51,883 bases of DNA, taken from the NCBI GenBank assembly GCA_000435195.1, contig FR880304.1, positions 29,610-81,492 on the forward strand. Direction: 5' to 3'. The stretch is from Clostridium sp. CAG:169. GTDB lineage: Bacteria; Bacillota; Clostridia; Oscillospirales; Ruminococcaceae. A model generated the notes under the pieces. That model was not told the DNA's origin, did not search any database, and was given only the letters and a program-made list of their open reading frames with translations. Made by a program: the position numbers and the translations under genes. Of the stretch, positions 1 to 51,883 are shown piece after piece; position 1 is the stretch's first letter, and each line of letters starts with the position of its first letter.

Positions 1-637
1 CATCAGACGCAGACTTTGTAAAGCCGTTGAAGCCGCTGCTCTGGATAATGGCAGGATAATCCACATAGGCGTAGTCCATATCCACATTACCACTGATGCC
101 GTCAACAGAGCCCTTGGAAGAATACTGCCAGATGCCGTAGTCGCCCTTATAGGAACACTTGCTGGCATACTGCGCTACCCAGTGAGCGTAGGGCGTGAGC
201 TTGGAGTCGTCCATGCGTTCTTTGAAGCCGGAAACAGCGGAGCCATAGATCCCGACGAAGTAACCGGCATCTTCCATAGTTTCACAGAAAGCAATGGTGG
301 CCTCAGTGATTCCGGCTTTGGCAGAAGCGGGCTGTGCCTCGTTATCCATATAGACCGGATATTCCAGCTGCTTGCCCTTCAGGATTTGCAGGAAGCGCTC
401 AGCGTCTGCTTTTCCGGCGGCAGCAGTCACGCAGTCCTTTCCGACATAGTAATAAGCACCGATTGGGATACCGGCAGCCTTCGCACCTTTGTAATTTGCT
501 TCCCATTTGCTGTCCGTATAAAAACCGGCATCGGAGCCGCCAGCCTTGATGATGGCAAACTCGATACCGGCCTTTTTGACCTTATTCCAGTCAATGGTTC
601 CCTGCCAATGACTGACGTCGATTCCTTTTCTCGTCAT
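1..637 (-). CDS. GH25 muramidase endolysin (3' end runs off the window)
   Basis: Manual translation from ATG 637: MTRKGIDVSHWQGTIDWNKVKKAGIEFAIIKAGG...GAYYY...YPVYMDNE (GH25 motifs); directly after the holin; absent from the ORF track. Confidence 0.92.
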   Translation of the reverse strand, partial: MTRKGIDVSHWQGTIDWNKVKKAGIEFAIIKAGGSDAGFYTDSKWEANYKGAKAAGIPIGAYYYVGKDCVTAAAGKADAERFLQILKGKQLEYPVYMDNEAQPASAKAGITEATIAFCETMEDAGYFVGIYGSAVSGFKERMDDSKLTPYAHWVAQYASKCSYKGDYGIWQYSSKGSVDGISGNVDMDYAYVDYPAIIQSSGFNGFTKSASD

Positions 638-638
638 A

Positions 639-1052
639 TTATTTTTCCTCCTCATCGTGACGGTCGTGGAGCTGCTCCAAGACCTCCTTTAATTTCTCCG
701 GTACCGGCAGGCCGAGATGTGCTGCGTTCTCCGTCAGTGACAGGCCTTCATTGGACAGGTAGAAGAAGATGATCGCCGTGCGGAGCACTCCCGGATGGCC
801 GAGTACCTGAACATCAATGACGTTTCCGATGCCTACCAGCAGGAAGATCAGCACCTTGCGGCAGATTCCCTTAAAGCCGACCTCGCTTGAGAGCTTTTTG
901 TCTACGATGGCACACATGATGCCGGTAAGGTAGTCGCAGGTCACAAAGATCACCAGAGCAATCAAGAGTCCGTCACAGCCGCCAAGGAAATAGCCAAGCC
1001 AGCCTCCGACGGCGGCAAATACCAGTTGGATCGTGTTCCAGAATTCTTTCAT
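639..1052 (-). CDS. Phage holin (holin_4 / toxin-secretion type)
   Basis: Hydrophobic helices, DYLTG...KGICRK...NEGLSLTENAAHLGLPVP signature, upstream of endolysin. Confidence 0.92.
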   Translation of the reverse strand: MKEFWNTIQLVFAAVGGWLGYFLGGCDGLLIALVIFVTCDYLTGIMCAIVDKKLSSEVGFKGICRKVLIFLLVGIGNVIDVQVLGHPGVLRTAIIFFYLSNEGLSLTENAAHLGLPVPEKLKEVLEQLHDRHDEEEK

Positions 1053-1073
1053 GAGAAAATCCCTCCTTTATGC

Positions 1074-1105
1074 AAAATAAAAGCCGCCTGCATTTTGCAG
1101 ACAGC
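1074..1105 (-). terminator. Intrinsic terminator between the GH18 gene and holin
   Basis: Minus strand GCTGTCTGCA-AAA-TGCAGGCGGC followed by TTTTATTTT. Confidence 0.65.
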
Positions 1106-1131
1106 CTCGTGAACTGTATCCGTGTATGAAG

Positions 1132-3603
1132 TTATATCTGTTTTGGCAGTGCCTCCCAGAGCCGCATATCCTCCTGTCCCAGCGACCACATGGCAAAGCC
1201 TCTCACTCCCCAGCGGTAGGCCGCTTCGTTTGCCCAGTAAACGAGCGAGTCCACATCCTGATAGTAGAGGATGGAAAAGCCGTCTGCGTCTCCGAGAAAG
1301 AGCCTTGCTATCCAAATGTCGATATCCTTTGGCGTGATGGTCACCGTATAATCGTTCCCACAGGTCAGGGCAAGCTCATGGGAGTGGTAGAATTCATAAT
1401 CCAGCGAAATACTCTCGCTGCGTGTCGCATCCTCCTCGATATCCGAGGTCAACGTAAACACCTGAAATTCCGTATCCCACGTGGCGTTCGACCGGCTGAT
1501 CCTGCCATACTGCGTAACTGTGCCGTCCGGGAAGGTAACATCAAAGCGTTCGTATGGCTCGTAAGTCCACGCATCGCCAAGGCGGAGCAGCTCGCAGACC
1601 GTCCGGTTATCTGATCGGTATCCGGCATAGCCTCCGGAAAAGCCGCTGACCGTAGCGGTGAAGCGAAGCGTATAGGAAGAACCGGAATAGACACGCACCT
1701 TGTTTCCACGGATACGCAACTCGACCGTGTACATGGATGGATCGGTACGCAGGTCTGCATTTGCCGTTCGCTCTATGGTCTGACTGTAGCTGCCAAGGAG
1801 CGTGCTGCCGTTATAAAGCTCCACAGCCTGAGAATCATAATTCAGGCAGCAGAACAGATCACCACAGAATACTCCGGCTTTGCCACTTCCTGTCACAGGA
1901 AAAGCCAGCCTTGCCCGCAGGTGAATATCGGAAAAACCATCGTATCGCCATGCGAGCTTTCCGGAGCCGTCAAGCTGGGAGTAAACGCGGCTTTCGGAAT
2001 ATTCATCCTCGCGCCATACAGTCCAAGAGCCTGAAAGCGTCGTCCAGTAGTTTGTTTGCAGCACACCGTAGTCCCGGAAATCCTCATACCAGATAAGGGC
2101 AGAGTCCGGCTTTCGCCTCAGCATTTCGCAGGTGAGCTTGAAAGCTCTGTCCGGCTGACACTCGTTGCCGTCCACGTCGATAAAGTGGCGTGGAGAGAGC
2201 GTAAAGGTCGCAGTGCCCGCAGAGGGAGCCTCCGAAAAGCTGCTGCAAACACGGTAGCCATAAAACTGTACGCCTTTTACATCCACGGATATCACGATGG
2301 TGTGCGTACCGGCAGATAGTGAAATGTTGCTGGCGAGCGTCGTCCAGAAGGTGCTTCTCCAATATGGCCACCAGAGCCTGCTTTCCGTAAAATGCGTCGT
2401 GTTGCCGTCAATCGAAACATAGATGCCGTTTTTATCCCAGAAGGGATAACAGAGGCGGATGGCGATGTCGTAAGTTCCGGCGCTTGATACGGAAAAGGTA
2501 TATGTGGCAGAGCCAGCGTCACCGAGAGTGGCTACAGCGTTTTCAAAGGATACGATGCCGGAGTAGGAGCTTGTCGTTCCATCCGCATCCACATAAATGG
2601 TGCCGAACTCTGTGTGTTGCTCTTTGCTGTAAGCGGTCAGGTAATGCCGCCTGTTATAGGTTCCGTTCATCAAAGGATACTCATAGCTTGTGGCGTCCCT
2701 GCCTTCCATGAAGTCGTAGACCTGCGGAAGCGCCCAAGGCACCATATCATAATCATCCCAATATGCGAGGATCGGGATGAAGGGCTGTGGAGGAGCATCG
2801 TCTGTAAAGTTATATTTCCCGGTCATCCAGTTCTTTGCCGCATAGTAGGTGTTTGACGTGCCGCGATAGGTTTTACCGAGGTTTGCAGGAAGGTCATAAA
2901 TCTGCCAGTTCCATCCGTATGCAGGAAGGCCGAAGAATATCTTCTCCGGATTCATGACTGTGACCGCATAGTCGTAAATGCCCTCCAGCCAGTCCCTTGG
3001 AGAGACGGCTCCGGGAGCAGAGCCTGCCCACGCCATGCCATAGCTCATGATGGCCGCCGTATCGCAGTAAGCATTGAGGTCGCCGTAAACGCACCAGTTT
3101 TCACCTCCGACCGAGCCGTTGATGGAATTCATACCCGGCAGGCAGATGTTTATGAGTTTGCTGTTATCATAGCCTTTTACTGTGTTATAGATATTCCGAA
3201 ACATTGCCGTGGAGGCAGCGTGCGTGGAATACCCGTCGCCCTTCTCAAGGTCAATGTCGATGCCGTCGCACCACGGGTATTTTTCCATAATGCGGACGAT
3301 CTCCGAAAGGAAGGTGTCCTGAGCACCGTCGGTGTTATCCCGGAGAGCTGCAAAGATACTGTTCGTGCCATCATTGGATATCGTCAGGAGCCATTTGATA
3401 TGCGGCCATCTATTGATGTAGGTCAGCATATTGGAAATGGCCACGCCGCTTTCCGTAATGATACCGGTGCGCGATACCTTAAAAGAAAAGAGACCTACCT
3501 GCGAGAGGCGGTCTCCATATGCGGCAAGTGCCTGATACATTCTGGAATTGCCCATGAATGTCCAGACCATGCATTTGCGGCCTTTCAAATAATCATAGCT
3601 CAT
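1132..3603 (-). CDS. Tail-associated GH18 glycoside hydrolase with inserted carbohydrate-binding/lectin-like domains
   Basis: GIDIDLE (DxDxE) catalytic motif, IMSYG, FGLPAYG and C-terminal GFAMWSLGQED. Confidence 0.85.
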   Translation of the reverse strand: MSYDYLKGRKCMVWTFMGNSRMYQALAAYGDRLSQVGLFSFKVSRTGIITESGVAISNMLTYINRWPHIKWLLTISNDGTNSIFAALRDNTDGAQDTFLSEIVRIMEKYPWCDGIDIDLEKGDGYSTHAASTAMFRNIYNTVKGYDNSKLINICLPGMNSINGSVGGENWCVYGDLNAYCDTAAIMSYGMAWAGSAPGAVSPRDWLEGIYDYAVTVMNPEKIFFGLPAYGWNWQIYDLPANLGKTYRGTSNTYYAAKNWMTGKYNFTDDAPPQPFIPILAYWDDYDMVPWALPQVYDFMEGRDATSYEYPLMNGTYNRRHYLTAYSKEQHTEFGTIYVDADGTTSSYSGIVSFENAVATLGDAGSATYTFSVSSAGTYDIAIRLCYPFWDKNGIYVSIDGNTTHFTESRLWWPYWRSTFWTTLASNISLSAGTHTIVISVDVKGVQFYGYRVCSSFSEAPSAGTATFTLSPRHFIDVDGNECQPDRAFKLTCEMLRRKPDSALIWYEDFRDYGVLQTNYWTTLSGSWTVWREDEYSESRVYSQLDGSGKLAWRYDGFSDIHLRARLAFPVTGSGKAGVFCGDLFCCLNYDSQAVELYNGSTLLGSYSQTIERTANADLRTDPSMYTVELRIRGNKVRVYSGSSYTLRFTATVSGFSGGYAGYRSDNRTVCELLRLGDAWTYEPYERFDVTFPDGTVTQYGRISRSNATWDTEFQVFTLTSDIEEDATRSESISLDYEFYHSHELALTCGNDYTVTITPKDIDIWIARLFLGDADGFSILYYQDVDSLVYWANEAAYRWGVRGFAMWSLGQEDMRLWEALPKQI

Positions 3604-4178
3604 AGGGCATCACCTCCGTCCTGCATTTCCTGAAACTCAACATAGATGCGTGCAGACTTTTTATCTGCCACAGTAATCGGGTGCTTGCTGTCACCGGCAG
3701 CAGAGTATTGGAAAAAGCCGTCCTTGGATGTTGCAGAGCCGTTCTTCAGGCACTCCCTTGTAGAGGCAAAAAGGTCAAATTCATCACCGGCAGCAGCCGC
3801 TGCTTTGAAAGTTGCCTTATGAGCACCTTCACCCAGCGTAAGCGATATACACCCGGCAGCCATCGCCTGAATCGGATAGACCTTGTAGTCAAGACCGGCA
3901 GCAGTGGTACCGAGATTGAGGATGACGCAGGTAGCAGCGGAGCGGACGATACCGTTATAAAACCTCTTTCCGTCTGTAGCATCATCGCCATCGTATTTTT
4001 CCAGAAACATTTCGGTGTTGATGACAAAGCCTGTGACTTTATCGCCTTCCTGCAGCATCAAGTCGGTAAACCAGACCGAACCGGTGCAATCTATGACGGT
4101 GGGCTTTACCGTGATGTTTACGACGCGCTTATCCTGTTTTTTTGTAATTGTCTCTGTAAAGCGTGTAAACTCCGGCAT
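3600..4178 (-). CDS. Tail-region hypothetical protein; N-terminus paralogous to 4179-4370
   Basis: Coupled ORF in the tail operon; shared DCTGxVxxTDxxLQxG motif. Confidence 0.75.
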   Translation of the reverse strand: MPEFTRFTETITKKQDKRVVNITVKPTVIDCTGSVWFTDLMLQEGDKVTGFVINTEMFLEKYDGDDATDGKRFYNGIVRSAATCVILNLGTTAAGLDYKVYPIQAMAAGCISLTLGEGAHKATFKAAAAAGDEFDLFASTRECLKNGSATSKDGFFQYSAAGDSKHPITVADKKSARIYVEFQEMQDGGDAL

Positions 4179-4370
4179 TTATCCGTCCTCCGTCCATTGA
4201 ATTTCTGATACATGGCCTACCCAGCCGGTGGCGATGGAGCCGCCCTGTAGGAGCATATCTGTTATATATACAGTTCCAGTGCAGTCGGTCACGCATACCC
4301 GGATGGTGATCTTTGTGACGCGGCCATACTGAGGAGAGACATCCTGTGCCACGTGTGTAAATGAAGCCAT
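4179..4370 (-). CDS. Small tail-region protein (half of a jelly-roll/CBM-like fold)
   Basis: Strong RBS AGGAGG at 4378-4383; beta-rich 63 aa; TAA-ATG abutting the next gene. Confidence 0.72.
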   Translation of the reverse strand: MASFTHVAQDVSPQYGRVTKITIRVCVTDCTGTVYITDMLLQGGSIATGWVGHVSEIQWTEDG

Positions 4371-4383
4371 AGAAATCCCTCCT

Positions 4384-6915
4384 TCAGATCAGGTCTATAA
4401 ATCGTGTTTCCGTTGTTCCGTCCTCGTATTCAAAGGTCACCTCAATGCCCACCTGTCCATTCGTACCTTTTGAGAGATTCTCAGAGGCAATCTGCGCCGA
4501 AAAGGTATAGCACTGCCGGTTGGCGGGCGTTATGGTCTGTGAAAGACTCTTTGTGGTATTCAGCGCACCTTCGCATTTGAAGGAAGCCGTGCCAGATACG
4601 CCATTATCTGCATCCACGGTAAATCCGGAGTTTTGCCAGTAGGTAAGACCGGAATCTGCTCTGGAATTACGTAGGTGATTAAACGGCACCAGATCCTTCA
4701 TTTCCTGACTGTCTATCAGATCGGTAGACTCCAGCGTATCGGCTGCGCTATCCCAGCGTGAGGAGGAATCGCCCAGCTCCCGGAGGGTAGTGGAAAGCTC
4801 CAGCACCGCATTCCAAGGCTCCTGCAGGTTGTATTCCCTGCGGACGATTCTGGTCTTTACAGACAGGTTCAGGTCATCATCCTTCACCATGACCGTATCG
4901 CCCAGCGCCCATGTTTCATGTTCATAGCCGGTCAATACTGACAGATCCATCGCCTTTAGCACATAGGAGATACGCGGAGAGGCATAGTCTGCAAGTCGCA
5001 TGTTGGCATATTCCAGCATCTGATATGGATTGGTGAAGTTCGAGCAATCCAGCGTAGCAATTCGTATTTCGGAAGTATAGGTCGTGTCCTGCACATATTC
5101 GTTGCCGCCATTGATCGAAGCAAAGGTCATGCCGTCCTTGCCATAGGCGTAAAGCCTTGTAATCAGGCTGGTCGTATCAATGACGCGTTGGATGGATTTC
5201 ATATTTTTCTTGTAGCAGAACAGTACGCCGGAATCCTCACCGGAGAAGGTTAGGAGCTTCACGATCCTGTTTGCGTTATCAAAAATCAGGTCGCCGCCGT
5301 GAATGTTCTGTACTGCACGCAAAATTGCCAGCGCGTTTTTCTCAGAGCAAGTCCAAGTACGCTTTGTGGAGACATTAACTGTGCCCACATCCCAGTCGGT
5401 ACCCTGCAGGGCATAAGCCATCGGCACATCAGCCGTGTCTGCGTTAAAGGTAATCTCGTCCTTTTTTACGGAGTAGGCAAGGTCATAGAATGCCGCTTCC
5501 GCATAGACCGTTGTGATGGCCTTGCCGCTTTCTTCCTTATCATCCGTAATCGTGCGGATACGATAGGTGTCGCTGACAATTCGCACGGTCTTTTCGTTAT
5601 CGATATAGGCGCGTTTGCTGTCCTGAAACGGCAGTTTAAATTCCAGCTCATCCACGCCGTTGATCTCACTGGTCACAATGATGTCATAGGCGTTATCCAG
5701 CACAGCTTCCACATTCCCGTCTGAGTCCAGAATGACCGGTCTTGCATAGCCAAGTTTGGTATAGAGCGGCTTTGGATTATCGTATAGGCTGATAGATGTC
5801 AGCGTAGGCGTCCTTGCTGCATTTGTGGTAGAGAGCGTGACGCGGTATTTAATATATTTCTTTGAAGGAGATTCCAGCTCGCCGTTTGCACCGACAGCCT
5901 GCCACTCAGTCCAAGTGGAGAGGTCATCTGAGGTAGCTGTTTCCACAAGTGAGATAGAGGTCTCTCCCGGAGAGTAATCTGCCTTAACAGAAACTCTGCC
6001 GTTACCAGTCACGCCACAGTCCCTTGCTGCAGTAATGAGCTGTCCGCTTGACGGATAGACAGAGTCTGTAGCTCGAAGCGTAACGACATCCGGTGTCGTC
6101 AGAGCGTCCACATCACCGGTCAGATCTGCACCGTTTGCGGAGAGCGATTCCAGAAAATATTCTGCAAGGTCATCGGCAGTTAGATCAGAATCACAGTCGA
6201 GGAACCAATCATCAAAGCCGCCTGCATACCAGTAGGAGTCTGCGTGCATTCCCCAGATGAGGTCAGCCACACAGCTACGGTTCAGCTCTCCGGTAAAGGT
6301 CAGCACACTTGACTGCCAAATCGTGCCGGAGCTCTTATCGCCAAGGATGTATTGCGCTGTCTTGGCATTTGGCTTAATCACGCATGCGATAAAATACCAG
6401 TAGCCGTTTAGCAAAGAGAATGATGGCGTTACAGACGTATCGAGGATCAGAGAACCGGAGGAGTTATACAGCATAATCCTCGGTTTTCCTCTGATCAGCG
6501 ACAGATAGAAAATCGGCTGCCCGGAACCGTAGCGGGTATTCAAGATCGGAGTATAGGTGTTGCCGACTGAATATGTCGTAGGCTTCATCCAGCCGCCGAC
6601 CACGATGGTTTCACCGAGGCTTGAGAAGATGCTGCCGTCATTTTCTACTTTCAGATAGGTTTTCTCCGATGAAGGATTATTGATGTTCATCTGAAAATAG
6701 CGACCGAAATTGCCTGTTTTCATATCTGCGGTTGTTCCGCTCCAGTTATGAATATATGCCTTGCGATCCTTCCCGGAGGAATCCGCCAGATAATCATCTG
6801 CATCCGGTTCGGACTCGTTAAAGCGCCAGAGATCGTCTGGAGCCCATGTAGCCGGGAATTCACCGGTGAAGGCATCTTGGGTATTCAATATATTTTTAAG
6901 AGCCATGCGAATCAC
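4384..6915 (-). CDS. Tail spike / Tal (prophage tail endopeptidase-like) with N-terminal LamG/ConA-like domain
   Basis: Follows Dit; LWRFNE...GGFDDWF LamG-like region, then VTSEINGVDELEFKLP...ITRLYAYGKDG...LGDTVMVKD tail domain. Confidence 0.85.
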   Translation of the reverse strand: MIRMALKNILNTQDAFTGEFPATWAPDDLWRFNESEPDADDYLADSSGKDRKAYIHNWSGTTADMKTGNFGRYFQMNINNPSSEKTYLKVENDGSIFSSLGETIVVGGWMKPTTYSVGNTYTPILNTRYGSGQPIFYLSLIRGKPRIMLYNSSGSLILDTSVTPSFSLLNGYWYFIACVIKPNAKTAQYILGDKSSGTIWQSSVLTFTGELNRSCVADLIWGMHADSYWYAGGFDDWFLDCDSDLTADDLAEYFLESLSANGADLTGDVDALTTPDVVTLRATDSVYPSSGQLITAARDCGVTGNGRVSVKADYSPGETSISLVETATSDDLSTWTEWQAVGANGELESPSKKYIKYRVTLSTTNAARTPTLTSISLYDNPKPLYTKLGYARPVILDSDGNVEAVLDNAYDIIVTSEINGVDELEFKLPFQDSKRAYIDNEKTVRIVSDTYRIRTITDDKEESGKAITTVYAEAAFYDLAYSVKKDEITFNADTADVPMAYALQGTDWDVGTVNVSTKRTWTCSEKNALAILRAVQNIHGGDLIFDNANRIVKLLTFSGEDSGVLFCYKKNMKSIQRVIDTTSLITRLYAYGKDGMTFASINGGNEYVQDTTYTSEIRIATLDCSNFTNPYQMLEYANMRLADYASPRISYVLKAMDLSVLTGYEHETWALGDTVMVKDDDLNLSVKTRIVRREYNLQEPWNAVLELSTTLRELGDSSSRWDSAADTLESTDLIDSQEMKDLVPFNHLRNSRADSGLTYWQNSGFTVDADNGVSGTASFKCEGALNTTKSLSQTITPANRQCYTFSAQIASENLSKGTNGQVGIEVTFEYEDGTTETRFIDLI

Positions 6916-7691
6916 CTCCAGCGGCTTCGGGCTTGAATGTTCAGTTCCGTAAATGTTGTACTTGTACCGACTGCAGCAATCACGATGGTGTTATCTCCCG
7001 TATTTAAGACCGGGAAATTCAGCTCCGACAAAAGCGGGAGACCGTTTCGGAGGGTTTCTCCATTAGAATCAACTACTTTTGCCGTCATCAGATCGGAGTC
7101 AATAATCAATGTTTCTCCGGCGGCAAGCCGTCCAATGATCTGAAGCTCGCTGCCGTTTGTGGTTATGGAGATATACGAGTCCGTCCCGGAAGGAATTACA
7201 CCCGTTAAGGAGTAGACCGGGTAGGACTCGATATTCCCAAGAGCGCGAGACGCGGTAAAGGTTCCGGTTTCCGCAAAATCAAAGGTCTCGTCTGATATGG
7301 CATAGCCATAAGGGTCTGGGCAGAAAAATTCCAGATCAAAGGTGCAGGAATTACGGACTGCCCGGTCAAAGGAGAATCCGGACGTAAGCCTTGCTTCATA
7401 CACTCGTCCCGGTTCCTTGTCCAGAATGAGCTGGCAGAGGCCGTTGTCCGGATTCAGCCATTCGATAATATCGTCCTTTTTTGAAAGAAACTGTGCATCT
7501 GTACTTCCCGGAGGAATGAAGCAGGAAATCAGTATCTTTCGCTCGGATACCGTTTCTCCGAAATCAAATACGCCGTGCCGTCCGGGCATGGTGATCGTGT
7601 TGTTTCTAAGCTCCGGCATTCGGTATTCGTTTGTAATCCTTGTCGCAAGTCCCATAGATTGGGAGGTTGTTCCGTTAAATGAAAATCCCAT
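6912..7691 (-). CDS. Distal tail protein (Dit)
   Basis: MGFSFNG start, PGRHG, FFCPDPYGY, GNIESYPV, LNTGDN; directly after the tape measure gene. Confidence 0.88.
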   Translation of the reverse strand: MGFSFNGTTSQSMGLATRITNEYRMPELRNNTITMPGRHGVFDFGETVSERKILISCFIPPGSTDAQFLSKKDDIIEWLNPDNGLCQLILDKEPGRVYEARLTSGFSFDRAVRNSCTFDLEFFCPDPYGYAISDETFDFAETGTFTASRALGNIESYPVYSLTGVIPSGTDSYISITTNGSELQIIGRLAAGETLIIDSDLMTAKVVDSNGETLRNGLPLLSELNFPVLNTGDNTIVIAAVGTSTTFTELNIQARSRWR

Positions 7692-7692
7692 G

Positions 7693-10413
7693 TTACACCA
7701 GTCCTTTCGCCCTGCGTCCGGCAGTCAGCAGAGTATTGAGCTGCTGAGAAATCTTCCGGATATCGTCGTCGCTTCTGACACTCATTTCCTCGATATTGAT
7801 GAGAGGCTGGTCGCCTGAAACACTGAGAGTAGCACTGCTTACTGCATCCTGAATCATGGAGCGCAGAGAGCTCACACCGACCACAGCTTCATCACCGGCC
7901 TCACCGCCGCCAAGAAGCGTGCCGCCGCTCTGACCGAAGATGGTCGCATCCTTTAAGATCATGCCGCCGGACATCGCCTTCTTATACCAATCCACAGAAA
8001 AGTGTGGTATGGATGGCGGGTTCAGCGAAAAGCTGCCTGTGATGGAGAAATGCGGCAGCTTGATCTTCGGCAGGCTCCAGCTGAAATTGAATACGCTCTT
8101 TAGCTTGTTTACGATGCCGGATACCGTGCTCCAGATGGTATTGAACACATTCGAGATGGTACTCTTGATTCCATTTACGATATTGGACACCGTGCTCTTG
8201 ATCGCATTGAAGCCGTTGCTGATGCCGGATTTCATGGTATTCACCACATTCATGACCGCGCTCTTTATGCCGTTCCAAACGGAAGTGACCACGCTCTTTA
8301 CGGCATTGAAAATCGTAGAGGTCGTAGTCTTGATGGCATTCCATGCGGTGGTGATGACCGTCTTTATGGCATTCACGACAGTTTCAACAGCTGTTTTTAT
8401 CGCGTTCCAAACAGTAGTAACCACGGTCTTTATCACGTTCAGGACGGTTTCGATGATCGTCTTATAGATATTGAAGTAAGTGGTCACTACAGTTTTGATT
8501 GCATTGAATATTGTTTCAAAAAAGCTTTTGATGCCATTCCAGATCGTTGAGATAACCGTCTTTATGGCATTCATCACGGTTTCGACCGTGCTTTTTATCG
8601 TATTCCAAGCTGTGGTAAGAAAACTGCTGATTGCATTTACCACAGTGGTGAAGGTGTTCTTTATTGCCTCCCAGACACTGACGAAGAAGTCCTTGATCGC
8701 CGTCCATACAGTAATGGCGATCTCCTTGACATTTTCCCAGAGGTTGATCCAGAATTCTCTGAAGCCCTCGCAGTTGTTCCACAGGTAGATAAATGCAGCT
8801 ACCAGCAGACCGATGGCCGTAATGATCAGGCCTATCGGATTTGCCGCCATGACAGCATTCAGACCAGCCATCGCCGTCTTTACTCCGGCCATAGCAGTGG
8901 TAACAGTAGGAATAATCGTCATAATGGTACCAACAGCGGATATAACCTTACCGACGATTACAAGTACCGGCCCGATTGCAGCAGCCACGAGCGCAATTTT
9001 CACGATCATCTGCTGCATAGGCTCTCCGAGGTTGTTCCACCATTCGGCGAGGGATTTTAGCTTGTCAGAGAGCTCTTTAAGGACAGGAGCGAGAACTGAC
9101 ATCAGGGAGTTGCCGACCTCTGCACCGGTTTCCTTCAGAGAGTTCATGGTCATCTGGAACTGGTCAATCGGGTCGAGTGTCTCATTGAAGGTGTTCTCGA
9201 CACTGCCTTCAAAATCTCCGAGGAAGCCGGAGAAATCCGACAGGTTGAGCTTTCCGGTCTGCACGGCATTATAAATGGAGGCACCGGCCTTACTTCCGAA
9301 AAGGTCATAGGCCGCCTGCAGCTTTTCTGCATCGTTGCCGCTTCCTTGCATGGTGGTGGAAAATTCCGCAAGCACCTGATCCAGCGTTTTACCGTCTGCC
9401 GTTGCATTCTTCATGGCTGTCTTTAAGCCCATCATGGCGGCAGATGTATCAAGACCTGACATTTCCACCATGCTCATAAAGCCAGCGGCCTGCTGGGCGG
9501 TGAGTCCCATTTCCTTCAACTGCGCGGCATTGGCGGAGAGGGCGTTTGCCAGTGTATCCATATCAATGCCGGTGGCCTGACCGGTGGCATTTAAAGCATC
9601 CAGAAGATTATCCGCCTCGGAAGCGTCCATGCCGAAGGCGTTCATGACGGAGGATACATTGTCGATAGATGTCGAAACATCGGTATCATTGAGCTGGGCA
9701 AACTTGATGAATTTTGCCGAGAGGTCATCCAGCGCCTGCCCGGTCAGGCCGAAACGGGTGTTGACCTCGCCGACAGCAGCACCGGCAGTTTCGAAGTCCG
9801 TCGGTATCTCCGTGGCGAGGTCTTTTACGATCTGGCACATATCCTCCAGCTCATCGCCGGTAGCACCAGTTTTCTGCGCAACGATGTCGAGGCCAGCATC
9901 CACCTCGTTAAAGGCAGCAATGGAGGCAGCACCGATGGCGACAATGGGAGCCGTTACATGCGTCGATAGGCTCGTGCCAACATCAGATATTTTCCCACCG
10001 ACCTCCTGCAGTTTAGAGCCGGTCGCCCGGAGTGTTGCCGTGATAGAAGTATCTGTTTCCCGACACTGCTGTTCGAGGTTTTTGAGCTCGTTTTCGGTCT
10101 CTATGATCTCACGCTGCCATGCATCATATTGCTGCTGGGTGACGGTACCGTTTTTAAGTCCAGCATCCATCTGGTCTTGCACGGACTTCAGCTGTGTGAG
10201 CTTTTCCTTCGTTTCGGAGACTGCCTGTTGTAGGAGCTTCTGTTTCTGTTCGAGCAGCGCGGTATTTGTCGGGTCGAGCTTTAGGAGTTTGTTGACGTCC
10301 TTTAGTTGCGACTGAGTTGATTTGATTTCTTTGTTTACGCCGGAGAGTGCTTTGGAAAGGCCGGTCGTATCGCCGACGATTTCCACGGTTATGCCTTTAA
10401 TTCTGTCAGCCAT
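7693..10413 (-). CDS. Tail tape measure protein
   Basis: MADRIKGITVEI..DTT start, long helical protein, TM segments, 11-residue W/F periodic repeats. Confidence 0.95.
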   Translation of the reverse strand: MADRIKGITVEIVGDTTGLSKALSGVNKEIKSTQSQLKDVNKLLKLDPTNTALLEQKQKLLQQAVSETKEKLTQLKSVQDQMDAGLKNGTVTQQQYDAWQREIIETENELKNLEQQCRETDTSITATLRATGSKLQEVGGKISDVGTSLSTHVTAPIVAIGAASIAAFNEVDAGLDIVAQKTGATGDELEDMCQIVKDLATEIPTDFETAGAAVGEVNTRFGLTGQALDDLSAKFIKFAQLNDTDVSTSIDNVSSVMNAFGMDASEADNLLDALNATGQATGIDMDTLANALSANAAQLKEMGLTAQQAAGFMSMVEMSGLDTSAAMMGLKTAMKNATADGKTLDQVLAEFSTTMQGSGNDAEKLQAAYDLFGSKAGASIYNAVQTGKLNLSDFSGFLGDFEGSVENTFNETLDPIDQFQMTMNSLKETGAEVGNSLMSVLAPVLKELSDKLKSLAEWWNNLGEPMQQMIVKIALVAAAIGPVLVIVGKVISAVGTIMTIIPTVTTAMAGVKTAMAGLNAVMAANPIGLIITAIGLLVAAFIYLWNNCEGFREFWINLWENVKEIAITVWTAIKDFFVSVWEAIKNTFTTVVNAISSFLTTAWNTIKSTVETVMNAIKTVISTIWNGIKSFFETIFNAIKTVVTTYFNIYKTIIETVLNVIKTVVTTVWNAIKTAVETVVNAIKTVITTAWNAIKTTTSTIFNAVKSVVTSVWNGIKSAVMNVVNTMKSGISNGFNAIKSTVSNIVNGIKSTISNVFNTIWSTVSGIVNKLKSVFNFSWSLPKIKLPHFSITGSFSLNPPSIPHFSVDWYKKAMSGGMILKDATIFGQSGGTLLGGGEAGDEAVVGVSSLRSMIQDAVSSATLSVSGDQPLINIEEMSVRSDDDIRKISQQLNTLLTAGRRAKGLV

Positions 10414-10431
10414 GCGATGACCTCCTTCCTG

Positions 10432-10596
10432 TTAAAATCGATCCATCTGCTCCTGTGTCGCGAGCGCAGGATAGTTGAAATCGTCGTTGCTCATTTCTGC
10501 ATACATGTCATTGACAGTCCCGATAGTGAGCAGGTCGAGCTCCGAGATGGAAAGCCCGATCTGCACACACCGGAGTAAAAAGAGCGGGGTTGTCAT
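10432..10596 (-). CDS. Tail assembly chaperone gpT-like segment (probable -1 frameshift extension of 10593-10970)
   Basis: Manual translation MTTPLFLLRCVQIGLSISELDLLTIGTVNDMYAEMSNDDFNYPALATQEQMDRF*; open in the -1 frame from the A8 run at 10618-10625. Confidence 0.82.
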   Translation of the reverse strand: MTTPLFLLRCVQIGLSISELDLLTIGTVNDMYAEMSNDDFNYPALATQEQMDRF

Positions 10597-10970
10597 TTCC
10601 CGCTCTGTCGGATGATGTTTTTTTTAGATTCCACCTGCTGTTCCACATTGATTCCCCACAGCTCGATGATCTGGGGCAGGATTTCATAGATGGAGAAGGT
10701 GTTGAACTGGTCGAGCCAGTCCTCCGGAGTATCCGGGACATCAGGATTCTGATGCTTTGCCATCAGCCAAGCGATGTTCTCAAAAAGCTCCAGACTGAAA
10801 GTGTCCAGATTGGAGCTTTCTGCGTTGCTTTCATCGATGCCTTTCTGCAGCTCGTTTAAATCCTTGTAAATATCTCTGTGGAACTTATTTCTGTAAAGGC
10901 GAGGAATGGCGGCTGAGGCGCGGAACTGCACCTCTTTGCCGTCAACCTCGATTGTTTTTGTTACTGCCAT
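10593..10970 (-). CDS. Tail assembly chaperone gpG-like
   Basis: Between major tail and tape measure genes; ends ...ESKKN at the slippery site. Confidence 0.85.
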   Translation of the reverse strand: MAVTKTIEVDGKEVQFRASAAIPRLYRNKFHRDIYKDLNELQKGIDESNAESSNLDTFSLELFENIAWLMAKHQNPDVPDTPEDWLDQFNTFSIYEILPQIIELWGINVEQQVESKKNIIRQSGK

Positions 10971-10981
10971 ATCGCGCCTCC

Positions 10982-11566
10982 TTATTCACCGCTACTTACT
11001 GAAGCACTCGGCTCATATACAGAGCTGTACCAAGCGTCGTAAACAGCACTTGTAGTGTTCGTACCAGTTTTGACCTTCACAATGCCGGAAGGGAGCGGAG
11101 AAGCTGTGATGGAGAGCGTCTCAGTCTGCACCTCGGTAGAGTCCTCCTTGGTGCTGCCGGTGACGGAAGGACGGGTCGCGCTGCAGTAATAAATGCAGTG
11201 ACGGATCTTTCTCTGGTCGCCGGAAAACTCAAAGAGTAGCGCAAAATGCTCCGGCTCTACATCCTTGTTCTCAACAATGACGCCGTTTGCATCCTCAGTC
11301 TCGTGCATGACATCCGTAAGAAAGCTCTCCGGGATCAGCGCCAGTTCAAAGTCGCCGGAATAGCCGTTGTTGTTTGAAACCATGTAATATACGGAGTCGT
11401 CCGCATAGAATGGATCATTATCTCCCTCAGCATCCAGCGAAAGGGATACGGCACCGGGCATTGCTACGGGTGTACCAAAGGTGACAGTGCCGTCAGCGGC
11501 AAGCGTAGCAATGGCGTAGTGGCAGTTTTTAAGGCCGAACTTGACCTTGTTACTCGTGTTAGGCAT
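10982..11566 (-). CDS. Major tail protein (phi13 family)
   Basis: NKVKFGLKNCHYA, PGAVSLSL, FYADD, FALLFEF; start chosen at ATG 11566 after RBS GGAGG. Confidence 0.92.
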   Translation of the reverse strand: MPNTSNKVKFGLKNCHYAIATLAADGTVTFGTPVAMPGAVSLSLDAEGDNDPFYADDSVYYMVSNNNGYSGDFELALIPESFLTDVMHETEDANGVIVENKDVEPEHFALLFEFSGDQRKIRHCIYYCSATRPSVTGSTKEDSTEVQTETLSITASPLPSGIVKVKTGTNTTSAVYDAWYSSVYEPSASVSSGE

Positions 11567-11571
11567 AGTTT

Positions 11572-11898
11572 TTAACCTCCTATGATCTGTGTTTGATATA
11601 AGACCTCGTACAACTTCTCTGACTCGATCCATACCTCAGATTTCTCGTAAGGCAGGTCGTGGGCGATTAAGGTGTCCTCGATCTGGGTTTCTGCTTCCGG
11701 GTCTTTAACGTCCGTGTATAATTCGATGTTCAGTTCATCAATTTTCTTGAACACCGTGTCATCCGCGAACATATTGTCAGAGCCCGGATAAAGAAAAACG
11801 AGGAAGGGTGGGTCTGGTGACTCGCCTTCGGCAAAATGGTCGTAGGCAAACGGCAGACCGGCTTCCTCTAACATGGTGATTACATCGTCGTATGTCAT
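11572..11898 (-). CDS. Tail terminator / completion protein
   Basis: Synteny; GLPFAYDHF...ADD...IELYTD...EKLYEVLY. Confidence 0.8.
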   Translation of the reverse strand: MTYDDVITMLEEAGLPFAYDHFAEGESPDPPFLVFLYPGSDNMFADDTVFKKIDELNIELYTDVKDPEAETQIEDTLIAHDLPYEKSEVWIESEKLYEVLYQTQIIGG

Positions 11899-12281
11899 GA
11901 TCCACCTCCCAGCTTCTGCTTGATGGTATTGACGAGCTTTTCGTTTCCGCGCTCCTCGGCTGAGGCGATATGAGGCTGTGCCGGAACACGTCCGCCGCCA
12001 CGTTTCACATGCCCATGCTCCAGAAGGTGTGCTAGCTGATAGCGGTTCCTCGAATGCACTACAAGGTCAATGCTCTGTGAATCCTCGTGCATATTCTTGA
12101 CCGACCAGCTTTTCTTGTATTTGCCGGTATCGACCGGAGCGCCTGCCTGAATATCCTTACGGACGGAAGCAGCAGTTTCTTTCACAGCGGCCTTCAGGTC
12201 ATCTGTGGCGAGCTTTGAATATTTTTCGAGCTCCTCCATAATGGCTTCACCCATCTCGTTTATTGATACATTTCTACTCAT
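11895..12281 (-). CDS. HK97 gp10-like neck protein
   Basis: APVDTGKYKKSW...LAHLLEHGH...AQPHI. Confidence 0.88.
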   Translation of the reverse strand: MSRNVSINEMGEAIMEELEKYSKLATDDLKAAVKETAASVRKDIQAGAPVDTGKYKKSWSVKNMHEDSQSIDLVVHSRNRYQLAHLLEHGHVKRGGGRVPAQPHIASAEERGNEKLVNTIKQKLGGGS

Positions 12282-12610
12282 GCGTTCTTCTCCAGCTTGC
12301 AGTTGAATTTCAGGCTGTTATGCTTATAGCCCATCGGATTCACATAGGTGATGTTGTAGGTGCGGCCTTCTGCGATGATCCGGTATTTTGTCGATTCCAC
12401 ATCCGCGAGCTCAGAGCAGTAGCGGCAGGTGAAGTCCAGCGATTCCTCCGGATTGATGACTACACCGGAAGATTCGGAACCGGAGCTCGTGCCGACAGTC
12501 GCCCAGCAGGAGAAATAATCTGCCCAGCCGGTTTTGTGGTTTCCGTATTTGTCGACGATGACCGTATTTTTCTGGAAAGTGACGCGCACCCTCATAGCTG
12601 CTATATTCAT
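12278..12610 (-). CDS. Head closure / head-tail adaptor (SPP1 gp16-like)
   Basis: DKYGN...W...CWA...FTCRY...YRI...YNI pattern; synteny. Confidence 0.85.
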   Translation of the reverse strand: MNIAAMRVRVTFQKNTVIVDKYGNHKTGWADYFSCWATVGTSSGSESSGVVINPEESLDFTCRYCSELADVESTKYRIIAEGRTYNITYVNPMGYKHNSLKFNCKLEKNA

Positions 12611-12942
12611 GAAAACGCTCCTTCCCGTATTGCAAAAAGAAGTGAGCGTAGTGTCATGGTAAGAGCATGGTGGTCGGCTTCCTCCCTGTGCTCAAAGAGA
12701 TAGGCACAGGTATAGAGGATAGCGACCTTCATGGTTTCCCGGATTGCAGACAGCTCCGCTTCCGTATATTCATCAGAAGAAGCAGCATCGGAGTCGATCA
12801 CTTCCCACTGATCATCCGTAAGTCTTGCAATATCAATACATAAGCGAATTGCGGAGGCCAAGAGGATACCGACCGTGGCATCCTCATCCGACGAATCTAC
12901 GCGCAGATAGGCCTTCGCATCTTCAGTTGAAATCAAAGCCAC
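12607..12942 (-). CDS. Head-tail connector (gp6-like)
   Basis: AKAYLRVD...ED...AILY...YLFEHRE. Confidence 0.88.
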   Translation of the reverse strand: MALISTEDAKAYLRVDSSDEDATVGILLASAIRLCIDIARLTDDQWEVIDSDAASSDEYTEAELSAIRETMKVAILYTCAYLFEHREEADHHALTMTLRSLLFAIREGAFS

Positions 12943-12961
12943 GGTCGTTCACCTCCCCGCC

Positions 12962-14197
12962 TTAAGAACCGGAAGTTGCTTTCATGTCAAGAATCTTGAT
13001 GCCTTCGGAAAGGATCAGCTTGCCGTCAACACGCTCCGTGCAGGTAAAGCCGACCTGACCGTTGGTAGCGTAGAGCTCGTTGAGGCACTTGATCGTGCGA
13101 CCGGCTCTATCAGCGATCCAGTAGCAGGAGAAGTCGCCGAATGCGATGGCTCTTGCACCTGCGGCCATTGTAGGTACCTTCGGAGAGGTGTAGAGTGGAT
13201 AGCCAAGCAGTCTATCAGGCTCTCCGGCAGTAAGAGCAGGCTGCCATACATAGACGCCGTTCAGATCCTTGAGCTTTCTGATAGCTGCGACAGTGGCATC
13301 ATTCATGAGGAACTTCGCCTTGCTGCGATACGGTGCCTTGAGAGAGTACACAAGGCTGATCAGCTCATCGGCAGTAATTGCCGTAGCGGAAGCTGCGGTT
13401 ACGCCGGAAGGAGCACCACCAGCGGCAGAAGGAATGAACAGGCCAGTAGGTCTGTCGATAGCCGTCTGGCCGGTCTGCACAGCACCGTTGATGAAGGCAT
13501 CTTCTTCAGCTTCACCGAAGGCGCGACCGAATTCCTCAGAGATGTAGCCTTCGATATCAAAGAAGCTGTCGGAAAGCAGCTCGTCGGACACCTTGATGAG
13601 GTCAGTCAGCTTAAAAGCGTCAATGCTGGTCTGCGCGAAGGTCGGATTGCTCTCGGTGTAGGCACCGTTCTCGGCAGTCCACGCCGCCTGCGTGTGACCA
13701 TTTGCCACAGGGATCTTGCGCTCGTTCTGTGTGGTAATGACCTTGCAGCCGATAGTACGCATGATATTGTTTTCGTTGAGCGCCTGAACAAGGGTGTGCT
13801 CGAATTCAATCGGAACAAGGTATCCGCCGTTTGCATCGGTTCCTTCCTCAAGTACATCGCGGATTGCGGGATTGCCGGGATGACGGATGTTGTCCCAGAA
13901 GGCCTTTTTATAGGCAGCAGAAGCTCTGCCGGGCTTATCTTCCGGTTCATCCTTTACACCGGGCTTTCCGGTGAGCGGAGTAGAAGTCGGTGCGCTCATC
14001 ATCTTGTCGATCTGTTCCTGACGCTGTAGGCGCTCGATATCCTTGGTGAGGTCGGTGACTTCCTTTTCCATCTTGTCGTAGGTTGCGGCATCCTCCGCAG
14101 AAACCATGCCGCCGTTCTGAGAGTGGCTATTAAGAAACGCCTTAGCGGCCTCCCATGCCTTCGCTCTCTTGTCCATGAGTTCCATAATCTGAGTCAT
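12962..14197 (-). CDS. Major capsid protein, HK97 fold
   Basis: Coiled-coil delta domain, GGYLVP, VSDELLSDS, KLKDLNGVYVW, FGDFS, ERVDGK. Confidence 0.96.
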   Translation of the reverse strand: MTQIMELMDKRAKAWEAAKAFLNSHSQNGGMVSAEDAATYDKMEKEVTDLTKDIERLQRQEQIDKMMSAPTSTPLTGKPGVKDEPEDKPGRASAAYKKAFWDNIRHPGNPAIRDVLEEGTDANGGYLVPIEFEHTLVQALNENNIMRTIGCKVITTQNERKIPVANGHTQAAWTAENGAYTESNPTFAQTSIDAFKLTDLIKVSDELLSDSFFDIEGYISEEFGRAFGEAEEDAFINGAVQTGQTAIDRPTGLFIPSAAGGAPSGVTAASATAITADELISLVYSLKAPYRSKAKFLMNDATVAAIRKLKDLNGVYVWQPALTAGEPDRLLGYPLYTSPKVPTMAAGARAIAFGDFSCYWIADRAGRTIKCLNELYATNGQVGFTCTERVDGKLILSEGIKILDMKATSGS

Positions 14198-14212
14198 AAT
14201 AAAAATCCTCCT

Positions 14213-14941
14213 TTAATGTGCGAGAAGCGAAAGGCGCTTCTCAAGATCGGTTACTGGTACCATGTGTTTATTTGCTTCCGGCTTCTTCTTGGGAATCAGT
14301 CGGGAAAGCAGCGAATCGGTGACGGCTTTGCGTGAGAAAAGCATCTCCGCGTCAGCCGTATCCTTCGGGACAGATTTTTCTCCATCCCTGAACAGAATCT
14401 CGTCAGCAAAGCCAAGCTTCACGGCTTCCTTGGCGTTCATCCATGTCTCGGCATCCATGAGCTGTGAAATCTTGTGACGGGAGAGCCCGGACTTGATTTC
14501 GTAGGCATTCATAATGGATTCCTTGACTTCGTTTAACATGTCGATGGCCTTCTGCATTTCCTCGGTATCACCGATGGCGATGGTCGCAGGGTTGTGTACC
14601 ATCATCATGGCCACGGGACTCATGCAGACCTTTGTTCCGGCCATAGCGATAACCGATGCCGCCGAAGCAGCAAGAGCATCAATTTTGACCGTCACATCAT
14701 GTGGGTAATCCATCAGCATGTTGTAGATCTGCGCAGCAGCAAAAACATCACCGCCCGGAGAGTTGATCCAGAGGGTGATGTTTCCATCGCCTGCATGCAG
14801 TTCATCACTAAATAGCTTGGGTGTTACTTCGTCGCCGAACCATGTCTCATCGGAGATTTCCCCGTCGAGGTAGAGCGTTCGGTCGGAGCCAAAGCTGTCC
14901 GGCTCCTCGTTTCGCACCCAGTTCCAAAACTTTCTGGTCAT
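14213..14941 (-). CDS. ClpP-like prohead protease
   Basis: INSPGGDV, AASAAS (Ser), MMVHNP (His), ETWM...GFAD. Confidence 0.94.
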   Translation of the reverse strand: MTRKFWNWVRNEEPDSFGSDRTLYLDGEISDETWFGDEVTPKLFSDELHAGDGNITLWINSPGGDVFAAAQIYNMLMDYPHDVTVKIDALAASAASVIAMAGTKVCMSPVAMMMVHNPATIAIGDTEEMQKAIDMLNEVKESIMNAYEIKSGLSRHKISQLMDAETWMNAKEAVKLGFADEILFRDGEKSVPKDTADAEMLFSRKAVTDSLLSRLIPKKKPEANKHMVPVTDLEKRLSLLAH

Positions 14942-16266
14942 AGTGCCTCCTTCTTTCTGAACCGGGTGCGCCCGTTTTCGGGTTCCGGTTCGGTTTGTGT
15001 TTCCTTCGTTTCATCAGCTTCCTCCTGCGTCTGTGCTGAGGCCGCAAAAATACCCGCGTCCTTGAGCTTGGTCATATTGCCATTGATCAGGTACAGGTCG
15101 CCGCCTTCCTCCTCCGGAATACGGTCGAGGTTTTCAAGCTCCCTGATATCGTTAGCGGACATCCAGCCATTTTGGCGTCCGACCGCATAGCCGTTCATGC
15201 GGCTCTGGTAGTCGCCTCTGAGCAGACCGTCCACGTTGAATTTGAAGAAGTAGTTTTTCTTTTCATCCGGAGAGAGCAGGGCTCTCTGCATGGACTGTTC
15301 CCAGCGACATACCCACGGGTCGAGCGTGTATTTCACAAATTCCAGCGACTGTTGCTCGATATTTGAGAAACTCGATTTCTCAAGATCGCCGATCATGTGA
15401 GGCGGGATGCGGAAGATACGTGCGATTTCATTGATCTGGAACTTACGTGTTTCCAAAAACTGCGCCTGTTCCGGTGAGATGGAGATAGGCGTATATTTCA
15501 TGCCTTCCTCCAGCACAGCCACCTTGTTTGCATTAGAGCTGCCGCCGAAAGCAGAGTTCCAGCTTTCTCTTACACGCTCCGGATCTTTTACCACACCGGG
15601 ATGTTCCAAGATACCGCCGGGAGTCGCGCCGTTTGCAAAAAACTTAGCGCCGTATTCTTCGCAGGCTATTGCCATGCCGATGGCATTCTTAGCCATAGCA
15701 ATCGGGCTGTAGCCCACAAGGCCGTCAAAGCCAAGGCCGGGAACATGCAGTACGTCGGACGGCTGGAGCCTTACGCGGCTGCCGTTCATCGTGTGCGCCT
15801 CATCCTGTGATGTTTGGTATTCGTAATAAAGCTCTCCGTTTTCATCACGGTTGACCGTCATACGATTTGGCATCAAAGGATAGAGCGCGACCACTTCACC
15901 TTTGCCGTTCCGAATGATCTGCGCGTAGGCATTTCCCCACAGGAGTAGGTGCGTCATCAATGTTTCCCGGAATACAAAGGATGTCATTTCCGGATTTGGC
16001 TCATCGTGAAGCAGGAAATAGAGCGGATGATTTATCGCTTTTTCCTTGCTGCCGCCTTCGCCGTATCGATAGAGGTGAATCGGCAGTCCTGCAATCGCCT
16101 CGGACAGAATCCTCACGCAGGAGTAGACCGCCGTCATCTGCATGGCGGAGCGCTCCGTTACAGCCTTGCCGGAGGTCGTGCCGCCGAAGAAGAAGCGGTA
16201 GGAGCTTCCGGTTGTTGAATTGGTAGGCTTATCTCTTGAACGAAACAGTCCTGAAAATATGCTCAT
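14938..16266 (-). CDS. Portal protein (HK97 family)
   Basis: AVYSCVRILSE, LLLWGNAYA, GYSPI, IARIFRIPPH, SFSNIEQQ; start set at ATG 16266. Confidence 0.95.
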   Translation of the reverse strand: MSIFSGLFRSRDKPTNSTTGSSYRFFFGGTTSGKAVTERSAMQMTAVYSCVRILSEAIAGLPIHLYRYGEGGSKEKAINHPLYFLLHDEPNPEMTSFVFRETLMTHLLLWGNAYAQIIRNGKGEVVALYPLMPNRMTVNRDENGELYYEYQTSQDEAHTMNGSRVRLQPSDVLHVPGLGFDGLVGYSPIAMAKNAIGMAIACEEYGAKFFANGATPGGILEHPGVVKDPERVRESWNSAFGGSSNANKVAVLEEGMKYTPISISPEQAQFLETRKFQINEIARIFRIPPHMIGDLEKSSFSNIEQQSLEFVKYTLDPWVCRWEQSMQRALLSPDEKKNYFFKFNVDGLLRGDYQSRMNGYAVGRQNGWMSANDIRELENLDRIPEEEGGDLYLINGNMTKLKDAGIFAASAQTQEEADETKETQTEPEPENGRTRFRKKEAL

Positions 16267-16282
16267 ATTGATCACCTGCCTT

Positions 16283-17890
16283 TCAGATAAATAAAATGCC
16301 TCTGTCGTCATAGACAGAAGCACCGTTGTCATTGCCGCAGCGGATCGCACGGTCAAGCGCCATGATGGTGGCGATAGCACCGTCGATCTTCTCTGTAGAT
16401 TTTTCCTTGTCAGCCTTGATATTTCCGGCTGGGTCAGTACGGATGAAGATGTTATCCATATTCCAGCGAAGCACCGGGTGGCCGCCGTGAGCGAGCTTTT
16501 GCTCAAGTGTCAGCTTCATGAGTTCCTTTGTGGGCGGGCTCATATCCTTAAAGCCCTGTCCGAAGGGCACGACAGTAAAGCCCATGTTCTCCAAGTTCTG
16601 AACCATCTGGACTGCTCCCCAGCGGTCGAATGCGATCTCGCGGATATTGAAGCGCTCGCCGAGATGCTCGATGAATTTCTCGATATAGCCATAATGGATG
16701 ACATTGCCCTCGGTGGTCTGCAGCATGCCTTCCTTTTCCCAACTGTCGTAGGGCACATGATCGCGCCTCACGCGAAGTTCCAGCGTATTCTCTGGCACCC
16801 AGAAGTATGGGAGGATCACATACTTGTCGTCTTCATCCCGTGGCGGGAACACCAGCACAAAGGAAGTAATATCCGTAGTGGAGGACAGGTCAAGACCGCC
16901 ATAGCAGACACGGCCTTCGAGGTCGTCCTCATTGACCGGAAAGGCGCAGGCGTCCCATTTATCCATTGGCATCCAGCGGACAGCCTGCTTTACCCATTGA
17001 TTAAGGCGCAGCTGCCTGAAGGAATTCTCTTCACCGGGGTTTTGCTTTGCCGATTCGCAGGCCGCTTCCACTTTGTCAATGCCGACCGTGATACCGAGAG
17101 AGGGGTTCGCCTTTTTCCACACCTCCGGATCAGTCCAGTCCTCGTCAGGTTCCGCACCGTAAATGACCGGATAGAAGGTTGGATCGACCTTCCTGCCGTC
17201 GAGGATGTCCTGCGCTTTCTGGTGGACTTCATAGCAGATGGTGTTTGTATCATTTCCGGCTGTGGTAATCAGGAAATACAGCGGCTGCATTCTGGCATCG
17301 CCGGAGCCCTTTGTCATTACATCAAAGAGTTTCCGATTCGGTTGGGTGTGAAGCTCATCGAATACCACACCGTGGATGTTAAAGCCGTGCTTACTGTAGG
17401 CCTCAGCGGAGAGAACCTGATAGAAGCTGTTGGTAGGCTCATAGATGATCCGTTTCTGGGAGGCCAGTATTTTGACGCGACGATTAAGTGCCAGACACAT
17501 CCTCACCATATCCGCAGCAACATCAAAAACGATGGTGGCCTGCTGTCTATCGGCAGCGCAGCCGTAGACTTCGGCGCGTTCCTCACCGTCACCGCAGCAA
17601 AGGAGCAGGGCGACAGCAGCGGCCAGCTCTGACTTTCCCATTTTCTTAGGAATTTCGATATAGGCCGTATTGAACTGACGGTAACCATTCGGCTTCAGGA
17701 CACCGAACAGGTCGCGGATGATCCTTTCCTGCCAGTCGATGAGCTCGAAGGGTTTTCCTGCCCACGTGCCTTTGGTGTGGGTGAGCTGCTCGATGAACAT
17801 CACAGCGAAGTCCGCCATCTGCTTGCTGTAGTGAGAAGTCTCTGCCATGAAGCGGGTCGGCTTATAGTTTTTCAGTTTTCGCATTGGCAC
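16283..17890 (-). CDS. Terminase large subunit
   Basis: IPKKMGKSE Walker A, VVFDELH Walker B, GGLDLS nuclease, KIDGAIA. Confidence 0.96.
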   Translation of the reverse strand: MPMRKLKNYKPTRFMAETSHYSKQMADFAVMFIEQLTHTKGTWAGKPFELIDWQERIIRDLFGVLKPNGYRQFNTAYIEIPKKMGKSELAAAVALLLCCGDGEERAEVYGCAADRQQATIVFDVAADMVRMCLALNRRVKILASQKRIIYEPTNSFYQVLSAEAYSKHGFNIHGVVFDELHTQPNRKLFDVMTKGSGDARMQPLYFLITTAGNDTNTICYEVHQKAQDILDGRKVDPTFYPVIYGAEPDEDWTDPEVWKKANPSLGITVGIDKVEAACESAKQNPGEENSFRQLRLNQWVKQAVRWMPMDKWDACAFPVNEDDLEGRVCYGGLDLSSTTDITSFVLVFPPRDEDDKYVILPYFWVPENTLELRVRRDHVPYDSWEKEGMLQTTEGNVIHYGYIEKFIEHLGERFNIREIAFDRWGAVQMVQNLENMGFTVVPFGQGFKDMSPPTKELMKLTLEQKLAHGGHPVLRWNMDNIFIRTDPAGNIKADKEKSTEKIDGAIATIMALDRAIRCGNDNGASVYDDRGILFI

Positions 17891-17911
17891 GGTGGCCGCC
17901 TCCTTTCAGAG

Positions 17912-17936
17912 CAAAATAAAAGACCGCCATAGCGAT
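17912..17936 (-). terminator. Terminator-like hairpin upstream of terL
   Basis: Minus strand GATCGC-TATG-GCGGTC followed by TTTTATTTT. Confidence 0.55.
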
Positions 17937-18006
17937 CTGGTATCAGTACGAGAGAAAGAGCCTTCTGGCTCAGTCTCCCGGAATATTCATATTCAGGGTT
18001 TAATGC

Positions 18007-18255
18007 TTAGTTGTGGTTCTCCAGCAGGATGCAAAGCGCCATCTCTGCTTCCTTACAGGTGGGATGAATGTCCCAGCCTCTGTCGTAGTTGCAAACGGTC
18101 TCGCCGTCAATCTTGATCATGAGCTTGCTGATCCTGCCGCCATTGATGCCGTAAGTTTCGCTTGGCTCATCGTAGTGCTTTACCCAGTAGTGGTACTTGG
18201 TATATTTTTCCTTGTCCTTGGCATCCGGGATGCCGATCACTCCTTCGCTCCACAT
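18007..18255 (-). CDS. Conserved small phage hypothetical protein
   Basis: RBS-preceded ORF; YWVKHY..PS..GINGGRISKL...NYDRGWD. Confidence 0.75.
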   Translation of the reverse strand: MWSEGVIGIPDAKDKEKYTKYHYWVKHYDEPSETYGINGGRISKLMIKIDGETVCNYDRGWDIHPTCKEAEMALCILLENHN

Positions 18256-18260
18256 TTTCC

Positions 18261-18626
18261 TTACGCCTCCTTTACCGTCATCTTGAAGGCCGGGATGAGG
18301 GCGTGCTCGTCGCTTCCGAAGTGGGTGTAGCGCTCCTTGACCTTTACAATTCCGTCCAGCGTGCAGCCGAGCTCCTCAAACTTTGCAATGGTCTCGATGA
18401 GGCTTGAGAAGGTGGAGCTGATGGTGAATTCCTTTACTCCGAGCTTCCGGCAATCTTCGAGGATCGCTTCGATGTCGTAATCCCAGATGACTTCGGCGAA
18501 GTTCGGCAGGTCGTTTCCGGCTTCCTTGCTGTAAAGGTAGGCCTGTCCCAGCGTCCAATGGCATCCGATCTCTTCCCAGCGCATTCCGGGTTTCGCGTTT
18601 TCTATGGCTTCGATTGTGTACTTCAT
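18261..18626 (-). CDS. Conserved phage hypothetical protein
   Basis: AAGGAGG RBS; downstream of repeated promoter-like motif. Confidence 0.75.
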   Translation of the reverse strand: MKYTIEAIENAKPGMRWEEIGCHWTLGQAYLYSKEAGNDLPNFAEVIWDYDIEAILEDCRKLGVKEFTISSTFSSLIETIAKFEELGCTLDGIVKVKERYTHFGSDEHALIPAFKMTVKEA

Positions 18627-18640
18627 GGTGGTTCCTCCTT

Positions 18641-18756
18641 GTGGTTGTTTTCCCTTTTGGTATGTACATATATCACTCTGAACGCCTGTAATAGCAAGCT
18701 ATTTATCGAAATATATGTGACAATCCTGCAGGTAGTTTTGAGGCCTAAATTGTGTA
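18641..18756 (-). promoter_or_regulatory. Repeated promoter/operator element, copy A
   Basis: Core 18659-18687 matches 19865-19893 at 25/29; shared CAAGC and AAATTGTGTA at equivalent spacing. Confidence 0.65.
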
Positions 18757-18758
18757 GT

Positions 18759-18935
18759 TTATGCCTCGCCGGTCAGAATGAAATTCACGTATTCTTTCCG
18801 GTGATCCTCAAGGTATAAAACCAGCTCGTAGAAGTCTCTCTCATAGGCCAGACGCTGTACCGTGTTCACATCGAACATATTGGTAAGACCAGTGTCCCGG
18901 ATAGCAAGGATCTGCTCCTTTACCTTTTTATCCAT
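18759..18935 (-). CDS. DUF5049-like small protein
   Basis: MDKKVKEQILAIRDTGLTNMFD...YVNFILTG. Confidence 0.75.
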   Translation of the reverse strand: MDKKVKEQILAIRDTGLTNMFDVNTVQRLAYERDFYELVLYLEDHRKEYVNFILTGEA

Positions 18936-18936
18936 A

Positions 18937-19161
18937 TCAGTCCACCACCTTCCGCACACGGTCGATGCCGTAGATGACATTCAGGCCGGAGCCGTTGTCC
19001 CAGTTCACCATGAGGCTGCCGGTATCGTCGACTCCTGTAACGGTTCCCTTGGTGCCGATAGGCGGAGCCTGCACATCGTCCATCTGGAGAAGCTCCACGC
19101 GGGTGCCTGCCGGGTAGCGGGAGCGGAGCGCTTCAAGCTGCTCTTTCGTGATCATTCGCAT
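18937..19161 (-). CDS. DUF4314-like protein
   Basis: YPAGTRVELLQMDD..APPIGTKGTV..VDD.G...V.WDNGSGL. Confidence 0.82.
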   Translation of the reverse strand: MRMITKEQLEALRSRYPAGTRVELLQMDDVQAPPIGTKGTVTGVDDTGSLMVNWDNGSGLNVIYGIDRVRKVVD

Positions 19162-19820
19162 GCTGCCACCTCCTTTTCCGGTGCGCCGTTCTTCCAGCTG
19201 GAGTTGCCAGAGAGATTCTTAAGGAGAATCTTGCGCTCTGCTTTATACTCGTTTCCGATGAAGCCAAGTCGCAGGAGGAAGCAGCGGAATGCGTACTTCT
19301 CGTTGTCAACTTCCTTCTCGGTGGCGCTGATGCGCTTCAAATCCCGGCTCATCTTGCCAAGGGATGCAATGAAGTGGGTGTAGGCCTTGACCTCGTCCGG
19401 CTCCGGCATCTCAGTAAACCAAGGGAAGCTGACTGTATCCTCTGTGACCTCGATGCCAAGGTCGTCAATGCCGAGTGCCTTTTTGATGAGGCTTTCCTTG
19501 GCTGTGAGGAGGTTGGTGAGGTTTCCGACCGCCACCTTGTCGAGCGGGAGGCTGACTGTAAGGCCGGTGGCTTCATCGTCGCTTTCGACCTCTTCGGTAT
19601 CCTCCGGTGTGAAGCCATCCGCGATCAGGCTGTGGATGATGCGCTCCAGCTTGTCTGCGTCCTCGCAGGTTACGCTGCCTTCCTTGTCGACCGTGATGTC
19701 GCCGATCTCGTAAGCGCAGGTTGGCATACGCATGTAGATCGCCTTGTCGCCGGTGAGGTTTTCGATGGCTGCGACCAATGCTTTTCTGTCGTTTCCGGTT
19801 ACGTTGTAATTTGCTTTCAT
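19152..19820 (-). CDS. Conserved phage protein (often annotated virulence-related protein)
   Basis: RKALV.AI...Y..MPTCAY...NEKYAFRCFLLRLGFIG.EYK..RKILL.NLSGNSSW. Confidence 0.78.
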   Translation of the reverse strand: MKANYNVTGNDRKALVAAIENLTGDKAIYMRMPTCAYEIGDITVDKEGSVTCEDADKLERIIHSLIADGFTPEDTEEVESDDEATGLTVSLPLDKVAVGNLTNLLTAKESLIKKALGIDDLGIEVTEDTVSFPWFTEMPEPDEVKAYTHFIASLGKMSRDLKRISATEKEVDNEKYAFRCFLLRLGFIGNEYKAERKILLKNLSGNSSWKNGAPEKEVAACE

Positions 19821-19843
19821 GAGTGTGTTCCTCCTTTGAAAAT

Positions 19844-19963
19844 GTGGTTGTTGCTGTGCCTTTCGGCATGTATATACATCACTCTGAAAGCCTTATTTAT
19901 CAAGCGATTTTCGACATTTTCTGAGGTAGAAAATCGCCGAAGAATCCGGGCAGAAATTGTGTA
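19844..19963 (-). promoter_or_regulatory. Repeated promoter/operator element, copy B
   Basis: Same motif as 18641-18756, upstream of the AAAGGAGG RBS of 19152-19820. Confidence 0.65.
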
Positions 19964-21229
19964 TTATACACCCGCCGTCGGAGAGGTCTCGACTTCCTTT
20001 GCCAGAGCGGAATAGAAGAGCTTTTCGCCGTTCCTTATTACATACACATTTTCCCCATCGCCGGTATCCTCCACGTAACGGCGAAGGATGACAGAGGCGT
20101 ATTTCGGATCGAGTTCCATCATGTAGCAGATGCGGTTTAACTGCTCACAGGCCATCAGTGTGGAACCGGAGCCGCCGAAGGTATCAATAACTACAGAATT
20201 TTCCTGAGAGGAGTTCTGGATGGGATAGCCCAGAAGATCAAGCGGCTTGCTGGTCGGGTGATCCTTATTGCGCTTTGGCTTATCGTAGTTCCAGATGGTG
20301 GTCTGCTTGCGGTCGGAATACCACGGGTGCTTGCCGTTTTGCAAAAAGCCGTAGAGCACAGGCTCATGTTGCCATTGATAATCGGAGCGACCGAGCACGA
20401 GGCTGTTCTTTACCCAGATACACACACCGGCGAGGTGGAAGCCTGCGTCAATGAATGCCTTTCGGGATGTGAGTCCTTCGGTATCCGCATGGAAGCAGTA
20501 AGCGGCTCCGCCTTTTTCGAGGTGGTCAGCCATGTTCTTAAAAGCTGCCAGCAGGAACTTGTAAAATTCCTCGCCCTTGAGAGAGTCGTTCTGGATCGTA
20601 AGGCCGTCCGAGGCTTTAAAGGATACGCCGTAGGGCGGATCAGTCAGGACGAGGTTTGCTTTCTTGCCGCCCATGAGTTTTTCCACATCTTCCGGCGAGG
20701 TGGCGTCGCCACACATAACACGATGCCTACCGACCGTCCATATGTCGCCGTGCTCCACGAAGGAGGTCTTCTCAAGGGCAGCAGTGAGGTCAAAGTCATC
20801 ATCGGCAATGTCCTTCTCATTCCCGGTGCCGAGCAGCTTATCCAGTTCACCGGCATCAAAGCCGAGGAGAGATAGGTCAAAGGACTGATCCTGCAGGTCA
20901 GATAATTCGACCGACAGCATTTCCTCATCCCAGCCTGCGTTAAGCGCCAGCTGATTGTCCGCAAGGATATATGCACGCTTTTGTGCTTCCGTCAGGTTCT
21001 CGGCAAAAACGCAGGGCACGGTTTCATATCCTTCCTCGCGGGCAGCCGTAATGCGACCGTGGCCGACGAGGATGTTATAATCTGCGTCAATGACCGCCGG
21101 ACTCACAAAGCCGAACTCCCTGAGAGAAGCCCGGAGCTGTGCGATCTGCTCCTTGCTATGTGTCCGGGCATTCCGGGCATAAGGCACCAGTTTATCAATA
21201 GGTACCTGTTCCAATTTCTGTGTGTTCAT
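19964..21229 (-). CDS. ParB-like domain fused to N6A/N4C DNA methyltransferase
   Basis: PYARNARTH...GHGR (ParB-like), TDPPY motif IV, HPTSKP, DTFGGSGST motif I. Confidence 0.92.
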   Translation of the reverse strand: MNTQKLEQVPIDKLVPYARNARTHSKEQIAQLRASLREFGFVSPAVIDADYNILVGHGRITAAREEGYETVPCVFAENLTEAQKRAYILADNQLALNAGWDEEMLSVELSDLQDQSFDLSLLGFDAGELDKLLGTGNEKDIADDDFDLTAALEKTSFVEHGDIWTVGRHRVMCGDATSPEDVEKLMGGKKANLVLTDPPYGVSFKASDGLTIQNDSLKGEEFYKFLLAAFKNMADHLEKGGAAYCFHADTEGLTSRKAFIDAGFHLAGVCIWVKNSLVLGRSDYQWQHEPVLYGFLQNGKHPWYSDRKQTTIWNYDKPKRNKDHPTSKPLDLLGYPIQNSSQENSVVIDTFGGSGSTLMACEQLNRICYMMELDPKYASVILRRYVEDTGDGENVYVIRNGEKLFYSALAKEVETSPTAGV

Positions 21230-21811
21230 TTACATATTCCTCCTGCTTCGAAGCAGCTGCTCCATCACGCTGTCCTGCGGGCTGCCCTCAAAGGGCTCGG
21301 TGCAGTTTTGCTTCACAATGTCATAAATCTCGTACCAGAGCAGGTTGGCCTGCTTCTGAAAGTTCATTAAAAGTTGTGTGAATGGGCTCGCAATGGCAGC
21401 GCCGGTGGTCGGGTGCTTTCCGAGCATGCCGTATTTGCTGACCGCTTCGGAGCACTGAATGTACCGGGCAAAGGCCTCAGAGTAGCTTTCGAGCAGGCGC
21501 TTGTTTACCAGCCTCTCGCAGCCACGTTCCTTGAGCCACAGCCATGTTTCCTTATAGATTTCATCTGCGCCGAGGGGCTTGCCGTCCTTCTGCAGAGCAG
21601 AGAGGTAATCGTCCGGACTTGGCATATCCATGCCTTCCAGCTCTACGCCGTCACCGATGTCGTCAACATCGAAGTCGGTCATGTCTTCTGTGAAGTCCGG
21701 CAGCTCCATACGCTTTGCAGGTGCGCCTTTCATAATTTTGTCGGCGAGGGCGTCCGGCTTGGAGCCAGCTTTGACACGCCGCCCGCCGCGATAGGTTCCG
21801 TCTTTCGCCAT
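21230..21811 (-). CDS. Terminase small subunit (P27 family)
   Basis: MAKDGTYRGGRRVKAGSKP...KHPTTGAAIASPF; after HNH/cos region; start at ATG 21811. Confidence 0.85.
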   Translation of the reverse strand: MAKDGTYRGGRRVKAGSKPDALADKIMKGAPAKRMELPDFTEDMTDFDVDDIGDGVELEGMDMPSPDDYLSALQKDGKPLGADEIYKETWLWLKERGCERLVNKRLLESYSEAFARYIQCSEAVSKYGMLGKHPTTGAAIASPFTQLLMNFQKQANLLWYEIYDIVKQNCTEPFEGSPQDSVMEQLLRSRRNM

Positions 21812-21839
21812 GTCGATCACTTCCATTTCTGTGGTGCAG

Positions 21840-21927
21840 GGTTTAATACCCTGTTTGAATTGCAATTTTTGCGTAAAAGACCCCGCGCCGTTTTCCGGGG
21901 AAAAGGGTCGTAGAGATTTTGACCGCC
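21840..21927. other. Probable cos packaging region
   Basis: GC-rich noncoding stretch (GGGCGGTCAAAATCTCT...CGGCGCGGGG on minus) between HNH and terS, the usual cos position. Confidence 0.5.
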
Positions 21928-22275
21928 CTACCGGTCGCCGCGCTCGTGGTGAATCTTCTCGTGACACGAACGGCAAAGACTCATAAGGTTGGACTCGTCA
22001 TTCGAGCCTCCCTCAGCAAGCGGCACGATGTGGTGGACTTCCTCAACCGCGACGTAGCGTCCTTCCTTTAAGCACTGCTCACAAAGCGGGTGCTTATGAA
22101 CGTAGCGGTCACGGATTCGTTTCCATGCTCTGCCGTAGCGTTTGCCGGGAGAGTAGCCGCGCTGGAACTTCTCGTAGTGCTGTTCCATGACCTTGGCGTG
22201 CTCCTCACAATAAACACCGTCCGTTAGGTGTGGGCAGCCGGGATAGCGGCACGGTCGTTGTGGTTTTCTTGGCAT
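21928..22275 (-). CDS. Packaging-associated HNH endonuclease
   Basis: CxxPGC, HPLCEQC, EVHHIVPL..GG....NLMSLCRSCH. Confidence 0.93.
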   Translation of the reverse strand: MPRKPQRPCRYPGCPHLTDGVYCEEHAKVMEQHYEKFQRGYSPGKRYGRAWKRIRDRYVHKHPLCEQCLKEGRYVAVEEVHHIVPLAEGGSNDESNLMSLCRSCHEKIHHERGDR

Positions 22276-22298
22276 AAGCCGTGCCTCCTTTCAGGGCA

Positions 22299-22333
22299 TA
22301 AAGAAAGCCCTGCAGGATGTTCCCGCAAGGCTT
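22299..22333 (-). terminator. Terminator-like hairpin in the late leader
   Basis: Minus strand AAGCCTTGCGGGA-ACA-TCCTGCAGGGCTT then TCTTT. Confidence 0.55.
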
Positions 22334-22373
22334 GTGTGCTGCGCGTGCAGCTGTTTCTTTATTCTTTTCGCTG

Positions 22374-22424
22374 ATTATATACTATCATAAAGGGCGGGTG
22401 GACATCTTAGGACAAAGCAGGACA
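22374..22424 (-). promoter_or_regulatory. Late promoter with activator repeats (RinA/ArpU type)
   Basis: TGTCC repeated at 10-bp period (22400, 22410, 22420) upstream of TATAAT (22374-22379), just after the activator gene. Confidence 0.65.
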
Positions 22425-22437
22425 TTTCGGGCGCATT

Positions 22438-22866
22438 TCAAATGATAATCGGATCATCCGGAAGCGTCACATGAAGGAGCGCCTTACCGTGCCAGCGACG
22501 AATGGTGCGGGCATCTGCACAGAGCTCCATCCCGATCTGCTCCCATGTATAGTTATGGATGTAGCGGTACTTGAGTACCATGCGCTCATCGGTATCAGGG
22601 ACTGCCTCAATGACCTCCCGTATCTGTTTCTTAAGGTCTGATAGCATTTCCAGCTCACCGGCGATTTTCTTTTCCAGTGTCCACAGCTTCTCAAGCGTCC
22701 GGACAAATGGTGCTTCGGTATTACGCGATGTCTGCACGCGGCCTTTATCATATTGGATAGCCGACACGCTGCCTGCCATCTCACGCAGGTTTTGTGCTTC
22801 CATCGTGTCGGACTTGATTCTCTGATCAAGGCGGTAGGCCTGATGGAGATATTCTTTTACTGTCAT
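22438..22866 (-). CDS. Late transcriptional activator (DUF1492 / RinA-ArpU-like)
   Basis: KEYLHQAYRLDQRI...ERMVLKYRYI..YTWEQI...TIRRWHGKAL sigma-4-like HTH. Confidence 0.85.
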   Translation of the reverse strand: MTVKEYLHQAYRLDQRIKSDTMEAQNLREMAGSVSAIQYDKGRVQTSRNTEAPFVRTLEKLWTLEKKIAGELEMLSDLKKQIREVIEAVPDTDERMVLKYRYIHNYTWEQIGMELCADARTIRRWHGKALLHVTLPDDPIII

Positions 22867-23090
22867 AAGGACTTCGCCTCCTCTCGTAGTTTTTGTATGA
22901 GATACTCGCCGTCCACACTCGTTAAGGCCTTGTACCAGCCGGAGCGGAAGAACCGTTCACACTCCATTGCATCCGACATAGCAGCTTGATTACCGGGCTT
23001 CTTTTTCAGGCGCTTCAGGGCATCCCGGTAATCCTTCACTGCCTGCAGCACGATGGCATTGGCGAGATTTTCATAAGGATCGGTCATCAC
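22863..23090 (-). CDS. Conserved phage hypothetical protein
   Basis: YENLANAIVLQAVKDYR...ERFFRSGW...VDGEYL; overlaps both neighbours. Confidence 0.78.
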   Translation of the reverse strand: MMTDPYENLANAIVLQAVKDYRDALKRLKKKPGNQAAMSDAMECERFFRSGWYKALTSVDGEYLIQKLREEAKSL

Positions 23091-24439
23091 ACCACCTCAA
23101 GATCAGCCTTGACCGCGTCAATCAGTGCGGTCTGCGTCATTTCTTTCTTGGATAGCGCCTTTACGATCCTTTCGTCGATGGTGCCCTTGGTAATAATGTG
23201 CTGGATCACCACAGTGCCGGATTCTTGACCTTGCCGCCAGAGACGGGCGTTGGTCTGCTGATATAATTCCAGAGACCATGTAAGGCCGAACCACACAAGG
23301 GTGGAGCCTCCGGCCTGAAGGTTCAAACCGTGACCGGCAGAGGCCGGATGGATGACTGCTACAGGAATCTTTCCCGCATTCCAGTCAGCAATATCGCGGC
23401 TGGTCTTGATCTCCCGAACATTGAAGCGGTTCTTGATGCGGCTTAGGTCATGTCGGAACCAGTAGGCCACAAGAAGCGGTTTTTCATTGGCGGCCTCGAT
23501 AATATCCTCCAAAGCGTCCAGCTTCCTATCGTGGAGCTCGATGACCTCACCGGTATCGGCATAAATGGCACCATTTGCGAGCTGTGAGAGCTTGCCCGTA
23601 AGCGATGCGGCATTGGCAGCAGTCACTTCACCATCGGGGAGCTGCAATATGAGCTCCTGTTTCAAATCTTCATAACGGCTGCGCTCAGAGTCAGAAAGCT
23701 GCACTTCGTATTCCGTTGAAACCAGCTCCGGCATCTTCAGATGGTCGGTAGATTTCATGGAAATCGTGATATCCGAGATCCTCCGATAGATGGCATCCTC
23801 CGCATAGGACAACGGCTTATAGGAGTAGATGATCTCGCCGTTTCTCTTGTCCGGCATGAAGTAATTTGTCCGGTACTGCGTGATAAAGCGTCCGAGGCGC
23901 TCGCCCATATCCAGCACTTTAAACTCCGCCCACAGATCCATGAGTCCGTTGGAGGAAGGAGTGCCGGTCAGGCCGATAATCCGGTGAATCCGTGGCCGTA
24001 CCTTCATCAGAGACTTGAAACGCTTGAATTTATGATTTTTGAAGGACGACAGCTCATCGATAATCACCATATCGAAGTCAAAGGGAGAGCCGGACTCATC
24101 AATGAGCCACTGCAGGTTCTCACGGTTGATGATCGTGATATCTGCTTGCTGTATGAGGGCGGCTTTTCGCTCCTTCGGTGTCCCGACTGCGACCGCATAG
24201 GTAAGACCGTCAAGGTGCTCCCATTTTTTTATTTCCGCTGGCCAAGTATCGCGGGCGACTCTTAAGGGAGCTACCACTAAAACGCGATGCACTTCGAAGC
24301 TGTCAAATAACAGGTCATTTACTGCCGTCAGGCTGATGATCGTCTTGCCAAGTCCCATATCTAAAAGGACTGCAGCCACGGGATGCTTTTCGATGTAGCG
24401 GATGGCATAGTCCTGATAATTATGTGGATTGAAGTTCAT
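23087..24439 (-). CDS. SNF2-family helicase
   Basis: DMGLGKT, IIDELS, LTGTP, HGLNLQ, QTNARLWRQGQ. Confidence 0.93.
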   Translation of the reverse strand: MNFNPHNYQDYAIRYIEKHPVAAVLLDMGLGKTIISLTAVNDLLFDSFEVHRVLVVAPLRVARDTWPAEIKKWEHLDGLTYAVAVGTPKERKAALIQQADITIINRENLQWLIDESGSPFDFDMVIIDELSSFKNHKFKRFKSLMKVRPRIHRIIGLTGTPSSNGLMDLWAEFKVLDMGERLGRFITQYRTNYFMPDKRNGEIIYSYKPLSYAEDAIYRRISDITISMKSTDHLKMPELVSTEYEVQLSDSERSRYEDLKQELILQLPDGEVTAANAASLTGKLSQLANGAIYADTGEVIELHDRKLDALEDIIEAANEKPLLVAYWFRHDLSRIKNRFNVREIKTSRDIADWNAGKIPVAVIHPASAGHGLNLQAGGSTLVWFGLTWSLELYQQTNARLWRQGQESGTVVIQHIITKGTIDERIVKALSKKEMTQTALIDAVKADLEVV

Positions 24440-24701
24440 TGATCATCCCTCCAATCTGCTCCGGATCGTCAATGACATATACCCGGTAGCCAAGTTCCCG
24501 CAGCAGCCTGTGGCGCGAGAGCTGGAGTGGGCGTGGCTTTTTGCCGGGTGCCTTCAGCTCCACGAAGCCGATATGGCCGTCAGGGAGTAAGATCAGGCGG
24601 TCGGGCATTCCTGCGAAAGAGGGACACACCAGCTTAAGTGCTATGCCGCCGTTCTTTTTCACCGCCATAGTTAACTTGTTTTCTATCTGTTTTTCTATCA
24701 T
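24420..24701 (-). CDS. VRR-NUC nuclease
   Basis: EKQIE...GMPDRL...FVELKAPG..PRPLQ. Confidence 0.92.
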   Translation of the reverse strand: MIEKQIENKLTMAVKKNGGIALKLVCPSFAGMPDRLILLPDGHIGFVELKAPGKKPRPLQLSRHRLLRELGYRVYVIDDPEQIGGMINELQST

Positions 24702-24737
24702 TGCAAACCTCCGTCAGGCGTTAATTTCAGGGGATGT

Positions 24738-24830
24738 ACAAGGTGTATCAATGGTATTTACCAAACTTTTTCTTAGAGCTATTTTTTTAGGCCTAAGAGA
24801 GTTTTTATATAAAACCTTGATACACCTTGT
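24738..24830. repeat. Perfect 14-bp inverted repeat enclosing an AT-rich core; candidate phage replication origin
   Basis: ACAAGGTGTATCAA (24738-24751) / TTGATACACCTTGT (24817-24830), immediately downstream of the primase. Confidence 0.65.
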
Positions 24831-24842
24831 CATAGTCCCAGA

Positions 24843-27115
24843 TTACTGCAGAAAATCTTCCTCTGCGCCGTTGTCATCATGAATCTTTAAGCCCTTAAAA
24901 TAGCGCTTCCGATTCAGTGTCAGCCGCTCGAATCCGGCTTTCTCCAGCGCAAAGTAAAAATCTGCCGTGCTGCGCACATACTCATTGCAGTCCAGTGAGT
25001 AGTTGCGGTATGCCTGATAAAGTGCCGAGGAGCTTTCCTTAAAGGACTCATCTACATCGCACTTCTCATCCAGAAAATGTCCGAACCAGTCGTTCTGGCT
25101 GCGATATTCATCGATGGCCTTTGTTACGCAGTCCGGAACCGGAATCTGGTAGTCCAGCGCGATGACCTTTTTAGCACCTTCGATGATCCATGCCAGAATG
25201 CTTTCACCGGCATTTTCATACAGGTACTCACCGTAATTTTTGATGTCGGCCTTGCCCTCGATCTTGGCGTTGAACGGGATCACGATAAGCCTGCGCCAGA
25301 TACCGTCATCGGAAGCGGAGACGCGAGGCAGGTGGTTCGTATACAGCACCAGCGTATGGCAGGGCTTGAAGGAAAACGGGTCTTTATACTTTTTCTCCGC
25401 AAACACATCGTCCGTAGAGCAGAGCTGCTTGACGGTGGAGTCGTTGAGCCTTGCGCCTTCCTGCATTTCCGCAGCGATCAGCAGGCGTTTACCTTTGACC
25501 TCAGCCATTTCTGGCTTGATGTTCCTGCGGCAGCCGACAGTCAAGGTGTCTGCGGATATATTTCCGCTGTAGAGTCCCAGTACGCGAGAGATGGCGTTCC
25601 AGAAGGTGGATTTGCCGTTGCGTCCATCGCCGTATGCGATGATGAGCGCCTCCACAAAAACTTTCCCGATAGCAGCAAGGCACAGATCATCTGTACATAG
25701 TCGATAAGCTGCTGATCCTTCTGAAAAATCAGATCCAGATTATCCTGCCAGAGCTGCGCTCCTTTACTGCCGGGTGACACGGACGTGATTTTCGTAATAA
25801 AGTCATCTGCAGAATGTTCGCGGGCACCGGCCATACCTTTGCGAAGGTCGTAGGTCGCTTCCGGTGTGCAGAGCAGGAAGCAGTCTGCGTCCAAGTCTCT
25901 CGGCGAGATTTCCAGCATCAGGTGTGTCTCTTTGAGGGTAGATGTAATGTTTTTGGAGTCGCGTCTACGGACGGCAAAGCTCTGGTAGGCCTTGGCGGCA
26001 AGGAACTCCTGATAGGCCTCCATCTGCTCGTCGCTCATCAGCTGTTCAGCTTTGGCCTTGGATGTGTTATCAAGGATTTCCTGCGCACCACAGTTTTTGA
26101 GCTTCTGCAGAGCCTCCATCATATTTCGATTGGCTTCTGCGAGCTGCCTGCGGGTAAGTTCATGAGCGACGGCCTGTGCGCCGGGCTCTGTTTCCTGCCA
26201 GTAGTGATCGCTGTATCGGATAAAGTGGGTGGCCGGTGAGTAGCGCAGCTCGTTTGCAAAATACTTTGAGAGCACCTCGGCCTGCCCGACGTCGGAAAAG
26301 TCCTCCGGCTTATAGCTGTTCTCGTCGTTATAGACTTCCGGAGGGACATATCCGTCCTCACGGCTGATCTTGGAATAAAAGCGCTGGGCGCTGTGCCAGA
26401 TTGTATTAAGCTCGCTGCTATCCAGAGGCGGTACGCAGGTTGCGGCCTTTTCCAGAAAACTTTGGTAGGCTTTTTCCGTATCGCCGTATTTCTTAATGAC
26501 GATACCGGCAAAGCGGGACATGGTAGCATTACGGCTTCCTTCCGGGATCACGATATCTTTCTCGTGGCCGCCGGGCAGGTCTGCATCGAACTCGTCGTCA
26601 TTAAAAAATTCCGTGAGGTTCATGCGACCGGGATAGAGCTCCACATTCGGCTCCTGTGTTCCGAAGAAGAAACGAGTAGCATCCAATGCCTTCGTATCGA
26701 AATACGGAAATATGGAATTGACCAGCTTCTTCATATCGCTATAGAGGGCAGCATCCGTTACTCGGTCGATTGGAAAGAGCACATGGAACTTTGGCCTTGC
26801 CGGTTTGCCGTTTTTCTCGCGTTGATTAAAGCGGCTGTAATGGATGGCGAGGCTCACTCCCGGAAATGCCTCCAGCACGTCTGCCGGTGTGATCCAGTCT
26901 TTCGGATCTTCTGAATGGTCATTATCACAGTCCACGGGAAGACAGTCAGCGGAGAGAAAGTTGTCACTGTTGCGGTAGTGGTTTTTGTACTCCGCGCACA
27001 CATAGTCGTGACCGACTGCGTCTCTCATGCTGTCCGTATTCATGACAACGGTTTTATGCGGATAGGAGCAGTTTCCGGGATTGCCGATAAAATCGGCGCT
27101 AAACAGGGTAAACAT
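24843..27115 (-). pseudogene. P4-family primase-helicase (PriCT + D5 SF3) split by a 1-nt frameshift near 25680
   Basis: N-part (DCDNDH, EGSRN) in 25541-27115; Walker A GDGRNGKST in 24843-25655; adding one G (TGT GGC CTT GCT GCT ATC GGG AAA) restores YVQMICGLAAIGKVFVEAL. Confidence 0.85.
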
Positions 27116-27444
27116 CAGTCGTACACCTCCTCCGATTCTTCTTCCAGCACCTTCGTGATAAATTTCAGGGCGCGGATCATAGTTTCCAGTTCGCAGTCAC
27201 CGCCGAGGGTAACTTCAAAACCGTTGCAGCCGAATCTGTCCATGAAAGGTGTGACATGGATATCTGTGCTGGCTTCATCGGAAATGCGGAAATAGGTGCG
27301 TCCGCCGTGGCCGGTGTCGCCACCTTTGTAACCGGTTGTTCCGGCTTCGACCTGCAGGATATTGGCACTTACCACATCGCGGGTGTAGGTAGTGATCTCA
27401 GTGCCATCAAAAAGCTCTCTGCGACTTTCTTTAATTTCATACAT
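27115..27444 (-). CDS. Conserved phage hypothetical protein
   Basis: EAGTTGYKGGDTGHGGRTYF; coupled to the primase start. Confidence 0.72.
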   Translation of the reverse strand: MYEIKESRRELFDGTEITTYTRDVVSANILQVEAGTTGYKGGDTGHGGRTYFRISDEASTDIHVTPFMDRFGCNGFEVTLGGDCELETMIRALKFITKVLEEESEEVYD

Positions 27445-27448
27445 AGCG

Positions 27449-27871
27449 TTAAACCTCCTGACATTCTTCTGTGAAATAGCGCAAGTGATAGCCTTTCCAC
27501 TTGGCGCGTTTGATTTCTGCTTCCATACCGGATGAGATGCGGCTGCCGAATACCCAGACCTCAGCGCACTTGCTCATGAAGGCATTTCCGAAGAAAAGAC
27601 CAAGCTCACGTTCTTCTGGATTGTCATCATCAAGGAACTGCGGAAATAGCAGGTGCGGTGCGATAGGGATATATCCCTTGTCCACGGCAAAACGGCTGTA
27701 GCGTCTGGCATTGGCCACATTTGTCTCCACATCTCCAGAAAACGGAGAGCAGATGTAGACGATAGGCCGGAAGGCGCGTAGGGACTGCTTTTCATTTGCG
27801 GCAATCCGGGAGAGCGCTTCACCGGCAGTTGGATCAGGATAGCCTTCGCTGTTGCGATAATCGTTGCTCAC
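27449..27871 (-). CDS. DUF4406-like / nucleoside deoxyribosyltransferase-fold protein
   Basis: VYICSPFSGD...PIAPHL...C.EVWVFG..ISSGM..EI. Confidence 0.75.
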   Translation of the reverse strand: MSNDYRNSEGYPDPTAGEALSRIAANEKQSLRAFRPIVYICSPFSGDVETNVANARRYSRFAVDKGYIPIAPHLLFPQFLDDDNPEERELGLFFGNAFMSKCAEVWVFGSRISSGMEAEIKRAKWKGYHLRYFTEECQEV

Positions 27872-27918
27872 TCAAAAGTCCTCCTTTCCGGGCAGACTTA
27901 AAGGCGTCCACCTCCAAT

Positions 27919-27958
27919 TTCCACTGGAGATGAACGCCTGATTTGAGCGGACGATTTT
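27919..27958 (-). promoter_or_regulatory. 40-bp repeat, copy 1 (candidate phage-sigma promoter)
   Basis: 37/40 identical to 32434-32473; intergenic, upstream of the primase operon. Confidence 0.7.
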
Positions 27959-29946
27959 TAATCTTTTTTGTAGAAGGGCGTGGTGTAACCGTCTGAGCGG
28001 AGCTTCAGGCCTTCTGCCCACGGTGGAGTCCTGCCCATCTGTTCACAGAGAACGTCAAGTGACATGCGAGGGTCTGCTTCGATGACCAGTTCGTCGTGGA
28101 TATGCATGACGATGGAGCAGCAGCGCAGCGTCTTCATGGCATAGCCGAGAATGTCGCGGGAGGTTGCCTGCACGATATTTTCCACGAATTTCGGCCCGTA
28201 TGAATCGAGCCGTTCCCATTTTTTCGTGCTGCCGATGCCCTCATAGGTAATACACTCGCCTCCGAATTTATTTGTACCGACCTTTGGCTTTACATAGGCG
28301 AGGTTCCGTCCGGAGGGCAGCGTAATAAAGAGCATCCCGGAGCGGCAGGAGAAGGTAAGCCCGTAGCTGCTGGTTGTGTGTTTATACTTCACAGCCTCCA
28401 TGACAGCGCGGTCGACATCCCACCAGAATTTTACGATGTTGGGATTTGTCTGCCGCCATGCGTCCACCAGCGGAGGAAACTCATCCTCGGAAAGTCCCAT
28501 CTCTATAGCGCCCATTGCCTTTAAGGCTCCGACCGAGCCGCCGTAGCCGAGCGCGAGTTCCGCGATTTTGCCTTTTTGACGCAGGTGGCCGTTAATGCCA
28601 TGCTTCTCAACCGGAACATGGAACATCTGACTGGCACTGGCGCAGTAGATGTCACCTCCGGTTTCAAAGACTTTTTGACGCCACGTCTCACCGGCATACC
28701 ACGCGATGACTCTTGCTTCGATGGCGCTGAAGTCGGAAACATAAAACTGCGTACCGTTCTTCGGGATAAATGCTGTCCGGATCAGCTGAGAGAGTGTGTC
28801 CGGAACGTCCTCATATAAGAGTTTCACGGCATCGAAGTCGCCGGATTTTACAAGAGCGCGTGCGTCGGCCAGATCCGGGAGATGATTTTGTGGGAGGTTT
28901 TGTAATTGTATAAGCCTGCCTGCCCAGCGTCCGGTACGATTAGCACCGTAAAAAGCGAACATGCCGCGAGCCCTGCCGTCATCACAGACCGCACGCTCCA
29001 TCGTCTGATACTTCTTGACGGAGGATTTGGCAAGCTGCTGTCGGAGTTCCAGAACGGTCTGAAGTTCGGGTGGAGCGGTTTTGATAAGCTCTGCCACGAC
29101 TTTCTTTCCAAGGCTGTCAGTTTCGAGCCCGTTATCGGAAAGCCACTGTTTCATTTGCTGGACGGAGTTTGGATTATCAAGTGCTGTCATATCTTTCATG
29201 GCAGCAGTCAGTTCTGACCGGGAGCGGGTGTCCATTTCGATGGCTTCTTTTACAAGATCCATATCGAGCCGGACACCTCTGTCGTTGATTTCCTGATCGA
29301 TGTGGTATTCATCCCAGACTTCCTCCGGCACAGGGAATTTTGCAAGTCGATCCTTAATGCTGATCTCGGTTTCCACATCGCGGATGTTATATTTTTTGAA
29401 GGCCTCCCACTTGTCCGGTGCATGGAAAGGGTGGTTCCTTGTGCGACCGCCGTTTGTTTTCGTCGGAGCACAGGGCACGGAGAAGTATTTGATCAGGTCT
29501 TTTCCCTCCGTGAGTTTCTGTTTTTCAAGACCAAGGACGGCACCGACGCCTTCCAGAGAGAGCGGCAGTCCCATTGTGGCTGCCCAGACCATAGAGCAGC
29601 GCCAGCTTTCGGGATTTAAGAAGCGTGCGCATTCGGTCGAGAGAGGATGGTTATCATGGAAGGTATCAAGGCTTACTCCAAGATCACGGAGATATCGGGA
29701 TAAGCACACCCGTTCAAAATTTGCGTTGAAAGCCCATTTGATGACAGTATCATCGGTCAGGGCATCTATAATTTCCTGCGGCAGACGTTCTCCCTGTGCA
29801 AGGTCAATGACCGTCACCTCGGAGCCGTCGGCGCTGTAGCCGAACAGCAGTATCTCAAAATCCGGTGACTCGGCATATTTATATACGCCACATTTGGATA
29901 GGTTCACGTCGCTGTAGGTTTCGATATCAATACTGAGTGTTTGCAT
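27958..29946 (-). CDS. Phage family A DNA polymerase with 3'-5' exonuclease
   Basis: SIDIETY, RTGRWAG...QLQNLP, SDFSAIEAR, RQKGKIAELALGYG, HIHDE. Confidence 0.95.
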   Translation of the reverse strand: MQTLSIDIETYSDVNLSKCGVYKYAESPDFEILLFGYSADGSEVTVIDLAQGERLPQEIIDALTDDTVIKWAFNANFERVCLSRYLRDLGVSLDTFHDNHPLSTECARFLNPESWRCSMVWAATMGLPLSLEGVGAVLGLEKQKLTEGKDLIKYFSVPCAPTKTNGGRTRNHPFHAPDKWEAFKKYNIRDVETEISIKDRLAKFPVPEEVWDEYHIDQEINDRGVRLDMDLVKEAIEMDTRSRSELTAAMKDMTALDNPNSVQQMKQWLSDNGLETDSLGKKVVAELIKTAPPELQTVLELRQQLAKSSVKKYQTMERAVCDDGRARGMFAFYGANRTGRWAGRLIQLQNLPQNHLPDLADARALVKSGDFDAVKLLYEDVPDTLSQLIRTAFIPKNGTQFYVSDFSAIEARVIAWYAGETWRQKVFETGGDIYCASASQMFHVPVEKHGINGHLRQKGKIAELALGYGGSVGALKAMGAIEMGLSEDEFPPLVDAWRQTNPNIVKFWWDVDRAVMEAVKYKHTTSSYGLTFSCRSGMLFITLPSGRNLAYVKPKVGTNKFGGECITYEGIGSTKKWERLDSYGPKFVENIVQATSRDILGYAMKTLRCCSIVMHIHDELVIEADPRMSLDVLCEQMGRTPPWAEGLKLRSDGYTTPFYKKD

Positions 29947-30010
29947 AGATTTTCACCTCAATTCAAACAAGCGGCTTAAGATCACTCCTAAGCCGCCTGC
30001 CGTTACTGGA

Positions 30011-30202
30011 TTATTTCAGGGATTCCATACGCTTGATATGGTATTCGTCGTCCTGCGCGGCCTTTTTCTCCTCACGCTTCTCGCGCTTGAAGTCATTGAT
30101 CACCGTCTGGATGGCGACCACTGCCCAAGACAGGACTACGATGCAGAAGCACCCGATCAGAATGTTGCAGAGAAGGGATGAAATCATAACTGTGCTTTCC
30201 AT
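30011..30202 (-). CDS. Small membrane protein
   Basis: AAAGGAG RBS; one hydrophobic helix with a charged tail. Confidence 0.62.
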   Translation of the reverse strand: MESTVMISSLLCNILIGCFCIVVLSWAVVAIQTVINDFKREKREEKKAAQDDEYHIKRMESLK

Positions 30203-30220
30203 TGTTTTGCGCTCCTTTCC

Positions 30221-30793
30221 TTAGTTGAGAAAATCTTCATCGTCGTCAGTAGCAAAGTCGGACTCAGCGCTTGCCTTGCCGCCAAGGGGCTCACCGTCGC
30301 GGATCTTCTGCAGGTTGTTGAGCCCGCAGGCGATTCCCTTGTTGCCGGAAGAGTTGAAAGCATAAAACGTGATGCTGGCTCTGCCGTACACGCCGCTGTA
30401 CACTTCGGAGCGGGTGAGAATCGGATTCAGGTCTGCGTCCACGATGCCGGGTGCAGAGGTTGCATTGGCGTTGACGAAGTAGGCGTTCTTGTAGGCCTCG
30501 TCGTCCGGACGTTCTGCATCGCCGTCGCGCAGAGGAGTCTTCAAAACAGAGAGCGCCGGTACGGACTTGCCGTTGCCTTTGAGTTTGGCCTCGCCCTCCT
30601 TGTAGGCAACCTCGATAGCAGCCTGAATCTTGGCGATGGTCTTGGTGTCGGACTTCGGGATGATGAGGCTCACGCTGTACTTGGGAGTGCCGCCGTTGAT
30701 AGACTTCGGCTCCCAGACGTTTGCGTAGCTCCAGCGGGTGTCAACACCGGTGATAACCTTCATGGGATTGCTGATTTTTACATTTTTACTCAT
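30221..30793 (-). CDS. DUF2815 single-stranded DNA-binding protein (gp2.5-like)
   Basis: RWSYANVWEP...KYSVSLIIPK...PLRDGD...YSGVYGR...GLNNLQK, acidic tail. Confidence 0.9.
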   Translation of the reverse strand: MSKNVKISNPMKVITGVDTRWSYANVWEPKSINGGTPKYSVSLIIPKSDTKTIAKIQAAIEVAYKEGEAKLKGNGKSVPALSVLKTPLRDGDAERPDDEAYKNAYFVNANATSAPGIVDADLNPILTRSEVYSGVYGRASITFYAFNSSGNKGIACGLNNLQKIRDGEPLGGKASAESDFATDDDEDFLN

Positions 30794-31925
30794 TGTCGTT
30801 TTCCTCCATAAAATCATTTTTTGCTGTATTCATGGCCGGGCGCTTGTCGCTAACCGGCACAAGTGTGGGTTTGCCCTGCGGCTTTTCGATGTAAGCCGTC
30901 AGGAGTTCATCAAAGCGGGACTTGCCGAGGAGCTTCTGCATGGCGGTAATGCCGAGCAGCTTTTTCTCATACGGGTCAAAGCCTGCTTTCTCGACCGCGT
31001 CAATGACAGCGGCCTCATTGCTGTATCTGCGGTTGCTTCGTCCTTCGACGAGCTTGAAACCTGTCCATTCCTTACCGGAGAGAGCCTGCTGCAGAGCGTA
31101 TTCCTTAATATCGGAAGCCCAGCTAACCAGTTCATCTACCTTGCTGAGAATGACCTCGATCTCGGTATCCGTAAGCAGTGGTGGGAGCTTGAAATCATGC
31201 TGCGCGAGCTTCAGATTTGCCTCGGCTCTGGCGCGGCACTCGTTCTTAGCCTTGCAGAAGCCGCACCATTCACCGCACAGGAAGTTCCCGTCACCGGCAA
31301 AAGCCAAATCTGCGGTGGGCTTTAAGACTTCATCCGCCCAGCGGTACAAGTCGTCCTTGCTGATTTCGTAGGTGCTGATGTTCTGACGCCTCGGCTGGTA
31401 GATAGTCATGGAAACCTGTTCGATGTCGTAAATGTCATCGAAAAGCTCCAAAGCGCCGAGGGCATAACATTGCATCTGCGGATTCTCCTCTGCGGAGACT
31501 AAGACGCCTAAGCCATGCTTGTAGTCGATTACCCGGAGTGTACCGTCTGCAATAATGATGCAATCGGCGGTTCCGAAGCCCTGTTCTACCCAGCGGGAGA
31601 AGTCTACACGCTGTTCGATAAGAACTACCGGGTCAGCACAGGTCTCTTTGGCGGCTTCGATCTGCTCCAGCACATATTCGGCATAGCCGCTGGTGCAGTC
31701 CTCCATCTCCTCGGAATACCACTTGAGGCTGTTGGTCGGGTCTTCTGAAGGAAGTCCCAGCGCGATTTTCAATTTGTGCTCGCCAGGTGCATGAGCGTCA
31801 GTGCCTTCTGCAGCGTAGTCTGATCCTTTGTCCTCATAGGTTTCGCAGAGCCTTGCCGACGGCGGGCAGTGCAGCCACCTGTCGGAGCTGGACGCGGACA
31901 GGATTGCGTGTGCTTTAGCTGCCAT
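30786..31925 (-). CDS. DUF2800 Cas4-like PD-(D/E)xK exonuclease
   Basis: HAILSASSS.RW..CPPS, GTADC...IDYKHG, QMQCYALG, WCGFCKAK..CRAR. Confidence 0.9.
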   Translation of the reverse strand: MAAKAHAILSASSSDRWLHCPPSARLCETYEDKGSDYAAEGTDAHAPGEHKLKIALGLPSEDPTNSLKWYSEEMEDCTSGYAEYVLEQIEAAKETCADPVVLIEQRVDFSRWVEQGFGTADCIIIADGTLRVIDYKHGLGVLVSAEENPQMQCYALGALELFDDIYDIEQVSMTIYQPRRQNISTYEISKDDLYRWADEVLKPTADLAFAGDGNFLCGEWCGFCKAKNECRARAEANLKLAQHDFKLPPLLTDTEIEVILSKVDELVSWASDIKEYALQQALSGKEWTGFKLVEGRSNRRYSNEAAVIDAVEKAGFDPYEKKLLGITAMQKLLGKSRFDELLTAYIEKPQGKPTLVPVSDKRPAMNTAKNDFMEENDNE

Positions 31926-32244
31926 TGCCGATCACCTCCGCGTCCTTCATCAGGGCTTCATAGTTCGCCGGATCGATCTCCGAGAGCTTTGCGGCACCGT
32001 ACTTTTTTAGCAGGGAGCGTACTTCTGCGGTATGACCGGCGCGGGACTTCTCAGCAAGGACGGCTCTTACGTCCTCCAGCTTGAGTTCAGGCTTCGGTTC
32101 CTTCTTGGCGGGGGCTTCAGTGGCCTGCGCTTCATTGTCATCACCGGAAAACTGCTGGTAGAGCCAGTCGGCTGCGGCATTAATAGAAGCAGCAGCGGTG
32201 CGGAGCTCTTCGATGGTCTGTGCCATTTCTGCCATCTTTGACAT
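31915..32244 (-). CDS. Conserved phage replication-module protein
   Basis: LEDVRAVLAEKSRAG....VRSLLKKYGA.KLSEIDP..Y. Confidence 0.78.
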   Translation of the reverse strand: MSKMAEMAQTIEELRTAAASINAAADWLYQQFSGDDNEAQATEAPAKKEPKPELKLEDVRAVLAEKSRAGHTAEVRSLLKKYGAAKLSEIDPANYEALMKDAEVIGNGS

Positions 32245-32386
32245 TTTCTTTTCCTCCTTCCTCGGATTGGCTTGCGGCAAGGAGTGAGAGGTTCCTTGCC
32301 AGTCTGGCGGATACGTGACTGATGGAATTCAGGAGCTTGATCTCCTCGTTCACGTTGCCACCTGTGTCTGCGTAACTGCGAATCAT
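32180..32386 (-). CDS. Hypothetical protein
   Basis: GAGGTG RBS; first gene after repeat 32434-32473. Confidence 0.5.
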   Translation of the reverse strand: MIRSYADTGGNVNEEIKLLNSISHVSARLARNLSLLAASQSEEGGKENVKDGRNGTDHRRAPHRCCFY

Positions 32387-32433
32387 CTGTTGTTCACCTC
32401 GCTTTCTGAAGGCTGTGTTCTCTTGCCTTCACC

Positions 32434-32473
32434 TTCCACTGGAGATGAACTGCTGATTTGAGCGGAGGATTTT
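32434..32473 (-). promoter_or_regulatory. 40-bp repeat, copy 2 (candidate phage-sigma promoter)
   Basis: Matches 27919-27958; upstream of the nuclease/SSB/PolA operon. Confidence 0.7.
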
Positions 32474-32475
32474 AT

Positions 32476-32520
32476 AAAAATATTCCGACCACAATCCGAA
32501 AGAGGGACAGTGGCCGGAAA
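32476..32520 (-). terminator. Terminator after the sigma-like gene
   Basis: Minus strand TTCCGGCCAC...GTGGTCGGAA then TATTTTT. Confidence 0.55.
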
Positions 32521-32531
32521 TGGTGTGATGA

Positions 32532-33050
32532 TTACTTGTTTTCGATCTTATGAAGCTCGGTGTAGTAGCGCTTCATTTGGTCAGCAAAGGTACGCTGCGG
32601 GCGACCGAGGGCTTCCGCGATCTTACGATCTGAAATCTTAGGATTGTCGAGACGCATCTGGATAATGCGGTCTGCATCCGGGTCAAGCTCACGGAAACGG
32701 GCAATGAGGTGCTTCAGTAGGTCGCGGTCAGCGTAGATATCTTCTATAGAAGGTTTGCTGTCCGGGATGTAATCGCCGAGGGTACCATTGCCGTCCGGAA
32801 GCGGCTCGTCGAGGGAAGTGGTATCGGGAGCGTGGTATTCGCACAGGTCGCACTGCCCGTCGCATTTCCAGAGATAGCGTTTGGTGCACATGCAACGTCC
32901 ATGATATTGCTCGCGTTTTTGTGTTGCCCAGATATCTGGGTAGAGGGCGCGATATTGCTCCTCTGTGATAGGGGTGAGTGTGACCTTGAAGGGATTCTCC
33001 GGGTCACGAAGTGGAAAGTAACGCTGGTTGTCATTGTTTTTCTTATTCAT
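32532..33050 (-). CDS. Phage sigma-70 region-4-like factor with Cys cluster
   Basis: CMC...CDGQCDLC, SLDEP, C-terminal HTH SDRKIAEALGRPQRTF. Confidence 0.75.
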   Translation of the reverse strand: MNKKNNDNQRYFPLRDPENPFKVTLTPITEEQYRALYPDIWATQKREQYHGRCMCTKRYLWKCDGQCDLCEYHAPDTTSLDEPLPDGNGTLGDYIPDSKPSIEDIYADRDLLKHLIARFRELDPDADRIIQMRLDNPKISDRKIAEALGRPQRTFADQMKRYYTELHKIENK

Positions 33051-33053
33051 AAT

Positions 33054-33186
33054 TCAACTCCTTTGGATTTGTTGAAATCCGCAGGAGCCGATTTATGTCC
33101 GAAGAGACAGAAAGACGGTCAAAGGCACAGTCCTCCCTGTTGGGATGAAACTATGTCCTTGGCCGTCATGCAGCTCTGCGGACTTC
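33054..33186 (-). ncRNA. Candidate structured cis-regulatory RNA leader of the sigma-like gene
   Basis: Nested helices with G-U pairs that work only on the minus strand; alternative pairing covers the RBS. Confidence 0.55.
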
Positions 33187-33205
33187 TATTTATTTATGGA
33201 TCGGG

Positions 33206-33421
33206 TTAAGCAGCAATTTTGTAGCTGTGTACTTTGAAAGCCGAAGTGGTGATCCGTGTCACGACGGTTCTTGTGTTGTCTCTCTCGACAGTGAAGGTCT
33301 CACCGACTGACAGGTAGGCTGTCGTGCGATGACCTTTATACAGCGAGGAGACGTAACCGGTCGCCGCATTGCCGCGGCAAGCTAAACGACCGAGACAGTC
33401 TCGGATTTCTTCCATCCGCAT
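33206..33421 (-). CDS. Hypothetical protein
   Basis: Perfect AAAGGAGG RBS; 71 aa. Confidence 0.65.
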   Translation of the reverse strand: MRMEEIRDCLGRLACRGNAATGYVSSLYKGHRTTAYLSVGETFTVERDNTRTVVTRITTSAFKVHSYKIAA

Positions 33422-33503
33422 TCCTCCTTTCTTAAATTCATAAATTAGCGGCTCCGCTTTTTAGCGAAGTGTTGCCCTAAAAAAAGAGGAGCTGGTACAT
33501 GGC

Positions 33504-34220
33504 TCAAGAGAGGAGTCCCAGCTCCGAGAGTCTTATCGCTGCAGAAGTTTGCGATACCTGATAGAATCCGGCGAACTGTTCCAGAATCCATTTTGACTTG
33601 GGAATCAGTCCAGCGGATACAAATTTGTTTTTCTTACTGCGGTCGATGATCATCTGAAATCCGTCAGCTATCGTTTCTTTTGGCATAAGTATGCGAGGGG
33701 CAATACCATTTGCCTGCCATTCGAGCCAATCTACGTCGGTCCAAACATCTTTGAAGGTTTCGTCGTCCTTAGCTTCAACGGGACAGCGTTGAGCTACGGC
33801 TCGTCCTCCCTTTAATGCCTCCATTGCCAGAAAGTAATTTCGATGATAAATCCAGTGAACACATTCATGTGCTACGGTATTACGGCGGCTTCCAAAGTTA
33901 CGCTTCAAGTAGGTGTCCGGATCAATGATCATGGTCTTTGCCTTAACGAACACTTCCCGATATTCATCTCCAGATGGATCGTAGATTTCAACAAGCCCAT
34001 CGGTAAAGCACATCTGGCCGAGAATACTAAGGTTCTCGGATAGGTGATATTCCTTGATGAGCAGATGCAGTTTATCTCTTGCGATCTCTTCGATAGGAAC
34101 GGGCATAGGCTTTTCGAGCGCCTCCGGACAGTGCTGCGCTAAGATTTCTGCTGCCTTGTCGTCGAATTCGGATTTGTACATCCGAGGGACAAGGGAGCTA
34201 AGATACGCTTCTTTTGTCAT
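33504..34220 (-). CDS. ImmA/IrrE-family metallopeptidase (anti-repressor)
   Basis: PVPIEEI, RRNTVAHECVHW (HExxH), EWQAN..A..ILMP, VS..SAAIRL. Confidence 0.9.
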   Translation of the reverse strand: MTKEAYLSSLVPRMYKSEFDDKAAEILAQHCPEALEKPMPVPIEEIARDKLHLLIKEYHLSENLSILGQMCFTDGLVEIYDPSGDEYREVFVKAKTMIIDPDTYLKRNFGSRRNTVAHECVHWIYHRNYFLAMEALKGGRAVAQRCPVEAKDDETFKDVWTDVDWLEWQANGIAPRILMPKETIADGFQMIIDRSKKNKFVSAGLIPKSKWILEQFAGFYQVSQTSAAIRLSELGLLS

Positions 34221-34222
34221 AC

Positions 34223-34606
34223 TTATCCTTTCTTCTCGATTTCTTCCAGAACGCGCTGCCAAAAGTCATCACCGAGTTTTTTATCGCTGGCTTTACGGAG
34301 AGCAGCACGAACATGCGGAATGTTTTCATCCATAATGTACTCTGGAAGATCCGGAGCGGCCTCATTCCGTTCGCGACCAGCAAGGTCGAACATCTCTGCG
34401 CGTTCCTCATCCGTTAGGCGGAGAACATCTGCTATCTTAAGCAGCATGCTCATTTCCGGAGGATTTCGTCTGCCTTTGATGATGTCGGAGAGATAAGTAG
34501 CGGTAGTTCCCATCGCCTGAGCAATATCCTTTAGAAGAATATCGCCGCCGTCAGAAGCACGTCCGAGCCTCTTCTCGTTGATGAATTTTCCAAAATCGCC
34601 TGTCAT
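34223..34606 (-). CDS. Xre-family HTH repressor
   Basis: LKDIAQAMGTTATYLSDIIKGRRNPP; paired with ImmA. Confidence 0.88.
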   Translation of the reverse strand: MTGDFGKFINEKRLGRASDGGDILLKDIAQAMGTTATYLSDIIKGRRNPPEMSMLLKIADVLRLTDEERAEMFDLAGRERNEAAPDLPEYIMDENIPHVRAALRKASDKKLGDDFWQRVLEEIEKKG

Positions 34607-34629
34607 AGTAAAATCTCCTTTTTTCGTCA

Positions 34630-34685
34630 ATTAGCGACTTCGCTAATCTGCTTATTAGTATAGCGAGAAAATGTGGATTTGTCAA
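34630..34685 (-). promoter_or_regulatory. Sigma-A promoter with downstream palindromic operator for the repressor/ImmA operon
   Basis: TTGACA (34680-34685) N17 TATACT (34657-34662); palindrome ATTAGCGA-CT-TCGCTAAT at 34630-34647. Confidence 0.8.
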
Positions 34686-34691
34686 GAGGGT

Positions 34692-34727
34692 AAAAGAAAA
34701 AGCCACGCTGCTTTTCACAACGTGGCT
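34692..34727 (-). terminator. Terminator of the kinase-GNAT-ASCH operon
   Basis: Minus strand AGCCACGTTG-loop-CAGCGTGGCT then TTTTCTTTT. Confidence 0.75.
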
Positions 34728-34733
34728 CCTGAA

Positions 34734-35105
34734 CTAATCCAGATATACAAATGACTGTGGGGCCTGACTGATTCCATAATCGGAGAGTTCTTTAGGGGTT
34801 TCGTATATTATTACGTCTTTGAGCTTGTAAGCAATGGCCTTATCTTTTCCGGCATAGTAGGAGAAGTAGAATTTCTTAGTAATGCCAGCTGCCGTTTTTG
34901 CAATTTCCCATATCTCCTTTGGAGTGCCCTCAAGAATTCTATCTATGGTAGCTTCACCAACCACCTGCTTCTGAGGGGATGATGCGTAAAAGATAATGCG
35001 GTTCACACCATCCTTTGGCTTGCTCTTGCGAAATTCGTATTGTTTTTTGCCTTCCAGTATTACTTTGGCATATTTAGGTTTAATCGATAATAACATTGTC
35101 GACAT
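34734..35105 (-). CDS. ASCH (PUA-like) domain protein
   Basis: LLSIKPKY...ILEGKKQYEFRK (GxKxxExR), IFYASSP...VGE, APQSFVY. Confidence 0.88.
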   Translation of the reverse strand: MSTMLLSIKPKYAKVILEGKKQYEFRKSKPKDGVNRIIFYASSPQKQVVGEATIDRILEGTPKEIWEIAKTAAGITKKFYFSYYAGKDKAIAYKLKDVIIYETPKELSDYGISQAPQSFVYLD

Positions 35106-36177
35106 CGATGTTGCCCTCCCGTAGAATTGTCTCAAATTGACTTCTCGTGTAACGGAAATTCATCGGGTGGGTTCCGGGCCAGCAATCATTATCCTTCAAC
35201 CATTTCCAGTTCACATTATTCCCAGCGCCGAAATAGCCGTAGTAAAGTAGCTCAATCAGCGTTAGAGAAGCCCATGTATCATATTTTATTTTCAGTTCGT
35301 CTTCGTCGTATACGGACTTGTTCCCGACCATATGAAGGAACTCATCATAGGTGCAAAGGGCCTGTCCGTTTGACTTTATCTTTTCAATTCTTGTCGCCAC
35401 GCAATATGATGTTATGACAGATTTATATCCCGGACGACCGTCGGTGCCAGTGTATTTACGATAAATCAATACCGGCTCTCCGACCTTAAAAGCCAAGCTG
35501 TAAGGCTTTCCGATGTAAACCTTTTTTAGCCCATTTGCCACGCTGATGTCAACGCGTTCTTGCAACGTGTGCGCAAGTTCAGATGATGCAAACATTGTGT
35601 CATGGTAGGCCATGTCAATTGCGAGGCATCCTGCGTACTGCATTTGATTGTTTAAGAAAGGGAATGCTTTGCATGGATCACTAAAATCGAGGTTTCTACG
35701 ATCTTTAATGTATACTCGCTCGCCATTCAAATTATTACCAACGTGTGCAAAGCCATATTTTTCGAGAAGAAAGATCAGGCTGGTGTGCTTCTCAAATACA
35801 GTCACATATATTTCATCGGTACCGAGATCTCTCCACTGCCAAAGTGTTAAGCCAAGCGCACCCTCGCCAATTCTTTGATGACGATATCGCTCATCAATTT
35901 TGATTGTAGTGATTTTAAGTCGAGCTACTTTAGGCAGTATGGTGCCGTCGGCAAGTTTAATTTCTTCGGCTTCAGCGGGCTTGAGATTAACAAAAGCGCC
36001 AATACCCTGATCATCTTCAAAAACCAGAGCTTTCTTGCCATCTGCAGCTTTTGCAGCAAACCATTTTACAAAACTGGTACTGGTTGAGGTTCCCGGATAA
36101 TCGGCTTTTAAAGAATCAAAGAAGGGATCATCGAGACTAATCTCGGAGAATAGCTTTCGCTCAAATTTGCCTGCCAT
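35080..36177 (-). CDS. GNAT acetyltransferase fused to an EVE/PUA-like domain
   Basis: DDPFFDSLKADY, KITTIKI...RYRHQRIGE (motif A-like), LEKYGF; C-terminal KVYI...FKVGEPVLIYR. Confidence 0.78.
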   Translation of the reverse strand: MAGKFERKLFSEISLDDPFFDSLKADYPGTSTSTSFVKWFAAKAADGKKALVFEDDQGIGAFVNLKPAEAEEIKLADGTILPKVARLKITTIKIDERYRHQRIGEGALGLTLWQWRDLGTDEIYVTVFEKHTSLIFLLEKYGFAHVGNNLNGERVYIKDRRNLDFSDPCKAFPFLNNQMQYAGCLAIDMAYHDTMFASSELAHTLQERVDISVANGLKKVYIGKPYSLAFKVGEPVLIYRKYTGTDGRPGYKSVITSYCVATRIEKIKSNGQALCTYDEFLHMVGNKSVYDEDELKIKYDTWASLTLIELLYYGYFGAGNNVNWKWLKDNDCWPGTHPMNFRYTRSQFETILREGNIDVDNVIID

Positions 36178-36190
36178 AAACAGCTCCTCC

Positions 36191-36706
36191 TTAAAGTGAC
36201 TTTATAAAATTAATTGCCTGTGCAAGGTCTCCGGCACCGCCAGAAACAAAGAGTCTCGCGCCGATTTCAGTCGCGACTTCTTTTGCGTAGGCGCATTCTT
36301 CCTGCTGAAAATCCTCAATGTCTTGAACAGAGGCTTCAATCCCATCGCGCTCCTTGCGTCGGGCAGCAATAACTTCTGACTTTTCCATCAACAAGATAAT
36401 CGCCTCCGGTTTCAGTGCAGTGAAGGTGTCGTAAGGAATCCGAGTAATTTCTCCGGATGCATTCAATAAGCAGAAGTGTCCATCCAGAATAAAGTCTTGC
36501 CCAGAGTCTCTTAACTCACTGACTGCCTGAAGGAGGTATTGCTGGTTGTCGTCAATGTCTGGTATGAGTTTGTCTTTGGCAAAACCTGAGTGCTTTTTCC
36601 GCGTGATCAATGTACTGGCGGAATAGGACTCTATGCCAGTTTCCGTTTTGACCATATCGCAGAAGTAGGACTTTCCGACGCCGTGGACACCGCTTATAAA
36701 GATCAT
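36191..36706 (-). CDS. P-loop NMP-kinase-like protein (archaeal adenylate kinase / AAA_17-18 type)
   Basis: IFISGVHGVGKS Walker A, SAS.LI, ILDGHF, RRKERD lid; ATG 36706 fits the AAGGAGG spacing. Confidence 0.82.
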   Translation of the reverse strand: MIFISGVHGVGKSYFCDMVKTETGIESYSASTLITRKKHSGFAKDKLIPDIDDNQQYLLQAVSELRDSGQDFILDGHFCLLNASGEITRIPYDTFTALKPEAIILLMEKSEVIAARRKERDGIEASVQDIEDFQQEECAYAKEVATEIGARLFVSGGAGDLAQAINFIKSL

Positions 36707-36759
36707 GAACGACACGCCTCCTTAGTACAAAATCGGCTGAGAAACCAGCCGTCTGTGTT

Positions 36760-36857
36760 ATTATAGCAGATTGGAGCGCAAAATTCAAGAGAAAACGAAA
36801 AATAATCCTGCAATCGCAGGAGAAAATCTTGAAATCTGATGAGAAACGTGATATAAT
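36760..36857. promoter_or_regulatory. Back-to-back sigma-A promoters with a central palindrome
   Basis: Minus TTGAAT(36783-88) N17 TATAAT(36760-65); plus TTGAAA(36829-34) N17 TATAAT(36852-57); both TGn-extended; TCCTGC-AATC-GCAGGA at 36806-36821. Confidence 0.8.
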
Positions 36858-36910
36858 AAGCAAGTCGGAGTTTATGTGTAGACATTTTGGCAGAAAATGG
36901 AGGTTGGCAC

Positions 36911-37117
36911 ATGGCCATTAGTTACAAGAAATTATGGAAGCTGTTAATTGATAAAGATATGAAGAAGAAAGATTTGCAGCGTGTAGCTGGGATCAGTGCG
37001 GCATCCGTTACGAAGCTCGGTAAGAACGAAAATGTAAACACAGAGATTATAGAGAAAATCTGTGTAGCTTTGCAATGTGATGTCAGCGACATAATGGAAA
37101 TGGTCGATGATGACTGA
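36911..37117 (+). CDS. Xre/Cro-C1 HTH regulator
   Basis: ISYKKLWKLLIDKDMKKKDL..AGIS....KLGKNENV....C..L.CDVSDIME. Confidence 0.9.
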   Translation: MAISYKKLWKLLIDKDMKKKDLQRVAGISAASVTKLGKNENVNTEIIEKICVALQCDVSDIMEMVDDD

Positions 37118-37186
37118 GTCCGTTTTTTAGTACATCAGAAATAAGAATAAGCATGGATACATGCGTTTACTTGGAGGTAGATTCAG

Positions 37187-38695
37187 ATGGCTGATAAAAC
37201 CAACGCCAATATTGGCTTTGAAAAACAACTATGGGATGCGGCTTGTGTTCTTTGGGGACATATTCCTGCTGCAGAATACAGAAAGGTAATCATTGGGCTT
37301 ATTTTCCTGCGCTATATTTCCGCAGCTTTTGATAAGAGATATCAGGAGCTTGTTGCGGAGGGTGACGGATTTGAGGACGACCGTGATGCTTATACGATGG
37401 AGAATGTGTTCTTTGTGCCGGAGGAGGCAAGATGGAGCACGATAGCTTCTGCTGCTCATACTGCTGAAATTGGAACGGTTATCGATACGGCTATGAGAGC
37501 TATTGAAGCCGAAAATAAGACCTTGAAGAATGTCCTTCCTAAAAACTACGCCAGTCCGGATCTCGATAAGCGAGTGTTGGGTGATGTGGTTGATATCTTC
37601 ACAAACAATATCGATATGAGAGATACAGAAGAAAGTGAAGATCTTCTGGGCCGTACTTATGAATACTGTATCGCGCAGTTTGCAGAGAAGGAAGGTGTAG
37701 GCGGAGGCGAATTCTATACGCCGTCCAGTGTGGTTAAGACGCTTGTTTCTATTCTGCGTCCGTTCGATAACTGCCGTGTGTATGATTGTTGCTGCGGTTC
37801 CGGCGGTATGTTTGTGCAGAGTGCAAAGTTCATTCAGGCTCATTCAAGCAAGCGCGGAGCCATTTCCGTTTACGGGCAGGAGGCAAACGCGGATACATGG
37901 AAGATGGCCAAGATGAACATGGCAATCCGTGGTATCGACGCAGATTTCGGTCCTTATCAGGCAGATACCTTTACTAATGACTTGCACCCGACTCTGAAGG
38001 CGGATTTCATTCTGGCGAATCCTCCGTTTAACTATCACCCTTGGAATCAGGAAAAGCTGCTGGAAGATGTCCGCTGGAAATATGGCACACCTCCTGCCGG
38101 TAATGCAAACTACGCATGGATTCAGCACATGATCCACCATCTTGCACCGAACGGAAAGATTGGTCTGGTGCTTGCAAACGGAGCACTTTCCACACAGTCA
38201 AGTGGTGAGGGTGAAATTCGTAGAAAGATTATAGAGGACGATCTGATCGAGGGCATTATCGCCATGCCGACGCAACTCTTTTATAGCGTGACTATCCCGG
38301 TTACACTATGGTTCATCACAAAGGGCAAGAAGCAAAAAGGCAAGACACTCTTTATTGATGCCCGGAAAATGGGCCACATGGTTGACCGTAAGCATAGAGA
38401 CTTCACCGAAGAAGATATCCAGAAGCTGGCGGATACCTTTGAGGCCTTCCAGAATGGTACGCTTGAGGATGTGAAGGGCTTCTGTTCTGTTGCCACATTG
38501 CAGGATATCGCAAAGCAGGATTATATCCTGACGCCGGGACGCTATGTTGGGATCGAGGAGCAGGAAGATGACGGCGAGCCTTTCGAGGATAAAATGGCCA
38601 GATTGACATCAGAACTGTCAGATATGTTTGCTAAGTCCCATGAATTGGAAGACGAGATCAGGAGGAAGTTAAGAGCGATTGGGTATGAAATCTGA
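37187..38695 (+). CDS. hsdM: Type I restriction-modification methyltransferase subunit
   Basis: GEFYTP, YDCCCGSGGMF (motif I), YGQE, ANPPF (motif IV), LTPGRYVG. Confidence 0.96.
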   Translation: MADKTNANIGFEKQLWDAACVLWGHIPAAEYRKVIIGLIFLRYISAAFDKRYQELVAEGDGFEDDRDAYTMENVFFVPEEARWSTIASAAHTAEIGTVIDTAMRAIEAENKTLKNVLPKNYASPDLDKRVLGDVVDIFTNNIDMRDTEESEDLLGRTYEYCIAQFAEKEGVGGGEFYTPSSVVKTLVSILRPFDNCRVYDCCCGSGGMFVQSAKFIQAHSSKRGAISVYGQEANADTWKMAKMNMAIRGIDADFGPYQADTFTNDLHPTLKADFILANPPFNYHPWNQEKLLEDVRWKYGTPPAGNANYAWIQHMIHHLAPNGKIGLVLANGALSTQSSGEGEIRRKIIEDDLIEGIIAMPTQLFYSVTIPVTLWFITKGKKQKGKTLFIDARKMGHMVDRKHRDFTEEDIQKLADTFEAFQNGTLEDVKGFCSVATLQDIAKQDYILTPGRYVGIEEQEDDGEPFEDKMARLTSELSDMFAKSHELEDEIRRKLRAIGYEI

Positions 38696-39029
38696 TGAGA
38701 TAAAACGAGGTGACAAAATGGATTTTTATATGAAAAGTGCCAAAAACAACTATTTAGCAAGACTAACATATACAGAGGGCCAGTTTGTTTTGAAAAAAGG
38801 TTCTACCGTTTCTCAGAATGTTTCTAACCATTTCAAGAGCTACAAGACTGTTATTAAGCGAAGAGAGGAAGCAGGAATAAAAGATGACGAGCTGACGCTG
38901 AAGAAGGATATTGTTTTTAACAGTTCATCTGTTGCCGGTGAGTTTGTTTGCGGCAGTAGTTGCAACGGCCCTTCATCTTGGAAAACAGAAAGTGGTATTA
39001 CGCTGAAGGAGTGGATGCAAAGTCTATGA
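38685..39029 (+). CDS. DUF4357-like (RAMA-related) protein
   Basis: FVLKKGS...L.KDIVFNSSSVAGEFVCGSSCNGPSSWK..G.TLKE; start uncertain (38685 or 38718). Confidence 0.75.
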   Translation: MKSDEIKRGDKMDFYMKSAKNNYLARLTYTEGQFVLKKGSTVSQNVSNHFKSYKTVIKRREEAGIKDDELTLKKDIVFNSSSVAGEFVCGSSCNGPSSWKTESGITLKEWMQSL

Positions 39030-40222
39030 TAAATGGAAAGATTTCAGATGTATGCTCCAACGTTTATAGCGGGGGCACACCGAATAAAAAGCACGACGAG
39101 TATTATGTCGGAGGCAATATTCCGTGGCTTAATACCTCGGAAATAAAATTCAATCGGATAACCGCTACAGAAAAATTCATTACTGATGAAGGTTACTCGG
39201 CTTCTTCAGCAAAATGGGTTCCAGCGAATGCCGTTATTGTTGCAATGTATGGAGCAACAGCCGCAAGAGTTGCTATTTCAAAGATTCCCTTAACGACTAA
39301 TCAGGCCTGCTGTAATTTGATCATCGATGACAGTAAAGCCGATTATAGATATGTATACTATTGGCTATGTTCAAGATACACAGAATTAGCTTCACTCGCT
39401 AATGGAGGAGCACAGCAAAATCTAAATGCTGGCCAAATCAAGGATTTTCCTATTGCGCTTCCTCATATCGACGCACAAAAGAAAATTGCTGATTTATTGT
39501 CTGCATTTGATGACAAAATCGAGGTGAACAATGAAATAAACGAGAATTTACTTCAGCAGGCAAGCACTATTTTCAAGCATTGGTTTACCGATAATCCAAG
39601 TCTTGACACTTTGGAGCAGGTTCCCCTTGCAGATTTGTGTTTGGTTGTTACCAAAGGGACAACACCTACTACTCTTGGAAAACCGTTCGTCTCTGAAGGC
39701 ATTAACTTCATAAAGGCCGAGTCTATATTGGACAATCACGCTATCGATAAGAACAAGTTTGCGTTCATTGACAGTGAAACGAACGATTTGTTGAGGCGCT
39801 CAATAATCAGTTCAGGAGACATAGTATTCACTATTGCTGGTACTCTTGGACGTTTTGCTTTAATAGATGATAGTGTATTGCCTGCCAACACAAATCAGGC
39901 TGTCGCAATCATCCGTGCAAATAAGAGCAAAGTAACGCCTGAATACCTATACAGTTTCTTCTTGGGAAACTGGCATAACGACTACTATACAAAGCGTATT
40001 CAGCAAGCCGTTCAAGCAAATTTAAGCCTTGGAACCATAAAGTCATTACCTATTCCAATTCTCTCGGATAAAGCAATGCCAGAGTATCTTGGGATTATAA
40101 GCCCTATTATCACAATGACTAAGGCCAATGAGCTTGAAATAACAAGACTCCGAACAATGCGAGATGCCCTGCTACCACAGCTGATGTCTGGTCAACTTGA
40201 CGTTTCCGACCTTGACCTCTAA
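39026..40222 (+). CDS. hsdS: Type I RM specificity subunit
   Basis: Two TRD repeats (SGGTP / KGTTP), QKKIADLL..FDDKI, RDALLPQLMSG; ATGA overlap at 39026. Confidence 0.94.
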   Translation: MINGKISDVCSNVYSGGTPNKKHDEYYVGGNIPWLNTSEIKFNRITATEKFITDEGYSASSAKWVPANAVIVAMYGATAARVAISKIPLTTNQACCNLIIDDSKADYRYVYYWLCSRYTELASLANGGAQQNLNAGQIKDFPIALPHIDAQKKIADLLSAFDDKIEVNNEINENLLQQASTIFKHWFTDNPSLDTLEQVPLADLCLVVTKGTTPTTLGKPFVSEGINFIKAESILDNHAIDKNKFAFIDSETNDLLRRSIISSGDIVFTIAGTLGRFALIDDSVLPANTNQAVAIIRANKSKVTPEYLYSFFLGNWHNDYYTKRIQQAVQANLSLGTIKSLPIPILSDKAMPEYLGIISPIITMTKANELEITRLRTMRDALLPQLMSGQLDVSDLDL

Positions 40223-40323
40223 GCCGCTAAATTCTCGTTTGAACTGGAGCAACACAAACGTAATGAGCGAATTACCCGGAAAAGGGTATCATGATAGATA
40301 GTACATACAAAGGAGCGATTGAT

Positions 40324-43300
40324 ATGTCAGGATTTTATACGGAAGCTGACTATGAGAATTCCATCATAGAGCTATTCCAAGGAATGGGATACCGTCACGT
40401 TTACGGCCCTGATATTGAGAGGGATTTTAACAGCCCTCTATATGAAGATGAACTGACGGCTGCGTTGCATCGCCTGAATCCCTCTATGCCAGAGGATGCG
40501 ATCAGTGATGCCCTGTTCAAATTGAAAAATTTTGAGAATGCTGAACTGGTCCAGAAGAATGCTGTCTTCATGGATTATATTCAGCATGGCGTTGAAGTGC
40601 GCTATTTTGTTAAGGGCGAGGAGCGCTCCGGCCTCGTATACCTTGTTGACTATAAGAATCCTGACAATAACTCTTTTATCGTTGCAAACCAGTGGACCTT
40701 TATTGAAAACAGCAATAAACGTCCGGATGTCCTTCTCTTCTTGAATGGACTTCCAGTTGTTCTTGTAGAGCTAAAGTCTCCATCGCGGGAAGAGACAGAT
40801 GCTTCCGAAGCATACCTACAGATCAGAAACTATATGCAGGAGATTCCGTCGATGTTCATTTATAACTGCATTTGCGTTATGAGTGACCATCTAACCTCAA
40901 AGGCAGGAACGATTACTTCCGGCGAGGACCGCTTCATGGAGTGGAAAACCAAAGACGGAAGTTATGAAAATACTCAGTACGCACAGTTTGATACTTTCTT
41001 TGAGGGTATCTTTGCCCGTGAACGCTTGCTGGACATTATAAAGAACTTTATCTGCTTCTCCAACGAAGGATTAAAGCAGTTTAAAATACTGGCCGGATAC
41101 CATCAGTATTTCGCGGTCAATAAAGCAGTAGAGTCTACGAGACGCGCCACAGAGACCGACGGAAAAGGTGGTGTATTCTGGCACACACAAGGTAGCGGAA
41201 AATCTCTGTCAATGGTTTTTTATGCTCATCTGCTGCAGGAAGCGCTTGATAGCCCGACAATCGTGGTACTTACAGACCGAAACGATCTGGACGATCAGTT
41301 GTTTGGCCAGTTCGCAAAGTGTAAAGATTTTCTGCGTCAGGAGCCGTTGCATGCTGAGAGCCGGGAACATTTGAAGTCCTTGCTTGATGGCAGACAGGCA
41401 AACGGGATCATCTTCACCACAATGCAGAAATTTGAGGAATCCCACGAGCCTTTATCCGAGCGTAGGAACATTGTTGTCATGGCAGACGAAGCGCATCGTG
41501 GGCAGTATGGTCTGAAAGAAAAGGTCGATGCGGAGACCGGTAAAATTAAGATCGGCACCGCGCGAATCATCCGTAACAGCTTACCGAATGCTACATACAT
41601 AGGCTTCACCGGTACACCTATTTCCATGAAAGATAGAAGCACCCGTGAAGTCTTCGGAGATTACATTGACGTTTACGATATGACTCAGGCTGTCGAGGAC
41701 GGCGCTACCCGTCCGGTTTATTATGAGAGCCGCGTTATTAAACTAAAGCTGGATGAAGCGACGCTTCGCCTGATTGATACCGAGTACGATATTATGGCAA
41801 ATAACGCCGATCCAGATGTAATAGCCAAGAGCAAACGTGAGCTTGGCCAGATGGATGCCATCCTCGGCAACGATCAGACAATCGCTTCACTGGTAGATGA
41901 TATTCTCGATCACTATGAGAACTATCGTGCAAACCTGCTCACCGGCAAGGCGATGATCGTTGCTTATTCCCGCGCCATTGCTATGAAGATCTATGACCGT
42001 ATCATGCAGCTCAGACCTTCATGGACGGAGAAGGTCGCTGTTGTTATGACAGAAAGCAATAAGGACCCGGAGGAGTGGCGTGCCGTTATCGGAAACAAGC
42101 GTCACAAGGATGAGCTGGCGAAAAAGTTTAAAGACAACGATAGCCCTCTTAAGATTGCGATTGTAGTAGACATGTGGCTGACGGGCTTTGATGTACCTTC
42201 ACTGGCCACGATGTATGTTTATAAGCCAATGCAGGGGTACAACCTTATGCAGGCGATTGCACGTGTAAACCGTGTATTTGGAGATAAAGAAGGCGGACTG
42301 GTTGTAGATTATGTCGGCATCGCAGCTGCGCTTAAGGAAGCGATGAACGATTATACCTCCCGTGATAAGAAGAACTACGGTGATACCGATGTTGCAAAGG
42401 TGGCCTATCCGAAGTTCTTGGAGAAGCTCTCCATCTGCCGCGATATTTTCCACGGGTACGATTATTCTAAATTTACTACCGGAACTGACCTTGAGCGATC
42501 AAGGGCTATCAGTGGCGCAGTTAACTTTATTGTTGCCGTTGATAAAGAACGTGAGCGTGAAGATTTCCTGAAGGAAGCCCTTATGCTCCGTCAGGCGCTG
42601 TCGCTCTGCTCATCGTTAGTAGAGGAAAGTCTCCGAATTGAAGCTGCATTCTTTGAATCGGTCCGTGTGCTTGTTATGCGCCTTATGAATCAGGGCGAGG
42701 GAAAGAAAATCTCCCTGCCGGAAATGAATGCGAGAATAAACGCGCTCCTCAGCCAGAGCGTGAAGAGCGAAGGCGTCATCAATCTCTTTTCGGACGTGTC
42801 GGAGGAGTTCTCTCTGTTTGATCCGAAGTTCCTTGAGGAAATCTCCAAGATGAAGGAGAAAAACCTCGCGGTTGAATTGCTGAAGAAGTTGATAGCCGAG
42901 CAGGTGCAGATTTACCGTCGTACCAATGTAGTCAAGTCTGAGAAATTCAGCGAGATCATCCAAAGCGCCATGAACCGTTATCTGAACGGTATGCTTACAA
43001 ATGAGGAAGTCATTCAAGAGCTCCTTAATCTGGCAAAGCAGATTGCTGCAGCACAGAAAGAAGGTGACCAGCTTGGCCTAACAGCGGATGAGCTGGGATT
43101 CTATGATGCCTTAACAAAGCCGCAGGCGATTAAGGACTTCTATGAGAATGAAGAACTGATTGCCATCACAAAAGAGCTGGCGGATACGCTTCGTAAGAAT
43201 CGCACGATTGATTGGCAGAAACGCGACTCCGCCAGAGCAAAAATGCGGATGATGATTAAGAAGCTCCTGAAGAAACATCGCTACCCACCTGAAGGCATGG

Positions 43301-43458
43301 ACGACGCAGTCCAGACCGTTATGACACAGTGTGAGCTGTGGACGGATAACGCAGATATGGAACAGCGCGAACATAAGGCGGTTAATTATTCCTTTCGCCA
43401 TGAACAGAATTTGAGTATGGTTGCTGAAGAACCTGCGCCATATGGAAAGAAAGATTGA
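40324..43458 (+). CDS. hsdR: Type I RM restriction subunit
   Basis: RPDV...VELK nuclease, HTQGSGKS, DEAHR, GFTGTP, MWLTGFD, QAIARVNR. Confidence 0.96.
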   Translation: MSGFYTEADYENSIIELFQGMGYRHVYGPDIERDFNSPLYEDELTAALHRLNPSMPEDAISDALFKLKNFENAELVQKNAVFMDYIQHGVEVRYFVKGEERSGLVYLVDYKNPDNNSFIVANQWTFIENSNKRPDVLLFLNGLPVVLVELKSPSREETDASEAYLQIRNYMQEIPSMFIYNCICVMSDHLTSKAGTITSGEDRFMEWKTKDGSYENTQYAQFDTFFEGIFARERLLDIIKNFICFSNEGLKQFKILAGYHQYFAVNKAVESTRRATETDGKGGVFWHTQGSGKSLSMVFYAHLLQEALDSPTIVVLTDRNDLDDQLFGQFAKCKDFLRQEPLHAESREHLKSLLDGRQANGIIFTTMQKFEESHEPLSERRNIVVMADEAHRGQYGLKEKVDAETGKIKIGTARIIRNSLPNATYIGFTGTPISMKDRSTREVFGDYIDVYDMTQAVEDGATRPVYYESRVIKLKLDEATLRLIDTEYDIMANNADPDVIAKSKRELGQMDAILGNDQTIASLVDDILDHYENYRANLLTGKAMIVAYSRAIAMKIYDRIMQLRPSWTEKVAVVMTESNKDPEEWRAVIGNKRHKDELAKKFKDNDSPLKIAIVVDMWLTGFDVPSLATMYVYKPMQGYNLMQAIARVNRVFGDKEGGLVVDYVGIAAALKEAMNDYTSRDKKNYGDTDVAKVAYPKFLEKLSICRDIFHGYDYSKFTTGTDLERSRAISGAVNFIVAVDKEREREDFLKEALMLRQALSLCSSLVEESLRIEAAFFESVRVLVMRLMNQGEGKKISLPEMNARINALLSQSVKSEGVINLFSDVSEEFSLFDPKFLEEISKMKEKNLAVELLKKLIAEQVQIYRRTNVVKSEKFSEIIQSAMNRYLNGMLTNEEVIQELLNLAKQIAAAQKEGDQLGLTADELGFYDALTKPQAIKDFYENEELIAITKELADTLRKNRTIDWQKRDSARAKMRMMIKKLLKKHRYPPEGMDDAVQTVMTQCELWTDNADMEQREHKAVNYSFRHEQNLSMVAEEPAPYGKKD

Positions 43459-43474
43459 TTCTTGGAGGTAGAAT

Positions 43475-45544
43475 ATGGACGCACGTAAAGGTAACATCTA
43501 CGAGATATTAAACGGAAACAAGCAGTTTCTGATTCCGGTTTATCAGCGGTATTACAGCTGGGATATCGAACAATGTAAACGCTTGTGGAATGACATCGTT
43601 GAGATGCAGAAAAAGGGCAAAGTGGGCCATTTTGTAGGTTCCATCGTGAATATTGCGGAACAAGCAATGCCGACCGGTGTCCAGAAATATATGATTATAG
43701 ACGGCCAGCAGCGAATGACCACGTTGTCATTACTCCTGCTTGCCCTGCGTGACTACGCAATCAATAATCCGGAAGACACCACCATCAATGCCCGACGCAT
43801 TGATAATATGCTTTTGAAAAATGAGTACGAAAGCGGCGATGAACGCTATAAACTGCTTCTGACGGAAACTGACCGGGATATCCTGATGCGGCTTGTGGAA
43901 GAAAAGCCTATTCCGGATGACACTCGCTCAAAGCTGCTGGACAACTATAAATTCTTTGCCGGAAAGATTGCGGATAAAGAATTACAGCCTGCTGAGGTAT
44001 ACGAATCCATAGGCAAGCTGCAGATCGTAAATATAACGCTGGATCGATCTGTGGATGATGCGCAGGCTATTTTTGAGAGCCTGAATTCCACAGGTAAAGA
44101 ACTGTCTGAATCCGATTTGATTCGGAACTATGTTCTTATGGGTCTGGAGCCTACTGAGCAGACATATGTTTATGAGCACCTCTGGCGTCCGATGGAATTG
44201 CTGTTCGTTTATGAGACGCAAGACTCCGTTATGGACAGATTCTTCAGAGATTATCTGACCATGAAGATTACACGCATTCCGAAGCAGGATCGTGTATATG
44301 AGGAATTCAAGCTCTACCACCTGAACTGCGAATTTAGCACTATCAGGGAGCTATGTCAGGACCTGCTCACTTATGCTAAATACTATACGGATATGGTATT
44401 CAAGCGGAGCAGCAATCCAGCACTCAAGTCTCTTTACGAAGATATCAACGATCTGCGAATGGAGGTATCTTATCCATTCCTACTTAAAGTACATAATGAT
44501 TATGCCGAGGGTATCATTTCTGAGGATGACCTGAAGTTGATCATCAGACTGTGTATCAGCTATGTTTTCCGTCGCAGCATCTGTGATATACCGACGAATT
44601 CTCTGAACAAGACTTTTGCAACGCTGAGGAATGAAATCAGACAGGATGATTACGTCAATTCCATTAAGGCCTTCTTTGTCATGCGTGACGATTACAAAGA
44701 GTTTCCGAACGATGATAAGTTCACGGCTGCCTTTGTGTCGAGAGATATTTACACTATGCGCTCACGCAACTTCATCCTTAGCCATCTTGAGAACTATGGC
44801 AACAAGGCACCGATCATCATTGAGAATTATACGATTGAGCATATTATGCCTCAGAATAGTAGCTTGAGCCCGGAGTGGCAGCAGATGCTTGGAGTGAACT
44901 GGCGCGAGGTGCAAAAGACCTATCTGCACACCATTGGAAACTTAACGCTTACAGCATACAATTCTGAAATGAGCGACCATCCATTTATGGTCAAAATGGA
45001 TATGGAGGGTGGCTTTAAAGAGAGCGCACTCCGTTTGAATGCTTATGTTGTAAAGCTCACAGAATGGAATGAGCAGAGAATAAAAGAAAGGGCTTCATTG
45101 CTGGCGGATAAAGCTAAACAGATCTGGGCTTTCCCGGATATGACTGCTGCGGAGCTGGCTCCTTATCAGACGGTGGAGAAACCGGCAGAACGCTACAGCC
45201 TCGAAACCTATGATACAAATGTTTTCACAAAGACTCTGTTTGAAGTTCTGGACCGCCGAATCCAGAATCTCTCTCCCGATGTAAAGCGCGAGTTCAAAAA
45301 GTTGTATGTGGCCTATAAACTGGATACCAATTTCGTAGATATTGTGTTCCAGAAACAGAGACTTCGTATTTCAGTAAATATGAAGTTCTCAGAAGTGATT
45401 GATCCGAATGGAATCTGCCGAGATATAACCGGTCTTGGCAGATGGGGCAACGGTGATGTTGAACTTTACATGGAGCATACATCAGACGTTGATCAGATCA
45501 TGGAGATCGTGGAGCAGTCTTACCGGATTCAGGCTGATGAATGA
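43475..45544 (+). CDS. GmrSD-like type IV (modification-dependent) restriction protein, DUF262-DUF1524 plus DUF5655-like C-terminus
   Basis: IPVYQR.YSW, IIDGQQR, IFESLNSTG, TIEHIMPQ...IGNLTL...N; C-terminal GRWGNGDVE. Confidence 0.88.
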   Translation: MDARKGNIYEILNGNKQFLIPVYQRYYSWDIEQCKRLWNDIVEMQKKGKVGHFVGSIVNIAEQAMPTGVQKYMIIDGQQRMTTLSLLLLALRDYAINNPEDTTINARRIDNMLLKNEYESGDERYKLLLTETDRDILMRLVEEKPIPDDTRSKLLDNYKFFAGKIADKELQPAEVYESIGKLQIVNITLDRSVDDAQAIFESLNSTGKELSESDLIRNYVLMGLEPTEQTYVYEHLWRPMELLFVYETQDSVMDRFFRDYLTMKITRIPKQDRVYEEFKLYHLNCEFSTIRELCQDLLTYAKYYTDMVFKRSSNPALKSLYEDINDLRMEVSYPFLLKVHNDYAEGIISEDDLKLIIRLCISYVFRRSICDIPTNSLNKTFATLRNEIRQDDYVNSIKAFFVMRDDYKEFPNDDKFTAAFVSRDIYTMRSRNFILSHLENYGNKAPIIIENYTIEHIMPQNSSLSPEWQQMLGVNWREVQKTYLHTIGNLTLTAYNSEMSDHPFMVKMDMEGGFKESALRLNAYVVKLTEWNEQRIKERASLLADKAKQIWAFPDMTAAELAPYQTVEKPAERYSLETYDTNVFTKTLFEVLDRRIQNLSPDVKREFKKLYVAYKLDTNFVDIVFQKQRLRISVNMKFSEVIDPNGICRDITGLGRWGNGDVELYMEHTSDVDQIMEIVEQSYRIQADE

Positions 45545-45584
45545 CGAAGCAATTCAACTTGATTAACACAAACGAGGGAAATGC

Positions 45585-46937
45585 ATGGTTTATAATACGT
45601 TCATAAAATGTCAGGTTTGCGGAAGTATTACCAGAGTCCGATTACAGGTTGGATGGCAAGAAGAACATCCTATTGTTGTGGCTTGCGGTAAATGTGGTAC
45701 TTCCTTATCTGGCAGCGTTAAGATAGGACAAAACCGACCGGGGCTAAAGTTTTCTTTTGACAATGCGGATGAAATCCCGGATGCTGAAGCTGATTACATG
45801 GTTGAATGCTCTGGTGAATTTCCGACCGTGAAACAAGGCAAAGCAGCGGAGTTGGAAGAAGTCGTCATTACGCCGTTTATCCGCTATATGAATCGTATGA
45901 AGACGGATGATTCATATGAGCAGTTCGGAAAAGCGGTATCACAGCTTAATGCAACAGAAAAGAAATGGAAGAGCTATAAAAGAATCATTGACCTCTTCAG
46001 AAATAATAGTGAATACCTTGTTCAGGAGATACAAAAGGAATTCTCCGGACAATACTTTCAGTGCAGAGATGAGTCTGAGGTATTGAGAGCTATTCATATG
46101 ATTGAGGTTCATGGGTTTTATTCTGCACTCAAAAAAGACATCTTGGATAATCTCTCTTTTAGTGCAGGAATTATGAAACTGGACTCTGTTCAGCTGAAGA
46201 GCTTAGTAGACTTCTTAAATTCACATGATGGTTATCATCTTGAGGAGCTACAGGATTTGATATATAAGGTCTATGATGATTTTATAAAAATATACCAGCG
46301 CCTTATTCCAGCTCTTGCATTACAGTATTGCAAAGAGGATGCTTTTGATCTTGAAGTTGAAGGTTCGACAACGAGTAGCTTTGATAGTGTAAAGCAGTTT
46401 TATTTGAATGTTTATGAAGCCCTTGGGAATCTGCTCGTTATCCCGGTCGCTCTTAATAACATAAAATACAGGGCTGATGTGAATTCGATGAATCCATTGG
46501 AAAAGAATGTGTCTTCATTGGAGGATTTTATAAAGCTCACAAAGGCATCAAGGTACCATTTCTGCTTGAACACAGAAGTCTACACCAATTTCTTGGATGT
46601 TGTAGTAAATGCAAAACTGAGAAATGCGATTGGACATAATGATGTTGAATATGACGCAGTCAGTCAGGTTATTACTTACATTCCGAATCCGAAAGACAGA
46701 ACCATAAAGAAAACGGAATACCTTCTCGAATTTGAAAATGAAGCGATGCACATGTTTCAGGCATTATTGGGTGTTTCAGAATACCTGTATCGCCTGAGAG
46801 AACTTTCACTTATGTATGACGGTAAAATACCACTTATGGTTAAGGAAAGAGCAAACTGGCCGAAAAAGATAGGCCGTAATGATCCGTGTCCATGTGGAAG
46901 CGGTAAAAAATACAAATTCTGTCATGGGAAGAATTAG
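45585..46937 (+). CDS. Zn-ribbon + putative HEPN + SEC-C motif protein
   Basis: CQVC...CGKC N-terminus, LRNAIGH (RxxxxH), [21 protein letters not shown]. Confidence 0.72.
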
Positions 46938-47138
46938 GGTTGAGGCGATGGGATTTCAGACTTGTTCCCTCAGAGCGAAGTCTTGAAGCGGTCGGCAAAT
47001 CTGTGGATTTGCATATTATAGGTAGGAGCAAGGCCTTTGACCTGTTTCCGAGAACGTACAAGGGTAAAAATCGGTGTGTTTTATGAAAAAAACACGCTTT
47101 GATAAATTCCCGCGAACGAACGCGAATTTGGCTACACA

Positions 47139-47198
47139 CTTGACATCAAGATGAAGCAATCGAGCCATGTCGAGACGGTTGTTCTTTTATACAAATAG
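47139..47198 (+). other. Probable att junction containing a displaced rlmD/rumA 3' end
   Basis: 47166-47198 reads HVETVVLLYK*; imperfect inverted repeat CTTGACAT / ATGTCGAG. Confidence 0.7.
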
Positions 47199-47245
47199 AG
47201 GGGACAGTAATACAGCGTAAAACAGAAAGGGTTAAGTGGTAATAC

Positions 47246-48010
47246 ATGTTTGAACCTGGTTTGGAAATTGGTCAAATTCTGAAGAATACTGATATAATGG
47301 AGATATTTAAATGTGGAAATATGGGTGGTATGCGCCGCTCTAAAGCAACGAATAGCTTGGTTATTATTTCCGATTATACGAAAGGAATTTATCACGATAA
47401 ATGGATCGGTGGCGTACTTCATTACACTGGTATGGGGAAAAAAGGTGACCAAGATATTAATTGGGCTCAGAACGCGACTTTGGCCTCTTGTGGCAAAAAT
47501 GGCATTGATGTCCATCTGTTTGAGGTTATGAATAGGGGAGAATATATCTACTGTGGAAGAATTGAACTTGTAGATAAACCGTATACAGATATTCAACCAG
47601 ACGAAGACGGAATGGATAGAAAAGTCTGGATGTTTCCTATTCGCCCTGTGCCGGACAACGACGTTGAAAAGCCGAATATGTTTGTGTTTAAGGACATGGA
47701 TGATTACAAGGCGTACGGAAAAAATATTGATGAAGAATACAGAAGGATGCTTGCAGGACGCAAGAAATCTAAAAACAGAGAAATAAAGAAAACAGTGCCT
47801 GTGATTCCAACTACTTCAAATGGACTACTAATACACGTTGTCGAAATCCCTGCAGAGATAGTGGGGCAAAAAGTAAAGCATAAACTCTATGGAGAAGGAA
47901 CGATTAGTAGTATTGATGGAGCCAGCATTGTTGTTTTATTTGATTCTGTAGGGGAAAAGAAGTTGGGTTATGATATTTGCATAAAAAATAGATTGATTGA
48001 AATGATTTAA
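47246..48010 (+). CDS. SRA-like modified-base reader with C-terminal Tudor-like (PcrA/UvrD CTD-like) domain
   Basis: FKCGNMGGMRRS...YHDKW...HYTGMGKKGDQ...QN..L; C-terminal VGQKVKHKLYGEGTI...V.FDSVGEKKL. Confidence 0.68.
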   Translation: MFEPGLEIGQILKNTDIMEIFKCGNMGGMRRSKATNSLVIISDYTKGIYHDKWIGGVLHYTGMGKKGDQDINWAQNATLASCGKNGIDVHLFEVMNRGEYIYCGRIELVDKPYTDIQPDEDGMDRKVWMFPIRPVPDNDVEKPNMFVFKDMDDYKAYGKNIDEEYRRMLAGRKKSKNREIKKTVPVIPTTSNGLLIHVVEIPAEIVGQKVKHKLYGEGTISSIDGASIVVLFDSVGEKKLGYDICIKNRLIEMI

Positions 48011-48031
48011 CCCAGGAAAACTAAACCACCC

Positions 48032-48055
48032 CACCTGCCGACAGGCAGGTGTTTT
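48032..48055 (+). terminator. Intrinsic terminator between convergent genes
   Basis: CACCTGCC-GACA-GGCAGGTG-TTTT. Confidence 0.75.
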
Positions 48056-48070
48056 GTTGTGGATTAAAAA

Positions 48071-50731
48071 TCATTCAGTTTCCCGCAGGCGTTCCACGAT
48101 AGTCAATTTGGCAACGCTGTGGTAGATTCCTAACGGGACCAGAGAGCCCAGCAGGACAAACACCGGAAGCAAAAGGAAAATCGGCAGGATGGTGAAGCGG
48201 TAGGTGAAGAACCAGAAGAGATTTTCTACCGCGGAGCCGACCAGCGGTCCCATGAGCAGAGCAATCGCCAGCGAGAGCAGTGCGGCTCCGAGCGAGTAGC
48301 AAAGCCCTTCGTAGACCAGCATCTGTTTGAGCTGCCTGCCGGTCATGCCGACCGATTGCAGCATGGCAAATTCCCGCTTGCGGGTCAGGATGCCGGTGAG
48401 GATGGCATTGAAGAAGTTGAGGATGCCCACCAGCCCGATGATGAAGCTCAAGGTGCCGCCCAGCATCAGGAACATCGAGCGGAAGCTTTCAAACTGTGCA
48501 ACGTAGGTCGCCTTGCTTTCATAGTCGAACTGCGGGTTTTGATTTTCGGTGTAGTCGGCAAGGAAGCTTTCCATCGCGGCGTTTGCCTCGTCGGTGGTAT
48601 CAAAGGCGTAGAGCATGACCGAATCGGTGCCCGAGTCGGTGCAGAAGGTCTGGGCATTGAGGATAAATTCATCCGAACCGTAGTAGCGGTAGGAAAGGGA
48701 AGAAGGAACACAGACCAGCGCACAGACGGTGTAATCGACATCCCGCCAGCGTTTGGCGCGGGAGGCATAGCCGGCGACCGTATCCAGATTGGTCCCCTCG
48801 GGGAAAACCTCTCCGGTGAGCGGATTATAGTATTCCCACTCCTCCACATAGCGGATGGTGACGGTGTCGCCCAGCTTTGCCCAGTGGGAGTCGGGGTGTG
48901 GTTCGCCGTAATCATCATCGGAGTAGACAGCGGCAATCGAGCGGCTGCCGTCGGTGTACAGCGGCGAGAGGTCGCCCTCGAGCAGGCGCAGGCGGTCCAA
49001 TGCAAACGGCTCCATGCCGTACAGCTGAGCATCCTCGGCAATCAGACCCTCCTGATTTTTTTCCTCAAATTTAATCGCGCGGTCCATCTCCTCCCGGCTC
49101 ATCCACATACCGTGCAGGGTGCGGTAGTAGTCCTCGGTGATAAATTCCTGTGAAGGAAAGGTTCTGCCGTACACTCTGCCGCCTTCGGTGATGCCGCCCT
49201 GTGCTTCTACCTCGTCGATGACCGACTCTGGCAGCAGGGTGTCGCCTCCAAAGAGAGCGCCGGTCTGAAAATATTTGGCATCCGCCAGAACGAAATCGCT
49301 GGTGACAAAGTTGGCAAGATATTTGTCCATGTCAAAGCCATTGGTAAAGGTGACAGTGAGGTTGAGCAGGACGACAGCCAGCGACAGGGAGAGAACGGTG
49401 ACCACCGTTTTGGTGCGGTTGCGTCCCAGGTTGGATTTTGCCATTGAGAAGAGCGAAAGGTTTTTTACAGAACGTTTTTTCTTGCGCTTGATGTTGCTGC
49501 CCTCGGTGTAGCGGACGGCTTCCACCGGTGAAACCTTGGCGGCTATCTTTCCGGGACGGTAGCAGGAAAGCAGCACGGTGAAGAGGGAAAACAGCGAAGA
49601 AACGATGAAGATGGCAGGGTTGAGGGAAACCAGGCTGACGATGCCATCCAGACGGGAGATGATGACCGGTGTGAGCGCGCCGCCGACAAACCAGCCGCCC
49701 ACCAGACCGAGCGGGATGCCCAGCAGGCTGAGCAGCAGCGCCTGTAGACGGATCATGCGGGAAATCTGGGAAGGGGTGGTGCCGATGGTCTTGAGCAGAC
49801 CGTAGAAGCGGATGTCGTTTGCCACCGAAATCTGAAAGACGTTGTAGATAATCAGATAACCGGTGAAGACAATCAGCAGCAGCATGGCAGCAATGGCAAG
49901 GATGGTGCCGGGGTCGATGTTTTCTGCCAGCTGAGAGGCGCTGTATCCCCAGTTGACACCAGTGCGGATGTAGTTGTCTCCGTCAGCAGGGCTTTCATCC
50001 TGATAGCCGAAGTTGGCAAGCACCTGCTTCATATTCTGATCGATATTCAGAGAGTTTTTGAACATGACGTCCAGGTTCCAGCTGCCGGTCATTCCGTCTT
50101 TGGCTTGACCCGGGATGAGACCGACCTCATCATAGATTTGCTGGGCACGGCTGAGCGGGATGAGGATGTGGTTTGCTACCACTGCCTCGTCATATTCCCA
50201 CCAGCCGCACAGGGTGAAGGTCTGGGTGGTCGTATGACCGTCCACCGGAAAGGTGACGGTAAACTGTGCGCCAAGCTCAGGTTCTACCCCCAGCAGCTCC
50301 AGCACGCGGGTGTCGGTGGCAGCCTGGTTGGTTCCCTCCTGCGGCAGAGCGCCTTCGATGGGGTCGCAGTACATCCAGTGCGCCTGTGTAGCGTCCGAGT
50401 AACCGACCTCCACATGGGATTTGTTGAAGGGGATGTCGTCGGGCATTCCGACAAAGCGGCGCAATCCCCATTCCTGAATGAGCGGGTCGGTCTTGATCTG
50501 GTCAAACTGCTCCTCAGTCAGATATTTAAAGCTGCCGTGGTTCCAGCCGCCGCACTGGCGGAAGTTGGACTGCTGAAAGCCGTCGTTGATGGAAAGGGCA
50601 ATGGTGAACAGCGAGGTGAACAGCAGGGTGGTCAAAGCGATGGCAAATACCGCGATGAGGTTCCTGCTTTTGGATGCTTTGAGCTGCCGAAAGCTGAGCG
50701 TTCGGATGCAGCGTCTGTTTTTTACCTTCAT
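48071..50731 (-). CDS. FtsX/MacB-family ABC transporter permease
   Basis: Two FtsX-type repeats (YGLLKTIGTT; RKREFAMLQSVGMT), multiple TM helices. Confidence 0.93.
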   Translation of the reverse strand: MKVKNRRCIRTLSFRQLKASKSRNLIAVFAIALTTLLFTSLFTIALSINDGFQQSNFRQCGGWNHGSFKYLTEEQFDQIKTDPLIQEWGLRRFVGMPDDIPFNKSHVEVGYSDATQAHWMYCDPIEGALPQEGTNQAATDTRVLELLGVEPELGAQFTVTFPVDGHTTTQTFTLCGWWEYDEAVVANHILIPLSRAQQIYDEVGLIPGQAKDGMTGSWNLDVMFKNSLNIDQNMKQVLANFGYQDESPADGDNYIRTGVNWGYSASQLAENIDPGTILAIAAMLLLIVFTGYLIIYNVFQISVANDIRFYGLLKTIGTTPSQISRMIRLQALLLSLLGIPLGLVGGWFVGGALTPVIISRLDGIVSLVSLNPAIFIVSSLFSLFTVLLSCYRPGKIAAKVSPVEAVRYTEGSNIKRKKKRSVKNLSLFSMAKSNLGRNRTKTVVTVLSLSLAVVLLNLTVTFTNGFDMDKYLANFVTSDFVLADAKYFQTGALFGGDTLLPESVIDEVEAQGGITEGGRVYGRTFPSQEFITEDYYRTLHGMWMSREEMDRAIKFEEKNQEGLIAEDAQLYGMEPFALDRLRLLEGDLSPLYTDGSRSIAAVYSDDDYGEPHPDSHWAKLGDTVTIRYVEEWEYYNPLTGEVFPEGTNLDTVAGYASRAKRWRDVDYTVCALVCVPSSLSYRYYGSDEFILNAQTFCTDSGTDSVMLYAFDTTDEANAAMESFLADYTENQNPQFDYESKATYVAQFESFRSMFLMLGGTLSFIIGLVGILNFFNAILTGILTRKREFAMLQSVGMTGRQLKQMLVYEGLCYSLGAALLSLAIALLMGPLVGSAVENLFWFFTYRFTILPIFLLLPVFVLLGSLVPLGIYHSVAKLTIVERLRETE

Positions 50732-50743
50732 AACACACCCTCC

Positions 50744-51415
50744 TTATCGGCGCTCGACAATCTTGCCGTCCTCGATGCGGATGATGCGGTCGGCAAGCTG
50801 GGCAATCTCCTCGTTGTGGGTGATCATCATAATCGTTTGACCGTACTTCTGGCTCGTCACCTTGAGCAGACCCAGCACGTCCTGACTGGTTTTGGAGTCG
50901 AGGTTTCCGGTCGGCTCGTCGGCAAGGATGATGGCAGGCTTGGAAGCGAGCGCACGCGCGATGGCAACCCGCTGCTGCTGACCGCCGGAGAGGTTGTTGG
51001 GCAGATTTTCCAGCTTGCGCTCCAGACCCAGCGTTTCGATGATGCTGTCGATGTAGGAGGCATCGGGTGTCTTGCCGTCCAGCTGCACCGGCAGGACGAT
51101 GTTTTCATAGACATTCAGAACCGGCACCAGGTTGTAATTTTGAAAGACGAAGCCAATCTTTCTGCGGCGGAAGATGGTCAGCTCCTCATCCTTGAGGGAG
51201 AAGATTTCCTTGCCATCCACCTCGACACTGCCGCCGGTCGGGCGGTCCAGTCCGCCGAGCATATGCAGCAGGGTGGATTTGCCGGAGCCGGAGGTGCCGA
51301 CGATGGCAACAAACTCTCCCTTCTCCACCGAGAAGTTGACGCCGTCCAGCGCGTGGACCTCATTTTCGCCGGAGCCGTAAATTTTTGTCAGGTTGCTTGC
51401 CTGTAAAATTTTCAT
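50744..51415 (-). CDS. ABC transporter ATP-binding protein (LolD/MacB-like)
   Basis: GTSGSGKST, LSGGQQQR, ILADEPTGNLD, ITH. Confidence 0.96.
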   Translation of the reverse strand: MKILQASNLTKIYGSGENEVHALDGVNFSVEKGEFVAIVGTSGSGKSTLLHMLGGLDRPTGGSVEVDGKEIFSLKDEELTIFRRRKIGFVFQNYNLVPVLNVYENIVLPVQLDGKTPDASYIDSIIETLGLERKLENLPNNLSGGQQQRVAIARALASKPAIILADEPTGNLDSKTSQDVLGLLKVTSQKYGQTIMMITHNEEIAQLADRIIRIEDGKIVERR

Positions 51416-51429
51416 ACCAAATACCTCCA

Positions 51430-51540
51430 TAAAAAAATCTGTATGTAAAGATAACGTTGATCCTTGCATACAGATTATCGCATATCAATCTTTCCACAAT
51501 CTTTCCAGAAGTCAAAAGAATCTTACAGTTTTATAAGATT
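51430..51540 (-). promoter_or_regulatory. Response-regulator-controlled ABC promoter region
   Basis: Palindrome AATCTTACA-N4-TATAAGATT (51519-51540), tandem AATCTTTCCA repeats, TGnGATAAT -10, terminator-like hairpin. Confidence 0.55.
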
Positions 51541-51883
51541 TGGGCAGAGCGCGGCAGAAAAACGGAAAAGGTGGAGCCGGTGCCCACTTCGGAGTGCAAC
51601 TTGATATAGCCGCCCTGGTCGCTGATGATTTTTCTTGCCAGGTACAGTCCGATGCCGACCCCTTCCTCTTCGCACACCGCCTGGGAGCGATAGAAGCGGG
51701 AGAAGATTTTGGGCTGCTCGGCTTCTGCAATGCCGATGCCGGTGTCGGTCACGTCCACGCGGGCAAACAGCTCGTACAGCTGCACACCGACGCAGATGCT
51801 GCCCGATTCGGTGTACTTGATGGCATTGTCCACCAGGTTACCCAGCGCCTCGGCAGTCCATTTGCCATCAAAATCAGCGGCAG
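51531..51883 (-). CDS. Sensor histidine kinase, C-terminal HATPase part (partial)
   Basis: NLVDNAIKYT, DTGIGI, IFSRFYR, GVGIGL, GGYI...GSTF. Confidence 0.93.
   Translation of the reverse strand, partial: AADFDGKWTAEALGNLVDNAIKYTESGSICVGVQLYELFARVDVTDTGIGIAEAEQPKIFSRFYRSQAVCEEEGVGIGLYLARKIISDQGGYIKLHSEVGTGSTFSVFLPRSAQIL

Follow-up and report, generated by a model that had tools for sequence, protein, structure and literature searches.

Operons that combine a (PIN)-GNAT-EVE gene with an ASCH gene and an AAA_17 gene were described by Bell, Wolf and Koonin (2020), who, in the accessible text of their paper, credit Iyer et al. (2013). According to the same text, both the AAA_17 gene and the N-terminal PIN domain are optional, and the PIN-less GNAT-EVE genes are unlinked to type I RM and reside in prophages of beta- and gamma-proteobacteria. 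The term 'GNAT-EVE' was found in the literature only in this paper. The module is also listed in PADLOC as PDC-M11, and the available part of the preprint of Payne et al. (2024) states that its 145 PDC systems are untested.

In parallel, homologues are annotated as GevT toxin and GevA antitoxin in the record of a lambdoid E. coli phage (PV340567.1), in which the pair lies right behind cI. These names come from this one GenBank record: no publication behind them was found in the literature, and a preprint using PhiR47 phages makes no mention of the genes. A published biochemical test of the module was likewise not found in the literature.

The window analyzed here, i.e. the whole stretch of 51,883 nucleotides from Clostridium sp. 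CAG:169, contains a cassette that is almost certainly a prophage-borne member of this (PIN)-GNAT-EVE + ASCH (+AAA_17) module, that is PDC-M11 or the 'GevT/GevA' pair. This assignment is based on the matches of its proteins to the PADLOC profiles PDLC04419 for PDC-M11A (E 1.8e-61, residues 5-364 on profile positions 12-356 of 357) and PDLC04425 for PDC-M11B (E 1e-42, same strand and adjacent), on its AAA_17 domain and on the operon description of Bell et al. The sequence-only reading had proposed the cassette as a new system. This does not stand, given the PADLOC entry, the operon of Bell et al. and, as far as the record goes, the GevT/GevA pair. The PADLOC match is nevertheless to a system that is catalogued and named, which falls short of a characterized one. 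In the control genome of Bacillus subtilis, PDLC04419 gives a match at E up to 0.001 and none at 1e-20.

Compared with the operons of Bell et al., as far as their accessible description extends, the cassette matches in its three proteins, in their order and in a prophage location near the repressor region, but its GNAT protein has no PIN domain, its relatives are mostly in Clostridia and RM genes are frequent upstream. It is just 31.7% identical to the 'GevT' of PV340567.1 (tblastn over 99% of the query, E 3e-25). What is new here is the synteny counts of the ASCH and kinase genes, the invariant ASCH residue set and the swap of GNAT alleles.

Layout and putative transcription signals of the cassette

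The cassette spans 36706-34734 on the minus strand, where the ORF list and the reading of the sequence give three translationally coupled genes in the order kinase, GNAT-reader and ASCH, flanked by candidate signals:

36788-36760, minus strand: promoter-like site, TTGAAT-17-TATAAT with a TG extension (10/12 matches, consensus scan only)
36734-36751, minus strand: short G+C-rich hairpin with a 7-pair stem, in the leader of about 47 nt between the promoter-like site and the kinase start
36191-36706, minus strand: P-loop NMP-kinase-like gene, 171 aa (AAA_17, E 2.9e-18)
35080-36177, minus strand: GNAT acetyltransferase (residues ~1-165) with a PUA-like reader domain (~179-358), 365 aa, PDC-M11A/GevT-like
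34734-35105, minus strand: ASCH protein, 123 aa, PDC-M11B/GevA-like (PF04266, E 3.7e-5)
34730-34698, minus strand: terminator-like hairpin directly 3' of the ASCH stop (14 pairs, 6 of them G-C, loop of 5, T-rich tail)

The longest ORFs on this strand are 36191-36715 (174 aa), 35080-36177 (365 aa) and 34734-35135 (133 aa). The kinase ORF can be read from GTG 36715, its probable start being the ATG at 36706 with AAGGAGG 10 nt upstream; in the same way, the ASCH gene probably starts at ATG 35105, with GGGAGGG 8 nt upstream. The kinase and GNAT genes are separated by 13 nt, the RBS of the latter overlapping the kinase stop, and the end of the GNAT gene overlaps the start of the ASCH gene by 26 nt. 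The coupled operon proposed from the sequence alone was thus correctly drawn, as was its higher A+T content, with a G+C of 44.0% in the operon vs 51.9% in positions 1-33000 of the window.

An own strong promoter and terminator had also been claimed. Matching sites were indeed found at both ends by scan. The scanned region of 3.4 kb contains 12 promoter-like sites, shuffles giving 5.8 +/- 2.6, and 9 terminator-like sites compared with 3.0 +/- 2.0, and it is plausible that those of the cassette are real signals. The leader contains an inverted repeat (36727-36758) and, at 36730-36745, a 16-nt motif that recurs at 36832-36847; the hairpin of the leader is a putative operator or attenuator. RNA-library contigs from three coded studies cover 34810-36292 at at least 99%, which is consistent with expression of the cassette and no proof of it. 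In X15-X17, the contigs do not cover 36293-36711, the 5' part of the kinase gene, nor 32500-33435. No conclusion is drawn from the gap in the kinase gene, because the kinase varies between strains and contigs cannot show absence.

Three proteins and their nearest relatives

With a Z of 19.8 and an rmsd of 2.3 over 170 residues, the archaeal adenylate kinase 6ln3_A is the closest match to the model of the kinase (pLDDT 94.9), the next kind reaching Z 13.8. The protein shares with archaeal-type adenylate kinases (6LN3, 7OWE, 1NKS) the same fold over 170 of its 171 residues as well as the P-loop, the D-x-H motif and the lid arginines, and its P-loop, DGH and RRxxRD motifs, lid arginines included, are kept across 35 kinase sequences. 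It differs from these enzymes in being only about 15-20% identical, prophage-encoded and optional. It reaches 36.1 bits against a cut-off of 155 with the adenylate kinase equivalog model PRK04040 of NCBIfam; although it folds like the archaeal enzymes, it is no orthologue. Since the gene is present at 46 of 75 loci and absent from the other 29, the kinase, for which the sequence-only reading had suggested a putative nucleotide-recycling role, is not essential to the module.

The GNAT-reader, which also matches phrog_6345 (E 7.2e-54), was modelled with a pLDDT of 91.1 and a pTM of 0.90. Pfam Acetyltransf_1 stays under its cut-off (E 0.043), while the fold of the domain is that of a GNAT (Z 14.0 to 2fia_B, with many GNATs at Z 12-14), and in the acetyl-CoA-binding motif A all of 42 sequences share R97, R102, G104, E105 and G106. 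This fold and these residues make an active writer plausible, judging from sequence and model. Structurally, the domain is nearest to acetyltransferases that act on proteins, polyamines and small molecules, tied at Z 12-14, and none of those in the whole-model fold searches is a nucleic-acid acetyltransferase.

The lists of these searches were filled by the GNAT domain, and the C-terminal domain (residues 179-358) is assigned from one row only, in which ZmASCH (5guq_A) is its best match (Z 12.3, 141 residues). Its fold is clearly PUA-like, but it is at most a putative EVE domain in the narrow sense: Pfam EVE has no match in the protein of the window and reaches only E 0.007-0.009 in two distant relatives. 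The conserved pocket of the domain includes, among others, H192, D193, K219, Y221 and R240. The protein begins with the GNAT domain, so that no PIN domain is present. With these precisions, all three domain calls of the sequence-only reading were right. The PUA-like domain and the ASCH protein are kin by fold only, and a profile-profile comparison of the two families gives no similarity (probability 0.2%). Complex prediction for the GNAT-reader and the ASCH protein (score 0.00, mark 0.32) speaks neither way. Variation in the GNAT-reader is not restricted to one domain, as the per-column entropy is 1.19 bits in the GNAT part and 1.32 bits in the remainder.

The ASCH protein carries the GxKxxExR motif, and S7, K21, E24, R26, Y40, Q117 and S118 are invariant in 52/52 partner sequences, position 46 being a lysine in the majority. 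In the available part of a 2026 preprint, the ac4C deacetylase pocket of EOLA1 is formed by K21-E24-R26 together with Ser7, and the R26A mutant is inactive. All residues of the YqfB/EOLA1-type pocket (K21, E24/T24, R26, Ser7) have a counterpart matched by motif in the cassette protein, which makes an eraser plausible on sequence grounds. The earlier suggestion of an ASCH eraser thus gains support, within what the preprint text covers. Like the EOLA1 and YqfB amidohydrolases, as partly described, the protein is a stand-alone ASCH domain of about 120 aa with GxKxxExR, and it shares with EOLA1 the upstream Ser7. By contrast, EOLA1 and YqfB are salvage enzymes with free ac4C as substrate, whereas the cassette protein sits in a mobile candidate conflict cassette. 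The equivalence rests on the common motif and not on an alignment, since EOLA1 and YqfB are absent among the 7 PDB matches of the ASCH family profile at E up to 10.

The closest solved relative in that search is ZmASCH (ZMO0922, PDB 5GUS/5GUQ), a clear homologue matched over nearly its full length at E 7.2e-19, the search giving otherwise three weak matches. ZmASCH is reported to be a Mg-dependent single-strand RNase and not a deacetylase. Among the residues tested in ZmASCH, Y47 and S128 are the counterparts of the invariant Y40 and S118 and K53 is that of the majority lysine K46; the equivalent of Q127 is invariant as well. ZmASCH likewise gives the best fold match to the C-terminal domain of the GNAT-reader. 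The ASCH protein could be the effector, a single-strand RNase of this kind that the GNAT-reader senses or licenses and the kinase modulates, and the PIN RNase fusions among relatives, in so far as they are described, also point toward RNA. The activity of ZmASCH is, however, weak and known in vitro only, the assay having been run with the protein in 100-fold excess, and acidic residues that would bind a metal were not found. Moreover, PV340567.1 labels the ASCH gene an antitoxin, and the gene is distal and translationally coupled, as antitoxin-like partners would often be. An effector role of ASCH is improbable.

In AtaT/TacT-type GNAT toxin systems, the typical antitoxin binds DNA. In a classical toxin of this type, the GNAT domain would acetylate aminoacyl-tRNA, the PUA-like domain would dock on a modified tRNA base and the ASCH protein would neutralize the toxin by binding or acting on RNA. 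The accessible text of Bell et al. (2020) proposes the aminoacyl-tRNA target and notes that PUA-like domains are common among tRNA enzymes. The toxin structure 7byy_A is among the fold matches (Z 12.2), and the wording of the phage record is that of a toxin and an antitoxin. Nevertheless, 7byy is no nearer than dozens of unrelated GNATs (Z 12-14), and the place of an HTH or RHH partner is taken by an ASCH protein, whose hydrolase-type motif is invariant. A classical GNAT toxin appears unlikely.

Prophage surroundings and allele exchange

The host element is a prophage with terminase, portal, protease, major head, tape measure and tail proteins. The location in prophage cargo, back-to-back with a type I RM operon, had been correctly recognized from the sequence, and the cargo around the cassette also includes GmrSD. 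The immediate neighbours are the following:

33504-34262, minus strand: M78/ImmA-like peptidase, outside the cassette (Peptidase_M78, E 7.5e-4; capP, E 9.6e-9)
34223-34630, minus strand: Xre-type HTH protein, outside the cassette (HTH_31, E 7.8e-8)
36887-37117, plus strand: 76-aa HTH_26 (Cro/C1-type) gene, first on the RM side (PF13443, E 8.1e-21)
37187-38695, 38960-40222 and 40291-43458, plus strand: hsdM, hsdS and hsdR of the type I RM operon, divergent from the cassette (ORF list)

The Xre-type protein and the peptidase are probably the immunity pair of the prophage and have their own promoter-like site (34685-34657, minus strand). Downstream of the cassette, an Xre gene is present in 16/62 loci and both genes in 15/62. 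The HTH_26 gene is, by linkage only, a possible regulator of the shared intergenic region; a divergent homologue at most 500 nt upstream of the cassette was found in 23 of 68 loci, including loci in which no HsdM-like gene was found.

Homologues are numerous, with 759 in a word-indexed search and 830 clusters at 50% identity, and the hosts of the relatives are mostly Clostridia. The distribution is patchy, the cassette being present in 2/100 other genomes of the same family. The ASCH gene lies directly downstream of the GNAT-reader in 79/80 related loci, mostly with the same overlap. Fusions also occur among relatives: two ASCH-GNAT-EVE proteins (P0215, P0227), two further proteins with an ASCH domain (P0245, P0256), the first of them with a weak PIN match, and one TIR-GNAT-EVE protein (P0228; TIR_2, E 1.7e-13).

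In one phage lineage, an allele of 53% identity, that of loci L053 and L059, has taken the place of the GNAT gene, with flanks on either side that are 82-100% identical in DNA. A single ASCH type (93-97% identical) partners both alleles, which would be unusual for a tightly fitted binding antitoxin and further weakens the case for a classical GNAT toxin. No correspondence is seen between the GNAT allele and the neighbouring HsdS allele. For instance, locus L001 has a GNAT allele 100% identical to that of the window, along with a kinase gene of 85% DNA identity, and an HsdS that is 67% identical, while at L053 an HsdS fragment is 92% identical and the GNAT allele 53% identical. Moreover, an HsdM-like gene was found at most 5 kb upstream in only 9 of 43 loci. 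Both observations lend no support to the suggestion, made from the sequence alone, that the cassette guards the RM system.

They also bear on the idea of a DNA-marking or anti-restriction module, in which acetylation of bases in phage or host DNA would shield it from restriction or mark self and the ASCH protein would read or trim the mark. To our knowledge, acetylated DNA bases have not been reported from phages. DNA base acetylation was proposed by Iyer et al. (2013), as cited in the accessible text of Bell et al. (2020), where protection of phages from host RM is suggested. RM genes are often just upstream, the nearest upstream ORFs in 32 loci being mostly of restriction and methylase families, and the same prophage carries an orphan ParB-methyltransferase. 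Besides the mismatch of alleles and the 34 loci of 43 without an HsdM-like gene, the location speaks against such a function: the cassette has its own promoter-like site in the lysogeny/cargo region and is not among the replication and packaging genes. This function is quite unlikely.

The trio could finally be no conflict system, but a mobile set of genes for nucleotide salvage or RNA modification, with an ac4C-type writer, a deacetylase and an NMP kinase. YqfB and EOLA1 take part in ac4C salvage and, in the parts of the sources available, some operons link YqfB-clade genes to TmcA. On the contrary, prophage cargo, lower G+C, patchy occurrence, allele swapping and TIR/PIN fusions are traits of conflict genes, and the kinase falls far below the cut-off of the adenylate-kinase model. 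A salvage or RNA-modification function is extremely improbable.

Proposed role and significance

The cassette is probably a conflict module expressed in the lysogen, i.e. a toxin-antitoxin-like or exclusion system. This role is suggested by the TIR fusion, the allele exchange, the cargo position beside RM and GmrSD, the restriction families upstream, the patchiness and the toxin/antitoxin annotation in the phage. As a whole, the best explanation falls just short of probable and is a writer/eraser module working as a toxin-antitoxin-like exclusion system. Its chemistry, put forward tentatively, would consist of nucleobase N-acetylation by the GNAT-reader and removal of the mark by ASCH, with the kinase as a helper.

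In this mechanism, the fused PUA-like domain would bind a nucleobase, be it part of a nucleic acid or of a nucleotide, and the GNAT domain would N-acetylate one of its amino groups with acetyl-CoA. Translated by coupling from the same mRNA, the ASCH protein would act as an amidohydrolase of the K-E-R type, stripping the mark and thereby protecting the lysogen. Upon infection, or when the element is lost, the balance would be disturbed and acetylation would block replication or translation. The adenylate-kinase-like protein would assist without being required, by phosphorylating a nucleoside monophosphate tied to the acetylation chemistry. Where relatives carry PIN or TIR domains, these may do the killing, and the GNAT and reader domains could then serve as a sensor and not as the toxin.

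DarT-DarG pairs a toxin that writes on nucleic-acid bases with an antitoxin that is an enzymatic eraser. The analogy would extend to the proposed logic only, namely a base-marking transferase and a mark-removing hydrolase on mobile elements with a role in phage defence. The systems differ in chemistry (ADP-ribosylation vs acetylation), and their folds are unrelated, without homology.

A variant that acts on free nucleotides is very doubtful. Here, the GNAT-reader would acetylate a nucleoside monophosphate such as a cytosine nucleotide bound in the PUA-like pocket, and the kinase would phosphorylate the product toward a triphosphate that poisons phage replication or transcription. As long as the cell is uninfected, the ASCH protein would hydrolyze the acetylated nucleotide in its free form, just as free ac4C is hydrolyzed by EOLA1 and YqfB. 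If this were true, the swap of GNAT alleles would alter the nucleotide or the trigger that is used.

The window brings no new kind of system but an ordinary member of a known prophage cassette. The module is widespread and has been catalogued since 2013, and no published account of what its GNAT acetylates was found in the sources as available. The leads that the window offers are an invariant ASCH pocket, a kinase with a clear NMP-kinase fold and two GNAT alleles that occur naturally in a single phage background, which can be used to compare specificities. If the writer/eraser reading is true, the family would represent a chemically novel class of toxin-antitoxin or phage-exclusion systems that acts through nucleobase acetylation.

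The cassette and its three proteins

The sequence-only reading had proposed a three-gene operon with its own promoter and terminator, and this arrangement was recovered, with both signals identified by signal scan:

36788-36760, minus: promoter-like site, extended -10
36191-36715, minus: gene 1, kinase ORF; likely start ATG 36706; 171 residues
35080-36177, minus: gene 2, GNAT-reader ORF (GNAT plus PUA-like domain); 365 residues
34734-35135, minus: gene 3, ASCH ORF; likely start ATG 35105; 123 residues
34730-34698, minus: strong terminator-like hairpin

The starts of genes 1 and 3 were picked by Shine-Dalgarno spacing. The kinase and GNAT genes lie 13 nt apart, the GNAT and ASCH genes share a 26-nt overlap, and G+C content is lower in the cassette (44.0%) than in the phage body (51.9%). 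Three RNA libraries (studies P13-P15) yielded contigs that match 34810-36292 and 33645-34557 with identities of at least 99%; DNA carry-over is a possible source. The divergent promoter region (36727-36847) contains a 21-nt tandem direct repeat (36804-36845) with a palindrome inside its first copy, as well as two copies of a 16-nt motif (36730-36745 and 36832-36847) offset by 102 nt. Judged by sequence, these repeats and motifs are candidate operators of the HTH_26 protein.

The proposed domains were also confirmed. Gene 1 matched Pfam AAA_17 (E 2.9e-18), and in fold its model (pLDDT 94.9) came nearest to the adenylate kinases of archaea (6ln3_A at Z 19.8, with 170 residues aligned at rmsd 2.3; 7owe at Z 17.9), the best-scoring other kinase type reaching Z 13.8. 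Foldseek placed archaeal adenylate kinases at the top of the matches listed, and the family profile matched OdinAK at E 2.5e-6. Across 35 kinase sequences, conservation extends to the P-loop, a D-G-H motif and the RRxxRD arginines of the lid. Assignment as an adenylate-kinase orthologue was rejected because the score of the protein, 36 bits, falls below the cut-off of 155. The modelled NMP-kinase fold suggests a nucleotide link for this optional gene; plain salvage is considered very improbable as the role of the cassette.

Gene 2 gave only a below-threshold GNAT match in Pfam, while it matched PADLOC model PDC-M11A at E 1.8e-61 and also phrog_6345. In its model (pLDDT 91.1, pTM 0.90), the GNAT domain spans approximately residues 1-165 (Z 12-14 against many GNATs) and is followed by a second domain at residues 179-358 for which there was one among the matches listed, the solved ASCH protein ZmASCH (5guq_A, Z 12.3, rmsd 3.4, 141 residues). 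The acetyl-CoA motif residues are invariant in the family alignment. Gene 3 matched ASCH at E 3.7e-5 and PDC-M11B at E 1e-42.

Ten longer GNAT-reader homologues were scanned for domains in their N-terminal extensions. An ASCH domain was found at the N-terminus of four (P0215, P0227, P0245, P0256), with a weak PIN match besides in P0245; a weak PIN match was the sole call in P0220. P0077 has a partial AAA_17 domain (the C-terminal two thirds), perhaps a result of fusion or read-through, and no domain was called in the extensions of P0203, P0241 and P0253. In P0228, a distant metagenomic relative of 532 aa, TIR_2 (E 1.7e-13) precedes the GNAT-reader part; Bell, Wolf and Koonin (2020) report PIN fusions, and TIR is not mentioned in the parts of their text consulted.

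Family membership and allele exchange

Scanning one genome per species yielded 80 related loci, mostly from Clostridia MAGs, with a few labelled Akkermansia, Actinomyces, Coriobacteriales or methanogens. The ASCH gene lies directly 3' of the GNAT gene in 79 of the 80; at locus L071 (8001-10458) the order is GNAT-reader, kinase-like (33% identity), Xre-like, ASCH. Among the 75 loci with sufficient flank, the kinase gene directly precedes the GNAT gene in 46. A divergent HTH_26 gene is present within 500 nt upstream in 23/68 loci, an Xre gene downstream in 16/62 (with M78 in 15/62), and an HsdM-like gene within 5 kb upstream in 9/43. Of 100 further genomes from the same family, 2 carry the module; the one genome searched from the same genus did not yield it.

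According to Bell, Wolf and Koonin (2020), who credit Iyer et al. 2013, an ASCH gene is nearly always part of (PIN)-GNAT-EVE operons and a gene for an AAA_17 protein frequently is, the modules all being uncharacterised at that time. A preprint by Payne et al. (2024) introduces 145 untested PDC systems that lie within BREX, DISARM or type I RM loci. Homologues were also found in 14 phage records, and one lambdoid E. coli phage carries the pair immediately 3' of cI, annotated as a toxin (GevT) and an antitoxin (GevA); a literature search for these names found no paper on them. PADLOC and the neighbourhood check upheld the module and the RM families upstream of it, but not the claim of a new system, given the PDC-M11A/B matches. 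The cassette is real and well-formed, and is an ordinary member of a known family with a putative function.

Four loci (L044, L053, L059, L070) have flanks 82-100% identical in DNA to the window (hsdM, HTH_26, kinase, ASCH, Xre and M78, where present). Their GNAT genes share 60-64% DNA identity with that of the window in the 5' half and are unalignable in the 3' half, identity resuming at the ASCH start; the proteins are 53% identical to that of the window end to end, and those of the four loci are mutually 96-98% identical. GNAT identity below 60% with ASCH identity of at least 85% was observed in 32 of 2485 locus pairs, and the converse in none. Since ASCH is kept while the GNAT gene is replaced, two highly divergent GNAT alleles share a single type of ASCH. 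Variation in the GNAT-reader protein is distributed across both domains. Such replacement at gene borders is what would be expected of a specificity determinant under conflict. Locus L001, in a record labelled Listeria costaricensis, has 48% G+C, the other close relatives all being Clostridia; in the cassette comparison it equals the window (100%) from the GNAT gene on and reaches only 85% in the kinase gene, and identity stays at 99-100% as far as the genes for the phage exonuclease and an SSB-like protein. Contamination or a recent transfer may account for this contig.

Prophage setting

The window contains a siphovirus-type prophage with a PolA/primase/SNF2 replication module. The cassette was correctly placed beside type I RM in prophage cargo: both lie at the cargo end, together with a GmrSD-type enzyme and a SEC-C-motif protein. 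In a tally of the two nearest ORFs of at least 150 aa per side at 32 loci, the 64 upstream ORFs included N6_Mtase (7), ResIII (7), HsdM_N (6), N6_N4_Mtase (4), SWI2_SNF2 (3), HSDR_N (3), MmeI (2) and others; every family among the 64 downstream ORFs numbered 3 or fewer. The suggested RM-guard role lacks support because GNAT and HsdS alleles change independently.

Several neighbours were recorded in parallel. A 116-aa ORF (38679-39029, plus) between hsdM and hsdS overlaps both; its matches are DUF4357 (E 5e-14) and PADLOC model PDC-S14, the latter over the C-terminal part of the model (E 3.1e-23), and it is a gene or gene fragment embedded within the type I RM operon. The GmrSD-type enzyme (GmrSD_N, GmrSD_C; 43475-45544, plus) has an additional C-terminal DUF5655/PDC-S18-like domain and is followed by a 450-aa cargo protein (45585-46937, plus) whose sole call is the terminal SEC-C motif. 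Adjoining the small terminase gene, a DNA methyltransferase with a fused ParB-like domain (19964-21229, minus; phrog_498, E 1.3e-180) is probably an orphan anti-restriction methylase.

Putative chemistry of the GNAT and ASCH pair

Ser7, Lys21, Glu24 and Arg26 are kept in 52/52 ASCH partners. In a 2026 preprint, exactly this pocket (K21-E24-R26 plus Ser7) is given for the ASCH protein EOLA1, which deacetylates free N4-acetylcytidine; the YqfB pocket is given as K21-T24-R26. This invariant pocket and the intact GNAT favour a reading in which the GNAT would write, and the ASCH protein erase, an N-acetyl mark on a nucleobase; this toxin-antitoxin-like reading is held tentatively, at somewhat under an even chance. 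Counting against a nucleobase writer, the structures nearest in fold to the GNAT domain give no pointer to nucleic acids. Acetylation of tRNA by the GNAT is unlikely, and marking of DNA is a distinctly improbable alternative.

Counting against an eraser, ZmASCH, the closest solved relative of the cassette ASCH (family profile E 7.2e-19), is reported to be an Mg-dependent single-strand RNase with weak activity. The invariant Y40 and S118 of the cassette ASCH family are the counterparts of its Y47 and S128, and a majority Lys is that of its K53. An RNase effector role for the ASCH protein, which these counterparts would fit, is put at a low probability. The interest lies in the biochemistry of the family rather than in the present instance.
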